Shown: positions 1 through 26,296 of the stretch, one piece after another
How positions within the stretch are numbered: the first letter of the stretch is position 1
Layout of the letters: each line of letters opens with the position of its first letter
IMG/VR virus record: IMGVR_UViG_3300026224_000020
Span: 1-26,296 of that record
Source of the DNA: a virus
Lineage: Duplodnaviria; Heunggongvirae; Uroviricota; Caudoviricetes
Strand: one strand, 5' to 3'
Length of the DNA stretch: 26,296 nucleotides
Notes under the pieces: generated by a model
Told to the model about the DNA's origin: nothing
The model's input: the letters and a program-made list of their open reading frames with translations, nothing else
Databases searched by the model: none
Position numbers and translations under genes: made by a program

Positions 1-258
1 ATGCAAACCGTTATTTTCGGTCGTCCGGGTTGCCCTTACTGCGTGCGTGCCAAAGATTTGGCAGAAAAGTTAAGTAATGAACACGATGATTTTCACTATC
101 AGTATGTGGATATTCGTACTGAAGGGATCACTAAAGAGGATCTGCAACAGAAAGCTGGCAAGCCGGTAGAAACCGTACCGCAGATTTTTGTCGATCAGCA
201 ACACATCGGTGGCTATACCGATTTTGCTGCCTGGGTGAAAGAGAATCTTGACGCCTGA
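1..258 (+). CDS. grxA: glutaredoxin 1
   Basis: 85-aa ORF with CPYC active-site motif (GRPGCPYCVRA); full-length match to enterobacterial GrxA as recalled; ATG at 1, TGA at 256-258. Confidence 0.93.
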   Translation: MQTVIFGRPGCPYCVRAKDLAEKLSNEHDDFHYQYVDIRTEGITKEDLQQKAGKPVETVPQIFVDQQHIGGYTDFAAWVKENLDA

Positions 259-289
259 TTACCGGATAAGCCCTCTCTGTTTGAGGGCT

Positions 290-667
290 TTATTGATTTT
301 TTCTGTGTTGCGGCCTGAACAAGCTACTGATAAACAAAAAACATAATGCGCCCAGCGCACACCAGAAGACGGCACTCAACAACCACGCCAGCTCCTGCCA
401 GAATGAGCGTGATGGTGAAAAAAACAGACGCATAATTAACATAGAACACGGTGCTGCCAGCATTGCGCCAAACAGTGGTTTAAGGACTTCTCTACGCCGC
501 GAAAAAAAGCTGGCTACAGCCCCAGGAAGAATGAAAAACAGTAAGCCGATTTCAGGGTGCCCGGCAGCCCGAAAAGCTCCCTTCATATGTGTCGCCAGAA
601 AAAGGCACACCACAATAAAGAGGACAAAACAGCAAATTGCCCCCGCCCAATGTTGTTTATGTTTCAC
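290..667 (-). CDS. ybjM: inner membrane protein YbjM
   Basis: 125-aa strongly hydrophobic ORF, same length as E. coli YbjM (from memory) and in the conserved position between grxA and ybjL. Confidence 0.8.
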   Translation of the reverse strand: MKHKQHWAGAICCFVLFIVVCLFLATHMKGAFRAAGHPEIGLLFFILPGAVASFFSRRREVLKPLFGAMLAAPCSMLIMRLFFSPSRSFWQELAWLLSAVFWCALGALCFLFISSLFRPQHRKNQ

Positions 668-935
668 ATGTTCCTCCTGACACTGCCTCTATCGAACACA
701 TTTTTCGCCGGTGTGGCGCTCAGTAAGATAAAGCCGCTTCGCATTCCATGCTAATATAGGCCAACACAATTCTTATAGCCGTTGGTATCTAATGTGATTA
801 CACTAGTAAAATATATTGTTACTTTACTATTGATTAAGTGCGCTGAATGAATCTGCGCTCTGAATTCAGGTAAAAACATTATCTTAAATTACCATTTCTT
901 TCAACAGCTTACTCGTAAACAAGAAGTTAGTCTCC

Positions 936-2621
936 GTGAATATAAACGTCGCCGAATTGTTAAATGGGAATTACATTCTGTTATTATTCGTGGTCCTCGC
1001 GCTTGGACTATGTCTCGGAAAATTACGACTTGGTTCAATCCAACTGGGTAATTCCATTGGCGTTTTAGTCGTATCACTGTTATTAGGTCAACAACATTTC
1101 AGTATTAACACCGACGCGCTTAATCTTGGCTTTATGCTGTTTATTTTCTGCGTCGGGGTCGAAGCCGGACCCAACTTTTTTTCCATTTTTTTCCGCGATG
1201 GGAAAAATTACCTAATGTTAGCCCTGGTAATGGTCGGTAGTGCACTGCTGATCGCCTTAGGACTGGGTAAGTTGTTTGGCTGGGACATCGGCCTGACGGC
1301 CGGTATGTTGGCTGGTTCAATGACATCAACACCGGTTTTGGTTGGTGCGGGCGATACCTTACGCCACTCAGGAATAGAAAGCGGGCAGCTCTCTGCGGCA
1401 CTGGATAATTTAAGCCTCGGGTATGCATTAACCTATTTGATTGGCCTGGTGAGTTTGATTGTCGGTGCGCGTTACTTGCCTAAGTTGCAGCATCAGGACT
1501 TACAAACCAGCGCCCAACAAATCGCTCGTGAACGGGGTCTGGATACCGACGCCAGCCGTAAAGTCTATCTGCCGGTCATTCGCGCCTACCGCGTCGGGCC
1601 GGAACTGGTCGCCTGGGCCGATGGCAAAAACTTGCGCGAACTGGGTATTTATCGACAAACCGGTTGCTACATTGAACGTATTCGTCGTAACGGGATTCTG
1701 GCAAATCCGGATGGTGACGCCGTGCTACAGATGGGCGATGAAATAGCGTTGGTAGGATATCCCGACGCCCACGCCCGACTCGATCCCAGCTTCCGTAACG
1801 GTAAAGAAGTTTTTGATCGAGATCTTCTCGACATGCGTATCGTCACTGAAGAGGTGGTCGTCAAAAACCATAACGCTGTCGGTAAACGCCTGGCACAACT
1901 GAAGCTGACCGATCACGGTTGTTTCCTTAACCGCGTCATCCGCAGCCAGATCGAAATGCCGATCGACGATAACGTGGTGCTTAATAAAGGCGATGTATTG
2001 CAGGTGAGCGGCGATGCCCGTCGCGTGAAAACCATCGCCGATCGCATCGGCTTTATCTCGATTCACAGCCAGGTTACCGATCTACTGGCATTCTGCGCGT
2101 TCTTTGTCATCGGTCTGATGATCGGGATGATCACCTTCCAGTTCAGCACATTCAGCTTCGGCATGGGTAACGCCGCCGGATTGTTATTCGCTGGTATTAT
2201 GCTGGGCTTTATGCGAGCGAACCACCCGACCTTCGGCTATATTCCCCAGGGCGCGTTAAGCATGGTGAAAGAGTTCGGTTTGATGGTATTTATGGCGGGC
2301 GTGGGTTTAAGCGCCGGTAGTGGCATCAATAACGGCCTGGGTGCGATTGGCGGTCAGATGTTGATTGCCGGGTTAATTGTCAGCCTGGTGCCCGTTGTTA
2401 TTTGCTTCCTGTTTGGCGCTTATGTGCTGCGCATGAACCGCGCGCTGTTATTCGGTGCAATGATGGGCGCACGTACTTGTGCTCCGGCAATGGAGATCAT
2501 CAGCGACACTGCGCGCAGCAACATCCCGGCCTTAGGTTATGCGGGCACTTATGCAATAGCTAACGTACTGCTGACGCTGGCAGGGACAATCATCGTAATG
2601 GTATGGCCAGGACTCGGATAA
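936..2621 (+). CDS. ybjL: putative AAE-family transporter YbjL (two membrane domains flanking paired RCK_C/TrkA-C-like soluble domains)
   Basis: 561-aa ORF with hydrophobic N- and C-terminal halves and a central soluble region; length and synteny (ybjL-ybjM-grxA) match E. coli YbjL as recalled. Confidence 0.88.
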
Positions 2622-2724
2622 AACTGAAGTTGCCCCAAAAATGAAATTTTTTTGTACAACCGCAGAACTTTTCCTCGGGGCATCAGTCTTAATTAGTGCC
2701 ACTGCTTTTCTTTGATGTCCCCAT

Positions 2725-2768
2725 TTTGTGGAGCCCATCAACCCCGCCATTTCGGTTCAAGGTTGATG
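2725..2768 (+). terminator. rho-independent terminator downstream of ybjL
   Basis: Perfect 10-bp stem CCCATCAACC ... GGTTGATGGG followed by TTTTTTG on the plus strand; no U-tract on the minus strand. Confidence 0.6.
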
Positions 2769-2856
2769 GGTTTTTTGTTGCCTGAAATTTAAGCTGTTTA
2801 AAATCATGATGTTAGAAGCACTGTTTTTTAACGATGGCGACAAAATGGCGGCAGCG

Positions 2857-3075
2857 TCAAAGAGAGAGCGCCACCTGTCCTGATTTCATTGGATGCGGCT
2901 GAACCGGATTTGACTCTTTTGGCGTTGCAATCGAACGAACAAAAGTTTCATGGGTAACAAAAGTATGGCTGCAGTTAATGTTCTGGCACTGGTTGTAACG
3001 CTCTTTGGTCAATGAAGATACCTGAAAACTGCTGCGAGTATGGGCGGCACTTCCACACAGTGGGCAAATCATCAT
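2857..3075 (-). CDS. ogr: late gene transcriptional activator Ogr (zinc-finger)
   Basis: CPLCG...C..C..C zinc-finger pattern (MMICPLCGSAAHTRSS...YNQCQNINCSHTF) typical of P2 Ogr/Delta; start placed at the internal Met giving 72 aa (P2 Ogr size from memory); the track ORF extends to 3108. Confidence 0.82.
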   Translation of the reverse strand: MMICPLCGSAAHTRSSFQVSSLTKERYNQCQNINCSHTFVTHETFVRSIATPKESNPVQPHPMKSGQVALSL

Positions 3076-3165
3076 TTTTCGAGTTCTCCCCATTTTTGCT
3101 AAATTCACAATAATGATACCGCATTATTCCATTTTGCAAACTTAAAAGTTCTCCATTGCGAAGAA

Positions 3166-4266
3166 TCATTCCATTTCGAAATCATCAATCCTCACTTCAA
3201 GCTCCAGACTGGTCGTAAAACCGTTATCCGGGCTGACGGTATGCGTCAGAGTCGTAATGGTCCATTCCGCATCATCTATCGGCTGTTTAAAACCACTGAC
3301 CTTCACAGGCATTTCCGTGTAGAGATCTGCCCGCCCTTCTGCCAGTTGTAGCGAAAATGACGCAACGCCGCGTTGCAGGCGTTCCCACTGCATTTTCGCC
3401 GCTCGTTCGGCGTTGCTCCGGTTGGCATAAGTGCGATTAAGTACCAGCACGTTTTCATCCGTACCCACCAGGTAATCGCCCTGCTTCGCTTCTGGCTCTT
3501 TCTTCTGCTTCTTAGTTCTGCGCTTACGCTTCACCGTGGTGCTTTCTTTCTTCGCAGGTTCGCGGGTATGCAACCAGCTGGCAATTACGCCCGTGTAGGC
3601 TCCGCGATCTGCCAGGGTAAATCGGTGACTGTCGCCGTCCTTGCGTGTGATAGTGATCACTGGCAGAGGTTTACCAGTGGCGCTTTTGCCCTGCCCCTGC
3701 CGGATGAATAACAGATTGCCATTTTTCACCGACGCGATGGCACCGTACTGTCGCGCCAGCCGCATCAGAAAACTGCCGTCACTCTCATTAGTCTGGTCTA
3801 TATGCTCCACGGGCTTATCCGACAGGTCTTTACCCAGTGCCATCTTCAGCTTGTGCCGCGCGGCTATTTCCTTCACCACTTCCCCGACGGTGGTCTTATG
3901 CCACGATTTTTCACGGCGGGTATTCAGCGCTTCCCGAAAATCAGCACTTCGCGCCCGGATAGTCAGGCGGTCCGGTGCGCCAGTGTGTTCAATCTCGTCC
4001 ACCGTGAATGTCCCTTTCGGGAAAAGCGGCTGCCCCTTCCAGCCCAGCGCCAGCGTAATGACCGCACCACGGCGCGGCAGCACGATTTTTCCGTCGGCGT
4101 CGTCCAGCTCCAGATCAAGCTGGTCCGCGTCAAAGCCCCGATTGTCCGTCAACGTCAGACTCATCAGACGGTTATCCAGCACAGTAGTGATATCCCTGCC
4201 CTCAATACTGATGCTGAATGCGGGAGTTTTGTTGCCTTTGTTAAGCAGTTCAGAGCTGAAATTCAC
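3166..4266 (-). CDS. D: tail protein D (late control gene D family)
   Basis: 366-aa ORF in the P2 gpD position; lysine-rich central stretch (KRKRRTKKQKKEPEAK) and overall similarity to gpD as recalled; overlaps U by 4 nt. Confidence 0.85.
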   Translation of the reverse strand: MNFSSELLNKGNKTPAFSISIEGRDITTVLDNRLMSLTLTDNRGFDADQLDLELDDADGKIVLPRRGAVITLALGWKGQPLFPKGTFTVDEIEHTGAPDRLTIRARSADFREALNTRREKSWHKTTVGEVVKEIAARHKLKMALGKDLSDKPVEHIDQTNESDGSFLMRLARQYGAIASVKNGNLLFIRQGQGKSATGKPLPVITITRKDGDSHRFTLADRGAYTGVIASWLHTREPAKKESTTVKRKRRTKKQKKEPEAKQGDYLVGTDENVLVLNRTYANRSNAERAAKMQWERLQRGVASFSLQLAEGRADLYTEMPVKVSGFKQPIDDAEWTITTLTHTVSPDNGFTTSLELEVRIDDFEME

Positions 4267-4748
4267 GACAGCAGCCCTCCCACCGTTTTACTGATATCAC
4301 TTAAGGCAGATGTTGCCGTGTCCTGCAGATTATTCAGTTGCGTACTGAGATCACCGAACATATCGGACAGGGATTCATCCACCCGTTTGAGCGACAGGGT
4401 GAACTCAATCCGGCGCGGCATACCATCGCGGAAAAACTCCGTTTTAGTCTGATTCAGTCCCTCAATCACATACATGCCATAAATCGTGCCGCTGCCTTCA
4501 ATCAGGGGCCATGCTTTCCCCTGTTCTGCCATCTGCTCCAGTGCCAGCAACGACAGCCTGCCGCCTGTTATCTCCGGCATAAGAACACCAGAAAGCGTCA
4601 GCATGTCGTTGTCCGGTCCCAGAAACTGCGTGGACGGACGACGATTTACCCGACTGTTTGCCGCATGTCGCCAGCTGCGTTGATACTGCAGCTCCTGATA
4701 CGGTACGGTGCGCAGCATAAACACGTACAATCCCAGCACCATCATCAT
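4263..4748 (-). CDS. U: tail protein U
   Basis: 161-aa ORF in the gpU position between T and D; start overlaps the T stop (translational coupling). Confidence 0.82.
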   Translation of the reverse strand: MMMVLGLYVFMLRTVPYQELQYQRSWRHAANSRVNRRPSTQFLGPDNDMLTLSGVLMPEITGGRLSLLALEQMAEQGKAWPLIEGSGTIYGMYVIEGLNQTKTEFFRDGMPRRIEFTLSLKRVDESLSDMFGDLSTQLNNLQDTATSALSDISKTVGGLLS

Positions 4749-7700
4749 GCGTCGTATCCCCCCTGATCGCTGTAGTTACTCCTGGCTTTTGCCTTCAGCC
4801 TGCGTTCACGTTCATCAAGCTGGCGTGCCACCTCCCGCGCAATATCCTGCGCACTTTGTCCTGGCTGCGTCTGGATGATGATCTGCGTCGGTGCCTCAAT
4901 CCGGTGAACGGGCGGCACAGCAGCTGCGCGACTCACCATCGCTTCACCGCCTTTCGCGGGAAGTGCCAAAGGATGCAACGGTGGAAGCTCTGCTGGCGCG
5001 GCAGCAACGCCCATCATTCCGGCGACAACCGCAGCCAGTGCAGCGGTATTTCTCCGGCTGGTCACGTTTGCCGGACCGTTGACAATTTCCGGCCCGTTTT
5101 CACCGACAATGCCGAACTGCCCGCGCGGGATATACCCGCCGCTGTCATACATCCCCGCAAAGCCATATCCCCATGACGGAAAACCACCCGATGGCATTAT
5201 CACTTTACCGTCTGCATTCACCGTCGCAGGTTGCTGACGCGTCACGCTTTCCGGCAGTTTCGCTTTTGCAGCCTCTTTACTGACAATGCCGAGTTTCTCC
5301 AGCAACCAGGAAACGCCGGATTTCAGGGAGTCCAGCGGATGCATGACCATATTCAGCCCTTCCGCCAGTGCCTCTCCGAATCGCCGCCCCATTGCCGCTG
5401 CACTCTGCAGTTCGGCAGAGGTCGACTTAACGGGCGTCAGCAGATCAGTAAACCAGCCCCACAGCGCCTGTACTTTGTCGCCAATCCACTGAAACACAGG
5501 CTTAAGTGGTTCGAATGCTGCACTGATGGGACCTGCCGCCGCTTTGAATCCTTCCACCACACCAGCGAGAAATGCGGTGATGGGTTGCCAGTATTTCCAG
5601 ACAACCAGCGCCACGCCCGCCAGTGCAGTAACCACAAGACCTATCGGACTGAGCAGAGCACCTAACAGACCAGATATGGCATACAGGGCAACGCGCAGCA
5701 TCGCCAGCGGACCGGATGCCAGTACTCGCAGCACCGCGCCTGCGGCAGCCAGTCCACCGCGTAGTGCTGCCAGTGGATTCATAAACATCACAGCAACAGC
5801 ACGTAAACCGGATAATCCAGACCGCAACAGTGCAACCGGCACACCTGCTACAGTTTTCAGGACATTCCCCGTCAGTGATGCCGTGCGGCGCAAAGACGAC
5901 AACGGCGCAGTAAGTAAACCCGCTGCGTTGCCCGATGAAGCAAGCCCGCGTCGCAGCAGTGCCAGTGGAGTGCCAGCTAACCAGGACAACGCGCTGCTGG
6001 TTCGTGTTACTGCTGCCGTAACGGAAGGTAACGTTTTGATACCCAGCACAGAGAATCCCAGACGGATGACTGCCAGCGGCCCCAGCACTGCAGCCAGCGC
6101 CACCGCTAAGGTGCCGAGGCCTAGGGTAACCGCAGCCACAACAGCCGCTACTTTCATCAGTGTGCCTATCAGTTCCGGGTTAGCTTCCACCCAGCGGCGC
6201 AACGCCCCCGTGATGCTTTTCACCGTGTACAGAATATCCATCAGCGGCTGGCGCAGCGTTTCGCCCAGGCTGCTGAAGGTATTCTGTGCAGTGGTTTTGA
6301 CCAGCAACCACTGCGCAGAAAGTGAATCCTTGTTAATGTCGGATTCTTTCTGCATGGAGCCGAGCGCATCATTGCCCGCTGTCAGTTTTAGCTGGCGCTG
6401 TAGTTCCGGCAGGTTGTTTGCCAGTTTCGCCGCGTCATCGCCAAACTCTTTACCAAACAACATAGTCATGGCAGACAGACGCTTGTCCTGCGGCAGTGCG
6501 TTCACCTTCTCCAGCACACGCTGGATAGTTCCCATCGCATCCTTCGTCATCTGCTTTTCAATCACTTCAGGATTGAGTTTCAGCAGATTCATCCCTTCAA
6601 AGAAACTCTTGCTCTGCATGGTGGCAATGGACAATTCACGCACCATCGCGTTTGCTGCACTGGCTGCAACCTCCGGCGCAGCGCCCAGTGTCAGGAAGGT
6701 GGAACCCAGCGCCGCCGCTTTACGATAATCCAGACGGTCAGCCACACCGCCCAGGCGTTGCATCACATCAATGATGTCCGCCCCTTTCGACATGGCGTTA
6801 TCATCCAGATAGTTCAGCGCATCACCGAGCTGTTCAATATTGCGGGTAGGGATTTTGTAGAGCTGAGCGATTTTCCCCAGACTTTCTGACAGTTCATCCG
6901 CTGGCAGCTCAAAGGCTGTTGCCGCCTTTGCTGCTGTGCTGGCGAAGGCCAGCAGGTCACGTTTCTGGTCTTCCCAGCTGTCGTCAGGGTTTGCGACGTT
7001 CATGCGCGCCCCACCTTCAACCAGTGCGGCGAAGTCCACCGCACCGTTTTCCATCGGCAGCTGTTCGCTGGCAGCCTTGATGGCATCCTGCATTTCATAA
7101 AAACGTGCAGTACGGTTTCCATTATCGTCACGCAGACCATTGACCTGCTTTGCCACACCTTTCATGGCATCTTCCATGCTGGTATAGCTTTTTACTGCCG
7201 CCATCACTGGCGTCCCCATTGCCAGCCCTGCAGCCGTGGTAGTGGCTCCGGCTCCTGCAATACGATCGCGCACCTCCAGCGAACGGGCATAACTGGCACG
7301 CGCCGCATTCATCCTGCGCTGAGCTTCACCCAGTCGCTTCAGCCGCGCCTCCTGTTTCGACAATTCCTGGTTATAACGTGATGTTTCACGGGCTAAACGG
7401 GCAGTTGCTCCCGCATCATCTTTCGCAGAAATTCCCGCCCGGTACAGTTCTGCACGCACAAGCGCCGTTTGCTTCTGCAAATATTTTTGTTGTTCTTCCA
7501 GGCGTTGGACTGCCAGCGTTTGCCGACCTAAAGCCACAAGGTGCCGTTGTGATGGTTGTTCCATCGCCTCCAGCTCAGAGCTAAGCAAATTAGCCTTCTG
7601 TCTGGCATAGTTCAGCCTGTCGCCTAACTTCTTGTTATCGGCCTGCAGCTTGCGAAATTTTTCCAGGCTGTTACCCGCCTGATTGAGTTGCTTTAATGCG

Positions 7701-7822
7701 TCACGGGAGTTTCTGATTGCGCCAGCCAGCTCTTTCGAACTGGCCTGTGCAGCACGGAATGGGCGGGTGAGTTTGTCAACCGCATTAAGAATGACCTGCA
7801 GCCGCAGGTTATTATTACTCAT
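4745..7822 (-). CDS. T: tail tape measure protein
   Basis: 1025-aa ORF with coiled-coil-like N-terminal part and a long Ala/Leu/Gly-rich hydrophobic repeat segment typical of tape measure proteins; directly downstream of E/E' as in P2. Confidence 0.88.
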   Translation of the reverse strand: MSNNNLRLQVILNAVDKLTRPFRAAQASSKELAGAIRNSRDALKQLNQAGNSLEKFRKLQADNKKLGDRLNYARQKANLLSSELEAMEQPSQRHLVALGRQTLAVQRLEEQQKYLQKQTALVRAELYRAGISAKDDAGATARLARETSRYNQELSKQEARLKRLGEAQRRMNAARASYARSLEVRDRIAGAGATTTAAGLAMGTPVMAAVKSYTSMEDAMKGVAKQVNGLRDDNGNRTARFYEMQDAIKAASEQLPMENGAVDFAALVEGGARMNVANPDDSWEDQKRDLLAFASTAAKAATAFELPADELSESLGKIAQLYKIPTRNIEQLGDALNYLDDNAMSKGADIIDVMQRLGGVADRLDYRKAAALGSTFLTLGAAPEVAASAANAMVRELSIATMQSKSFFEGMNLLKLNPEVIEKQMTKDAMGTIQRVLEKVNALPQDKRLSAMTMLFGKEFGDDAAKLANNLPELQRQLKLTAGNDALGSMQKESDINKDSLSAQWLLVKTTAQNTFSSLGETLRQPLMDILYTVKSITGALRRWVEANPELIGTLMKVAAVVAAVTLGLGTLAVALAAVLGPLAVIRLGFSVLGIKTLPSVTAAVTRTSSALSWLAGTPLALLRRGLASSGNAAGLLTAPLSSLRRTASLTGNVLKTVAGVPVALLRSGLSGLRAVAVMFMNPLAALRGGLAAAGAVLRVLASGPLAMLRVALYAISGLLGALLSPIGLVVTALAGVALVVWKYWQPITAFLAGVVEGFKAAAGPISAAFEPLKPVFQWIGDKVQALWGWFTDLLTPVKSTSAELQSAAAMGRRFGEALAEGLNMVMHPLDSLKSGVSWLLEKLGIVSKEAAKAKLPESVTRQQPATVNADGKVIMPSGGFPSWGYGFAGMYDSGGYIPRGQFGIVGENGPEIVNGPANVTSRRNTAALAAVVAGMMGVAAAPAELPPLHPLALPAKGGEAMVSRAAAVPPVHRIEAPTQIIIQTQPGQSAQDIAREVARQLDERERRLKAKARSNYSDQGGYDA

Positions 7823-8251
7823 CGTTGGCCCCGCTTCTCTGAATCGCTTTATACCGCCATTCCAGCACTTCGGTCAGCGGCATAACGTCAGTAACGGATG
7901 GCGGCCAGTGAAAAATGGTGGCGATATCTGCCACCAGATCGTCAACCGTCAGGCTGTCGGTAAACCGGCAAGCACCGACTTCTTCAACAAAAAAGTGACA
8001 ACCTCAACCGACATGGCAGTGAGATCTGCCGGGTCCATCTCTGCAATTTCCTGTGCAGTCAGTACCGGACTGGAGATGCGGGGGATCACGGTCATCATCG
8101 CGTTCACATCCATATCCATAATGGCCTGCAGGCGTGTACCGCGCAGCGCACCGGACTGCGGTTTACGCAGCACAATTTCGGTAATTTCTGTTTTACCGCG
8201 CTTGATAGGGGTATCCAGTTGAATGGTCTTTTCAGTCTGCTTATCGCTCAT
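7815..8251 (-). CDS. tail assembly chaperone E+E' (product of programmed -1 frameshift)
   Basis: Hand translation: E frame reads ...V T F L L K K S... across minus-strand T-TTT-TTG (7988-7994); the -1 frame continues open from there (VEEVGACRFTDSLTVDDLVADIATIFHWPPSVTDVMPLTEVLEWRYKAIQRSGANDE) to a TAA at 7815-7817 that overlaps the T start codon. Confidence 0.7.
7949..8251 (-). CDS. E: tail assembly chaperone E
   Basis: 100-aa ORF between FII and T; contains the slippery heptamer near its 3' end. Confidence 0.8.
   Translation of the reverse strand: MSDKQTEKTIQLDTPIKRGKTEITEIVLRKPQSGALRGTRLQAIMDMDVNAMMTVIPRISSPVLTAQEIAEMDPADLTAMSVEVVTFLLKKSVLAGLPTA
7988..7994 (-). other. -1 programmed ribosomal frameshift slippery site TTTTTTG
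   Basis: Plus strand reads caaaaaa, i.e. minus-strand T-TTT-TTG in the E reading frame; same heptamer class as the P2 E/E' and lambda G/GT sites. Confidence 0.7.
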
Positions 8252-8305
8252 TTTGTTGTCCTGTAAATTGGGTTCTGGCGCGGTATCCCGCGCCGTTCAG
8301 ATAGA

Positions 8306-8821
8306 TCAGAGGCCGAGGGCGTTGCGGTGCGCTTCCATCAGGTCTACACCGTCCACAATTTCCACCATGTTGATAAGGTCCACTTCATAGAGCACCTCAC
8401 CATTGATGGTCAGCTTCGCGTAGCTGTTGGTACTGGTCACTTTGGTGGTGTTGCTTTCGCCCGTCTTCCACTCGCCGGAATCCACTTCTTTGTGACGTCC
8501 ACGCACCACAAGCTCCACAGCCTGCACTTCCCCGGTATCGTCACGCTGGATAGAGCCGGTAAAGCGCAGCTGGATGCCATCCACCGTGGCTTTGCCCATC
8601 TGCTTAAACAGCAGCAGTTCAGTACCACCAATGGAAAATTCTGTATCCAGTGCACTGTCATCCAGTCCCAGATCCACATCCACCGCCCCCGGCATTCCGC
8701 CACCGCGATACTTCTCATATTTGCGGGTGAATTTCGGCAGCGTCAGCGACTCAACGATCCCCTGCCAGTTGTTCCCGTCGTTAAACAGGTTCAGGTGTTT
8801 TAATTTGCGTGGTAAAGCCAT
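8306..8821 (-). CDS. FII: tail tube protein FII
   Basis: 171-aa ORF in the gpFII position, size matching P2 FII (from memory). Confidence 0.87.
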   Translation of the reverse strand: MALPRKLKHLNLFNDGNNWQGIVESLTLPKFTRKYEKYRGGGMPGAVDVDLGLDDSALDTEFSIGGTELLLFKQMGKATVDGIQLRFTGSIQRDDTGEVQAVELVVRGRHKEVDSGEWKTGESNTTKVTSTNSYAKLTINGEVLYEVDLINMVEIVDGVDLMEAHRNALGL

Positions 8822-8830
8822 GTTGTCCCC

Positions 8831-10003
8831 TTACGCGCTGACCTGGCTGGCAAAATTCACCAGGTACTGATCGGTGATGCGCTGGCGCAGCATCAGATTT
8901 TCAAGTGGCGGCACTGGCGTGTAGTCATAGTCGATGGTGAGTTTTCCGGCTTTCAGCGTGTCTTTGTCGTTCACCGACTCATCCAGCCAGCAATCACCAC
9001 CAATGAGATAGCCTTGACTGACCAGGCTGCGCATTTTGGCGCGGATACCTTCGATAATGTCGCGGGCCAGCGACGGGTTAAGCGGTTTATCCACCGCCCA
9101 CATGTGTGCTTCTGCCATCGTGTCCATCAGCACCTGCGCCGTGCGGGTGTAGTTTTCGAAGGCAAAGAGCGGGTCATCACTCAGGCAGCGGGAACCCCAG
9201 AAGCGGAAACCGTCTTTACGCACAAGTGTGGTGACGTCGTTCTGGTTCAGCAGACCTGCATCGGTTGCCGGGTCCTGCAGATCCCAGAACACATCTGCAG
9301 AAATTCCGGTGACACCGTTCACGCCCACGTTGGACAGGCTTTTGTGCCACCCGGTCTGCTCATCAATTTTGGCACGCAGACCAAGCGCACGGGCGGTGGC
9401 ATATGCCGTTGCTTCGGCATTCAGCACCGTGTCCCAGCCAGTAAAGTCAGGCCAGATCAGCATTCCTTCGCGCTGGCTGAAATTTTCACGGTAAGTGATC
9501 GCCTCCTGTACCGTCTTGCAGCCATACGCTGACAGGTAGGCAAACCCACGCAGGCTTTGCGCCACACTCAGCAACTCAGTAGCAACGGCTTTGTTATCGT
9601 GACCTGGCACGCCGAGAATGCGCGGTTTAACGCCGAGCTGTGTCTGGGCAGATAACAGGGCTTTCATGCCTGTTTTTTTACCTTCAGCAGTCACTGCGCC
9701 GATGATATTGGTCGTGGTTTCTTCTTCCGTTTCACCCTGCGGCACACGCACAACAACGGTCACGGGTTTTGCCTGGTCAGCGATGGCATCCAGCGAACGG
9801 GCCAGCGTGCCGGACTCACCCGCTTTACCGCTGGCAGTCAGCACGTCAGTGATCAGTACAGGTTTATTAAGAGGAAACATTTTTGCATCGGCATCATCGC
9901 CCGTGCAGACCATACCCACGATGGCGGTGCTCACCGTGGTAATGGATCGGGTGCCTTCGTTGACTTCAACAACGCGCACCCCGTGGTGGTAATCCTGAGC
10001 CAT
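8831..10003 (-). CDS. FI: contractile tail sheath protein FI
   Basis: 390-aa ORF immediately upstream of FII; size and position match P2 FI. Confidence 0.88.
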
Positions 10004-10078
10004 AGTGGCGAACCTCCTGATTGGATTAGGCTTCGCCCTATGTTGTATTGATTACGCCATGCAGACAGCTGATGTGCG

Positions 10079-10098
10079 TTGTACGGTTAATCACACAA
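10079..10098 (-). promoter_or_regulatory. candidate Ogr-binding element (TTGT-N12-ACAA) of the FI-operon late promoter
   Basis: ttgtACGGTTAATCACacaa about 80 bp upstream of the FI start codon; matches the TGT-N12-ACA late-promoter element recalled for P2/P4/186. Confidence 0.4.
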
Positions 10099-10195
10099 CG
10101 TCGCAGGAAATTTTCGGAACGGCGTTGATAACTAAAAACGTTGTTCTGGGATAGGGGGCACTTTACAGGACGGGAATTAATACTCGTTTTAAAAG

Positions 10196-10230
10196 GCTTC
10201 GTCGGTTGACGAGAGCCTTTTTTGCTTTTA
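10196..10230 (-). terminator. putative terminator after the acyltransferase cargo gene
   Basis: Imperfect hairpin GGCTTCGTC-ggttgac-GAGAGCC flanked by T-runs on both strands, directly after the stop at 10232. Confidence 0.4.
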
Positions 10231-10231
10231 C

Positions 10232-11242
10232 TTAAATATTTTGATTCTGATAAGCCTGCGTTATTCTTTTCATAAGCTTATGTCTGAACGATTCCAAGGG
10301 AGATTCAATGCAATGATAGGCAATAGCCCCACCGCCAATACATAAAGCTATAGTAACTAAGTATGCAGTAACATTATCCAAAAATTTAGGATAAACAATA
10401 AAAATTATCATTATATGAAACAAATAAATTGAAAAACTATATTTCCCCAAATCCGCCATGATTTTTGAAGATAAAACCGCGCTTACATACCCACTGGAAT
10501 TTACTTGCAGATATACAAAGAGAGCAATAAATGGCCCCAATACCACAAATTTATTACCCAGCCAACCATTAGCCCCCTGAAAAGGAGGGGTCAACATTAT
10601 AAATATTAATATAATCGCAATTGACACCCCATCACTAACGAGAGATGATATTTTAATTTGAAAATAGTTATACATAAACGCAATTATAATTCCATACATA
10701 AAAACAGGAATGTAATACGGTAGCCTACCGTTGATTTCGTCATCCGTATAAGGGTATATAAAAGCGAACGCTAAGGTTAACAATATCAAAAACAACAAAG
10801 AATATTTTCTACCTGCAACTTTCTGGATACTAGATGCGAGATAAACCACAATCGGCAACAAAAAGTAAAACTTGAATTCTATCGGAATAGTCCAGAGATG
10901 GATGTAAGTACTATCAAATGAAATTATCGATTTCATTTTCTCTAAATCATAAAATCCCATAAGGTAATAAATTAATACTGCAATATAAAAAATCGGTAAT
11001 ATCCTTATTGTTCGCCCTAAAAGATAACTCAACACATTCAAAAACGAAAAACCAGAATTAATAAATTTATGTGTCAACAAAAAGGCGCTAAGAACAAAAA
11101 ACAACCAAACACCGGGCTGCCCCGTACCTCCGAGATGATCATGAAGTGAGGGAAAGAATAGTCCCGTAGAATGCATCACCACAACAATCATCAAAGCGAA
11201 ACCTCTCACGCCATCGGCAGAACGTATTTTATTCTCTTTCAT
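10232..11242 (-). CDS. acyltransferase family 3 membrane protein (putative O-antigen/surface polysaccharide O-acetyltransferase), prophage cargo
   Basis: Polytopic hydrophobic protein whose N-terminus (MKENKIRSADGVRGFALMIVVVMHS) fits the acyltransferase-3 R-x10-H signature; start placed at the internal Met (track ORF runs to 11320); visibly AT-rich, in the Z/fun moron slot. Confidence 0.8.
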   Translation of the reverse strand: MKENKIRSADGVRGFALMIVVVMHSTGLFFPSLHDHLGGTGQPGVWLFFVLSAFLLTHKFINSGFSFLNVLSYLLGRTIRILPIFYIAVLIYYLMGFYDLEKMKSIISFDSTYIHLWTIPIEFKFYFLLPIVVYLASSIQKVAGRKYSLLFLILLTLAFAFIYPYTDDEINGRLPYYIPVFMYGIIIAFMYNYFQIKISSLVSDGVSIAIILIFIMLTPPFQGANGWLGNKFVVLGPFIALFVYLQVNSSGYVSAVLSSKIMADLGKYSFSIYLFHIMIIFIVYPKFLDNVTAYLVTIALCIGGGAIAYHCIESPLESFRHKLMKRITQAYQNQNI

Positions 11243-11369
11243 ATTGATTTTTTTATTAAAAAACGGGAATCTAATATTATCACAGAAACAGACAACAAAC
11301 AGCCTCCCCCTCGTATTCATACCATATAGGCAGTGTGGGGGAGGATGATACTAACCATTTAATTCTCAG

Positions 11370-11966
11370 TCACTCGGGCTTCCTCGGCCACGTTATATCT
11401 GGCGCAGTTGACGTGTCTACCAACTGCACCGCTTTGATGTAATTCATCCAGGTGATTAGTCTGACTTTATCTTCATCACTGATAATTCCTAATTGTAGTT
11501 CTGTCTGCCATAGATTGATTGTTAGCTGAGCCTTTGCCAGAAGCTCCGCTTTCTTCTGATCAGCAGTTTCCACGTCAACCTCGTGCTGCATCTCGGTATC
11601 TGTCACCCATGCACTACCGTTCCACTTATCGTATGGTGTAGCAGGAGGTAGTTTCGTAGTTTTTTCTGGGTAATCGCCGAGCACTGTTACAGCTATTTTT
11701 TTGCCAGTTTCGGTGCTGTAAACAGTCTCACCTCGATGATCAGCAATATATTCCCACGCGGTAAGATCCTTAGTCCGGCAAATGGTTAACCCTTTTTTAC
11801 TTTTACCCGGCATATCAATGCATGAATTAGCAGGAATCCCAACCCCTACAGCAAGAAATTCAACACTAGAAGAAAGATATTCACGAGTTTCAATATCAAA
11901 GTTAAACACCGTTATATTGCCAGATTCCACAGCTATAAACTCATTATTTAGTTTCGCTTCTGTCAT
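11370..11966 (-). CDS. G: tail fiber assembly protein
   Basis: 198-aa ORF immediately downstream of H with TAATG stop/start overlap; position matches P2 gpG. Confidence 0.85.
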   Translation of the reverse strand: MTEAKLNNEFIAVESGNITVFNFDIETREYLSSSVEFLAVGVGIPANSCIDMPGKSKKGLTICRTKDLTAWEYIADHRGETVYSTETGKKIAVTVLGDYPEKTTKLPPATPYDKWNGSAWVTDTEMQHEVDVETADQKKAELLAKAQLTINLWQTELQLGIISDEDKVRLITWMNYIKAVQLVDTSTAPDITWPRKPE

Positions 11967-13393
11967 TATGCTGCTCTCACAATGTAATTAAATGAAATAT
12001 TCCGTGGACGTGTTTCTGCCGCTGTTCGTGTTATCGTACTTGAATCTAAGTGAGCCTGTTTATATTGTGAGATGCTTGTTGCCTGTGTAACAATACCGTC
12101 TCCGCTTTCACGATCTATACCCGTAAAAGCTCCATCAGCATAAGTAAACATACCGTTTGTACCATAGCCAATGGAGCCGATAATCGGCTGCATAGCATCA
12201 GTCTGAGACGTTAGAACCTGACGTCCAGCGTCTACGCCACGCCCATCGTCCCAGCCGCGAATAAACTCACTGCGTAGATCTGGTAATTTTAATGACGGAT
12301 AAACCTGCGCCAGTTTCGGATATTGCGAGGAACTGAATGATGCTCCATTACACTTCAACCAACCTTCCGGCGGTATTGCAGTAGGCCACGGAACAGGAAC
12401 ACCGACTGGCAACGCACTGCCCTCCCCAAGATGAAGGTTTTTTAGAAAAGCAGAAACATCGGCAATATCAGCGCCATTAGCTGCTTTGTTCATTTTTCCC
12501 GCCAGCGCACTCATTACTGTTGTCGCAAAGTTAGGATCATTCCCCAGCGCAGCAGCCAATTCATTTAACGTATCCAGCGCCTCCGGCGATGAACCGACCA
12601 TCTCGGCAACTGCCGCTTTCACAAATGCCGTGGTGGCAATCTGCGTATTGTTCGCCGTCTGCGCTGCAGTCGGAGCCGTCGGCGTTCCGGTCAGGGCCGG
12701 ACTTGCCAGTGGAGCTTTCAACGCCAGTGCGTTATTTAGCGCAGTGACCACCGCCTGCACAAATGCCGTGCTAGCAATCTGAGTCGTGTTAGTTCCCGCC
12801 GGTGCTGTTGGCGTTTTCGGCGTGCCAGTCAATGTTGGGCTGTCTTTGGGCGCATACTGCGTATGAGGATCTGCAGCAGCAAGATGCTTTGCCATCAGGT
12901 CATCCACATACACCTTAAGCTCAAGCACCTTGTCATCCACATACTTGCGGGTTGCCAGCACCACTGAAGGGTCAATTTTCAGTGTGATATTATCGGTACT
13001 GCTGGTAATCAGCACCATCCGTACGGTCTGGGTACGCCCGCTGCCTTCAGCCAGTTGCGGTTTATAGCTTTCCGGGCAGTTGCCCACGGCAATCAATGCC
13101 CCTGACTCATCAAACAGGCCCACTTCACGTATCCACCAACCGCCCTCGTTTTCAGGGATCACCTGTTCAGCAATAATCTGGCTGCTGTTCTGCGGGTCGA
13201 TATAGAGCATATTCAGCGCAGCCCGGCGTTTCTCATTTACCAGTGCAGTCTGCTTTGCGTCCGGCGTCGGCAATGCTCCGCCGCCATCGCCCACCGCCAT
13301 ATGGGTAATTTTTAGCGGCACACCGAGCGCGGCGGCGCTGGCAAGTTTCGCCGCGCCAATATCCGTCAGCAGGGTATAAAATTTTGTGCTCAT
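11966..13393 (-). CDS. H: tail fiber protein
   Basis: 475-aa ORF with conserved P2 H-like N-terminus (MSTKFYTLLTDIGAAKLA...) and internal repeats (SPTLTGTPKTPTAP... / SPALTGTPTAPTAA...); C-terminal part diverged. Confidence 0.88.
   Translation of the reverse strand: MSTKFYTLLTDIGAAKLASAAALGVPLKITHMAVGDGGGALPTPDAKQTALVNEKRRAALNMLYIDPQNSSQIIAEQVIPENEGGWWIREVGLFDESGALIAVGNCPESYKPQLAEGSGRTQTVRMVLITSSTDNITLKIDPSVVLATRKYVDDKVLELKVYVDDLMAKHLAAADPHTQYAPKDSPTLTGTPKTPTAPAGTNTTQIASTAFVQAVVTALNNALALKAPLASPALTGTPTAPTAAQTANNTQIATTAFVKAAVAEMVGSSPEALDTLNELAAALGNDPNFATTVMSALAGKMNKAANGADIADVSAFLKNLHLGEGSALPVGVPVPWPTAIPPEGWLKCNGASFSSSQYPKLAQVYPSLKLPDLRSEFIRGWDDGRGVDAGRQVLTSQTDAMQPIIGSIGYGTNGMFTYADGAFTGIDRESGDGIVTQATSISQYKQAHLDSSTITRTAAETRPRNISFNYIVRAA
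12608..12847 (-). repeat. tandem degenerate repeat inside tail fiber gene H
   Basis: Two roughly 35-aa units (KDSPTLTGTPKTPTAPAGTNTTQIASTAFVQAVV / LASPALTGTPTAPTAAQTANNTQIATTAFVKAAV) also visible as DNA repeats. Confidence 0.7.
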
Positions 13394-13995
13394 GGATTCA
13401 CTCTCATTGTGTCAATAACATGGACCGCCCCGCCTTCATGCGCGGTGCCGCCGGAAATAATTGTTTCGTTGATATACGGATAGATCGTGATTTCTTCGCC
13501 AAGATAGCTGGCGGCCCCAACCCAATGCGGACCGCTGGTCTGCAGATTGATGGACATGCCGATCATGTGACGGCTACATGGTTTGGCATCGCTTATCAGC
13601 CGCTCAAGTTCCAGATAGGTATCTTCAGTGATGCCCTGATCCTGCACGCCAATGTCCAGGCGAAACGTGCCCGGTGTTTCTCCGGTCTGCCACCACTCAA
13701 TAATGCGGATCAGGAATCCGAACGGTTCCACCACCCGCCGCACGGCACTGGTGGTTCCTTTATGCTGATGAATATAAAAAGCATCCTTCACTACCTGGCG
13801 TTTGACGCTTTCTGTCCAGCCCTCGTCCCAGCGATCCACAGAGAACGCCCAGGCGAGATAAGGCAGGAAGCTGACCGGACAGGTAGCCGGATTCCACAAG
13901 TCACGCAGCGGCACCTGCAAATCAGAAATCCCGCTACAGGTTTGCGCCAGTCGGCGCTCCAGTGAAGTTGAACCCGGTGGCAGCAGACTATTCAT
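13390..13995 (-). CDS. I: baseplate protein I
   Basis: 201-aa ORF between J and H, overlapping the H start; position matches P2 gpI. Confidence 0.83.
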   Translation of the reverse strand: MNSLLPPGSTSLERRLAQTCSGISDLQVPLRDLWNPATCPVSFLPYLAWAFSVDRWDEGWTESVKRQVVKDAFYIHQHKGTTSAVRRVVEPFGFLIRIIEWWQTGETPGTFRLDIGVQDQGITEDTYLELERLISDAKPCSRHMIGMSINLQTSGPHWVGAASYLGEEITIYPYINETIISGGTAHEGGAVHVIDTMRVNP

Positions 13996-14896
13996 CCGTT
14001 CCTCCGTTGGTTACGCTCCACTGCGTACATGATGCCGCCTGTGTTTTGTTCAGGACCACATCCGCCAGCGGAGAAGCCAGTTCCACACGTTGAACACCCT
14101 CAACATGCAGAGCAGCAAAGATGGCGCTACGGCGAATATCCCGACCAAGCCTCGTCTGGCTGGCAATGTACTTCTGCAGACTGGCTTTTGCCGCTGCCAT
14201 TACCGGCTCTGCTTCCGGTCCCGGATAGAGAAAAATGGTGGCTTCCACGCGATACGGGATGATTTCTGCGCTGCGAACCGTAAGACGGTCAGCCACCGGG
14301 CGGACGTTCTCACTGTTCAGAGCTTTTTCCACCACGTCCAGCAGGTCTTTTTCTGCAGTTCCATCGCCTTCGCGGCTAAGGACAGTCAGTACCACCTCTG
14401 CAGGTGCCGGGCTGGTTGCACTGGCATCCGCCACCCGACCGTCGGCGCTTCGGGCATGAAATTCATAAGCTGCAGTTGGCCCCGCAACAGAAAGCCCTTC
14501 AAAGGCTGCAGGCACACGCAGGCGCAACGCTTCATCGCTTTCCATCACAGCTGCAACGGGCGGCACAGCATCATTATCAGCAGGCGTCACCGTCAGGCGT
14601 GTCACGTTGTAGTTGGCAGCGAGCTGGTCAAGATCGCCACCCATCGCGTAAGCCACCATCACCGCCTGCGCGGCTTCGTTAATGCGCTGGCGCAGAAGCA
14701 ACTCACGGTAAGCGTTCTCCTGCAACAATTTAGTGGCGGGTTCAGATTCCAGTTCCAGCGTGCGGATCACTGCTTCCTGCTCATCTTTCGGATGAAGCGC
14801 CACAAATTCTGCCTTGCGTTCGGCAAGCAGCGTCTCAAAGTCCGGCACATCCACAATCTGCGGTGCAGGCAACTGCGAAAGGTCAATCACTGCCAT
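13988..14896 (-). CDS. J: baseplate assembly protein J
   Basis: Start placed at internal Met (MAVIDLSQLPAPQIVDV...) giving 302 aa, the P2 J size from memory; the track ORF extends to 14935 and would overlap W. Confidence 0.85.
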   Translation of the reverse strand: MAVIDLSQLPAPQIVDVPDFETLLAERKAEFVALHPKDEQEAVIRTLELESEPATKLLQENAYRELLLRQRINEAAQAVMVAYAMGGDLDQLAANYNVTRLTVTPADNDAVPPVAAVMESDEALRLRVPAAFEGLSVAGPTAAYEFHARSADGRVADASATSPAPAEVVLTVLSREGDGTAEKDLLDVVEKALNSENVRPVADRLTVRSAEIIPYRVEATIFLYPGPEAEPVMAAAKASLQKYIASQTRLGRDIRRSAIFAALHVEGVQRVELASPLADVVLNKTQAASCTQWSVTNGGTDE

Positions 14897-15242
14897 TCTC
14901 TGCTCCTGTTGATACGGAAAGGGACACAGGCACACCGTTATTCCGCCGCCCGGTCAGCTCCACCACCATTGAACCGTCAAAATTGCTGTTGATGGTGATG
15001 GAATCCAGCGTCAACCGTGGCTCCCAGCGACTCAGCGCCACATACACTGCCGACATGACCTGCAGGCGTAATGCCGGATTTTGTGGCTGATCTATCAGTG
15101 CCGACAGCAGGGAACCATATTCCCGGCGGGCAATACGGCTACCCTGCGGTGTCAGCAGAATGTCCCGCACCGACTGGCGCAGATGATCAATATCAGTAAT
15201 GACTTTGCCGCTGGTATTGTTCATCCCGCTATAAAGCGTCAT
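14883..15242 (-). CDS. W: baseplate wedge protein W (gp25-like)
   Basis: 119-aa ORF between V and J; size and position match P2 gpW. Confidence 0.85.
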   Translation of the reverse strand: MTLYSGMNNTSGKVITDIDHLRQSVRDILLTPQGSRIARREYGSLLSALIDQPQNPALRLQVMSAVYVALSRWEPRLTLDSITINSNFDGSMVVELTGRRNNGVPVSLSVSTGAENGSD

Positions 15243-15817
15243 ACCGGGCCTCCGGTTGTATCGCCGCCTTTCAGGACGCCAGTATGCTGATGCGCATCAA
15301 CCACGATCCCGTTAGAACTCATCGCTCCGCCGCCCTGGGTAACGCCACCATTGATCACCACTTCGCTGTTAATGCGCGTGCGGTCAGCCTCCAGTACAAA
15401 CTCACTGGTTTTCATGGTGATGTTGTCAGCAGCCTCAATGACCATTGATTTGATGCCCCTGACATACCAGCGCCCGGTGGCGGGTTCGTATTCAAACCAG
15501 CCACCGTCAGGATGTTCTGTCACGCAGGCGTCCGCCGACGTCGACGGTGGTGCGAACTGATTCGAATAGACAGCGGGCAGCGCAAAGGCGGTTTCCAGAT
15601 TGCCGCCCAGACTCAGCAGCACCACCTGCTCACCTTCCGATGGTCGCCACCATGTACGGGCATTCCCGGCACGCAGCGTCAGCCAGCTGATCCAGTTGGT
15701 TTCAAGCTCGCCCGTTTTCACCCGGCAAAGCCAGTTTTCCCTGTCCACTTCGGTGACTACCCCTGTGCGGATCAGGTTGGTGATAAGGCGCATGATTTCG
15801 GTTAATTGTGCGTTCAT
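15239..15817 (-). CDS. V: baseplate central spike protein V
   Basis: 192-aa ORF with N-terminus resembling P2 gpV; overlaps the W start by 4 nt. Confidence 0.85.
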   Translation of the reverse strand: MNAQLTEIMRLITNLIRTGVVTEVDRENWLCRVKTGELETNWISWLTLRAGNARTWWRPSEGEQVVLLSLGGNLETAFALPAVYSNQFAPPSTSADACVTEHPDGGWFEYEPATGRWYVRGIKSMVIEAADNITMKTSEFVLEADRTRINSEVVINGGVTQGGGAMSSNGIVVDAHQHTGVLKGGDTTGGPV

Positions 15818-15862
15818 AGGGAAAGGTTGCCATCAGGGGAAGAAAGGCGGCAGTGCTGCAAC

Positions 15863-15882
15863 TTGTATCAGTGCTGATACAA
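15863..15882 (-). promoter_or_regulatory. candidate Ogr-binding palindrome (TGT-N12-ACA) of the V-operon late promoter
   Basis: Perfect inverted repeat TTGTATCAG-tg-CTGATACAA between the S stop (15886) and V start (15817); no U-tract follows on either strand, so not an intrinsic terminator. Confidence 0.5.
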
Positions 15883-15885
15883 AGA

Positions 15886-16332
15886 TCACCCCGCCAGCCA
15901 TTGCAGAATCATGTCGCGGGTCATTGCCTCAACATCATCATTTACACCCAGAAGGCGACGCTCTGCGTAACGCACCTCCGGTCCCTTACGACTGACGCGA
16001 TCTCGCAGGCCGTAATGGTGAACACGGGCAATGCGCTGCACCTTACCTTCAAACTGCACGCTGGCAGAGTCGGCGCTGGCGGCAGTTTTCAGGTATTTTG
16101 TGGTGCGCAGCTTTGCAAACATCTGACGTTTGATGCGCCCCTTCTTGCTGCGTGCTGTTACCCTGCGCGGTTCATAACTGCTGCCATCTGGATTGCGCTG
16201 CATCCTGATATTCTGCTGCTGTGTCCGGCGCAGTTCCTGCGCCAGCTGGCGCATCATGCGGCTTCTCGTGGCTGGTTCCAGATTCGCCAGCAAGGCACTC
16301 AGCCAGTCGTCCACCTTCTGCAGTTCAGCCAC
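15886..16332 (-). CDS. S: tail completion protein S
   Basis: 148-aa ORF downstream of R with overlapping start; size matches P2 gpS. Confidence 0.83.
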   Translation of the reverse strand: MAELQKVDDWLSALLANLEPATRSRMMRQLAQELRRTQQQNIRMQRNPDGSSYEPRRVTARSKKGRIKRQMFAKLRTTKYLKTAASADSASVQFEGKVQRIARVHHYGLRDRVSRKGPEVRYAERRLLGVNDDVEAMTRDMILQWLAG

Positions 16333-16777
16333 GTTTCACCGTCCACATTTCTTCAGGTTCATCGGGTTCTGCTACAGCTTCAACGCTCGACACACTGCCG
16401 TCAGTGCTGACCAGCACACGTTCCGTCAGTTGCAGGTTAAGGCTGATATCACAGACATCGTTGCGCAAAATATCCACATCAAAGGTGAATAGCTTTTCCC
16501 GTAACGCCGGGTTATTGATGGCATCGGGCTGGTTATCCCGCAGCCACAGCAAAACCGGGGCCATCAGCAGATTCTGGTCGCCGCTGAAATCCTCAATCAC
16601 CACGTTCAGGGTGTAGCGGTACTCCCATGACATGGAGTTGGCCCCCGTGGCAACCAGCGAACCGTTATCCACAAACAGATGCAGTTTGTCCGGGTTATTA
16701 CGGACATAAGGCACTGCTTTATTGAGGGCGTGGCGCAGGGATTGTGGTTTGTTCACTGTTTCGCTCCTGACATGCAA
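16325..16777 (-). CDS. R: tail completion protein R
   Basis: 150-aa ORF following the lysis cassette, as in P2. Confidence 0.82.
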   Translation of the reverse strand: MHVRSETVNKPQSLRHALNKAVPYVRNNPDKLHLFVDNGSLVATGANSMSWEYRYTLNVVIEDFSGDQNLLMAPVLLWLRDNQPDAINNPALREKLFTFDVDILRNDVCDISLNLQLTERVLVSTDGSVSSVEAVAEPDEPEEMWTVKRG

Positions 16778-17009
16778 TAATCATGTCCACTTTGTCTGCA
16801 CAGACCGCCCAGGCGGCCTCCGTTTCATCCAGCAATGCGTTCAGATCACCGTTAGTGCGCGGCGTTGCCTGATCCAGCCGACACGGCGTCACTCGCGGAC
16901 AACCACTGACGGTAAGCCATACCTCCGGTGAGTGCCGGACGTTTCCGCAGCCGGATAATGTCAGCAGGCAAAGGAGTATCAGCCCAGCGGCGTAAATCCT
17001 CGTTCTCAC
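16719..17009 (-). CDS. lysC: o-spanin (Rz1-like outer-membrane lipoprotein) LysC
   Basis: 96-aa ORF with lipoprotein signal and lipobox (LLCLLTLSGC); starts inside lysB in another frame and extends into the R start. Confidence 0.75.
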   Translation of the reverse strand: MRTRIYAAGLILLCLLTLSGCGNVRHSPEVWLTVSGCPRVTPCRLDQATPRTNGDLNALLDETEAAWAVCADKVDMIIACQERNSEQTTIPAPRPQ

Positions 17010-17280
17010 GTTTCAGTTCCTCGATCCGGTGTTGTCGTTGTCTCAGCAGCGTGCTGGTCTGTTCTGCTTCGGCATAGAGCCGCGCCTGCTCCCGGTTATT
17101 GGTTTCAGTCAGAATGGACAGGCTGATAAGCTGGCTATTGCTCTTTGCCAGTGCCTGGCTTTTGCTCTGCAGCTCGTCTGCCTGCGTGCTGATGGTCTGG
17201 CTGGCATCAGCCAGCCGCCACGTCTGCCAGCCCAGCGCCGCCAGTAATAACGTCAGCACAACCAGCAGCAACCGGTTCAT
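16852..17280 (-). CDS. lysB: i-spanin (Rz-like) LysB
   Basis: 142-aa ORF with N-terminal transmembrane segment (LLLVVLTLLLAALGW) and charged coiled-coil-like remainder; overlaps the lysA stop. Confidence 0.82.
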   Translation of the reverse strand: MNRLLLVVLTLLLAALGWQTWRLADASQTISTQADELQSKSQALAKSNSQLISLSILTETNNREQARLYAEAEQTSTLLRQRQHRIEELKRENEDLRRWADTPLPADIIRLRKRPALTGGMAYRQWLSASDAVSAGSGNAAH

Positions 17281-17654
17281 GCTGCTACCTGTTGCGCCAT
17301 CTGATTACGGGTGATCCAGAAGGCAATAACGGTCAGTAGATAAAAGACCAGGGTAATAGCCCACCCCGTCCAGGCGAGACTTACAACAATCAGCAATCGC
17401 ATCACCCAACTGGTAAATACGTTTTCTTTTCGGGTAATTGTCTTCAGCAAAGATGCCCTTAACTCCTGCCAGAGCGGGCCATTCTTAATTAACGCAGCCA
17501 GTGCTACCGGAATTACCGCCCATGTCAGCAAACAGGCTACCCAAACGCCGGACGCTGCCAGTACCGGAAAAATCCCCTGCGGATACACCATTGCTGCGAT
17601 TAACAGCGCCATCCATAACATCAGAAACAGTCCGCTGATTAATTTCTTTTTCAT
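17277..17654 (-). CDS. lysA: lysis timing membrane protein LysA
   Basis: Multi-pass membrane protein; start placed at internal MKKKLISG with an upstream GGAG-like RBS, just after the K stop; the track ORF extends to 17726. Confidence 0.75.
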   Translation of the reverse strand: MKKKLISGLFLMLWMALLIAAMVYPQGIFPVLAASGVWVACLLTWAVIPVALAALIKNGPLWQELRASLLKTITRKENVFTSWVMRLLIVVSLAWTGWAITLVFYLLTVIAFWITRNQMAQQVAA

Positions 17655-17655
17655 T

Positions 17656-18168
17656 TCAGTTTGCTCCCTGTAAACACCAGGCCATCTCCCGCGCACGGCG
17701 GTTATCCAGCCCCTGATTAAAAACACCTTTCACATAAACCCAGCGCGGCAACTGTCGGCACGCATCTGCCCAGCGCCGCTGATTGAGTAAATTCACCAGC
17801 GTGGAACTGCAGGCATTGCCTGTTCCCACGTTGAAGGCAAACGACACCGCAGCGTCATACACCTTCTGCGGCGGCAGTTGCTTCACACACCTTTCCAGCG
17901 CCCGCTCGACACGCAGCACGTTGGAGATCAGCCCTTCTGCTGCCTGTCGCTCCGTAATGGTTTTGCCGGGAATGACGCCTGACGTATTACCAATGCCGTC
18001 GGTCCAGACACCCGCGCTGCACTGATACGGCTGCAGACGACAACCTTCGTAATCGGCAATCAGTTTCAGCCCCTCCACGGAGGTGTGAAGCTGCTGAAAA
18101 CCCGGCAGCGTGGCAGCAATAGCCAGCACGGCCCCGACAAGGCAGCGTTTAACGATTGATGGATTCAT
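17656..18168 (-). CDS. K: endolysin (lysozyme-like) K
   Basis: 170-aa ORF with N-terminal signal-anchor-like segment followed by a lysozyme-like region (EGxxLxxYxD...G.G), positioned after the holin. Confidence 0.85.
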   Translation of the reverse strand: MNPSIVKRCLVGAVLAIAATLPGFQQLHTSVEGLKLIADYEGCRLQPYQCSAGVWTDGIGNTSGVIPGKTITERQAAEGLISNVLRVERALERCVKQLPPQKVYDAAVSFAFNVGTGNACSSTLVNLLNQRRWADACRQLPRWVYVKGVFNQGLDNRRAREMAWCLQGAN

Positions 18169-18364
18169 AGTCCTCCCGCGAGATCTGCCCGTCGCGCAGA
18201 AGCTGGTAGGCTTTGTGTTTGTAGTACCAGTTGATAGCCAGCATCAGCACACCAATCATCAGGCCGCCCAGCGTTGAGGCATCCTTGATGGACAAATCGC
18301 CCAGCCAGGCCAGCACGACGGCGATGCAATACGTGATAAAGGCGCTGATTCGCTCAAGCGTCAT
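18149..18364 (-). CDS. Y: holin Y
   Basis: 71-aa protein with two hydrophobic segments and a charged C-terminus, immediately upstream of the endolysin gene. Confidence 0.78.
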   Translation of the reverse strand: MTLERISAFITYCIAVVLAWLGDLSIKDASTLGGLMIGVLMLAINWYYKHKAYQLLRDGQISREDYESINR

Positions 18365-18367
18365 AAT

Positions 18368-18571
18368 TCAGTCCCATAGCTGGACGGTCTGCACGGTGGT
18401 GGTGGTCGGAATGTCCGGCAGCTCCACCTGCAGCCCGTGAGGTAAAAAGGGGCCATATTCGGCAAGCCCCGGATTTGCCTTCAGTACCTGCTCCGTGACA
18501 CCCTGCGTGCGCCCGTAATGACGCCAGCAAAGCGCGTCCACCGTGTCATACTGATGCGCACGCACTTTCAT
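18368..18571 (-). CDS. X: tail protein X
   Basis: 67-aa ORF, the P2 gpX size from memory, between L and Y. Confidence 0.8.
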   Translation of the reverse strand: MKVRAHQYDTVDALCWRHYGRTQGVTEQVLKANPGLAEYGPFLPHGLQVELPDIPTTTTVQTVQLWD

Positions 18572-19098
18572 CAGATAAGCTCCACTGTGCAGTGCGGCGC
18601 ATCCTGCACCCGGCGGATGGCCCAGCGGGCGTCACGCCATAAATCACCGCTTGCTTCCGCCAGTTCCTCGCCTCGCTTCGCACCGGATGCCGTGGCGTCA
18701 TAGTCCTGGTAACGTTCGTTGAGCATGGCGCGTGCCCAGCAGTAAACCGCGTTGAAATAGTGCTGAATGCGCTCGCTTTTGCCGTCCAGTTGTTCCGCCG
18801 GGACTTCTGCCAGCGAGGCATACCCCAGCATCTGCTGGCGTCTGCGAAACTCATACAGCTCTGCGTTGACCTCCGAAATTGCCGACAGGGCAACCTGTTT
18901 TAAACGCGGCTGCGTCACCGTGCCGTCAGTGCGCATCACACTGCGAAACTCCGACAGGTCCACATCAGGCCAGAACGGCGTATTCCTGATGATTTCCGCC
19001 TGTTCCGGTGCCTGTTCTGGCGCAACAAACTTCATGCTGCTTTCTCCTGAAATAGAGGGCGGTGGACGGGGTTTTGATGTGGCAGTGCCTTTCGCCAC
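18571..19098 (-). CDS. L: head completion/stabilization protein L
   Basis: 175-aa ORF downstream of M, position and size consistent with P2 gpL; true start could be an internal Met. Confidence 0.8.
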   Translation of the reverse strand: MAKGTATSKPRPPPSISGESSMKFVAPEQAPEQAEIIRNTPFWPDVDLSEFRSVMRTDGTVTQPRLKQVALSAISEVNAELYEFRRRQQMLGYASLAEVPAEQLDGKSERIQHYFNAVYCWARAMLNERYQDYDATASGAKRGEELAEASGDLWRDARWAIRRVQDAPHCTVELI

Positions 19099-19130
19099 CC
19101 CGTGCCGCCCGTGCGCGGGGGCACGTTCTG

Positions 19131-19781
19131 TCAGCGGCTGTCATTGCGCAGTCTGCGCTCCAGCTGCTGTTTGTCTTTTTTCACGCCACAGCGGGGATCG
19201 AGCTGTAACGCATGGTTGAGATGATTAAGGGCAGACGCCGGATTTCTTTCACTCAGGACAGCGCCAATCGCTTTATGCAGACGCGCCCGTGACTGGTCCG
19301 GCATATCCATACCGTCTGTCAGCTCCAGGGTCTGCAGCAACAGATCGGCATCAAAGCCGGTGGCGGCAAGCATTGCGCTCTGGGCTGCATCTGCCATTTC
19401 CTCTGCCAGCACGGTCTGCACGTTGCGGTTACCTAACGGCATCACCCAGCCATGACGCAGGGCGTGACGCCCGATCTCCAGCGCCCCGGCATAATCTCCG
19501 GCATCAATGCGCCACAGCATCACGTACATCAGCACGTCATCCTGTTGAGCGCCTCCGGCAGCCAGGACACCCTCCGCCCAGGCGGCGTACTTCGGCAGCA
19601 GCTCCACCTTGATTTCCGCTTTTTTGACCGTGGACTGAACGCCCTTGAGACGGCGGCGGTCTTCCGCCAGTTGCAGCAGCATCAGGTCATAGCCCGACGC
19701 GTGGCGAACGCTGCCGCCCTCGCGGGCGGCCTGTTCAGCCTGAACGCGCAGGCGATGCTGCCGTGCGGGACTCAGGCTCAT
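19131..19781 (-). CDS. M: terminase small (endonuclease) subunit M
   Basis: 216-aa ORF immediately downstream of the major capsid gene, as in P2. Confidence 0.82.
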   Translation of the reverse strand: MSLSPARQHRLRVQAEQAAREGGSVRHASGYDLMLLQLAEDRRRLKGVQSTVKKAEIKVELLPKYAAWAEGVLAAGGAQQDDVLMYVMLWRIDAGDYAGALEIGRHALRHGWVMPLGNRNVQTVLAEEMADAAQSAMLAATGFDADLLLQTLELTDGMDMPDQSRARLHKAIGAVLSERNPASALNHLNHALQLDPRCGVKKDKQQLERRLRNDSR

Positions 19782-19784
19782 GAA

Positions 19785-20843
19785 TTACGCTCCGGTTTCT
19801 GCTGCTGCGGCGCTGAAGTCGCCAATCTGGATGTTTTCCACCAGTGCGGCGCAGCGGTAGTCCTCAACCACATAGGCTTCGTTAACGGATTCAAAGTTTT
19901 CAATCCGGTCACGTTTCGGGTTGTCGATAACTGAGCGGCGGCGGGTGTCTTCCTGCCAGTAGATGGACAGGTTATCCAGACGGGTGATCAGCAGTGCATT
20001 CGGCGGGAAGAACGGCGCACGCACGGCCTGCAGGCCACCCATGCGTTTCTGACTGATGATCATATCGGCAGCCAGTTTTTCACTGTTTTCCTGCTCTTTG
20101 TTGACCAGCGGGAAATACTTGTCAGACAGCAGTTCACGACCGCAAATCACCACCAGATCGTCATCGTCCTGGTAGACCACATCGATAAGCTCATTGACGG
20201 CATCCATCACCACGGCGTCCAGGTTGGCATATTCGCCACCTTTCCCGACTTTCACCGCACCCGGTGTGGTTTCACCGCCCGTGGTGGTGCTGCCCATGAC
20301 GTGATCCGGTGCATCTTCACGGATTTTCTGCAGCCAGCCTTTGTTCACATCCTGCAGCAGCGGGTTTTCGCTACGGTTGGAGGTTTTCGCACGCTTCACG
20401 CCGTTAAAGCCGATCATGATGCGGTCCAGAGCCTGACGTTTCACGATGGCGTCACGGATGCGCACCTGGAAATCCTGAAACTTCGCCCACAGGTCCAGCT
20501 TCGCGTAGGTCAGCACCGTGTCAAAGTTGGTCTGCTCGCATTTATATTCCACATCGACCATCAGCGTCGGATCGACAGGTTCACGCTCTTTCGCGGTGGT
20601 GTCAGTGGTTCCGGCAATGGTGCTGCCAACTCCCAGCCCCAGCAGCTGACCGGACTGCTCAGTCACTGGCGTGACGTTAATCAGCGTCAGGAAAGCGGCG
20701 GACTGCTGGATCTGGTCTTCCAGCGTCTGCTGCACAGACGGCTCCACGGTGAACTTGCTGGACAGTTCTTCAACTGCCACACCGTTCAGACGCGCCAGCT
20801 GCTGCAGGTAAGCGTTAAAAGCAAAGCGGGTATTCTTCTTCAT
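19785..20843 (-). CDS. N: major capsid protein N
   Basis: 352-aa ORF; size and position match P2 gpN. Confidence 0.9.
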   Translation of the reverse strand: MKKNTRFAFNAYLQQLARLNGVAVEELSSKFTVEPSVQQTLEDQIQQSAAFLTLINVTPVTEQSGQLLGLGVGSTIAGTTDTTAKEREPVDPTLMVDVEYKCEQTNFDTVLTYAKLDLWAKFQDFQVRIRDAIVKRQALDRIMIGFNGVKRAKTSNRSENPLLQDVNKGWLQKIREDAPDHVMGSTTTGGETTPGAVKVGKGGEYANLDAVVMDAVNELIDVVYQDDDDLVVICGRELLSDKYFPLVNKEQENSEKLAADMIISQKRMGGLQAVRAPFFPPNALLITRLDNLSIYWQEDTRRRSVIDNPKRDRIENFESVNEAYVVEDYRCAALVENIQIGDFSAAAAETGA

Positions 20844-20859
20844 CGGGTTTTGTGCTCCA

Positions 20860-21693
20860 TCAGCAATTGGTCAGAGTGTCAGCGGGGGCGTTACCGCCTG
20901 TTGCACGCTGGCGGTAGTCCTGGCGACTGTCTTCATGACTCAGCTTGTCCACCAGTTCGTTAAAGGCGGTTTGCTGTGCCTGCAGGGCAGTCTCCAGCTC
21001 AGACAGGCGTTCTTCCTGCTCAGACAGGGATTTTTCGGTGCGTGCGCTCAGGTTCTGCTGCTCAGTGGCGACCAGCTCCACGGCCTTATGCACATCAGAG
21101 AACCGGGCGTCATCGGACTGCTCTTTTTTGGTAAACAGCGCCGTGACGCGGGCAAACAGGGACGGTTTGTCGTCCTGGATTTCTTCCAGTTCGATCACCG
21201 TTTCCTCTGCAGCGGTAAAGAGATTGGCAGGATTCTGCTTGCGGTTTGCCAGCGGGTTATGGGCTGCACTGGCGCTGAATGTCAGCATTTCCGTACCCAG
21301 ACTGGCAGGGTCATCAGTGGCCGCCAGGCCGACCAGATAGGCTTTGCCCGTATCAGCGAACTTCGGGCTGACTTCCATAGAGGTGAATAATTTCTGGCCT
21401 TTTTTCACCAGTTCCACCAGGGACTCCGTTGGCTCAACGTCGGCATACAGCGCCATCTTGCCTGCCAGCGGACCTTCCGTGATTTCTTCAGCAAACAGCG
21501 CCGTCACCTTGCCGTAGCGGTTAAAGGTGCTGTCCGGCAGATAAGACTTGATGTGCTCAAGGTTAATCAGCGCGGTATACACCGCCGGGTTGTAGCTGGC
21601 TGCCATCTGTTCCAGCCATTCACGCTGGATTTCGCGTCCGTCGGTGGTGGCACCTTCCACCCCGATGCGAAAACGCTTTGCTTTCACTGTCAT
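20860..21693 (-). CDS. O: capsid scaffolding protein O
   Basis: 277-aa ORF, acidic and coiled-coil-rich C-terminal half, first gene of the O-N-M-L operon divergent from P. Confidence 0.88.
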   Translation of the reverse strand: MTVKAKRFRIGVEGATTDGREIQREWLEQMAASYNPAVYTALINLEHIKSYLPDSTFNRYGKVTALFAEEITEGPLAGKMALYADVEPTESLVELVKKGQKLFTSMEVSPKFADTGKAYLVGLAATDDPASLGTEMLTFSASAAHNPLANRKQNPANLFTAAEETVIELEEIQDDKPSLFARVTALFTKKEQSDDARFSDVHKAVELVATEQQNLSARTEKSLSEQEERLSELETALQAQQTAFNELVDKLSHEDSRQDYRQRATGGNAPADTLTNC

Positions 21694-21771
21694 GAGCCGT
21701 GCTCCGTTAGAAAAAACTTACTGGAGCCTTATGGTTGCGGTGATGGGGGCAGTGAAACAATGCGCGGTATT

Positions 21772-21789
21772 TGTACCGACAACCACACA
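21772..21789. promoter_or_regulatory. candidate Ogr-binding element (TGT-N12-ACA) in the divergent P/O late promoter region
   Basis: tTGTACCGACAACCACACAaa in the 142-bp P-O intergenic region; spacing best fits the leftward O promoter. Confidence 0.4.
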
Positions 21790-21835
21790 AACCGCAGGCG
21801 GGGAAAGCCTTCATTCAAGGCTGTAGGTTTGTGCC

Positions 21836-23602
21836 ATGAACACCACACTGACACCCGCAGATCTCGATCCCCGTCGGCAGGCCATGCTGCTGTACTTTCA
21901 GGGATACCGCGTAGCCCGCATTGCTGAAATGCTGGGCGAGAAAGTTGCAACCGTTCACAGCTGGAAAAAACGCGACAAGTGGGGTGACTATGGGCCGCTG
22001 GATCAGATGCAGCTCACCACCGCCGCACGCTACTGCCAGCTCATTATGAAGGAGCACAAAGAAGGGAAAGATTTCAAAGAGATTGACCTGCTGGCGCGCC
22101 AGTCGGAGCGCCATGCGCGGATCGGCAAGTTTAACAATGGCGGCAACGAAGCCGACTTAAACCCTAACGTCGCCAACCGCAACAAAGGCCCGCGCCGTCA
22201 GCCGGAAAAGAACGTTTTCACCGATGAACAGATTGAGAAGCTGGAAGAAATCTTCCATTCCTCCATGTTCAACTACCAGCGCCACTGGTGGGAAGCCGGA
22301 AAAACCAACCGCATCCGCAACCTGCTGAAGTCACGCCAGATCGGCGCGACCTTCTATTTTGCCCGTGAAGCCCTGATTGACGCCCTGCTAACCGGGCGTA
22401 ACCAGATTTTCCTTTCCGCCAGCAAGGCTCAGGCCCACGTCTTTAAGCAGTACATCATCGACTTCGCCAAAGAAGTGGAGGTGGAGCTGAAAGGCGATCC
22501 GATGGTGCTTCCTAACGGGGCCACGCTGTACTTCCTCGGCACCAATGCCCGCACGGCCCAGAGTTACCACGGCAACCTGTATCTGGATGAATATTTCTGG
22601 ATACCGAAATTCCAGGAGCTGCGCAAAGTGGCTTCCGGTATGGCTATTCACAAAAAATGGCGACAAACCTATTTTTCCACGCCATCCAGCCTGACACACA
22701 GTGCTTATCCGTTCTGGTCCGGTGCGCTGTTCAACCGAGGGCGCAACAAAGCCGATAAGGTGGACATCGACCTGTCCCACAGCAATCTGGCCCCCGGCCT
22801 GCTGTGCGCAGACGGGCAGTACCGCCAGATAGTCACTGTGGAAGATGCGGTGCGCGGCGGCTGTAACCTGTTCGACCTCGACCAGTTGCGCATGGAGTAC
22901 AGCCCGGACGAATACCAGAACCTGCTGATGTGTGAGTTCGTGGACGATCTCGCGTCTGTGTTCCCACTCAGCGAGCTGCAGGCGTGCATGGTGGACAGTT
23001 GGGAAGTCTGGACCGACTTTCATGCACTGGCCCTGCGCCCGTTTGGCTGGCGCGAAGTGTGGATCGGATATGACCCGGCGAAAGGTACGCAGAACGGCGA
23101 CAGCGCCGGATGCGTGGTGGTGGCGCCGCCAGCCGTGCCGGGCGGTAAGTTCCGCATTCTTGAGCGTCACCAGTGGCGCGGAATGGACTTCCGCGCCCAG
23201 GCTGACGCCATCAAAAAACTGACCGAACAGTACAACGTGACCTATATCGGTATCGACTCAACCGGCGTTGGTCACGGGGTTTACGAGAACGTGAAAGCGT
23301 TTTTTCCTGCCGTCCGGGAGTTTGTCTACAACCCCAACGTTAAAAACGCCCTGGTACTCAAGGCCTACGACATTATCAGCCACCGCCGTCTGGAGTTTGA
23401 CGCCGGACACACCGACATAGCGCAGTCCTTTATGGCAATCCGTCGAGCCACCACCGCCAGTGGCAACCGCCCGACCTATGAAGCCAGCCGCAGCGAAGAA
23501 GCCAGCCACGCCGATCTGGCCTGGGCAACGATGCACGCACTGTTTAACGAACCGCTGCAGGGCGAATCCGCCAATACCAGCAATATTGTGGAGATTTTTT
23601 GA
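21836..23602 (+). CDS. P: terminase large (ATPase) subunit P
   Basis: 588-aa ORF divergent from O; size and position match P2 gpP. Confidence 0.9.
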   Translation: MNTTLTPADLDPRRQAMLLYFQGYRVARIAEMLGEKVATVHSWKKRDKWGDYGPLDQMQLTTAARYCQLIMKEHKEGKDFKEIDLLARQSERHARIGKFNNGGNEADLNPNVANRNKGPRRQPEKNVFTDEQIEKLEEIFHSSMFNYQRHWWEAGKTNRIRNLLKSRQIGATFYFAREALIDALLTGRNQIFLSASKAQAHVFKQYIIDFAKEVEVELKGDPMVLPNGATLYFLGTNARTAQSYHGNLYLDEYFWIPKFQELRKVASGMAIHKKWRQTYFSTPSSLTHSAYPFWSGALFNRGRNKADKVDIDLSHSNLAPGLLCADGQYRQIVTVEDAVRGGCNLFDLDQLRMEYSPDEYQNLLMCEFVDDLASVFPLSELQACMVDSWEVWTDFHALALRPFGWREVWIGYDPAKGTQNGDSAGCVVVAPPAVPGGKFRILERHQWRGMDFRAQADAIKKLTEQYNVTYIGIDSTGVGHGVYENVKAFFPAVREFVYNPNVKNALVLKAYDIISHRRLEFDAGHTDIAQSFMAIRRATTASGNRPTYEASRSEEASHADLAWATMHALFNEPLQGESANTSNIVEIF

Positions 23603-24636
23603 TGGGAAAGAGTAAGAAGAACCGCGCTGCGGCGACGAAACAGATCCAGCTTAAAAGTCAAACTACAGCCGAAGCATTCAGCTTCGGCGATCCCGTTCCT
23701 GTTCTGGACCGCCGAGAACTGCTGGATTATGTGGAATGCGTACAGATGGACCGCTGGTATGAGCCGCCCGTCAGCTTTGACGGACTGGCGCGCACCTTCC
23801 GCGCTGCCGTTCATCATAGTTCCCCGATTGCAGTAAAGTGCAACATTCTGACCAGCACCTACATCCCTCACCCGCTGCTCAGCCAGCAGGCTTTTTCGCG
23901 TTTTGTGCAGGACTATCTGGTATTTGGTAACGCCTACCTGGAGAAACGCACGAACCGCTTCGGTGAAGTTATCGCCCTTGAACCTGCCTTGGCAAAATAC
24001 ACCCGACGCGGGTTAGACCTGGATACCTACTGGTTTGTGCAATACGGTATGACCACGCAGCCATATCAGTTCACGAAAGGCAGCATCTTTCATCTGATGG
24101 AACCGGACATCAACCAGGAGATCTACGGCCTGCCCGGTTATCTTTCTGCTATTCCATCCGCCCTGCTCAACGAGTCTGCCACGCTGTTCCGCCGCAAGTA
24201 TTACATTAACGGCAGTCATGCAGGCTTCATCATGTATATGACCGACGCCGCGCAGAACCAGGAAGATGTGAACAACCTCCGCAACGCGATGAAAAGCGCC
24301 AAAGGCCCTGGCAACTTCCGCAACCTGTTTATGTACTCGCCTAACGGCAAAAAGGACGGGCTTCAGATCATCCCGTTGTCAGAAGTCGCAGCGAAAGATG
24401 AATTTCTGAACATCAAGAACGTGAGCCGAGACGACATGATGGCTGCACACCGCGTACCGCCTCAGATGATGGGAATTTTGCCGAATAATGTTGGGGGGTT
24501 TGGGGATGTGGAGAAGGCAAGTCGGGTATTTGTTCGTAATGAATTAATACCTTTGCAAAAACGTTTCGAAGAATTAAATTTATGGCTAAAAAATAATATT
24601 ATTACATTCAAAGAATATCAACTATCCCTAGACTAA
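23599..24636 (+). CDS. Q: portal protein Q (3' end AT-rich, apparently mosaic)
   Basis: 345-aa ORF overlapping the P stop; size matches P2 gpQ; the last roughly 30 codons are visibly AT-rich, unlike the rest of the gene. Confidence 0.88.
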   Translation: MMGKSKKNRAAATKQIQLKSQTTAEAFSFGDPVPVLDRRELLDYVECVQMDRWYEPPVSFDGLARTFRAAVHHSSPIAVKCNILTSTYIPHPLLSQQAFSRFVQDYLVFGNAYLEKRTNRFGEVIALEPALAKYTRRGLDLDTYWFVQYGMTTQPYQFTKGSIFHLMEPDINQEIYGLPGYLSAIPSALLNESATLFRRKYYINGSHAGFIMYMTDAAQNQEDVNNLRNAMKSAKGPGNFRNLFMYSPNGKKDGLQIIPLSEVAAKDEFLNIKNVSRDDMMAAHRVPPQMMGILPNNVGGFGDVEKASRVFVRNELIPLQKRFEELNLWLKNNIITFKEYQLSLD

Positions 24637-24640
24637 TTAA

Positions 24641-24663
24641 TAACCACCTCTATGAGGTGGTTA
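24641..24663. terminator. perfect hairpin between convergent Q and cargo gene (possible bidirectional terminator)
   Basis: TAACCACCTC-tat-GAGGTGGTTA, 10-bp perfect stem with 3-nt loop; only weak T-rich tracts flank it. Confidence 0.4.
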
Positions 24664-24683
24664 ACAAGAATAAACCTAATTAA

Positions 24684-26093
24684 TTACTCATCTACTCTGA
24701 TTTTTTGTTTTTTATTATTTTGAGTTAAGACATTTATGGTAATAGATGTATACGGATGAAAGTCAGGCACTATACTTTTAACCTCTCCATTTTCAAGAAA
24801 ATGATGTGCTATTGAAGGAAATAAATCAGGATCTACAGGATATTTAGCATTAGGATTATGATACATATTTAAACCTTCTGCCCATGTTTCTGTAATATCG
24901 CCTTCTTTCACTTCAAAACTAAATGCTGCTGGATATAATGCCTCTGGGTCATGATCATGGCAGTAACCACTCCTAAATAATCTAAGGTCACTTCTTCCAA
25001 AACCAGCCAGTTTTCCCATCCGATTAAACTTCGATATAGTACCACTATTAGAACTAAGGACGGCCGAAATATTTTCAGACTCATCCAAGAAGAAAAAGCC
25101 TGAAGGAATTTCCTTTTTCTCAAATTGATGCGATATAATTTTCTTAGTTGCTAAACTGTAACATCCATCTTCAGATTTAACATGCTCATAGCGAATACCA
25201 TAAAGATACTGCCAAAGTGCACTATGGGACCAAATCATAGAGTTTGGTTCATGAAAATCAGCAATTGCGAAAATTAAAGGATTCCCCTTAACATGTTCTA
25301 GATCCCAGTATCGAGTTTTCTTTTTCAGTTTAGAATAGAGAGAACTTCCAAATTTAATCGGCATATAATTCTCTATTTTCTCTAGCAATTCTTCCTTACT
25401 TTTAGGTTCAGATAGCATTTCAGATGATTGATTAATATCATTCCCTGTTGGATTAACCGTTACAGCTTCAATGCAAATAGTATTACCATACTTACGTGCC
25501 ACATAATCAGGGGCATTAAACTGCCTATCTAGCCAAAAGTGTTCCTCTCGTAAATATGCGAAAAGATATAACTCCCATAGCCGGGCATCAAAACCTGTTG
25601 TCTGAAACTGCTCTATAAAATTCCCGTCGACATCCTCAAAATGATTCATCATTTCCTTGATTATCCCTGTTGCAGGCGACCAGTTCGCGTATTTACCAAA
25701 TAATGAAAAATGATGATGAAGTTTATCTAGTGTAACTATAGGTGTGAATAAATCCATTGCTTTATAAGTTTCATCACCTTGTGGAAATACTTTTACGTTT
25801 AATTTAGTATGCTTCCGCATTAATTTCTTTAGTTTTGCTCGTGCAGAATTCATTTCTGAAACACTAGTAAATAGGTCAATACATCTATATCTCCCACTTA
25901 AGTCTCTTGCTAAAACAATACCGCTATAATCTTCATCGATTTGATCCAATAATAGTGCCCCTAGCAGGAACTCTCTCGGACTACAGTACCACTCAAACTC
26001 ATAACCTAAAAGTTCAGTATTTGGCATTCTGGTCCAATCAACAAAAGCATTAAACCTCTCTTTACTCATTTTTTTTATATCAAGAAAAGACAT
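24684..26093 (-). CDS. hypothetical 469-aa protein, AT-rich cargo in the P2 tin/old variable slot; candidate single-gene anti-phage defense or exclusion protein
   Basis: Long uninterrupted ORF in AT-rich DNA where stops are frequent; GAGGT RBS about 8 nt upstream of the ATG at 26093; no Walker A or other motif I can confidently recognise; convergent with Q. Confidence 0.82.
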   Translation of the reverse strand: MSFLDIKKMSKERFNAFVDWTRMPNTELLGYEFEWYCSPREFLLGALLLDQIDEDYSGIVLARDLSGRYRCIDLFTSVSEMNSARAKLKKLMRKHTKLNVKVFPQGDETYKAMDLFTPIVTLDKLHHHFSLFGKYANWSPATGIIKEMMNHFEDVDGNFIEQFQTTGFDARLWELYLFAYLREEHFWLDRQFNAPDYVARKYGNTICIEAVTVNPTGNDINQSSEMLSEPKSKEELLEKIENYMPIKFGSSLYSKLKKKTRYWDLEHVKGNPLIFAIADFHEPNSMIWSHSALWQYLYGIRYEHVKSEDGCYSLATKKIISHQFEKKEIPSGFFFLDESENISAVLSSNSGTISKFNRMGKLAGFGRSDLRLFRSGYCHDHDPEALYPAAFSFEVKEGDITETWAEGLNMYHNPNAKYPVDPDLFPSIAHHFLENGEVKSIVPDFHPYTSITINVLTQNNKKQKIRVDE

Positions 26094-26171
26094 CTTTCTA
26101 CCTCATCACGAAAAAATATTTTTTCCTAAAAAGACTTAAGTTAGCTTAATCTATTGATAAAAAAAAGCTAA

Positions 26172-26296
26172 GGAAGGTGCGAACAAGTTCCTGATATGAG
26201 ATCATCATATTCATCCGGAGCGCATCCCAGAGGGACATCATGAGCCATCAACTCACCTTCGCCGATAGTGAATTCAGCACTAAGCGCCGTCAGACC
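26172..26296 (+). mobile_element. IS5-like insertion sequence, left end (continues beyond window)
   Basis: Terminal inverted repeat GGAAGGTGCGAACAAG at 26172 preceded by CTAA (IS5 YTAR target); following sequence closely resembles the IS5 left end as recalled. Confidence 0.8.
26240..26296 (+). CDS. insH: IS5-family transposase, N-terminal fragment (truncated by window end)
   Basis: ATG at 26240; translation MSHQLTFADSEFSTKRRQT matches the IS5 InsH N-terminus (MSHQLTFADSEFSSKRRQT as recalled). Confidence 0.8.
   Translation, partial: MSHQLTFADSEFSTKRRQT

Follow-up and report, generated by a model that had tools for sequence, protein, structure and literature searches.

We found that a P2-like prophage carries, between its tail fibre chaperone gene G and its tail sheath gene FI, an AT-rich gene for a membrane acyltransferase of the AT3 (acyltransferase-3) family. 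The gene lies in the window, the whole 26,296-nucleotide stretch of viral DNA that we analysed. On balance we favour the reading that it is lysogenic-conversion cargo whose product, a stand-alone AT3 inner-membrane acyltransferase, would O-acylate a surface glycan, most likely the O-antigen. That phage AT3 acetylases mask receptors and are encoded beside receptor-binding genes is a well-established principle, of which the window gene is a new example. Moreover, AT3 cargo in the G-FI slot has a direct published precedent in neaT of strain CFT073 (2013), and the AT3 cargo has been exchanged as part of a larger block, together with the tail-fibre tip and the chaperone of the fibre. The coordinates of the features are collected in Table 1.

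Table 1. Features of the G-FI slot and of its flanks, in window coordinates.
Feature	Position	Strand	Basis or remark
Tail sheath gene FI, flank	8831..10003	minus	Phage_sheath_1, Phage_sheath_1C and Gp18_domIII_N matches
Probable Ogr/Delta activator site of late pF, TGT-N12-ACA dyad TGTGTGATTAACCGTACA	10080..10097	minus	Upstream of FI
Spacer of obscure origin, terminator to FI promoter region	10099..10190		Right edge of block against Cartapus at 10098/10099
Terminator-like hairpin with A-run/T-run flanks	10191..10221		RNA fold; consensus scan
AT3-only membrane acyltransferase gene, cargo ('moron')	10232..11242	minus	336 aa; PF01757, motifs, AF2 model, PHROG 3333, GC, dN/dS
Extended -10-like element TGTGATAAT	11276..11284	minus	34 nt upstream of AT3 start; candidate own promoter
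Hairpin CCTCCCCC...GGGGGAGG, then U-rich run	11304..11344	minus	Just past G stop codon; fold
Tail fibre assembly chaperone G, 198 aa	11370..11966	minus	PF02413 Caudo_TAP, E=2.1e-33
C-terminal (receptor-binding) part of tail fibre H	11966..12750	minus	Backbone homology resumes at 12751

A full-length AT3 protein of foreign composition

The longest open reading frame in the AT3 frame (10232..11320 in the ORF listing) would encode 362 aa. We placed the start at the conserved ATG at 11242, because the homologs P0002 (336 aa) and P0004 (333 aa) begin at its equivalent and because the in-frame stretch 5' of it falls within a conserved hairpin; the ATG at 11320 was dropped on these grounds, as were database gene calls of 356 aa and 319 aa. 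No Shine-Dalgarno sequence was seen ahead of the ATG at 11242. The gene had been described as visibly AT-rich, and this is borne out by its composition (GC 0.339 and GC3 0.334 in the coding sequence, against 0.562 and 0.632 in FI and a GC of 0.522 for the whole window), which marks it as foreign.

A Pfam profile search matched the open reading frame to PF01757 with 94.4 bits (E=9.1e-27, cut-off 31), covering ORF residues 34-334 and profile positions 3-324 of 326. The initial annotation, which had seen an acyltransferase-3-like N-terminus, was thus right about the family and too narrow about its extent, since the match runs through the whole protein. The 336-aa product is a single PF01757 domain, AT3-only, without a fused SGNH domain, and it also matched PHROG 3333 'O-acetyltransferase' (E=9.4e-42). 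Definitions and essentiality of the AT3 motifs have been reported (PMC9833829), with R-X10-H in TMH1 described as 'absolutely conserved' and RXXR located at the cytoplasmic face of TMH3. All of them are present here, R-X10-H as RGFALMIVVVMH (R13 and H24 in the 336-aa numbering) and RXXR as R-T-I-R (R77 and R80), together with an E-S-P motif with the C-terminal Glu. Across an alignment of 35 homologs (33-97% identity) the His, both Arg of RXXR and the Glu are invariant, and the Arg of R-X10-H is at least 90% conserved.

The multi-pass membrane topology proposed earlier agrees with about ten hydrophobic segments and with an all-helical AF2 model (pLDDT 89.8, pTM 0.89), which predicts the ten-helix membrane fold with a central cavity. 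A fold search with this model returned, as solved structural neighbour, human HGSNAT with CoA only (8vli_B; probability 1.0, TMq 0.54), and a viral AT3-SGNH model was matched as well (TMq 0.70). HGSNAT is itself a transmembrane acetyl-CoA:glycan acetyltransferase. Sequence searches of the PDB with the AT3 protein gave nothing at E<=1, and no NCBIfam model was matched by the protein or its neighbours.

The slot between G and FI and its transcription signals

The sheath and Caudo_TAP matches of the two flanks support the placement between FI and G in the slot that holds Z/fun in P2, in agreement with the P2 reference record, where fun(Z) is placed between G and FI. The AT3 gene lies directly downstream of H and G, and 228 bp separate its stop codon from FI, with no ORF there that has a Pfam match. 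A 49-aa plus-strand ORF (10005..10154) was likewise dropped as a gene, having no Pfam match. The initial annotation had taken 10004-11369 as the cargo interval; the AT3 gene is inside it, and 10004..10098 is the promoter region of the FI operon and thus backbone. The TGT-N12-ACA consensus belongs to established knowledge of P2 late promoters, and the dyad found here is probably the backbone Ogr/Delta site for pF and not cargo: equivalent dyads occur at the same position in phage Cartapus and in CFT073, and the P2 record has the pF activator binding site annotated ~70 nt upstream of FI. We also considered an invertase remnant in 10004..10231, which would be at most a recombination scar; the match to Cartapus ends at 10098, before the Cartapus invertase gene, and the overlap with a recombinase gene of E. 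coli H9Ecoli, which is frameshifted, is confined to 10087..10117 and to the final 31 nt of that gene.

The AT3 gene had been credited with its own hairpin terminator. The hairpin is well supported (dG -16.5 kcal/mol, z = -4.3, 0/200 shuffles folding as well) and begins 10 nt past the stop codon; the sense-strand U-tract is short (UUUU only). The consensus scan lists this hairpin on the plus strand with a T6 tail, and with the longer T-run there, opposite to the sense strand, it looks bidirectional. At the other end of the gene, the hairpin just past G is probably the terminator of the V-W-J-I-H-G late operon. Its 8-bp stem is kept in the centroid fold, both arms are altered in the E. asburiae copy with pairing retained, and a rho-independent terminator of the V operon is annotated at the equivalent site of the P2 record. 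The -10-like element between this hairpin and the AT3 start is a candidate for the gene's own promoter: it is kept in the 97% copies and in the identical copy and nearly kept, as TGTGGTAAT, in the 79% E. asburiae copy, and the consensus scan for two hexamers did not report it. In the lysogen, the AT3 gene is probably transcribed on its own and not with the tail genes, because it sits between two late operons, behind a candidate -10 and flanked by hairpins. Points counting against are the short U-tract at the terminator and a promoter that is a consensus resemblance only.

Prophage context, exchange and selection

The host element is a phi-b0847-type P2-like prophage beside ybjL in Escherichia. 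An identical AT3 gene is present in assembly GCA_900479005.1. The window and CFT073 are 93.5% identical over 10.0 kb and 96.2% over 11.8 kb, both at ybjL; in phi-b0847 of CFT073 the G-FI slot ('moron position 2') is occupied by another AT3 gene, neaT. By blastn, 97.3% homology with Cartapus ends at window position 10098, and from 12751 onward the backbone is homologous again, to CFT073 (96.2%) as well as to Cartapus (94.9%). What distinguishes this prophage from phi-b0847 and Cartapus is a block made of the C-terminal part of H, the chaperone gene G and the AT3 gene. The exact G protein occurs in at least 209 collection blocks, and the AT3 gene adjoins it in 8/8 of the distinct places listed. 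Furthermore, a prophage remnant in E. asburiae has a G that is 74% identical and keeps the AT3 gene too; G and the AT3 gene are co-inherited.

A gene of such composition could be a non-functional hitch-hiker of no use to phage or host, newly gained AT-rich DNA that is in decay or kept silent, for instance by H-NS. Its unameliorated 34% GC, the missing Shine-Dalgarno sequence and the weak promoter evidence are compatible with this, as is its distribution: it was found in 0/5,426 complete E. coli genomes by megablast and by blastn with 11-base words. Yet the gene is intact in 16/16 copies examined and under purifying selection, with a dN/dS of 0.11 against the 96% clade and of 0.09 against the E. 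asburiae copy at dS 1.39 (protein-guided codon alignment; dS saturated for L008, L009 and L012). It also stays intact in a decayed prophage remnant and, as described above, beside the exact G, and we consider a hitch-hiker very improbable. Megablast of the phage collection did not find the gene either, and among GTDB species representatives, a scan used solely for the genomic context of distant members, there was no close relative, the best having 38% identity.

Relatives, acceptor glycan and receptor masking

In five unrelated phage types, relatives of 35-70% identity come straight after a tailspike or tail-fibre gene, and in two instances they adjoin gtr genes, which serve O-antigen modification. 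A 70% homolog follows a fibre and its chaperone in another myovirus; a 53% homolog sits between a tailspike and a gtrA module; homologs of 40-43% immediately follow the tailspike in P22-like phages, and in another phage those of 43% follow a 758-aa protein that matches no Pfam family and may be a tailspike. A Pantoea homolog (38%) adjoins gtrA, gtrB and a glycosyltransferase, and a Pseudomonas homolog (35%) follows a siphovirus fibre. Among 31 distant chromosomal members, the commonest neighbour matches are RmlD, RmlA, RmlC, Wzt_C, Polysacc_synt_2 and UDP-GlcNAc 2-epimerase. The relatives are overwhelmingly phage cargo adjoining receptor-binding and gtr genes, a pattern that fits surface-polysaccharide modification and receptor masking. 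Some family members may need a partner, since in Yersinia the translation of a 38% homolog is coupled to that of a SASA esterase-like gene.

We hypothesise, by likeness to studied AT3 enzymes, that a central cavity, lined by Arg13, Arg77 and Arg80, takes up acyl-CoA from the cytoplasm (most likely acetyl-CoA), that His24 is the catalytic residue and the acyl group is passed across the membrane, and that this group is then joined by an ester bond to a hydroxyl of an envelope glycan at the periplasmic face. The most likely acceptor would be the repeat unit of the LPS O-antigen, and the most likely outcome would be an altered surface epitope and less adsorption of glycan-using phages, including the prophage's own relatives. 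If the O-antigen is acylated, the prophage would change how its Escherichia hosts type serologically and which phage receptor they present, with a bearing on O-typing, on vaccine epitopes and on host range in phage therapy.

The family HMM was compared with characterised AT3 proteins, six of which were tested, and gave 68 bits for GtrC of Salmonella BTP1, 25 for WecH, 19 for Sf6 Oac, 3 for OpgC and -6 for NeaT. The closest of the six, GtrC, is of the OafA/OafB family and 29% identical over 365 aa, with HMM positions 7-334 aligned to GtrC residues 8-348. Like the window gene, gtrC is prophage cargo, in its case adjoining the tailspike gene, but its phage is P22-like and not P2-like; moreover, GtrC has 640 aa and relies on a fused SGNH domain to complete the transfer in its last step, whereas the window protein is AT3-only with no SGNH gene nearby. 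Protection against infection by BTP1 requires GtrC-BTP1, an O-antigen acetylase that shields the lysogen from superinfection, and this protein is also sufficient for it (Kintz et al. 2015, PMC4413052). Counting against a reading of the acceptor, AT3 substrate specificity is not readable from sequence at such distance, 29% identity being that of the closest characterised relative.

The surface-modifying role put forward in the initial annotation is partly supported, by an AT3 gene in the Z/fun slot that is foreign, selected and related to neighbours of receptor-binding and gtr genes. The comparator named there, Sf6 Oac, is a remote relative only (BLASTP 25% identity over 170 aa, E=1.25e-4), matched by the family HMM in two fragments and not recovered by tblastn of the phage collection at E<=1e-3. 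Oac (OacA) nevertheless resembles the window protein in being AT3-only and about 333 aa long, and both genes are AT-rich morons of temperate phages with their own promoter and terminator (candidates in the window) that adjoin a receptor-binding protein gene. The phage of Oac differs in being a podovirus, where the gene is opposite in orientation to the tailspike gene. Oac is a textbook case of serotype conversion and superinfection immunity (PMC9558356).

Alternatively, the AT3 protein may acylate another envelope glycan, be it enterobacterial common antigen (as WecH), osmoregulated periplasmic glucans (as OpgC), capsule or colanic acid, the LPS core, or PNAG/cellulose, and the benefit would then lie in host physiology or immune evasion, with a NeaT-like phenotype, and not in serotype conversion. 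P2-type fibres bind the LPS core rather than the O-antigen, as textbooks have it, and the glycan that is modified may differ from the one that this prophage itself uses as receptor. AT3 enzymes as a family modify many different glycans (review, PMC9558356); WecH ranks second among the characterised matches (25% identity over 309 aa); and a 60% Ewingella homolog is encoded by an orphan gene in the chromosome, none of whose neighbours is a phage, polysaccharide or O-antigen gene. For NeaT, encoded in the G-FI slot of the sister prophage, effects on aggregation, swarming, curli/cellulose, macrophage association and bloodstream fitness were reported (Wiles et al. 2013, PMC3573123), in a paper whose main text names no NeaT substrate and makes no mention of LPS or O-antigen. 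Against this, the placement of the family by tailspikes and gtr modules and near rml/wzt genes points to the O-antigen specifically, the HMM scores an O-antigen acetylase far above WecH and OpgC, and chromosomal wecH and opgC are already present in Escherichia, so that we regard another acceptor as possible but rather unlikely.

The sole experimentally studied AT3 gene in the exact G-FI slot is neaT. It and the window gene share the lineage, the ybjL site, the slot, PF01757 and PHROG 3333, the last being a broad family only, and both encode AT3-only proteins of about 340 aa at about 30-34% GC; yet the proteins have no detectable pairwise similarity (BLASTP E=0.18 and the negative HMM score above). 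The neaT gene is opposite in orientation to the tail genes, whereas the window gene is co-oriented with them, and neaT comes with another H C-terminus and a 158-aa YfdK-type chaperone in place of the 198-aa G.

The slot itself could suggest an anti-phage exclusion factor like fun(Z), old or tin, acting independently of acylation, for example by membrane perturbation or abortive infection. P2 fun(Z) is a non-essential lysogenic-conversion gene in the same slot, between the V-operon terminator and pF, and it blocks T5. The prophage's other moron site carries PD-T7-1, and a 2026 NAR paper (PMC13586616) merely names the Z/fun locus, cited as a defence locus; acyltransferases at the G-FI slot are mentioned neither in the 2026 P2-like diversity paper nor in Rousset et al. 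2022. Fun(Z) is, however, an unrelated 528-aa protein encoded on the opposite strand, with no homology to the AT3 protein (BLASTP E=0.39), no PADLOC defence family was matched at E<=0.01, and the invariance of all AT3 catalytic motifs throughout the family speaks for selection on enzymatic activity. We therefore hold an acylation-independent factor to be improbable; it would differ from the favoured surface-glycan acylation in mechanism only, because receptor masking by acylation is itself exclusion.

Finally, a tentative idea, which we rate as doubtful, is that fibre tip, chaperone and glycan acyltransferase form a heritable 'bind-and-mask' cassette that may be swapped as a unit among P2-like phages. 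If so, a phage gaining a new receptor specificity would gain at once the enzyme that hides this receptor on the lysogen, many P2-like phages of smooth Escherichia would use acylatable glycans and not the bare LPS core, and the NeaT virulence phenotype could be a by-product of receptor masking. Two near-identical prophages at the same site, with unrelated AT3 proteins that each have their own fibre tip and chaperone, amount to a clean natural experiment on receptor matching, and the comparison with CFT073 opens a route to the substrate of NeaT, whose gene affects bloodstream fitness. Three unrelated membrane O-acyltransferases are found in the same slot of this one lineage, namely the NeaT-type AT3, the window AT3 and an MBOAT O-acyltransferase. 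The last is carried next to FI by H9Ecoli-type P2-like prophages of E. coli, whose backbone is related to the window (85% identity over FII-FI); it belongs to a different superfamily (PF03062), is opposite to the tail genes and is accompanied by a 341-aa protein without a Pfam match and by a frameshifted invertase.

The acyltransferase-3 gene and its product

A single open reading frame separates the tail sheath gene FI from the tail fibre assembly gene G and lies on the same strand as both; the minus-strand gene order I, H, G, acyltransferase-3 (AT3) gene, FI, FII, a 100-aa gene and the tape-measure gene T is the tail-gene order of P2. The initial annotation had described this gene as AT-rich, and its GC content is indeed 0.339 (GC3 0.334) against 0.562 (GC3 0.632) for FI and 0.522 for the window, a compositional contrast with the surroundings that far exceeds chance. 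The longest open reading frame (10232..11320) spans 362 aa, and we place the conserved start at the ATG at 11242, which gives 336 aa, because this is where the homologs P0002 (336 aa) and P0004 (333 aa) start; the sequence before this ATG is non-coding and folds into a conserved hairpin. Public calls of the gene in various assemblies give 319, 336, 356 or 362 aa, so exact-sequence look-ups easily miss it. The 356-aa call, found in the clade of related loci L001-L004, starts at an ATG that arose within the 3' arm of the hairpin following G, where the window has CTG.

Features of the window around the AT3 gene and at its two ends
Feature	Position	Strand	Remarks
Host ybjM	290-667	minus	PF11045, E=3e-52
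Tail sheath gene FI	8831..10003	minus	Phage_sheath_1, Phage_sheath_1C and Gp18_domIII_N matches
TGT-N12-ACA dyad	10080..10097		Counterparts in Cartapus and CFT073
Recombinase-like stretch	10087-10117		~88% match to final 31 nt of a frameshifted recombinase/invertase gene of H9Ecoli-type prophages
Terminator-like hairpin	10191..10221		10 nt past AT3 stop codon
AT3 gene	10232..11242	minus	336 aa
Extended -10-like element	11276..11284		TGTGATAAT; 34 nt upstream of AT3 start codon; conserved
Post-G hairpin	11304..11344		CCTCCCCC...GGGGGAGG, then U-rich run; just past G stop codon
Tail fibre assembly gene G	11370..11966	minus	Caudo_TAP match
Gene at moron position 1 (old/tin hotspot)	24684-26093	minus	Beyond portal gene Q; 469-aa 'hypothetical protein'

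An acyltransferase-3-like N-terminus had been proposed for the product. The profile search returned Acyl_transf_3 (PF01757) with E=9.1e-27 and 94.4 bits (cut-off 31 bits) over profile positions 3-324 of 326, and the similarity thus extends beyond the N-terminus to the entire protein. Functional AT3 proteins carry an absolutely conserved R-X10-H in TMH1 and RXXR at TMH3 (PMC9833829); the 336-aa protein has R13...H24, R77-T-I-R80 and E313-S-P. Aligning 35 homologs (33-97% identity) showed no substitution of the His, of either Arg of RXXR or of the Glu, and conservation of 90% or more for the first Arg. The multi-pass character suggested earlier agrees with the ~10 hydrophobic segments and with the AlphaFold2 model built from this alignment, which is all-helical and confident (pLDDT 89.8, pTM 0.89). 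The sole solved structural neighbour of the model is human HGSNAT with CoA (8vli_B, probability 1.0, TMq 0.54), and its match in a library of viral models (TMq 0.70) is a protein of 637 aa, about as long as AT3-SGNH fusions usually are. By PHROGs the AT3 protein falls into phrog_3333 'O-acetyltransferase' (E=9.4e-42); searches of NCBIfam, PADLOC and PDB sequences gave no match. All the sequence features tested are present, which places the protein in the AT3 family. Host YbjM also showed a sub-threshold Acyl_transf_3 match (E=3e-4, 20 bits, cut-off 31) over profile positions 147-268, which probably reflects compositional likeness among membrane proteins.

A cargo slot within a variable tail fibre block

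In the P2 reference record the interval from G to FI holds the rho-independent terminator of the V operon, fun(Z) on the opposite strand, and the activator site and start site of pF, the late promoter of the FI operon, which bears out the earlier placement of the gene in the Z/fun slot; P2 Fun(Z) itself is unrelated to the AT3 protein (E=0.39). The predicted signals of the window slot follow the same logic. The post-G hairpin has both arms altered in the Enterobacter asburiae copy, with pairing maintained. We regard the TGTGATAAT element as a candidate AT3 promoter, since a two-hexamer promoter scan did not list it. As previously noted, the gene has its own 3' hairpin (dG -16.5 kcal/mol, z = -4.3, with 0/200 shuffles folding equally well), whose sense-strand tail is only UUUU, a T6 run lying on the opposite strand. 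The dyad is one that we take, from the established consensus, to be the Ogr/Delta-dependent late promoter of the FI operon, and for this reason 10004..10098 is assigned to the phage backbone and not to the cargo. The recombinase-like stretch may be a recombination scar, left when an invertible-fibre module was swapped for the present block.

The left end of the window codes for YbjM and YbjL, and the exact YbjL sequence is on record for Escherichia (E. marmotae and a multispecies Escherichia entry). In the record of E. coli CFT073, the end of the P2-like prophage phi-b0847 adjoins ybjL (b0847), and blastn against this genome gave 93.5% identity over 1..10004 and 96.2% over 12751..24551 of the window, so that the two prophages are close relatives differing over 10005..12750 and past 24551. 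Wiles et al. 2013 (PMC3573123) described in phi-b0847 the gene neaT, a PF01757 gene of 30% GC, lying between G and FI ('moron position 2') in opposite orientation to the tail genes. NeaT and the AT3 protein thus have slot, prophage lineage and superfamily in common but differ in orientation and sequence, with no detectable similarity (BLASTP E=0.18; family HMM -6 bits). Phage Cartapus (Elveevirus) is the closest relative in the backbone, at 95-97% identity to the window; at the block position its fibre segment is invertible and accompanied by an intact Gin-like invertase, and homology breaks at 10098/10099 and 12750/12751. The slot of a related P2-like prophage in E. coli H9Ecoli (L016, NZ_CP029180.1 1859638-1862135) holds an MBOAT O-acyltransferase (PF03062, E=9.4e-41), an unrelated second class of membrane O-acyltransferase as slot cargo, together with a 341-aa protein lacking a Pfam match and a frameshifted invertase.

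From these three comparisons we define the variable unit as the H C-terminus, G and the cargo gene. Within one phage lineage the slot holds three unrelated membrane O-acyltransferases. As a site of AT3-type cargo it is already published, and the AT3 gene is a new, uncharacterised example; the existence of alternative fibre-tip/chaperone/acyltransferase blocks in one lineage at one chromosomal site is modestly novel, and suggests that the functions of binding and masking a receptor may be swapped jointly. At moron position 1, where homology to CFT073 stops at 24551 and phi-b0847 has other genes, the 469-aa protein matches PADLOC models PD-T7-1 (E=3.5e-196) and PD-T7-5 (3e-56), with no Pfam match; by the PD-T7-1 match, the prophage's other cargo site holds an anti-phage defence gene.

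Likely substrate of the AT3 protein

Relatives of the AT3 protein lie in several phage contexts. The 70% relative, in a different myovirus, is found past the fibre and a Caudo_TAP chaperone and before a Peptidase_S24 gene and integrase; the 53% relative, in a siphovirus prophage, has a Tail_spike_N tailspike on one side and, on the other, an opposite-strand gtrA module followed by an integrase; the 43% relative lies past a 758-aa protein without Pfam match and before holin genes; and the 42% and 40% relatives, in P22-like phages, lie immediately past the Head_binding tailspike. A 35% relative in Pseudomonas lies past a siphovirus tail fibre, and a 34% relative in Pseudomonas fluorescens CFBP13716 (L038, locus 3709-7739) past P2-type GpU and GpD and before a Glyco_hydro_19 lysozyme, flanks that mark it as cargo at a P2-like tail-cluster end (prophage or tailocin) in a distant genus. 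The 60% relative is an orphan chromosomal gene of Ewingella, and one 38% relative, in a Pantoea prophage region, adjoins gtrA, gtrB and a glycosyltransferase. Among 31 distant chromosomal members (27-38% identity; two nearest genes on each side), the commonest neighbour Pfams were RmlD, GDP-mannose dehydratase/epimerases, Polysacc_synt_2, UDP-GlcNAc 2-epimerase, Wzt_C with ABC transporter, RmlA and RmlC. Another 38% relative, in a Yersinia enterocolitica island next to smpB (L022, locus 7001-8436), overlaps by 4 nt a downstream 133-aa SASA gene (sialate O-acetylesterase-like, PF03629); this pair may be a split form of the AT3-SGNH architecture, and is relevant to whether AT3-only proteins require a partner.

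The family HMM was run on six characterised AT3 proteins and gave 68 bits for BTP1 GtrC, 25 for WecH, 19 for Sf6 Oac, 3 for OpgC and -6 for NeaT; an uncharacterised protein of E. coli phage 611R6 scored 404 bits. GtrC-BTP1 is necessary and sufficient for protection against BTP1 infection, and also keeps the O-antigen from being shortened, a process that requires the tailspike of the prophage itself (PMC4413052). Sf6 Oac confers superinfection immunity by hindering the tailspike endorhamnosidase (PMC9558356). NeaT has phenotypes in aggregation, swarming, curli/cellulose, macrophage association and bloodstream fitness (PMC3573123). Oac, named initially as a comparator, is at its score not an ortholog, although by analogy the AT3 protein may work like the AT3-only O-antigen acetylases of phages. 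The likeness of the AT3 protein to the OafA/OafB/GtrC group is confined to the AT3 domain, the SGNH domain of that group being absent from it.

Taken together, the contexts of relatives, neighbour Pfams, HMM scores and the GtrC-BTP1 and Oac precedents make it the best-supported reading that the AT3 protein would O-acylate O-antigen, and would thereby mask the receptor and change the serotype. Family, motifs and the context of relatives support in part the earlier proposal of a cargo modifying surface polysaccharide; its O-antigen substrate is something we infer, because AT3 substrates cannot be read from sequences less than 30% identical, an SGNH domain is fused to GtrC-BTP1 but missing from the AT3 protein, P2-type fibres bind LPS core, and slot-mate NeaT gave the phenotypes listed.

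Distribution and selection

The AT3 gene (megablast and blastn with 11-base words) and its G chaperone were found in 0/5,426 complete E. coli genomes, the AT3 gene is absent by megablast from 50,697 phage records, and GTDB species representatives hold no AT3 relative above 38% identity. The exact G protein occurs in 209 blocks of a large collection of draft and metagenome assemblies, and in all eight distinct places shown with it the AT3 gene has the same position. The main reservoir of the block may lie in Escherichia lineages that are under-sampled or do not belong to E. coli.

One of these eight places (L027, GCA_900479005.1) is 100% identical over the AT3 gene. In a second clade, L001-L004, the nucleotide identity of the gene is 96.4% (25 synonymous and 11 non-synonymous differences, dN/dS 0.11), and the AT3 protein, at 97%, is better conserved than H (93%), G (90%) and FI (89%). 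The E. asburiae locus (L005, GCA_037198755.1, 3977-6876), found in 4 samples, is collinear with the window from the H C-terminus through pF at 77% nucleotide identity, with dS 1.39 and dN/dS 0.09 for the AT3 gene, and none of the 16 AT3 copies examined has an internal stop codon. The arrangement is thus old, and purifying selection acts on the gene, which makes a dead hitch-hiker a very improbable reading. L005 itself is a decayed P2-like remnant adjoining rpoD/dnaG, with most tail genes gone, that retains int, CI, an H fragment, G (74%), an intact AT3 gene (79%), D and ogr; this retention of the cargo after decay of the phage suggests a benefit to the host.

What the first reader, a model, noticed from the sequence alone, without database searches (positions are those of the whole stretch)
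24470..24636. Portal gene Q has an AT-rich, apparently recombinant 3' end and no recognisable cos between Q and the cargo gene
Seen in sequence: base composition of Q drops abruptly from about 24480-24540 onward (final codons ...NELIPLQKRFEELNLWLKNNIITFKEYQLSLD in A/T-rich codons), and only 47 bp containing a hairpin separate the Q stop from the convergent cargo gene. Established knowledge (from memory): P2 cos lies within about 100 bp of the Q 3' end and is GC-rich with a GGCGAGGCGGGGAAAGCAC-like core; no such sequence is visible here. Inference: the cargo was acquired by recombination inside the 3' end of Q, and cos may have been displaced or lost, which would affect packaging.
Basis: partly seen in the sequence, partly recalled or inferred. 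Interest (0 to 1): 0.5.

Follow-up and report, generated by a model that had tools for sequence, protein, structure and literature searches.

The report
Portal gene tail swapped with cargo
The last ~50 codons of this P2-like prophage's portal gene travel with the neighbouring anti-phage gene as one exchangeable cassette in an already known hotspot next to the DNA-packaging site (cos), and in sibling prophages cos lies just beyond the cassette, past the point where an insertion sequence and the window end cut off the view here.

Summary
GC falls from 0.53 to 0.34 at about 24527, and the last 100 nt of Q are 23% GC (z = -7). A 47-nt spacer holds a 10-bp hairpin. No P2-type cos occurs anywhere in the window.

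Recombination inside the 3' end of Q is supported:
- A relative with a different cargo (L016) matches the window through Q up to 24473.
- A relative with the same cargo (L006) differs through Q up to 24492 and is identical afterwards.
- In 78 related loci with 48 cargo types, the Q tail goes with the cargo: 98% identity for the same cargo against 55% for different cargos, while Q bodies stay about 93% identical.

This is a lineage-wide property of a known hotspot, not a one-off event. P2, 186 and an "empty" relative have GC-normal tails, a terminator and about 165 bp to cos.

"Cos displaced or lost" is mostly wrong. In this Elveevirus-like lineage the cargo normally sits between Q and cos. In E. 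coli S88 (99.8% identical here) the cos core lies 20 nt beyond the point where an IS5-family element is inserted in the window. The window ends inside that IS, so cos in this genome could not be seen.

The cargo is PD-T7-1, a known defence gene. The finding is ordinary, with a tidy fine-scale anatomy.

The parts
23602..24473 (+). Body of portal gene Q. The ATG at 23602 overlaps the P stop; the whole gene 23602-24636 encodes 344 aa. This is the conserved part, shared with relatives that carry other cargos.
   Evidence: Pfam Phage_portal, E 4e-18. Nucleotide diversity among 79 unique relatives is 0.02-0.13. L016, which carries a different cargo, shows a single mismatch between 24300 and 24473, at 24429, the site where L004-L007 also differ from the window.
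24474..24492 (+). Recombination junction of this particular prophage: the interval that brackets the crossover between the Q body and the cargo-linked tail.
   Evidence: Mismatches to L016 (other cargo) begin at 24474. Mismatches to L006 (same cargo, different Q body, 42 differences) stop at 24492. Across the family, crossovers concentrate in 24360-24545.
24493..24636 (+). Cargo-linked, AT-rich 3' tail of Q, about 47 codons plus the stop. Amino acids are still conserved up to about 24561 and variable after that.
   Evidence: Identical in all PD-T7-1 carriers. Synonymous differences between tail alleles are saturated (pS 0.80-0.82 against 0.26 in the body), and pN rises to 0.34. For the last 22-29 codons (from 24562), identity is 0.98 for the same cargo and 0.55 for different cargos. 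The GC change point is 24527.
24641..24663 (.). Hairpin between the convergent Q and cargo genes (TAACCACCTC tat GAGGTGGTTA). Probably a transcription barrier belonging to the cassette. It lacks the U-run of a canonical intrinsic terminator.
   Evidence: Folding of 24630-24690: dG -16.4 (+ strand) and -18.9 (- strand), z about -4. The consensus terminator scan did not call it. 55 of 58 different cassettes have their own, unrelated hairpin in the 90 nt after the Q stop.
24684..26093 (-). Cargo gene: a PD-T7-1 single-gene anti-phage defence protein, 469 aa, GC about 0.35.
   Evidence: PADLOC PDLC04073 PD-T7-1, E 3.5e-196, covering residues 7-457 of 469. No Pfam domain. The cassette stretch 24400-26172 is 98.9-99.9% identical in 25 complete E. 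coli genomes, where the cargo gene is annotated as a hypothetical protein.
26094..26171 (-). AT-rich region upstream of the cargo gene (presumed promoter region), ending at the IS target ctaa (26168-26171). It is part of the cassette.
   Evidence: Colinear with E. coli S88 up to the IS junction. No consensus promoter was called here, so the promoter assignment is an inference.
26172..26296 (+). End of an IS5-family element (ISKpn26-like): terminal repeat ggaaggtgcgaacaag and the start of the transposase gene. It runs to the window end and is inserted 20 nt before the place where relatives have the cos core.
   Evidence: 100% identical over window 26170-26296 to copies annotated as IS5-like ISKpn26 family transposase, multicopy in 1842 E. 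coli genomes. The same junction is present in ENA contig L169. S88 has no IS there, and its cos core is at L004 5793-5811.

Best explanation
The window holds an Elveevirus-like (P2-family) prophage. One exchangeable cos-proximal cargo cassette spans the last ~145 nt of portal gene Q, the hairpin spacer, the PD-T7-1 defence gene and its upstream region. In relatives without the IS, the cassette runs to 7 bp before the cos core.

Cassettes of this kind move between related phages by homologous recombination. One crossover falls in the 3' third of Q; here it lies between 24474 and 24492. The other falls in or beyond the conserved cos block.

The codons closest to the cargo are almost never separated from it. 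They therefore form old, deeply diverged alleles that share the AT-rich composition of the cargo, while still encoding the conserved helix pattern of a working portal C-terminus.

Cos has not been lost from the lineage. It lies on the far side of the cargo, so the cargo sits at the extreme left end of the virion DNA. In this genome an IS5-family element sits 20 nt short of that position, and the window stops inside it.

Shown: the linkage, the mosaic junctions, the position of cos in siblings, and the identity of the cargo and the IS. Inferred: that exchange is by homologous recombination, that the hairpin acts as a terminator, that the 19-nt core is the real cohesive end in this lineage, and that cos is still present behind the IS.
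For: Lineage and gene order:
- Q is 94.7% identical in DNA to Elveevirus Cartapus, whose record reads cos (1-59), cargo (162-860), portal (869-1903).
- S88 has the same cassette with the cos core 1556 bp after the Q stop.
- The cos core is found 162-3498 bp after the Q stop in 78 of 84 relatives.
- Homology on the cos side starts sharply at -7 from the core and runs about 143 bp towards dinI/A.

Linkage:
- 48 cargo clusters occur among 78 loci. Tail identity is 0.98 for the same cargo and 0.55 (maximum 0.73) for different cargos. Q-body identity between different-cargo pairs averages 0.93 and reaches 0.996.

Mosaics:
- L016, L006 and L007 give junctions against the window.

Old alleles under purifying selection:
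- pS is saturated from 24502 onwards while pN/pS stays below 1. The conserved pattern is VFVRNEL.PLQK....N.W......F..Y.

Natural control:
- In 75 P2-lineage loci the variable cargo (53 clusters) lies on the A side of cos. There the Q tail is invariant (diversity 0.024, GC 0.50) and cos is 156-170 bp from the Q stop.

Ancestral state:
- P2, 186 and the empty locus L033 have GC-normal tails, a canonical terminator and a spacer of about 165 bp.
- Tail GC correlates with cargo GC, r = 0.57, p = 2e-6.

Cargo and literature:
- The cargo is PD-T7-1.
- The literature names the gpA-gpQ / cosL-Q position as a hotspot.
Against: - The far side of the IS could not be seen. Junction searches in three collections found nothing, so the presence of cos in this genome is unproven.
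- No donor carrying this tail allele on a distant Q body was found. The best phage match to the tail is about 70% identical.
- Why the tail is AT-rich is unresolved: imported with AT-rich DNA, or long-term AT drift in a segment that no longer recombines.
- Linkage is not absolute. L026 has the tail and hairpin of L008 but different DNA from 80 nt after the stop. L022 and L030 share a cargo but differ in the first half of the tail.
- The loci come from IMG/VR and are all at least 93% identical in Q, so the sample is one lineage.
- The cohesive ends have not been mapped experimentally for this lineage.
Confidence: 0.85

Rival explanations
1. The prophage is packaging-defective. Cos was deleted or separated by an IS5-mediated rearrangement, which is the stronger reading of the first reader's idea.
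For: No cos core occurs anywhere in the 26.3-kb window. An IS5-family element sits exactly at the cos-proximal edge of the cassette. Every public contig found with this junction also ends inside the IS. IS copies can mediate deletions.
Against: The window simply ends 125 nt into the IS. In siblings the cos core starts 20 nt beyond the insertion point, and the conserved cos block starts 13 nt beyond it. A simple insertion would therefore leave the family-conserved cos block, which begins 7 bp before the core, untouched (for the published 55-bp core). Contigs ending in a multicopy IS are the expected short-read assembly artefact. All late genes in the window appear as full-length ORFs.
Confidence: 0.2
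2. The AT-rich tail arose in place, by relaxed selection and AT-biased mutation at the dispensable C-terminus of Q, without any exchange by recombination.
For: The tails are homologous to the P2 and 186 tails, have the same length class (339-349 aa proteins), and keep the conserved hydrophobic and aromatic positions. Divergence rises as a gradient rather than a step.
Against: Identical tails sit on clearly different Q bodies: L006 has 42 differences and L007 has 31. Near-identical bodies carry unrelated tails (L016). In the P2 lineage, where the cargo is on the other side of cos, the same C-terminus is invariant, so the tail is not intrinsically fast-evolving. AT drift may still explain the composition of old alleles, so this rival fails only as the sole explanation.
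Confidence: 0.08
3. Tail variation is functional. Each portal C-terminus is co-adapted to the defence gene next to it (for example to avoid self-targeting), or is diversified to escape portal-sensing immunity.
For: Tail and cargo associate almost one to one, and amino-acid change is elevated in the tail (pN 0.34).
Against: 48 unrelated cargos of different kinds show the same linkage, which physical proximity explains. pN/pS stays below 1 with saturated pS. P2-lineage portals carry equally diverse defence cargos on the other side of cos with an invariant tail. L026 shows that a tail can be reused with another cargo.
Confidence: 0.04

Closest known systems
Cos-proximal hotspot of P2-like phages, between replication gene A and portal gene Q (Rousset et al. 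2022, PMC9122126; Vassallo et al. 2022, PMC9519451; NAR 2026, PMC13586616)
   Same: Same position, the same kind of AT-rich single-gene or few-gene defence cargo, and the same very high turnover: 48 cargo types in 78 loci here. The cargo itself (PD-T7-1) comes from the Vassallo screen.
   Different: Those papers define the hotspot at gene level (gpA to gpQ). In the passages I searched for 'cos site', 'portal', 'gpQ', 'breakpoint', 'C-terminal' and 'flanking', I found no statement on which side of cos the cargo lies, nor that the end of gpQ belongs to the variable part. Here cos splits the hotspot into a Q-side slot (this lineage) and an A-side slot (P2 lineage).
Retrons Ec67/Ec86 replacing DNA between cos and a transcription terminator of a 186-related prophage (Dodd & Egan 1996), and the cosL-Q slot of phiCTX and phiRSY1 (Nakayama 1999; cited in PMC5694545)
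   Same: Foreign DNA sits between the portal gene and cos. Phage 4LV2017 of this lineage carries a retron there.
   Different: By its title, that replacement is bounded by the terminator after the portal gene. Here the replaced segment reaches about 145 nt into the portal gene, so each cassette brings its own Q tail and its own hairpin. I could not read the 1996 paper, which is not held.
P2 old/tin (TO) region
   Same: Lysogenic-conversion and defence cargo next to cos, AT-rich, with its own promoter.
   Different: It lies on the other side of cos. P2 keeps a constant 167-nt Q-cos spacer with terminator tQ and an invariant, GC-normal Q tail.
P2/P4/186 cos site with its 55-bp conserved core (Ziermann & Calendar 1990, as cited in PMC9594776 and PMC5694545)
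   Same: The sibling prophages' core GGCGTGGCGGGGATACGAG shares its first 13 nt with 186 (GGCGTGGCGGGGAAAGCAT). The flanking GCGCGC is also shared.
   Different: The last 6 nt of the core differ. The core is not in the window. Cleavage has not been shown for this lineage.

Membership tests
P2-like cos-proximal (gpA-gpQ) cargo hotspot | Lies between portal gene Q and replication gene A, next to cos | tested here: met
   The Q side is seen in the window. In S88, which carries the same cassette, the order is Q, cargo, cos core, dinI-like, hypothetical, A. The A side of this genome lies outside the window.
P2-like cos-proximal (gpA-gpQ) cargo hotspot | Gene content varies between otherwise collinear, closely related phages | tested here: met
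   48 cargo clusters in 78 loci whose Q bodies are about 93% identical in DNA.
P2-like cos-proximal (gpA-gpQ) cargo hotspot | Cargo is an anti-phage or lysogenic-conversion function | tested here: met
   Full-length PADLOC match to PD-T7-1, E 3.5e-196. Defence activity is known for the family from PMC9519451 and was not tested for this copy.
PD-T7-1 defence system | Single protein matching the PD-T7-1 profile over its whole length | tested here: met
   Residues 7-457 of 469 match profile positions 2-449 of 452, 650 bits. A weaker match to the related PD-T7-5 is also found.
PD-T7-1 defence system | Protects against phage infection | not testable with these tools
   Needs plaque assays.
P2-type cos site | 19-nt GC-rich core related to the P2/186 cohesive ends, inside a conserved block of about 55 bp | tested here: not met
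   Absent from the window. Present with 0-1 mismatch in 78 relatives, and 20 nt beyond the IS insertion point in S88.
P2-type cos site | Cut by terminase to give 19-nt 5' cohesive ends | not testable with these tools
   Needs sequencing of virion DNA ends.
Rho-independent terminator (analogue of P2 tQ / 186 tW) | GC-rich stem-loop directly after the gene | tested here: met
   10-bp stem at 24641-24663, starting 5 nt after the Q stop. Folding of 24630-24690 gives dG -16.4, z -4.1.
Rho-independent terminator (analogue of P2 tQ / 186 tW) | Run of U immediately after the stem | tested here: not met
   The stem is followed by ACAAGAAT on the + strand and TTAATTAG on the - strand. The scan did not call it. 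P2, 186 and L033 do have the T-run.
IS5 family insertion sequence | Terminal inverted repeat GGAAGGTGCG..., transposase gene, insertion at a CTAA-type target | tested here: met
   The IS starts at 26172 after ctaa. It is 100% identical to annotated IS5-like ISKpn26 family copies. In L169 a DDE_Tnp_1 transposase follows. Only 125 nt lie in the window, and the far end and target duplication were not seen.

The most novel reading that the evidence does not exclude
The portal C-terminus may be more than a passive passenger. Each tail allele could be matched to the defence cassette it travels with, for instance letting the resident phage's own portal escape recognition by its cargo. Alternatively, the cos end itself could drive cassette exchange: a terminase-made DNA end next to the cargo would need only one crossover in Q. 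Either reading would be a specific mechanism for shuffling defence genes among P2-like phages and the P4 satellites that share cos.
Probability: 0.06. Interest if true: 0.65.

Novelty: already known. Interest (0 to 1): 0.25.

Why it matters
It matters little as a discovery. The hotspot, the cargo and the phage lineage are all known, and the same cassette is present at 99-99.9% identity in 25 complete E. coli genomes.

The fine-scale picture has practical uses:
- In this lineage cos must be looked for beyond the cargo, up to 3.5 kb from Q, and not right after Q.
- Hotspot boundaries drawn at gene level miss the fact that the last ~50 codons of the portal gene belong to the cassette. Portal trees and recombination analyses should leave those codons out.
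- The mapped crossovers in Q, together with the razor-sharp edge 7 bp from the cos core, are direct sequence evidence for flank-homology exchange of defence cassettes. The recent literature discusses that mechanism only as a possibility.
- The conserved cos requirement on the Q side is at most 7 bp.

Tried and rejected
- **P2 cos core and lineage cos core in the window:** absent.
- **Locating the source genome or the far IS junction:** exact-match searches for the near junction in genome contigs and viral contigs, and for the predicted far junction in genome contigs, viral contigs and metagenome contigs, found nothing. No complete E. coli genome has the IS at this place. Look-up by the exact PD-T7-1 protein found one ENA contig (L169) with the same junction, but it also ends inside the IS.
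- **Chi site:** I looked for GCTGGTGG as a way to focus RecBCD crossovers in Q. There is none in the window, so the idea was dropped.
- **Donor of the tail allele:** a protein search with the last 64 aa returned only short fragments of 63-112 aa and was uninformative. A tblastn of the tail against 50,697 phage records gave at best about 70% identity, no closer to any one genus.
- **Solved portal structure to place the tail:** no PDB relative by sequence. I ran no further search on building an alignment for structure prediction, because the answer would not change the verdict.
- **Hairpin as a canonical terminator:** not called by the scan, and it has no U-run.
- **Odegrip et al. 2006:** not held in the library.
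- **First MAFFT run:** timed out and was replaced by anchor-based ungapped comparison.

Full report
**What is in the window**

On the + strand, the large terminase gene P (21836-23602) is followed by portal gene Q (23602-24636, 344 aa, Pfam Phage_portal). A 47-nt spacer comes next. After it lies a convergent 469-aa ORF (24684-26093, - strand), then 78 AT-rich bases, and then the end of an insertion sequence that runs to the last base of the window.

Q is 94.7% identical in DNA to Escherichia phage Cartapus and about 90% identical to Klebsiella phage 4LV2017. Both are Peduoviridae of the genus Elveevirus. The host flank at the other end of the window (grxA, ybjM, ybjL) is only 91% identical to E. 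coli, so the host is probably another Escherichia species.

**Check of the observation**

The composition shift is real and strong.
- GC in 100-nt windows goes from 0.51 to 0.32 to 0.26 between 24400 and 24650.
- A two-segment likelihood fit puts the change at 24527 (support 24514-24539), with GC 0.534 before and 0.335 after.
- The last 100 nt of Q are 23% GC, lower than any of 1862 windows of the late-gene region (z = -7). GC3 drops from 0.5-0.75 to 0.15.

The spacer is 47 nt and contains a 10-bp hairpin at 24641-24663; folding of 24630-24690 gives dG -16.4 kcal/mol, z -4.1. The P2 cos core is absent from the whole window even with three mismatches. The remembered "about 100 bp" is really 167 nt in P2 and 176 nt in 186.

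**Where cos is**

The Cartapus record starts at an annotated cos and then lists a cargo gene (162-860) before the portal gene (869-1903). The cargo therefore lies between cos and Q.

The core of this lineage, GGCGTGGCGGGGATACGAG, shares its first 13 nt with the 186 end. It is also absent from the window. E. coli S88 is 99.8% identical to window 24400-26172 and has no IS there. In S88 the core sits 1556 bp after the Q stop, only 20 nt past the point where the IS is inserted in the window.

In 84 related loci (80 from IMG/VR plus four fetched records), the core is present with 0-1 mismatch in 78, at 162-3498 bp after the Q stop. Five of the other six are cut short or interrupted. The sixth, L068, has 2.1 kb of unique DNA after Q with no core.

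Anchoring all loci on the core shows a very sharp edge. Everything up to 8-10 nt before the core is unalignable, with diversity about 0.7. From -7 onwards, about 143 bp towards dinI/A are conserved.

In the P2 lineage the picture is mirrored. There the Q-side spacer is conserved, and variability starts 25-50 nt past the core on the A side. The part conserved in both lineages is therefore about 50-60 bp around the core. That agrees with the 55-bp core of Ziermann and Calendar as cited in PMC9594776 and PMC5694545.

**The Q tail belongs to the cargo**

Among 79 unique relatives, nucleotide diversity changes along Q as follows:

| Interval | Nucleotide diversity |
|---|---|
| Q body | 0.02-0.13 |
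| 24502-24531 | 0.20 |
| 24532-24561 | 0.27 |
| 24562-24591 | 0.41 |
| 24592-24621 | 0.45 |
| beyond the stop | about 0.7 |

Mean GC of all sequences falls in parallel, from 0.50 to 0.38 to 0.28.

I clustered the DNA between the Q stop and cos into 48 cargo types among 78 loci. The last 22-29 codons of Q are 98% identical within a cargo type. Between types they are 55% identical (maximum 73%), while Q bodies of different-cargo pairs are 93% identical on average and up to 99.6%.

Synonymous differences between tail alleles are saturated from 24502 onwards (pS 0.80-0.82, against 0.26 in the body). Non-synonymous differences rise only after about 24561 (pN 0.085, then 0.34), and pN/pS stays below 1. 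The pattern VFVRNEL.PLQK....N.W......F..Y is kept. These are old alleles of a functional C-terminus, not decayed or foreign sequence.

**Junctions for this prophage**

- L016 carries another cargo. It shows a single mismatch to the window between 24300 and 24473, at 24429, where L004-L007 also differ from the window. It diverges from 24474 onwards.
- L006 carries the same PD-T7-1 cargo. It differs at 42 positions of Q up to 24492 and at none after that.
- L007 has the same cargo and differs only up to 24039.

Over all pairs, junctions fall between 23688 and 24543, mostly in 24360-24545.

Linkage is not absolute. L022 and L030 share a cargo but differ in the first half of the tail. L026 has the tail and hairpin of L008 and then different DNA from 80 nt after the stop.

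**Ancestral state and a natural control**

P2 Q and 186 W are each 61% identical in protein to the window Q. Both end with GC-normal tails (0.50-0.53), a canonical terminator (tQ, tW) and a spacer of 167-176 nt to cos. The one "empty" locus of the window's own lineage, L033, looks the same: tail GC 0.48, a terminator with a T-run, and 162 nt to cos.

In 75 P2-lineage loci, the DNA on the A side of cos falls into 53 clusters. Yet the last 150 nt of Q have a diversity of only 0.024, and cos stays 156-170 nt from the stop. Two loci, L128 and L153, have extra DNA inserted after tQ.

The portal tail is therefore variable and AT-rich only where the cargo abuts it. Tail GC correlates with cargo GC (r = 0.57, p = 2e-6).

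**Cargo, hairpin and IS**

The cargo protein matches PADLOC PD-T7-1 over its full length (E 3.5e-196) and has no Pfam domain. PD-T7-1 is one of the defence systems recovered by functional selection from E. coli. Several of those systems lie in this P2 hotspot (PMC9519451).

In 55 of 58 distinct cassettes there is a stable hairpin within 90 nt after the Q stop, and the sequence differs from cassette to cassette. Many are flanked by A and T runs like bidirectional terminators. The one in the window lacks the U-run, and the scan did not call it. I take it to be the cassette's own transcription barrier between the convergent genes. That is an inference.

The IS is an IS5-family (ISKpn26-like) element inserted after ctaa at 26168-26171. 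The identical junction occurs in an ENA metagenome contig, which also ends inside the IS. The insertion point is 13 nt outside the conserved cos block, so a simple insertion should leave cos intact and add about 1.2 kb to the genome. Whether that is the case here could not be determined. IS hits in this slot recur: IS1 interrupts L010, and IS1 splits the PD-T7-1 gene in two E. coli genomes.

**Comparison with what is known**

A hotspot between gpA and gpQ next to cos is well documented (Rousset 2022; Vassallo 2022; NAR 2026). The cosL-Q position was already called a pick-up site for foreign genes in the 1990s. The examples are Dodd and Egan 1996, on retrons replacing DNA between cos and a terminator in a 186-related prophage, and Nakayama 1999, both as cited in PMC5694545.

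The papers I could read work at gene level. In the passages I searched for 'cos site', 'portal', 'gpQ', 'breakpoint', 'C-terminal' and 'flanking', I found no statement that the end of the portal gene is part of the variable segment. I also found none saying that cos divides the hotspot into two lineage-specific slots. I could not read the older papers, so I do not claim these details are new.

**Verdict**

The inference of recombination inside Q is correct, but it describes the ordinary behaviour of a known hotspot. The inference that cos was displaced or lost is not supported for the lineage and cannot be tested for this genome from the window. Novelty: already known. Interest is low to moderate.

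Noticed in passing
window 26172-26296 (target ctaa at 26168-26171): An IS5-family (ISKpn26-like) element is inserted in the cassette's cos-proximal edge, 79 nt upstream of the PD-T7-1 start codon and 20 nt short of where siblings have the cos core. The window ends inside it. It may affect cargo expression and adds about 1.2 kb to the phage genome. The same junction is in ENA contig L169.
   Followed up: partly
window 10000-12000; ORF 10232-11320 (-): A second AT-rich island (GC 0.33-0.43) lies between the tail sheath gene and the tail-fibre genes, which is the Z/fun hotspot position. It encodes a 362-aa Acyl_transf_3 family acyltransferase (Pfam E 9e-27) with no PADLOC hit. It is a likely lysogenic-conversion cargo, for example surface polysaccharide acylation.
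   Followed up: partly
window 1-2800: The host flank (grxA, ybjM, ybjL) is only about 91% identical to all 5419 matching E. coli genomes. The host is therefore probably a non-coli Escherichia species, although the prophage cassette is 99.8% identical to E. coli copies.
   Followed up: partly
L026 (from 80 nt after its Q stop) compared with L008: Both have the same Q tail and the same post-Q hairpin but completely different DNA afterwards. This is a cargo exchange with its left junction after the hairpin rather than inside Q, so the two kinds of junction coexist.
   Followed up: partly
L128 and L153 (P2-lineage loci): Two of 79 P2-type loci carry 1.4 and 1.9 kb of AT-rich DNA between terminator tQ and cos, with the Q tail and tQ kept. 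The Q-side slot is therefore occasionally used in the P2 lineage too.
   Followed up: no
L010 (700 nt after its Q stop); E. coli strains 33-6 and 58-3 (hits H54, H55): IS1 insertions occur in the same cos-proximal cassette region. In the two E. coli genomes IS1 splits the PD-T7-1 gene. IS hits in this AT-rich slot recur, although a recent survey calls transposable elements almost nonexistent in these phages.
   Followed up: no
L167 5033-5710 and L168 3347-4024: Some PD-T7-1-carrying prophages have an extra 225-aa ORF with no Pfam hit between dinI and cos, on the A side of cos. The A-side slot therefore also varies within this lineage.
   Followed up: no
window 24429: This is the only base in Q at which the window differs from the fetched relatives with the same cassette (L004-L007). 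It is a third-codon-position change.
   Followed up: no

Follow-up and report, generated by a model that had tools for sequence, protein, structure and literature searches.

An open reading frame (ORF) of 469 codons on the minus strand of the window (the whole stretch of viral DNA analyzed here, 26,296 nucleotides [nt] in length) was assigned by sequence similarity to the PD-T7-1 family, of which the predicted product is a clear member, and not to a new family. The product is probably a single-gene anti-phage protein that protects the lysogen, encoded by AT-rich cargo in the hotspot between genes A and Q (the A-Q hotspot) and acting as a metal-dependent PD-(D/E)xK nuclease. The gene and its ribosome-binding site are located as follows.

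24684 to 26093, minus strand: PD-T7-1-family defense gene, with an ATG start, encoding 469 amino acids (coordinates include the stop codon)
26101 to 26104, minus strand: Shine-Dalgarno sequence GAGG, 7 nt 5' of the ATG, read directly from the sequence

The initial annotation of the window had described this ORF as uninterrupted and AT rich, with a good ribosome-binding site and a product lacking a Walker A motif, and each of these observations was reproduced. The GC content of the ORF was 0.349, compared to 0.541 in the rest of the prophage (window positions 3000 to 24500), and at the base composition of the ORF, a run of 469 codons would escape a stop by chance with a probability of approximately 2e-17. 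The GAGG sequence is listed above, and no Walker A motif was found in the 469-amino-acid protein. The protein is full length relative to the family and has exactly the sequence of RefSeq entry WP_000008838.1, which is annotated as a hypothetical protein. The 90%-identity cluster around it in the protein collection contained 206 members, and the PD-T7-1 protein of Escherichia coli ECOR46 (RCQ85672.1) was not among the members listed for that cluster. The gene was present in only 25 of 5426 complete E. coli genomes.

Searches against Pfam and PADLOC, which the initial annotation had proposed as a check, gave no match in Pfam and an end-to-end match to PD-T7-1 in PADLOC. Residues 7 to 457 aligned with positions 2 to 449 of the 452 positions in the PD-T7-1 profile (PDLC04073; E = 3.5e-196, 650 bits), a score comparable to those of other clear members (651 bits for P0071 and 658 bits for P0135). 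The PD-T7-5 profile (PDLC04110) was matched at only 189 bits (E = 3e-56), over residues 113 to 436; PD-T7-5 was therefore not the best match, and the protein does not have the core-only architecture, since an extra N-terminal domain is present. PHROG 8571, a family of unknown function, was matched over residues 108 to 465 (E = 2e-151). A match in NCBIfam was set aside as meaningless (11 bits), and the name "glycosaminoglycan attachment protein," which some relatives bear at NCBI, was disregarded as uninformative. A word-indexed search returned >3600 relatives of the window protein, and when 1.84 billion cluster representatives were scanned in full with an HMM, 3035 passed E ≤ 1e-3 and 706 passed E ≤ 1e-30. 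Relatives in the phage collection were at most 36% identical.

The initial annotation had proposed a lysogen-protecting defense factor, possibly of an undescribed family. The absence of a Pfam match and the RefSeq label "hypothetical protein" are compatible with a previously undescribed single-gene defense family, but the full-length PADLOC match, the match to PHROG 8571, and the earlier publication of PD-T7-1 make that reading almost certainly wrong. The functional part of the proposal fared better: by homology to a validated family, the protein very probably shields the lysogen from other phages. Only the novelty of the family was lost, because PD-T7-1 had already been described and validated.

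PD-T7-1 is one of 21 systems obtained by functional selection of E. coli genomic libraries (Vassallo et al. 2022, Nat Microbiol, PMC9519451). Its source was E. coli ECOR46, in which it consists of one gene (RCQ85672.1, ~449 amino acids) labeled "Nuclease" with weak HHpred support (Hjc at 80% probability, with PDDEXK_5 and RmuC lower) (PMC9519451). The ECOR46 system gave stronger protection against T-even phages than against T7 (PMC9519451), and published work on family members reports protection against both glucosyl-hmC T-even phages and T7. The P2-like hotspot and the presence of PD-T7-1 homologues in prophages and defense islands have also been reported (PMC9519451). PD-T7-1 of NILS69, when expressed in K-12, protects against a Teseptimavirus and shrinks T7 plaques; this activity comes from the K-12 expression assay, and for the native host, a heading credits only the restriction-modification (R-M) system and PD-T4-3 with lower phage virulence (PMC12409345). 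No report on the substrate, trigger, mechanism, or structure of PD-T7-1 was found in the literature searched. Neither the family nor the location is new, since PADLOC and models of the DefenseFinder type already recognize the gene, and the mechanism of PD-T7-1 is what keeps the locus of interest. Possible guides to that mechanism include a confident model with a variant PD-(D/E)xK site and a short list of invariant residues, a small accessory domain whose presence and placement vary among relatives, and a position first after cos.

The gene adjoins portal gene Q and converges with it, as the initial annotation had stated, and a hairpin is located in the spacer between them.

23599 to 24636, plus strand: portal gene Q (Pfam Phage_portal), 61% identical to P2 Q
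24641 to 24663, no strand assigned: hairpin with a 10-bp stem and a 3-nt loop, in the 47-nt spacer that separates the stop codons of the convergent Q and defense genes

The hairpin (ΔG of -16.4 kcal/mol; z = -4.09 versus shuffled sequences) is probably a bidirectional terminator; lacking a T-run, it was not called by a consensus terminator scan. The final ~80 nt of Q (24556 to 24636) had a GC content of 0.23 and still encode a C terminus that aligns with that of P2 Q. Because this AT-rich end remains Q-like coding sequence, the cargo boundary lies inside Q, which suggests that cargo modules are swapped through recombination inside the terminal part of that gene.

The 19-mer of the P2/186 cos site was not found in the window. 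In intact relatives, the cos 19-mer GGCGTGGCGGGGATACGAG, with P2-like flanks, is located 98 nt upstream of the defense gene ATG, between the end of the early operon (a DinI-like gene) and the defense gene, at the following positions.

9593 to 9611 of locus L001 (E. coli UPEC132): cos 19-mer
5884 to 5902 of locus L010: cos 19-mer
4198 to 4216 of locus L011: cos 19-mer

Given this spacing in the intact relatives and the absence of the 19-mer here, cos of the window prophage is placed beyond the IS5-family element that interrupts the upstream region (see below). With cos upstream of the gene, the cargo is flanked by cos and Q, and this gene would come first in the packaged DNA, counted from the left end. 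The old and tin genes of P2 occupy the A side of cos, and 187 nt separate the end of Q from cosL. The initial annotation had placed the gene in the "P2 tin/old slot," which is correct as to the A-Q hotspot but not as to the side of cos, since the gene is on the Q side, unlike P2 tin and old. Cargo on the Q side here and on the other side in P2 indicates that the A-Q hotspot has two compartments flanking cos. L010 (5033 to 5710) and L011 (3347 to 4024) contain an extra gene of 225 amino acids between the DinI-like gene and cos, in the true tin/old position. This gene had no Pfam or PADLOC match and could be a second cargo gene of the A-Q hotspot.

A nuclease-like fold (described below) encoded 98 nt from cos in intact relatives could also belong to a phage DNA-processing factor, such as a recombination nuclease or a cos/packaging accessory nuclease, specified by the first gene after cos. 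This explanation is highly improbable. P2, in which cos and Q are 187 nt apart, does not carry the gene, nor do most P2-like prophages (it was present in only 25 of 5426 genomes), and its composition is foreign to the prophage. Homologues also occur outside phages, beside R-M genes, and in P4-like satellites, and a member of the family was isolated by selection for phage resistance (PMC9519451).

The genomic setting was instead in agreement with mobile defense cargo. The left end of the window is chromosomal, with ybjM and a ybjL-type permease gene, and the remainder is a P2/186-like late region, including gene D and genes for the tail tube and sheath, tail fiber, lysis, capsid, terminase P, and portal Q. 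The ybjM and permease (Asp-Al_Ex plus TrkA_C) genes (window positions 290 to 2621) flank the end of the prophage, which puts the site of integration close to ybjL. Among complete genomes, the closest was that of E. coli UPEC132 (L001); there, the defense gene is located between Q and the DinI-like gene, followed by replication gene A, with a 186-type CI/CII/Fil early region beyond gene A. Homologues were found in the same slot of 186-like prophages, in a P4-like satellite (Klebsiella), beside a type I R-M system (Burkholderia), and on a small island (Pseudomonas). The neighbors differed completely between these places, and no neighbor gene was common to the E. coli, Klebsiella, Burkholderia, and Pseudomonas settings, which fits a one-gene system on mobile or defense DNA. 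No second ORF was found between IS5 or cos and Q. Assignment of the gene as horizontally acquired AT-rich cargo of a P2/186-like prophage, resident in the A-Q hotspot, is supported.

Two further genes outside the A-Q hotspot were observed. A 362-amino-acid Acyl_transf_3 gene with a GC content of 0.32 to 0.40 is located at window positions 10232 to 11320 (minus strand), between FI (tail sheath) and G (tail-fiber assembly). This site is the P2 Z/fun slot, the second P2 defense hotspot of Vassallo et al. The gene had no match in PADLOC and could mediate lysogenic conversion of the O-antigen acetyltransferase type, blocking phage adsorption. In the UPEC132 prophage, beyond CI and outside the window, a DUF4041-domain gene (L001, 16734 to 17573) adjoins the CI repressor gene. 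DUF4041 is also a domain of PD-lambda-1 (Vassallo et al., PMC9519451), so the UPEC132 prophage may carry another defense gene at a third site.

The region upstream of the defense gene is interrupted by an insertion sequence.

26172 to 26296, plus strand: left end of an IS5-family element, comprising its terminal inverted repeat (GGAAGGTGCGAACAAG) and the first part of the transposase gene, which reads away from the defense gene

The junction (26171/26172, with a TTAG target at 26168 to 26171) is 78 nt upstream of the defense gene ATG. Matches to complete E. coli genomes end at this junction, and plasmid matches were annotated as IS5-like transposase. The intact relative L001 has cos-flanking DNA where the window has IS5, and the insertion point corresponds to a position ~20 nt from the cos 19-mer in intact relatives. 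An identical junction was present in locus L012 and three similar assemblies and in none of the 25 complete genomes carrying the gene. The insertion may alter or abolish expression of the defense gene and, being so close to the position of cos, may alter packaging of the prophage.

It is rather unlikely that the gene is silent or deregulated in this strain through loss of its native control region to IS5, perhaps with prophage packaging crippled as well. The place of the junction, 78 nt ahead of the ATG and at a point 20 nt away from the cos 19-mer in intact relatives, is consistent with such an effect, and a promoter scan detected no consensus (sigma-70-like) promoter in the remaining 78 nt, with overall counts not above those of shuffled sequence. 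However, the ORF is uninterrupted and has the same sequence as the allele in IS5-free prophages, and recurrence of the same junction in L012 and three similar places indicates that the insertion is stably inherited. The promoter of P2 old starts only ~45 nt upstream of old, so a promoter within the 78 nt is possible. Insertions of IS5 upstream of genes can activate as well as silence them, for example at bgl and flhDC. The insertion in the window represents a natural test of how expression of the defense gene is controlled.

An alignment of 60 homologues that were 46 to 76% identical to the window protein was the basis of an AlphaFold model (pLDDT of 88.6, pTM of 0.89) and of the assessment of residue invariance. 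Three regions were distinguished.

25758 to 26093, minus strand: N-terminal small alpha+beta domain (amino acids 1 to 112), with helices, a four-stranded meander, and a long helix
25194 to 25643, minus strand: central PD-(D/E)xK-like nuclease core (amino acids ~151 to 300)
24687 to 25193, minus strand: C-terminal beta-rich region (amino acids 301 to 469), present in every family architecture seen

The fold of the central core is nuclease-like, and its similarity to PD-(D/E)xK enzymes is at the level of the fold. In the model, the core elements follow the order alpha (168 to 183), beta, beta (197 to 201), beta (204 to 213), alpha (233 to 256), and beta (273 to 279). Residues E174, P195, D196, E209, A210, K255, D279, and H281 of the core were invariant in the 60 homologues, and V211, which was nearly invariant, occupies the position of the canonical lysine. 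The motifs flagged in the initial annotation were all present (PDYV...IEAV at 195 to 211, ADFHE at 278 to 282, and CHDHD at 378 to 382), and the PD-(D/E)xK-like pattern that it had tentatively suggested proved to be the PD...E of the conserved nuclease-like core. Within these motifs, P195, D196, and E209, as well as D279 and H281, and H381 of CHDHD, were invariant. The C-terminal region (~170 residues) was also conserved, with invariant residues including K355, R358, R374, H381, E402, and E406.

Alignment of the family profile with archaeal Hjc (PDB 1hh1) in hhalign paired D42, E55, and K57 of Hjc with D196, E209, and V211, at a probability of only 2.6%. On this pairing, the putative metal-binding acidic residues are present and the canonical lysine is a conserved valine. 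The Foldseek comparison proposed in the initial annotation yielded a 44-residue local match to Hjc and otherwise nothing significant, with no PDB entry at E ≤ 0.001. A match to gramicidin synthetase in a profile search of PDB sequences was rejected as due to chance.

Most likely, the protein acts without partners, as a metal-dependent nuclease, in protecting the lysogen. The central domain would be a metal-dependent nuclease with a PD-(D/E)xK (restriction endonuclease-like) fold, in which E174, D196, and E209 would bind metal. Because V211 replaces the canonical lysine, K255 or the pair D279/H281 probably completes the active site. Upon infection, its target would be the nucleic acid of the phage or possibly that of both phage and host, and the N-terminal domain of ~100 residues and the conserved C-terminal region would control when, or on what, the nuclease acts. 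The nuclease activity, its substrate and trigger, and the roles of the flanking domains are inferred.

The N-terminal domain appears to be a movable unit. Residues 1 to 112 were predicted to fold alone (pLDDT of 88.6), and three architectures were found among relatives: the small domain followed by the core, the core only, and the core with the same small domain at the C terminus. The last was represented by P0159 (residues 361 to 461, hhalign probability of 99.3%) and P0171 (residues 384 to 469, 96.9%). PD-T7-1 was the best model for all three architectures. The domain is regarded as an autonomous accessory module with a regulatory or sensing role, and one candidate considered for its fold was the WGR domain. 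A further relative, P0165, has a C-terminal TPR array (about residues 480 to 630) instead of the small domain.

A protein of the same family could act by abortive infection, in which a phage cue frees the nuclease, host and phage nucleic acid (DNA or tRNA) is degraded, and the cell is killed or arrested. This is possible but doubtful, because direct immunity was found for 7 of the 11 systems that have DNase-like components (PMC9519451), and the gene has no antitoxin-like neighbor and is stably present in many genomes. A further, speculative and rather unlikely, proposal is that the nuclease, unaccompanied by a methyltransferase and with a PD-(D/E)xK site devoid of the lysine, would discriminate phage from self in a new manner and be gated by the small movable domain. 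If true, it would represent a new sensing principle for single-protein "direct" defense nucleases.

The preferred assignment, to a PD-T7-1-family nuclease that protects the lysogen, was compared with known systems. P2 Old and Tin are likewise AT-rich, lysogen-protecting cargo of the variable region between genes A and Q. P2 Old, however, is an OLD-family ATPase/Toprim nuclease, whereas neither Pfam nor PADLOC matched the window protein to OLD or Tin and the protein lacks a Walker A motif, and the P2 pair is located on the A side of cos, whereas the window gene is between cos and Q. Other single-protein PD-(D/E)xK defense systems (Shedu, PD-T4-8, and Gao_Upx) differ in domain architecture and gave no PADLOC match even at E ≤ 10. 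Similarity to PD-(D/E)xK nucleases, such as archaeal Hjc, the CdiA-CT EC869 DNase, and the catalytic domains of restriction enzymes, is seen in the "PD" that opens beta-2 and the acidic residue on beta-3. The window protein differs from these nucleases in having a valine instead of the (D/E)xK lysine, a core contained within a 469-amino-acid protein with two further conserved regions, and sequence similarity below the significance threshold.

PD-T7-5 (E. coli UMB0934, RRM82777.1, PMC9519451) is also a single gene labeled "Nuclease," with a homologous nuclease core and C-terminal region. It represents a more distant branch (189 versus 650 bits) and lacks the N-terminal domain of ~110 residues. 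PD-T7-1 of ECOR46, to which the window gene was likened through the family profile, is similarly a single gene whose product has, at the corresponding place, a weak signature of PD-(D/E)xK enzymes, and the match to that profile is full length. The two differ in length (469 versus ~449 amino acids), so the window protein is not the same allele, and in the IS5-family element that lies upstream of the gene here.

Follow-up and report, generated by a model that had tools for sequence, protein, structure and literature searches.

In phages of the P2 group, a hotspot for defence genes is located between the replication gene (gpA) and the portal gene, beside cos (PMC9519451; PMC9122126). One of the systems concerned is PD-T7-1, a single-gene anti-T7 defence system from the study of Vassallo et al. 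(PMC9519451), and the PD-T7-1 gene described below occupies the same P2 hotspot (Rousset et al. 2022; Vassallo et al. 2022). The genes old and tin of P2 are found on the gpA side of cos, whereas in the Fels-2-like clade the cargo lies between the portal gene and cos; this slot holds an AbiU-like gene in Fels-2 and a HEPN-type gene in 813R9, both oriented like PD-T7-1. The layout with the cargo between portal gene and cos was also seen in the relatives L001 (7586-7640) and L004 (about 4183-4236). The second component of the locus is an insertion element, ISKpn26, which is best known from the disruption of mgrB in colistin-resistant Klebsiella pneumoniae. ISKpn26 is a named element of the IS5 family and has a length of 1196 bp (PMC8796155). 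IS5 uses Py-T-A-Pu as target, in AT-rich, easily melted upstream regions (PMC5493358), and the motifs of its weak transposase promoter were defined by 5' RACE (PMC11894529).

The stretch of DNA analysed here (26,296 nucleotides, referred to as the window) is E. coli DNA, which comprises ybjM (290-667) and ybjL (936-2621), followed by a P2-like prophage. This prophage belongs to the Peduoviridae and is integrated beside ybjL. Its late genes occur in the P2-type order (gpQ, gpP, gpO, gpN, tail genes, gpD), collinear with those of annotated P2-family prophages; they run from gpD to the capsid, scaffold, terminase and portal genes, and all of them look intact. The Pfam domains Phage_portal, Terminase_5/6N/6C, Phage_GPD and Phage_P2_GpU as well as tail-fibre domains were detected in the window. 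No tRNA gene is present anywhere in the window, so that this end of the prophage does not adjoin a tRNA. Between the tail-fibre assembly and tail sheath genes, where P2 has its second cargo hotspot (Z/fun), lies a gene for an Acyl_transf_3 acyltransferase (10232-11320, minus strand). It gave no match in PADLOC and may serve lysogenic conversion by modifying the surface.

The left border of the cargo slot is formed by the P2-type portal gene gpQ (23599..24636, plus strand; Pfam Phage_portal), whose counterparts are annotated as portal in the relatives. The last approximately 28 codons of this gene (24550-24636) are AT-rich, with about 31% GC, and diverge among this prophage, Fels-2, 813R9 and P2, in contrast to the conserved remainder of the gene. 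On its left side, the swappable cargo cassette therefore seems to begin within the 3' end of the portal gene. Next to it, the gene that the preliminary description had called a cargo gene (24684..26093, minus strand; 469 aa) is, judged by its sequence, the anti-phage defence gene PD-T7-1. The protein matched the PADLOC model of PD-T7-1 (PDLC04073) with E = 3.5e-196, residues 7-457 being aligned to model positions 2-449 of 452, and had no match in Pfam, NCBIfam or PDB; protection against T7 has been published for the founding member of this family. Since the ORF extends from 24684 to 26093, the adjoining spacer (26094..26171, minus strand), which is the native DNA upstream of PD-T7-1, measures exactly 78 bp. 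It contains a GAGG Shine-Dalgarno sequence and a weak candidate -10 element. The GC content is 35% in PD-T7-1 and 24% in the spacer, compared to 52% in the whole window.

The same prophage is found in a degraded form in E. coli 33-6 (NZ_CP050031.1, contig L020, 626-3771) and 58-3. There, the portal gene is truncated by IS3, and PD-T7-1 is split by IS1 into two 'hypothetical proteins'. The AT-rich cargo slot is struck repeatedly by IS elements.

At the far end of the spacer, the tetranucleotide CTAA (26168..26171, plus strand), presumably the left copy of a 4-bp target duplication, as the empty site of the IS-free relatives indicates, is directly followed by the 16-bp left terminal repeat (IRL) GGAAGGTGCGAACAAG (26172..26187, plus strand). 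This 16-mer also opens K-12 IS5A and full ISKpn26 copies; it occurs only once in the window, even if two mismatches are allowed (chance expectation 0.03). A terminal repeat of the form GGAAGGTGCGAA(C/T)AAG is expected at both ends of the element, and the left one is exact. The ATG of the transposase gene was read at 26240, and the frame starting there gives MSHQLTFADSEFSTKRRQT and stays open to the end of the window (26240..26296, plus strand), so that the first 19 codons are present, pointing away from PD-T7-1.

The window ends 125 bp into ISKpn26, of which it contains the left end (26172..26296, plus strand). Annotated ISKpn26 copies with 100% identity to this piece were found in at least 4127 plasmid records (E = 1e-58), mostly from Klebsiella, Escherichia, Enterobacter and Citrobacter, where the annotation reads 'IS5-like element ISKpn26 family'. 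Contig L005 (ENA ERZ27241745, 93.8 kb), which shows no mismatch to the window over 7613 bp, extends 540 bp deeper into the element, and its IS part of 665 bp is 100% identical to ISKpn26-family copies of E. coli and Salmonella. The transposase fragment of 199 aa encoded on L005 possesses the domains DUF772 and DDE_Tnp_1, the window itself holding 19 codons, and the 326-aa transposase of a copy with identical prefix matched NF033581 (IS5 family transposase) above the cut-off (5.6e-110). Full ISKpn26 copies have a length of 1195-1197 bp and terminate in CTTATTCGCACCTTCC; the right repeat is present in full copies whose shared part is identical. A related ISKpn26 copy occurs in approximately 2500 of the 5426 complete E. 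coli genomes. The element is ISKpn26, named, very common and mentioned in 294 papers, and no undescribed IS5 variant; the latter was ruled out by the complete identity to known copies.

Several statements of the preliminary description are confirmed by these data. The CTAA, the IS5 repeat at 26172 and the transposase start at 26240 are all as read from the sequence, and the AT-rich gap of 78 bp to the ATG of the 469-aa gene is found at 26094-26171 with 24% GC. The assignment to the IS5 family agrees with the identity of the 125 bp to ISKpn26 and with the match of the full transposase to NF033581, and the proposed location inside a prophage agrees with the P2-like late genes in the window and with PD-T7-1 at a distance of 78 bp. 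It was also correctly noticed that the element differs from canonical IS5 (86.5% identity to K-12 IS5A over 125 bp), but the suggestion of a distinct IS5-family variant had to be dropped, because the element is identical to thousands of known ISKpn26 copies.

Within the IS end, a match to the weak IS5 transposase promoter (26177..26205, plus strand) was found, with GTGCGA at 26177-26182 as -35 and GATCAT at 26200-26205 as -10 hexamer. By analogy to IS5, these hexamers are probably functional in ISKpn26. An A8 tract at 26159-26166 precedes the transposase transcription start, as deduced from IS5, by approximately 46-53 bp. As this corresponds to the position of an UP element (PMC11894529 and the sequence), the tract might boost transcription of this particular IS copy.

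The insertion site is found in its empty form in S88, H15 and eight other contigs, where it reads AAGCTAA|GTAACGACC, with ...AAAAAAAAGCTAA on the left side. A longer reading in the IS-free relatives is ...TTGATAAAAAAAAGCTAA|GTAACGACCAAATACGCGCGCTCGTATCCCCGCCACGCC..., and CTAA is present there as a single copy. In the closest relative (L004), which is free of the IS, the 7471 bp before the junction show no mismatch to the window. Furthermore, the segment from the portal gene to PD-T7-1 was found in 25 complete E. coli genomes with 99.6-99.9% identity, the match ending at the insertion point, and none of these 25 genomes carries the IS at this position. No copy of the junction itself turned up among the 5426 complete E. 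coli genomes, and exact searches for the left and the predicted right junction gave no hit in viral, JGI metagenome and GTDB-representative collections. The arrangement of IS and PD-T7-1 is, beside the window, present in L005 and three more contigs.

The CTAA in very AT-rich DNA fits the target preference of IS5. All seven full ISKpn26 copies that were sampled are flanked on the left by CTAA, TTAG or CTAG, each of the form Py-T-A-Pu. A matching 4-bp duplication was found in only three of the seven, so that rearranged copies are common. The copies without a matching duplication are those of L013, L015, L025 and L026; in L015 the two flanks, CTAA and TTAG, are mutual reverse complements. Flanks of this kind suggest that ISKpn26 copies often recombine or invert with one another.

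The best explanation of the locus, to which a probability of roughly 0.78 is assigned, is a simple insertion of ISKpn26 in the AT-rich spacer between PD-T7-1 and cos of a P2-like E. coli prophage. A 1196-bp copy would have transposed into the CTAA about 80 bp (-82 to -79) upstream of the start codon of PD-T7-1. The element is predicted to be complete, and its right end would be followed by a second CTAA and then by GTAACGACCAAATACGCGCGC..., giving a right junction of the form CTTATTCGCACCTTCC-CTAA-GTAACGACC (further forms: CTAA-GTAACGACCAAATACGCG and CTAA GTAACGACCAAATACGCGCGCTCGTATCCCCGCC). Both the window and L005 end short of the predicted right inverted repeat and second CTAA. It is most likely that the window stops 125 bp inside the element due to a break of the short-read assembly at a multi-copy repeat. 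As a mobile-element insertion in a known P2 defence hotspot, the event is ordinary and of a kind that is already known.

Beside PD-T7-1, the packaging site is the second neighbour of the insertion. A core of 55 bp is cited in PMC5694545 for the cos site of P2 and P4. In an alignment of the joined ends of P2 and P4 with S88, H15, Fels-2, 813R9 and a Yersinia phage, this core consists of 7 bp, the 19-nt cohesive-end sequence and 29 bp. A deletion analysis of the minimal cos was reportedly carried out by Ziermann and Calendar (1990). The core begins 13 bp past the empty site in every IS-free relative, and in the prophage of the window it is expected beyond the IS; 13 bp separate the insertion point from the 55-bp core, and 20 bp separate it from the 19-nt cohesive-end sequence. 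Among related phages, similarity around cos ends on the portal side 7-9 bp from the cohesive end, and in relatives with other cargo genes it sets in 14-15 bp beyond the insertion point, on its right side. Since similarity begins only to the right of this point, the IS sits in the variable cargo cassette, outside the cos core. Judged by sequence comparison, the functional part of cos would extend 7-9 bp toward the portal gene from the cohesive end. Because the flank varies past this distance among viable phages, cos probably still works, and the prophage, although approximately 1.2 kb longer, would still be packageable with its cos core intact.

To the right of cos, a terminator-like hairpin, a 225-aa ORF, a DinI-like gene and gpA follow in this order in L004. 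The hairpin (L004, 4128-4152) reads GGCCCGCCAG-UUCU-CUGGCGGGCU on the gene strand, followed by UUUUGCG, with a folding energy of -30.1 kcal/mol and z = -4.0. Located between the early-operon genes and cos, it is probably the terminator of the early operon; a simple terminator scan overlooked it. In the IS-free relatives, this terminator-like hairpin already parts PD-T7-1 from the early operon. Past cos, prophages with the same PD-T7-1 possess the 225-aa ORF (L003 and L004), a 111-aa ORF (H15) or neither (S88); the coordinates of these small genes are 5033-5710 in L003 and 7991-8326 in L002. Neither of the two ORFs gave a match in PADLOC, and the 225-aa protein has homologues across the Enterobacterales, without a Pfam domain on record.

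No ORF and no obvious operon partner is interrupted by the element. A missing upstream partner gene was considered and rejected, since the IS-free relatives have only cos and the terminator-like hairpin at this position and the right-hand neighbours vary among relatives with the same PD-T7-1. The earlier suggestion that such a partner may have been cut off is contradicted by the order in the IS-free relatives, which is 13 bp of spacer, the cos core, the hairpin and only then a gene. The suggested separation of the gene from the replication/lysogeny module holds insofar as approximately 1.2 kb would have been added, which is trivial in the case of a simple insertion; however, cos and the terminator-like hairpin already intervene in the IS-free relatives.

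A scan for consensus sigma-70 promoters upstream of PD-T7-1 gave no match, neither with nor without the IS. With a position-weight matrix, weak promoter candidates only were obtained. The best of these has its -10 element TAGATT at 26148-26153 and a -35 element which straddles the junction and is changed from GTTACT to CTTCCT by the insertion. As the scans yielded only weak candidates, no promoter is called for PD-T7-1, and any effect on its expression is a guess. With the IS end replacing everything past -78, PD-T7-1 would retain the native 78 bp in front of it and, with them, its ribosome-binding site. Its transcription may be altered modestly, and a lowered or unchanged level would be likelier than a raised one. 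An outward-facing hybrid promoter, composed of the IS end and flanking DNA, was also looked for by eye and by scan, and no credible one was found. Since the transposase gene points away from PD-T7-1, read-through from the IS would run toward cos and not toward the defence gene.

The simple insertion has to be weighed against other explanations. Both the window and L005 end inside the IS before the right junction is reached, four of the seven sampled ISKpn26 copies lack a matching duplication, and IS-riddled remnants of the same prophage occur in other E. coli strains such as 33-6. For these reasons it was considered that the IS might mark the endpoint of a rearrangement, either a recombination with another copy or an adjacent deletion or inversion. 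If this were true, the IS would no longer lead on to cos, the replication genes and the lysogeny module, and the window would contain a defective prophage remnant that keeps PD-T7-1. However, the late genes in the window all look intact, the left junction is exact and lies at a canonical target, and nothing points directly to a deletion. Moreover, contig ends inside a multi-copy IS are expected from the short-read assembly of a simple insertion, and a rearrangement is consequently regarded as unlikely. An artefact, in which prophage and IS reads were joined to a chimera at the contig end, could be suspected, because the window terminates in the IS and L005, its sister contig, originates from a metagenome assembly. 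This is extremely improbable, as the break falls exactly on the first base of the terminal repeat after a canonical CTAA and the identical junction is present in L005 and three similar contigs.

A different question is whether the insertion was selected as a regulatory change. ISKpn26 could relieve a silencing of the H-NS type that affects the AT-rich gene, similar to the effect of IS5 at bgl. Alternatively, the native promoter could be cut off, and a costly defence gene would thereby be silenced. IS5 in AT-rich upstream regions activates bgl, glpFK, flhDC and fucAO (PMC5493358, PMC11894529). The low GC content of the gene (35%) and of the spacer (24%) in comparison to the window (52%), the loss of the native -35 element by the best promoter candidate (GTTACT to CTTCCT), the presence of the arrangement in four contigs of the collection and the inactivation of PD-T7-1 by IS1 in another strain are consistent with this idea. 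Nevertheless, every promoter candidate scores weakly, so that an effect on PD-T7-1 is possible only, and the four sightings could represent one clone. The IS end that faces the gene is the 5' end of the transposase gene, while enhancer activity of the glpFK type is located in the 3' end region of IS5, and a fusion promoter of the fucAO type would point away from PD-T7-1 here. A selected regulatory change is therefore rather doubtful. In a broader sense, a selected effect could consist in an expression switch of PD-T7-1 or in a weakening of cos. It was considered because the junction is only 13 bp away from the cos core and coincides with the -35 position of the only candidate PD-T7-1 promoter. 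A further possibility is that the IS travels in P2-type virions as a passenger. This whole reading appears quite improbable. A weakened cos would fix the prophage and its defence gene in the chromosome.

Under the preferred explanation, a simple insertion of ISKpn26, the locus carries little weight beyond annotation: ISKpn26 and PD-T7-1 can be named, the stop of the contig is explained, and no gene or operon is found broken. It is of modest interest that a prophage which otherwise looks intact carries an IS between its packaging site and a defence gene. The same applies to the limit of cos conservation on the portal side in this clade (7-9 bp) and to the recurrent IS hits in the slot. Lysogens with and without the IS form a natural pair, with which the requirements of PD-T7-1 and cos for upstream DNA could be tested.

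The insertions of IS5 at bglGFB, glpFK, flhDC and fucAO are among the closest counterparts of this locus, as they likewise occurred at CTAA in AT-rich DNA shortly upstream of a gene start. In those cases the expression of the neighbouring operon is changed, whereas at PD-T7-1 such a change is a possibility. At fucAO, transcription from a fusion promoter passes through the IS and enters the operon, whereas the IS of the window reads away from PD-T7-1. In comparison to ISKpn26, the element of the window has the IRL, the N-terminus of the transposase and the Py-T-A-Pu target in common and shows no sequence difference; the insertion locus alone, absent from the 5426 complete E. coli genomes, is new. 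The identity to a K. pneumoniae plasmid copy is 98.6%; between the ISKpn26 copy of the E. coli type and a copy from a K. pneumoniae plasmid, 13 of 1196 positions differ. K-12 IS5A is more distant, with a nucleotide identity of 91.6% over the whole element and 86.5% over the 125 bp of the window. The insH copies of K-12 IS5 nevertheless share the identical 16-bp IRL, a transposase with 97.9% identity, the length class and the target consensus, and both hexamers of the K-12 IS5 transposase promoter are kept in the element of the window.
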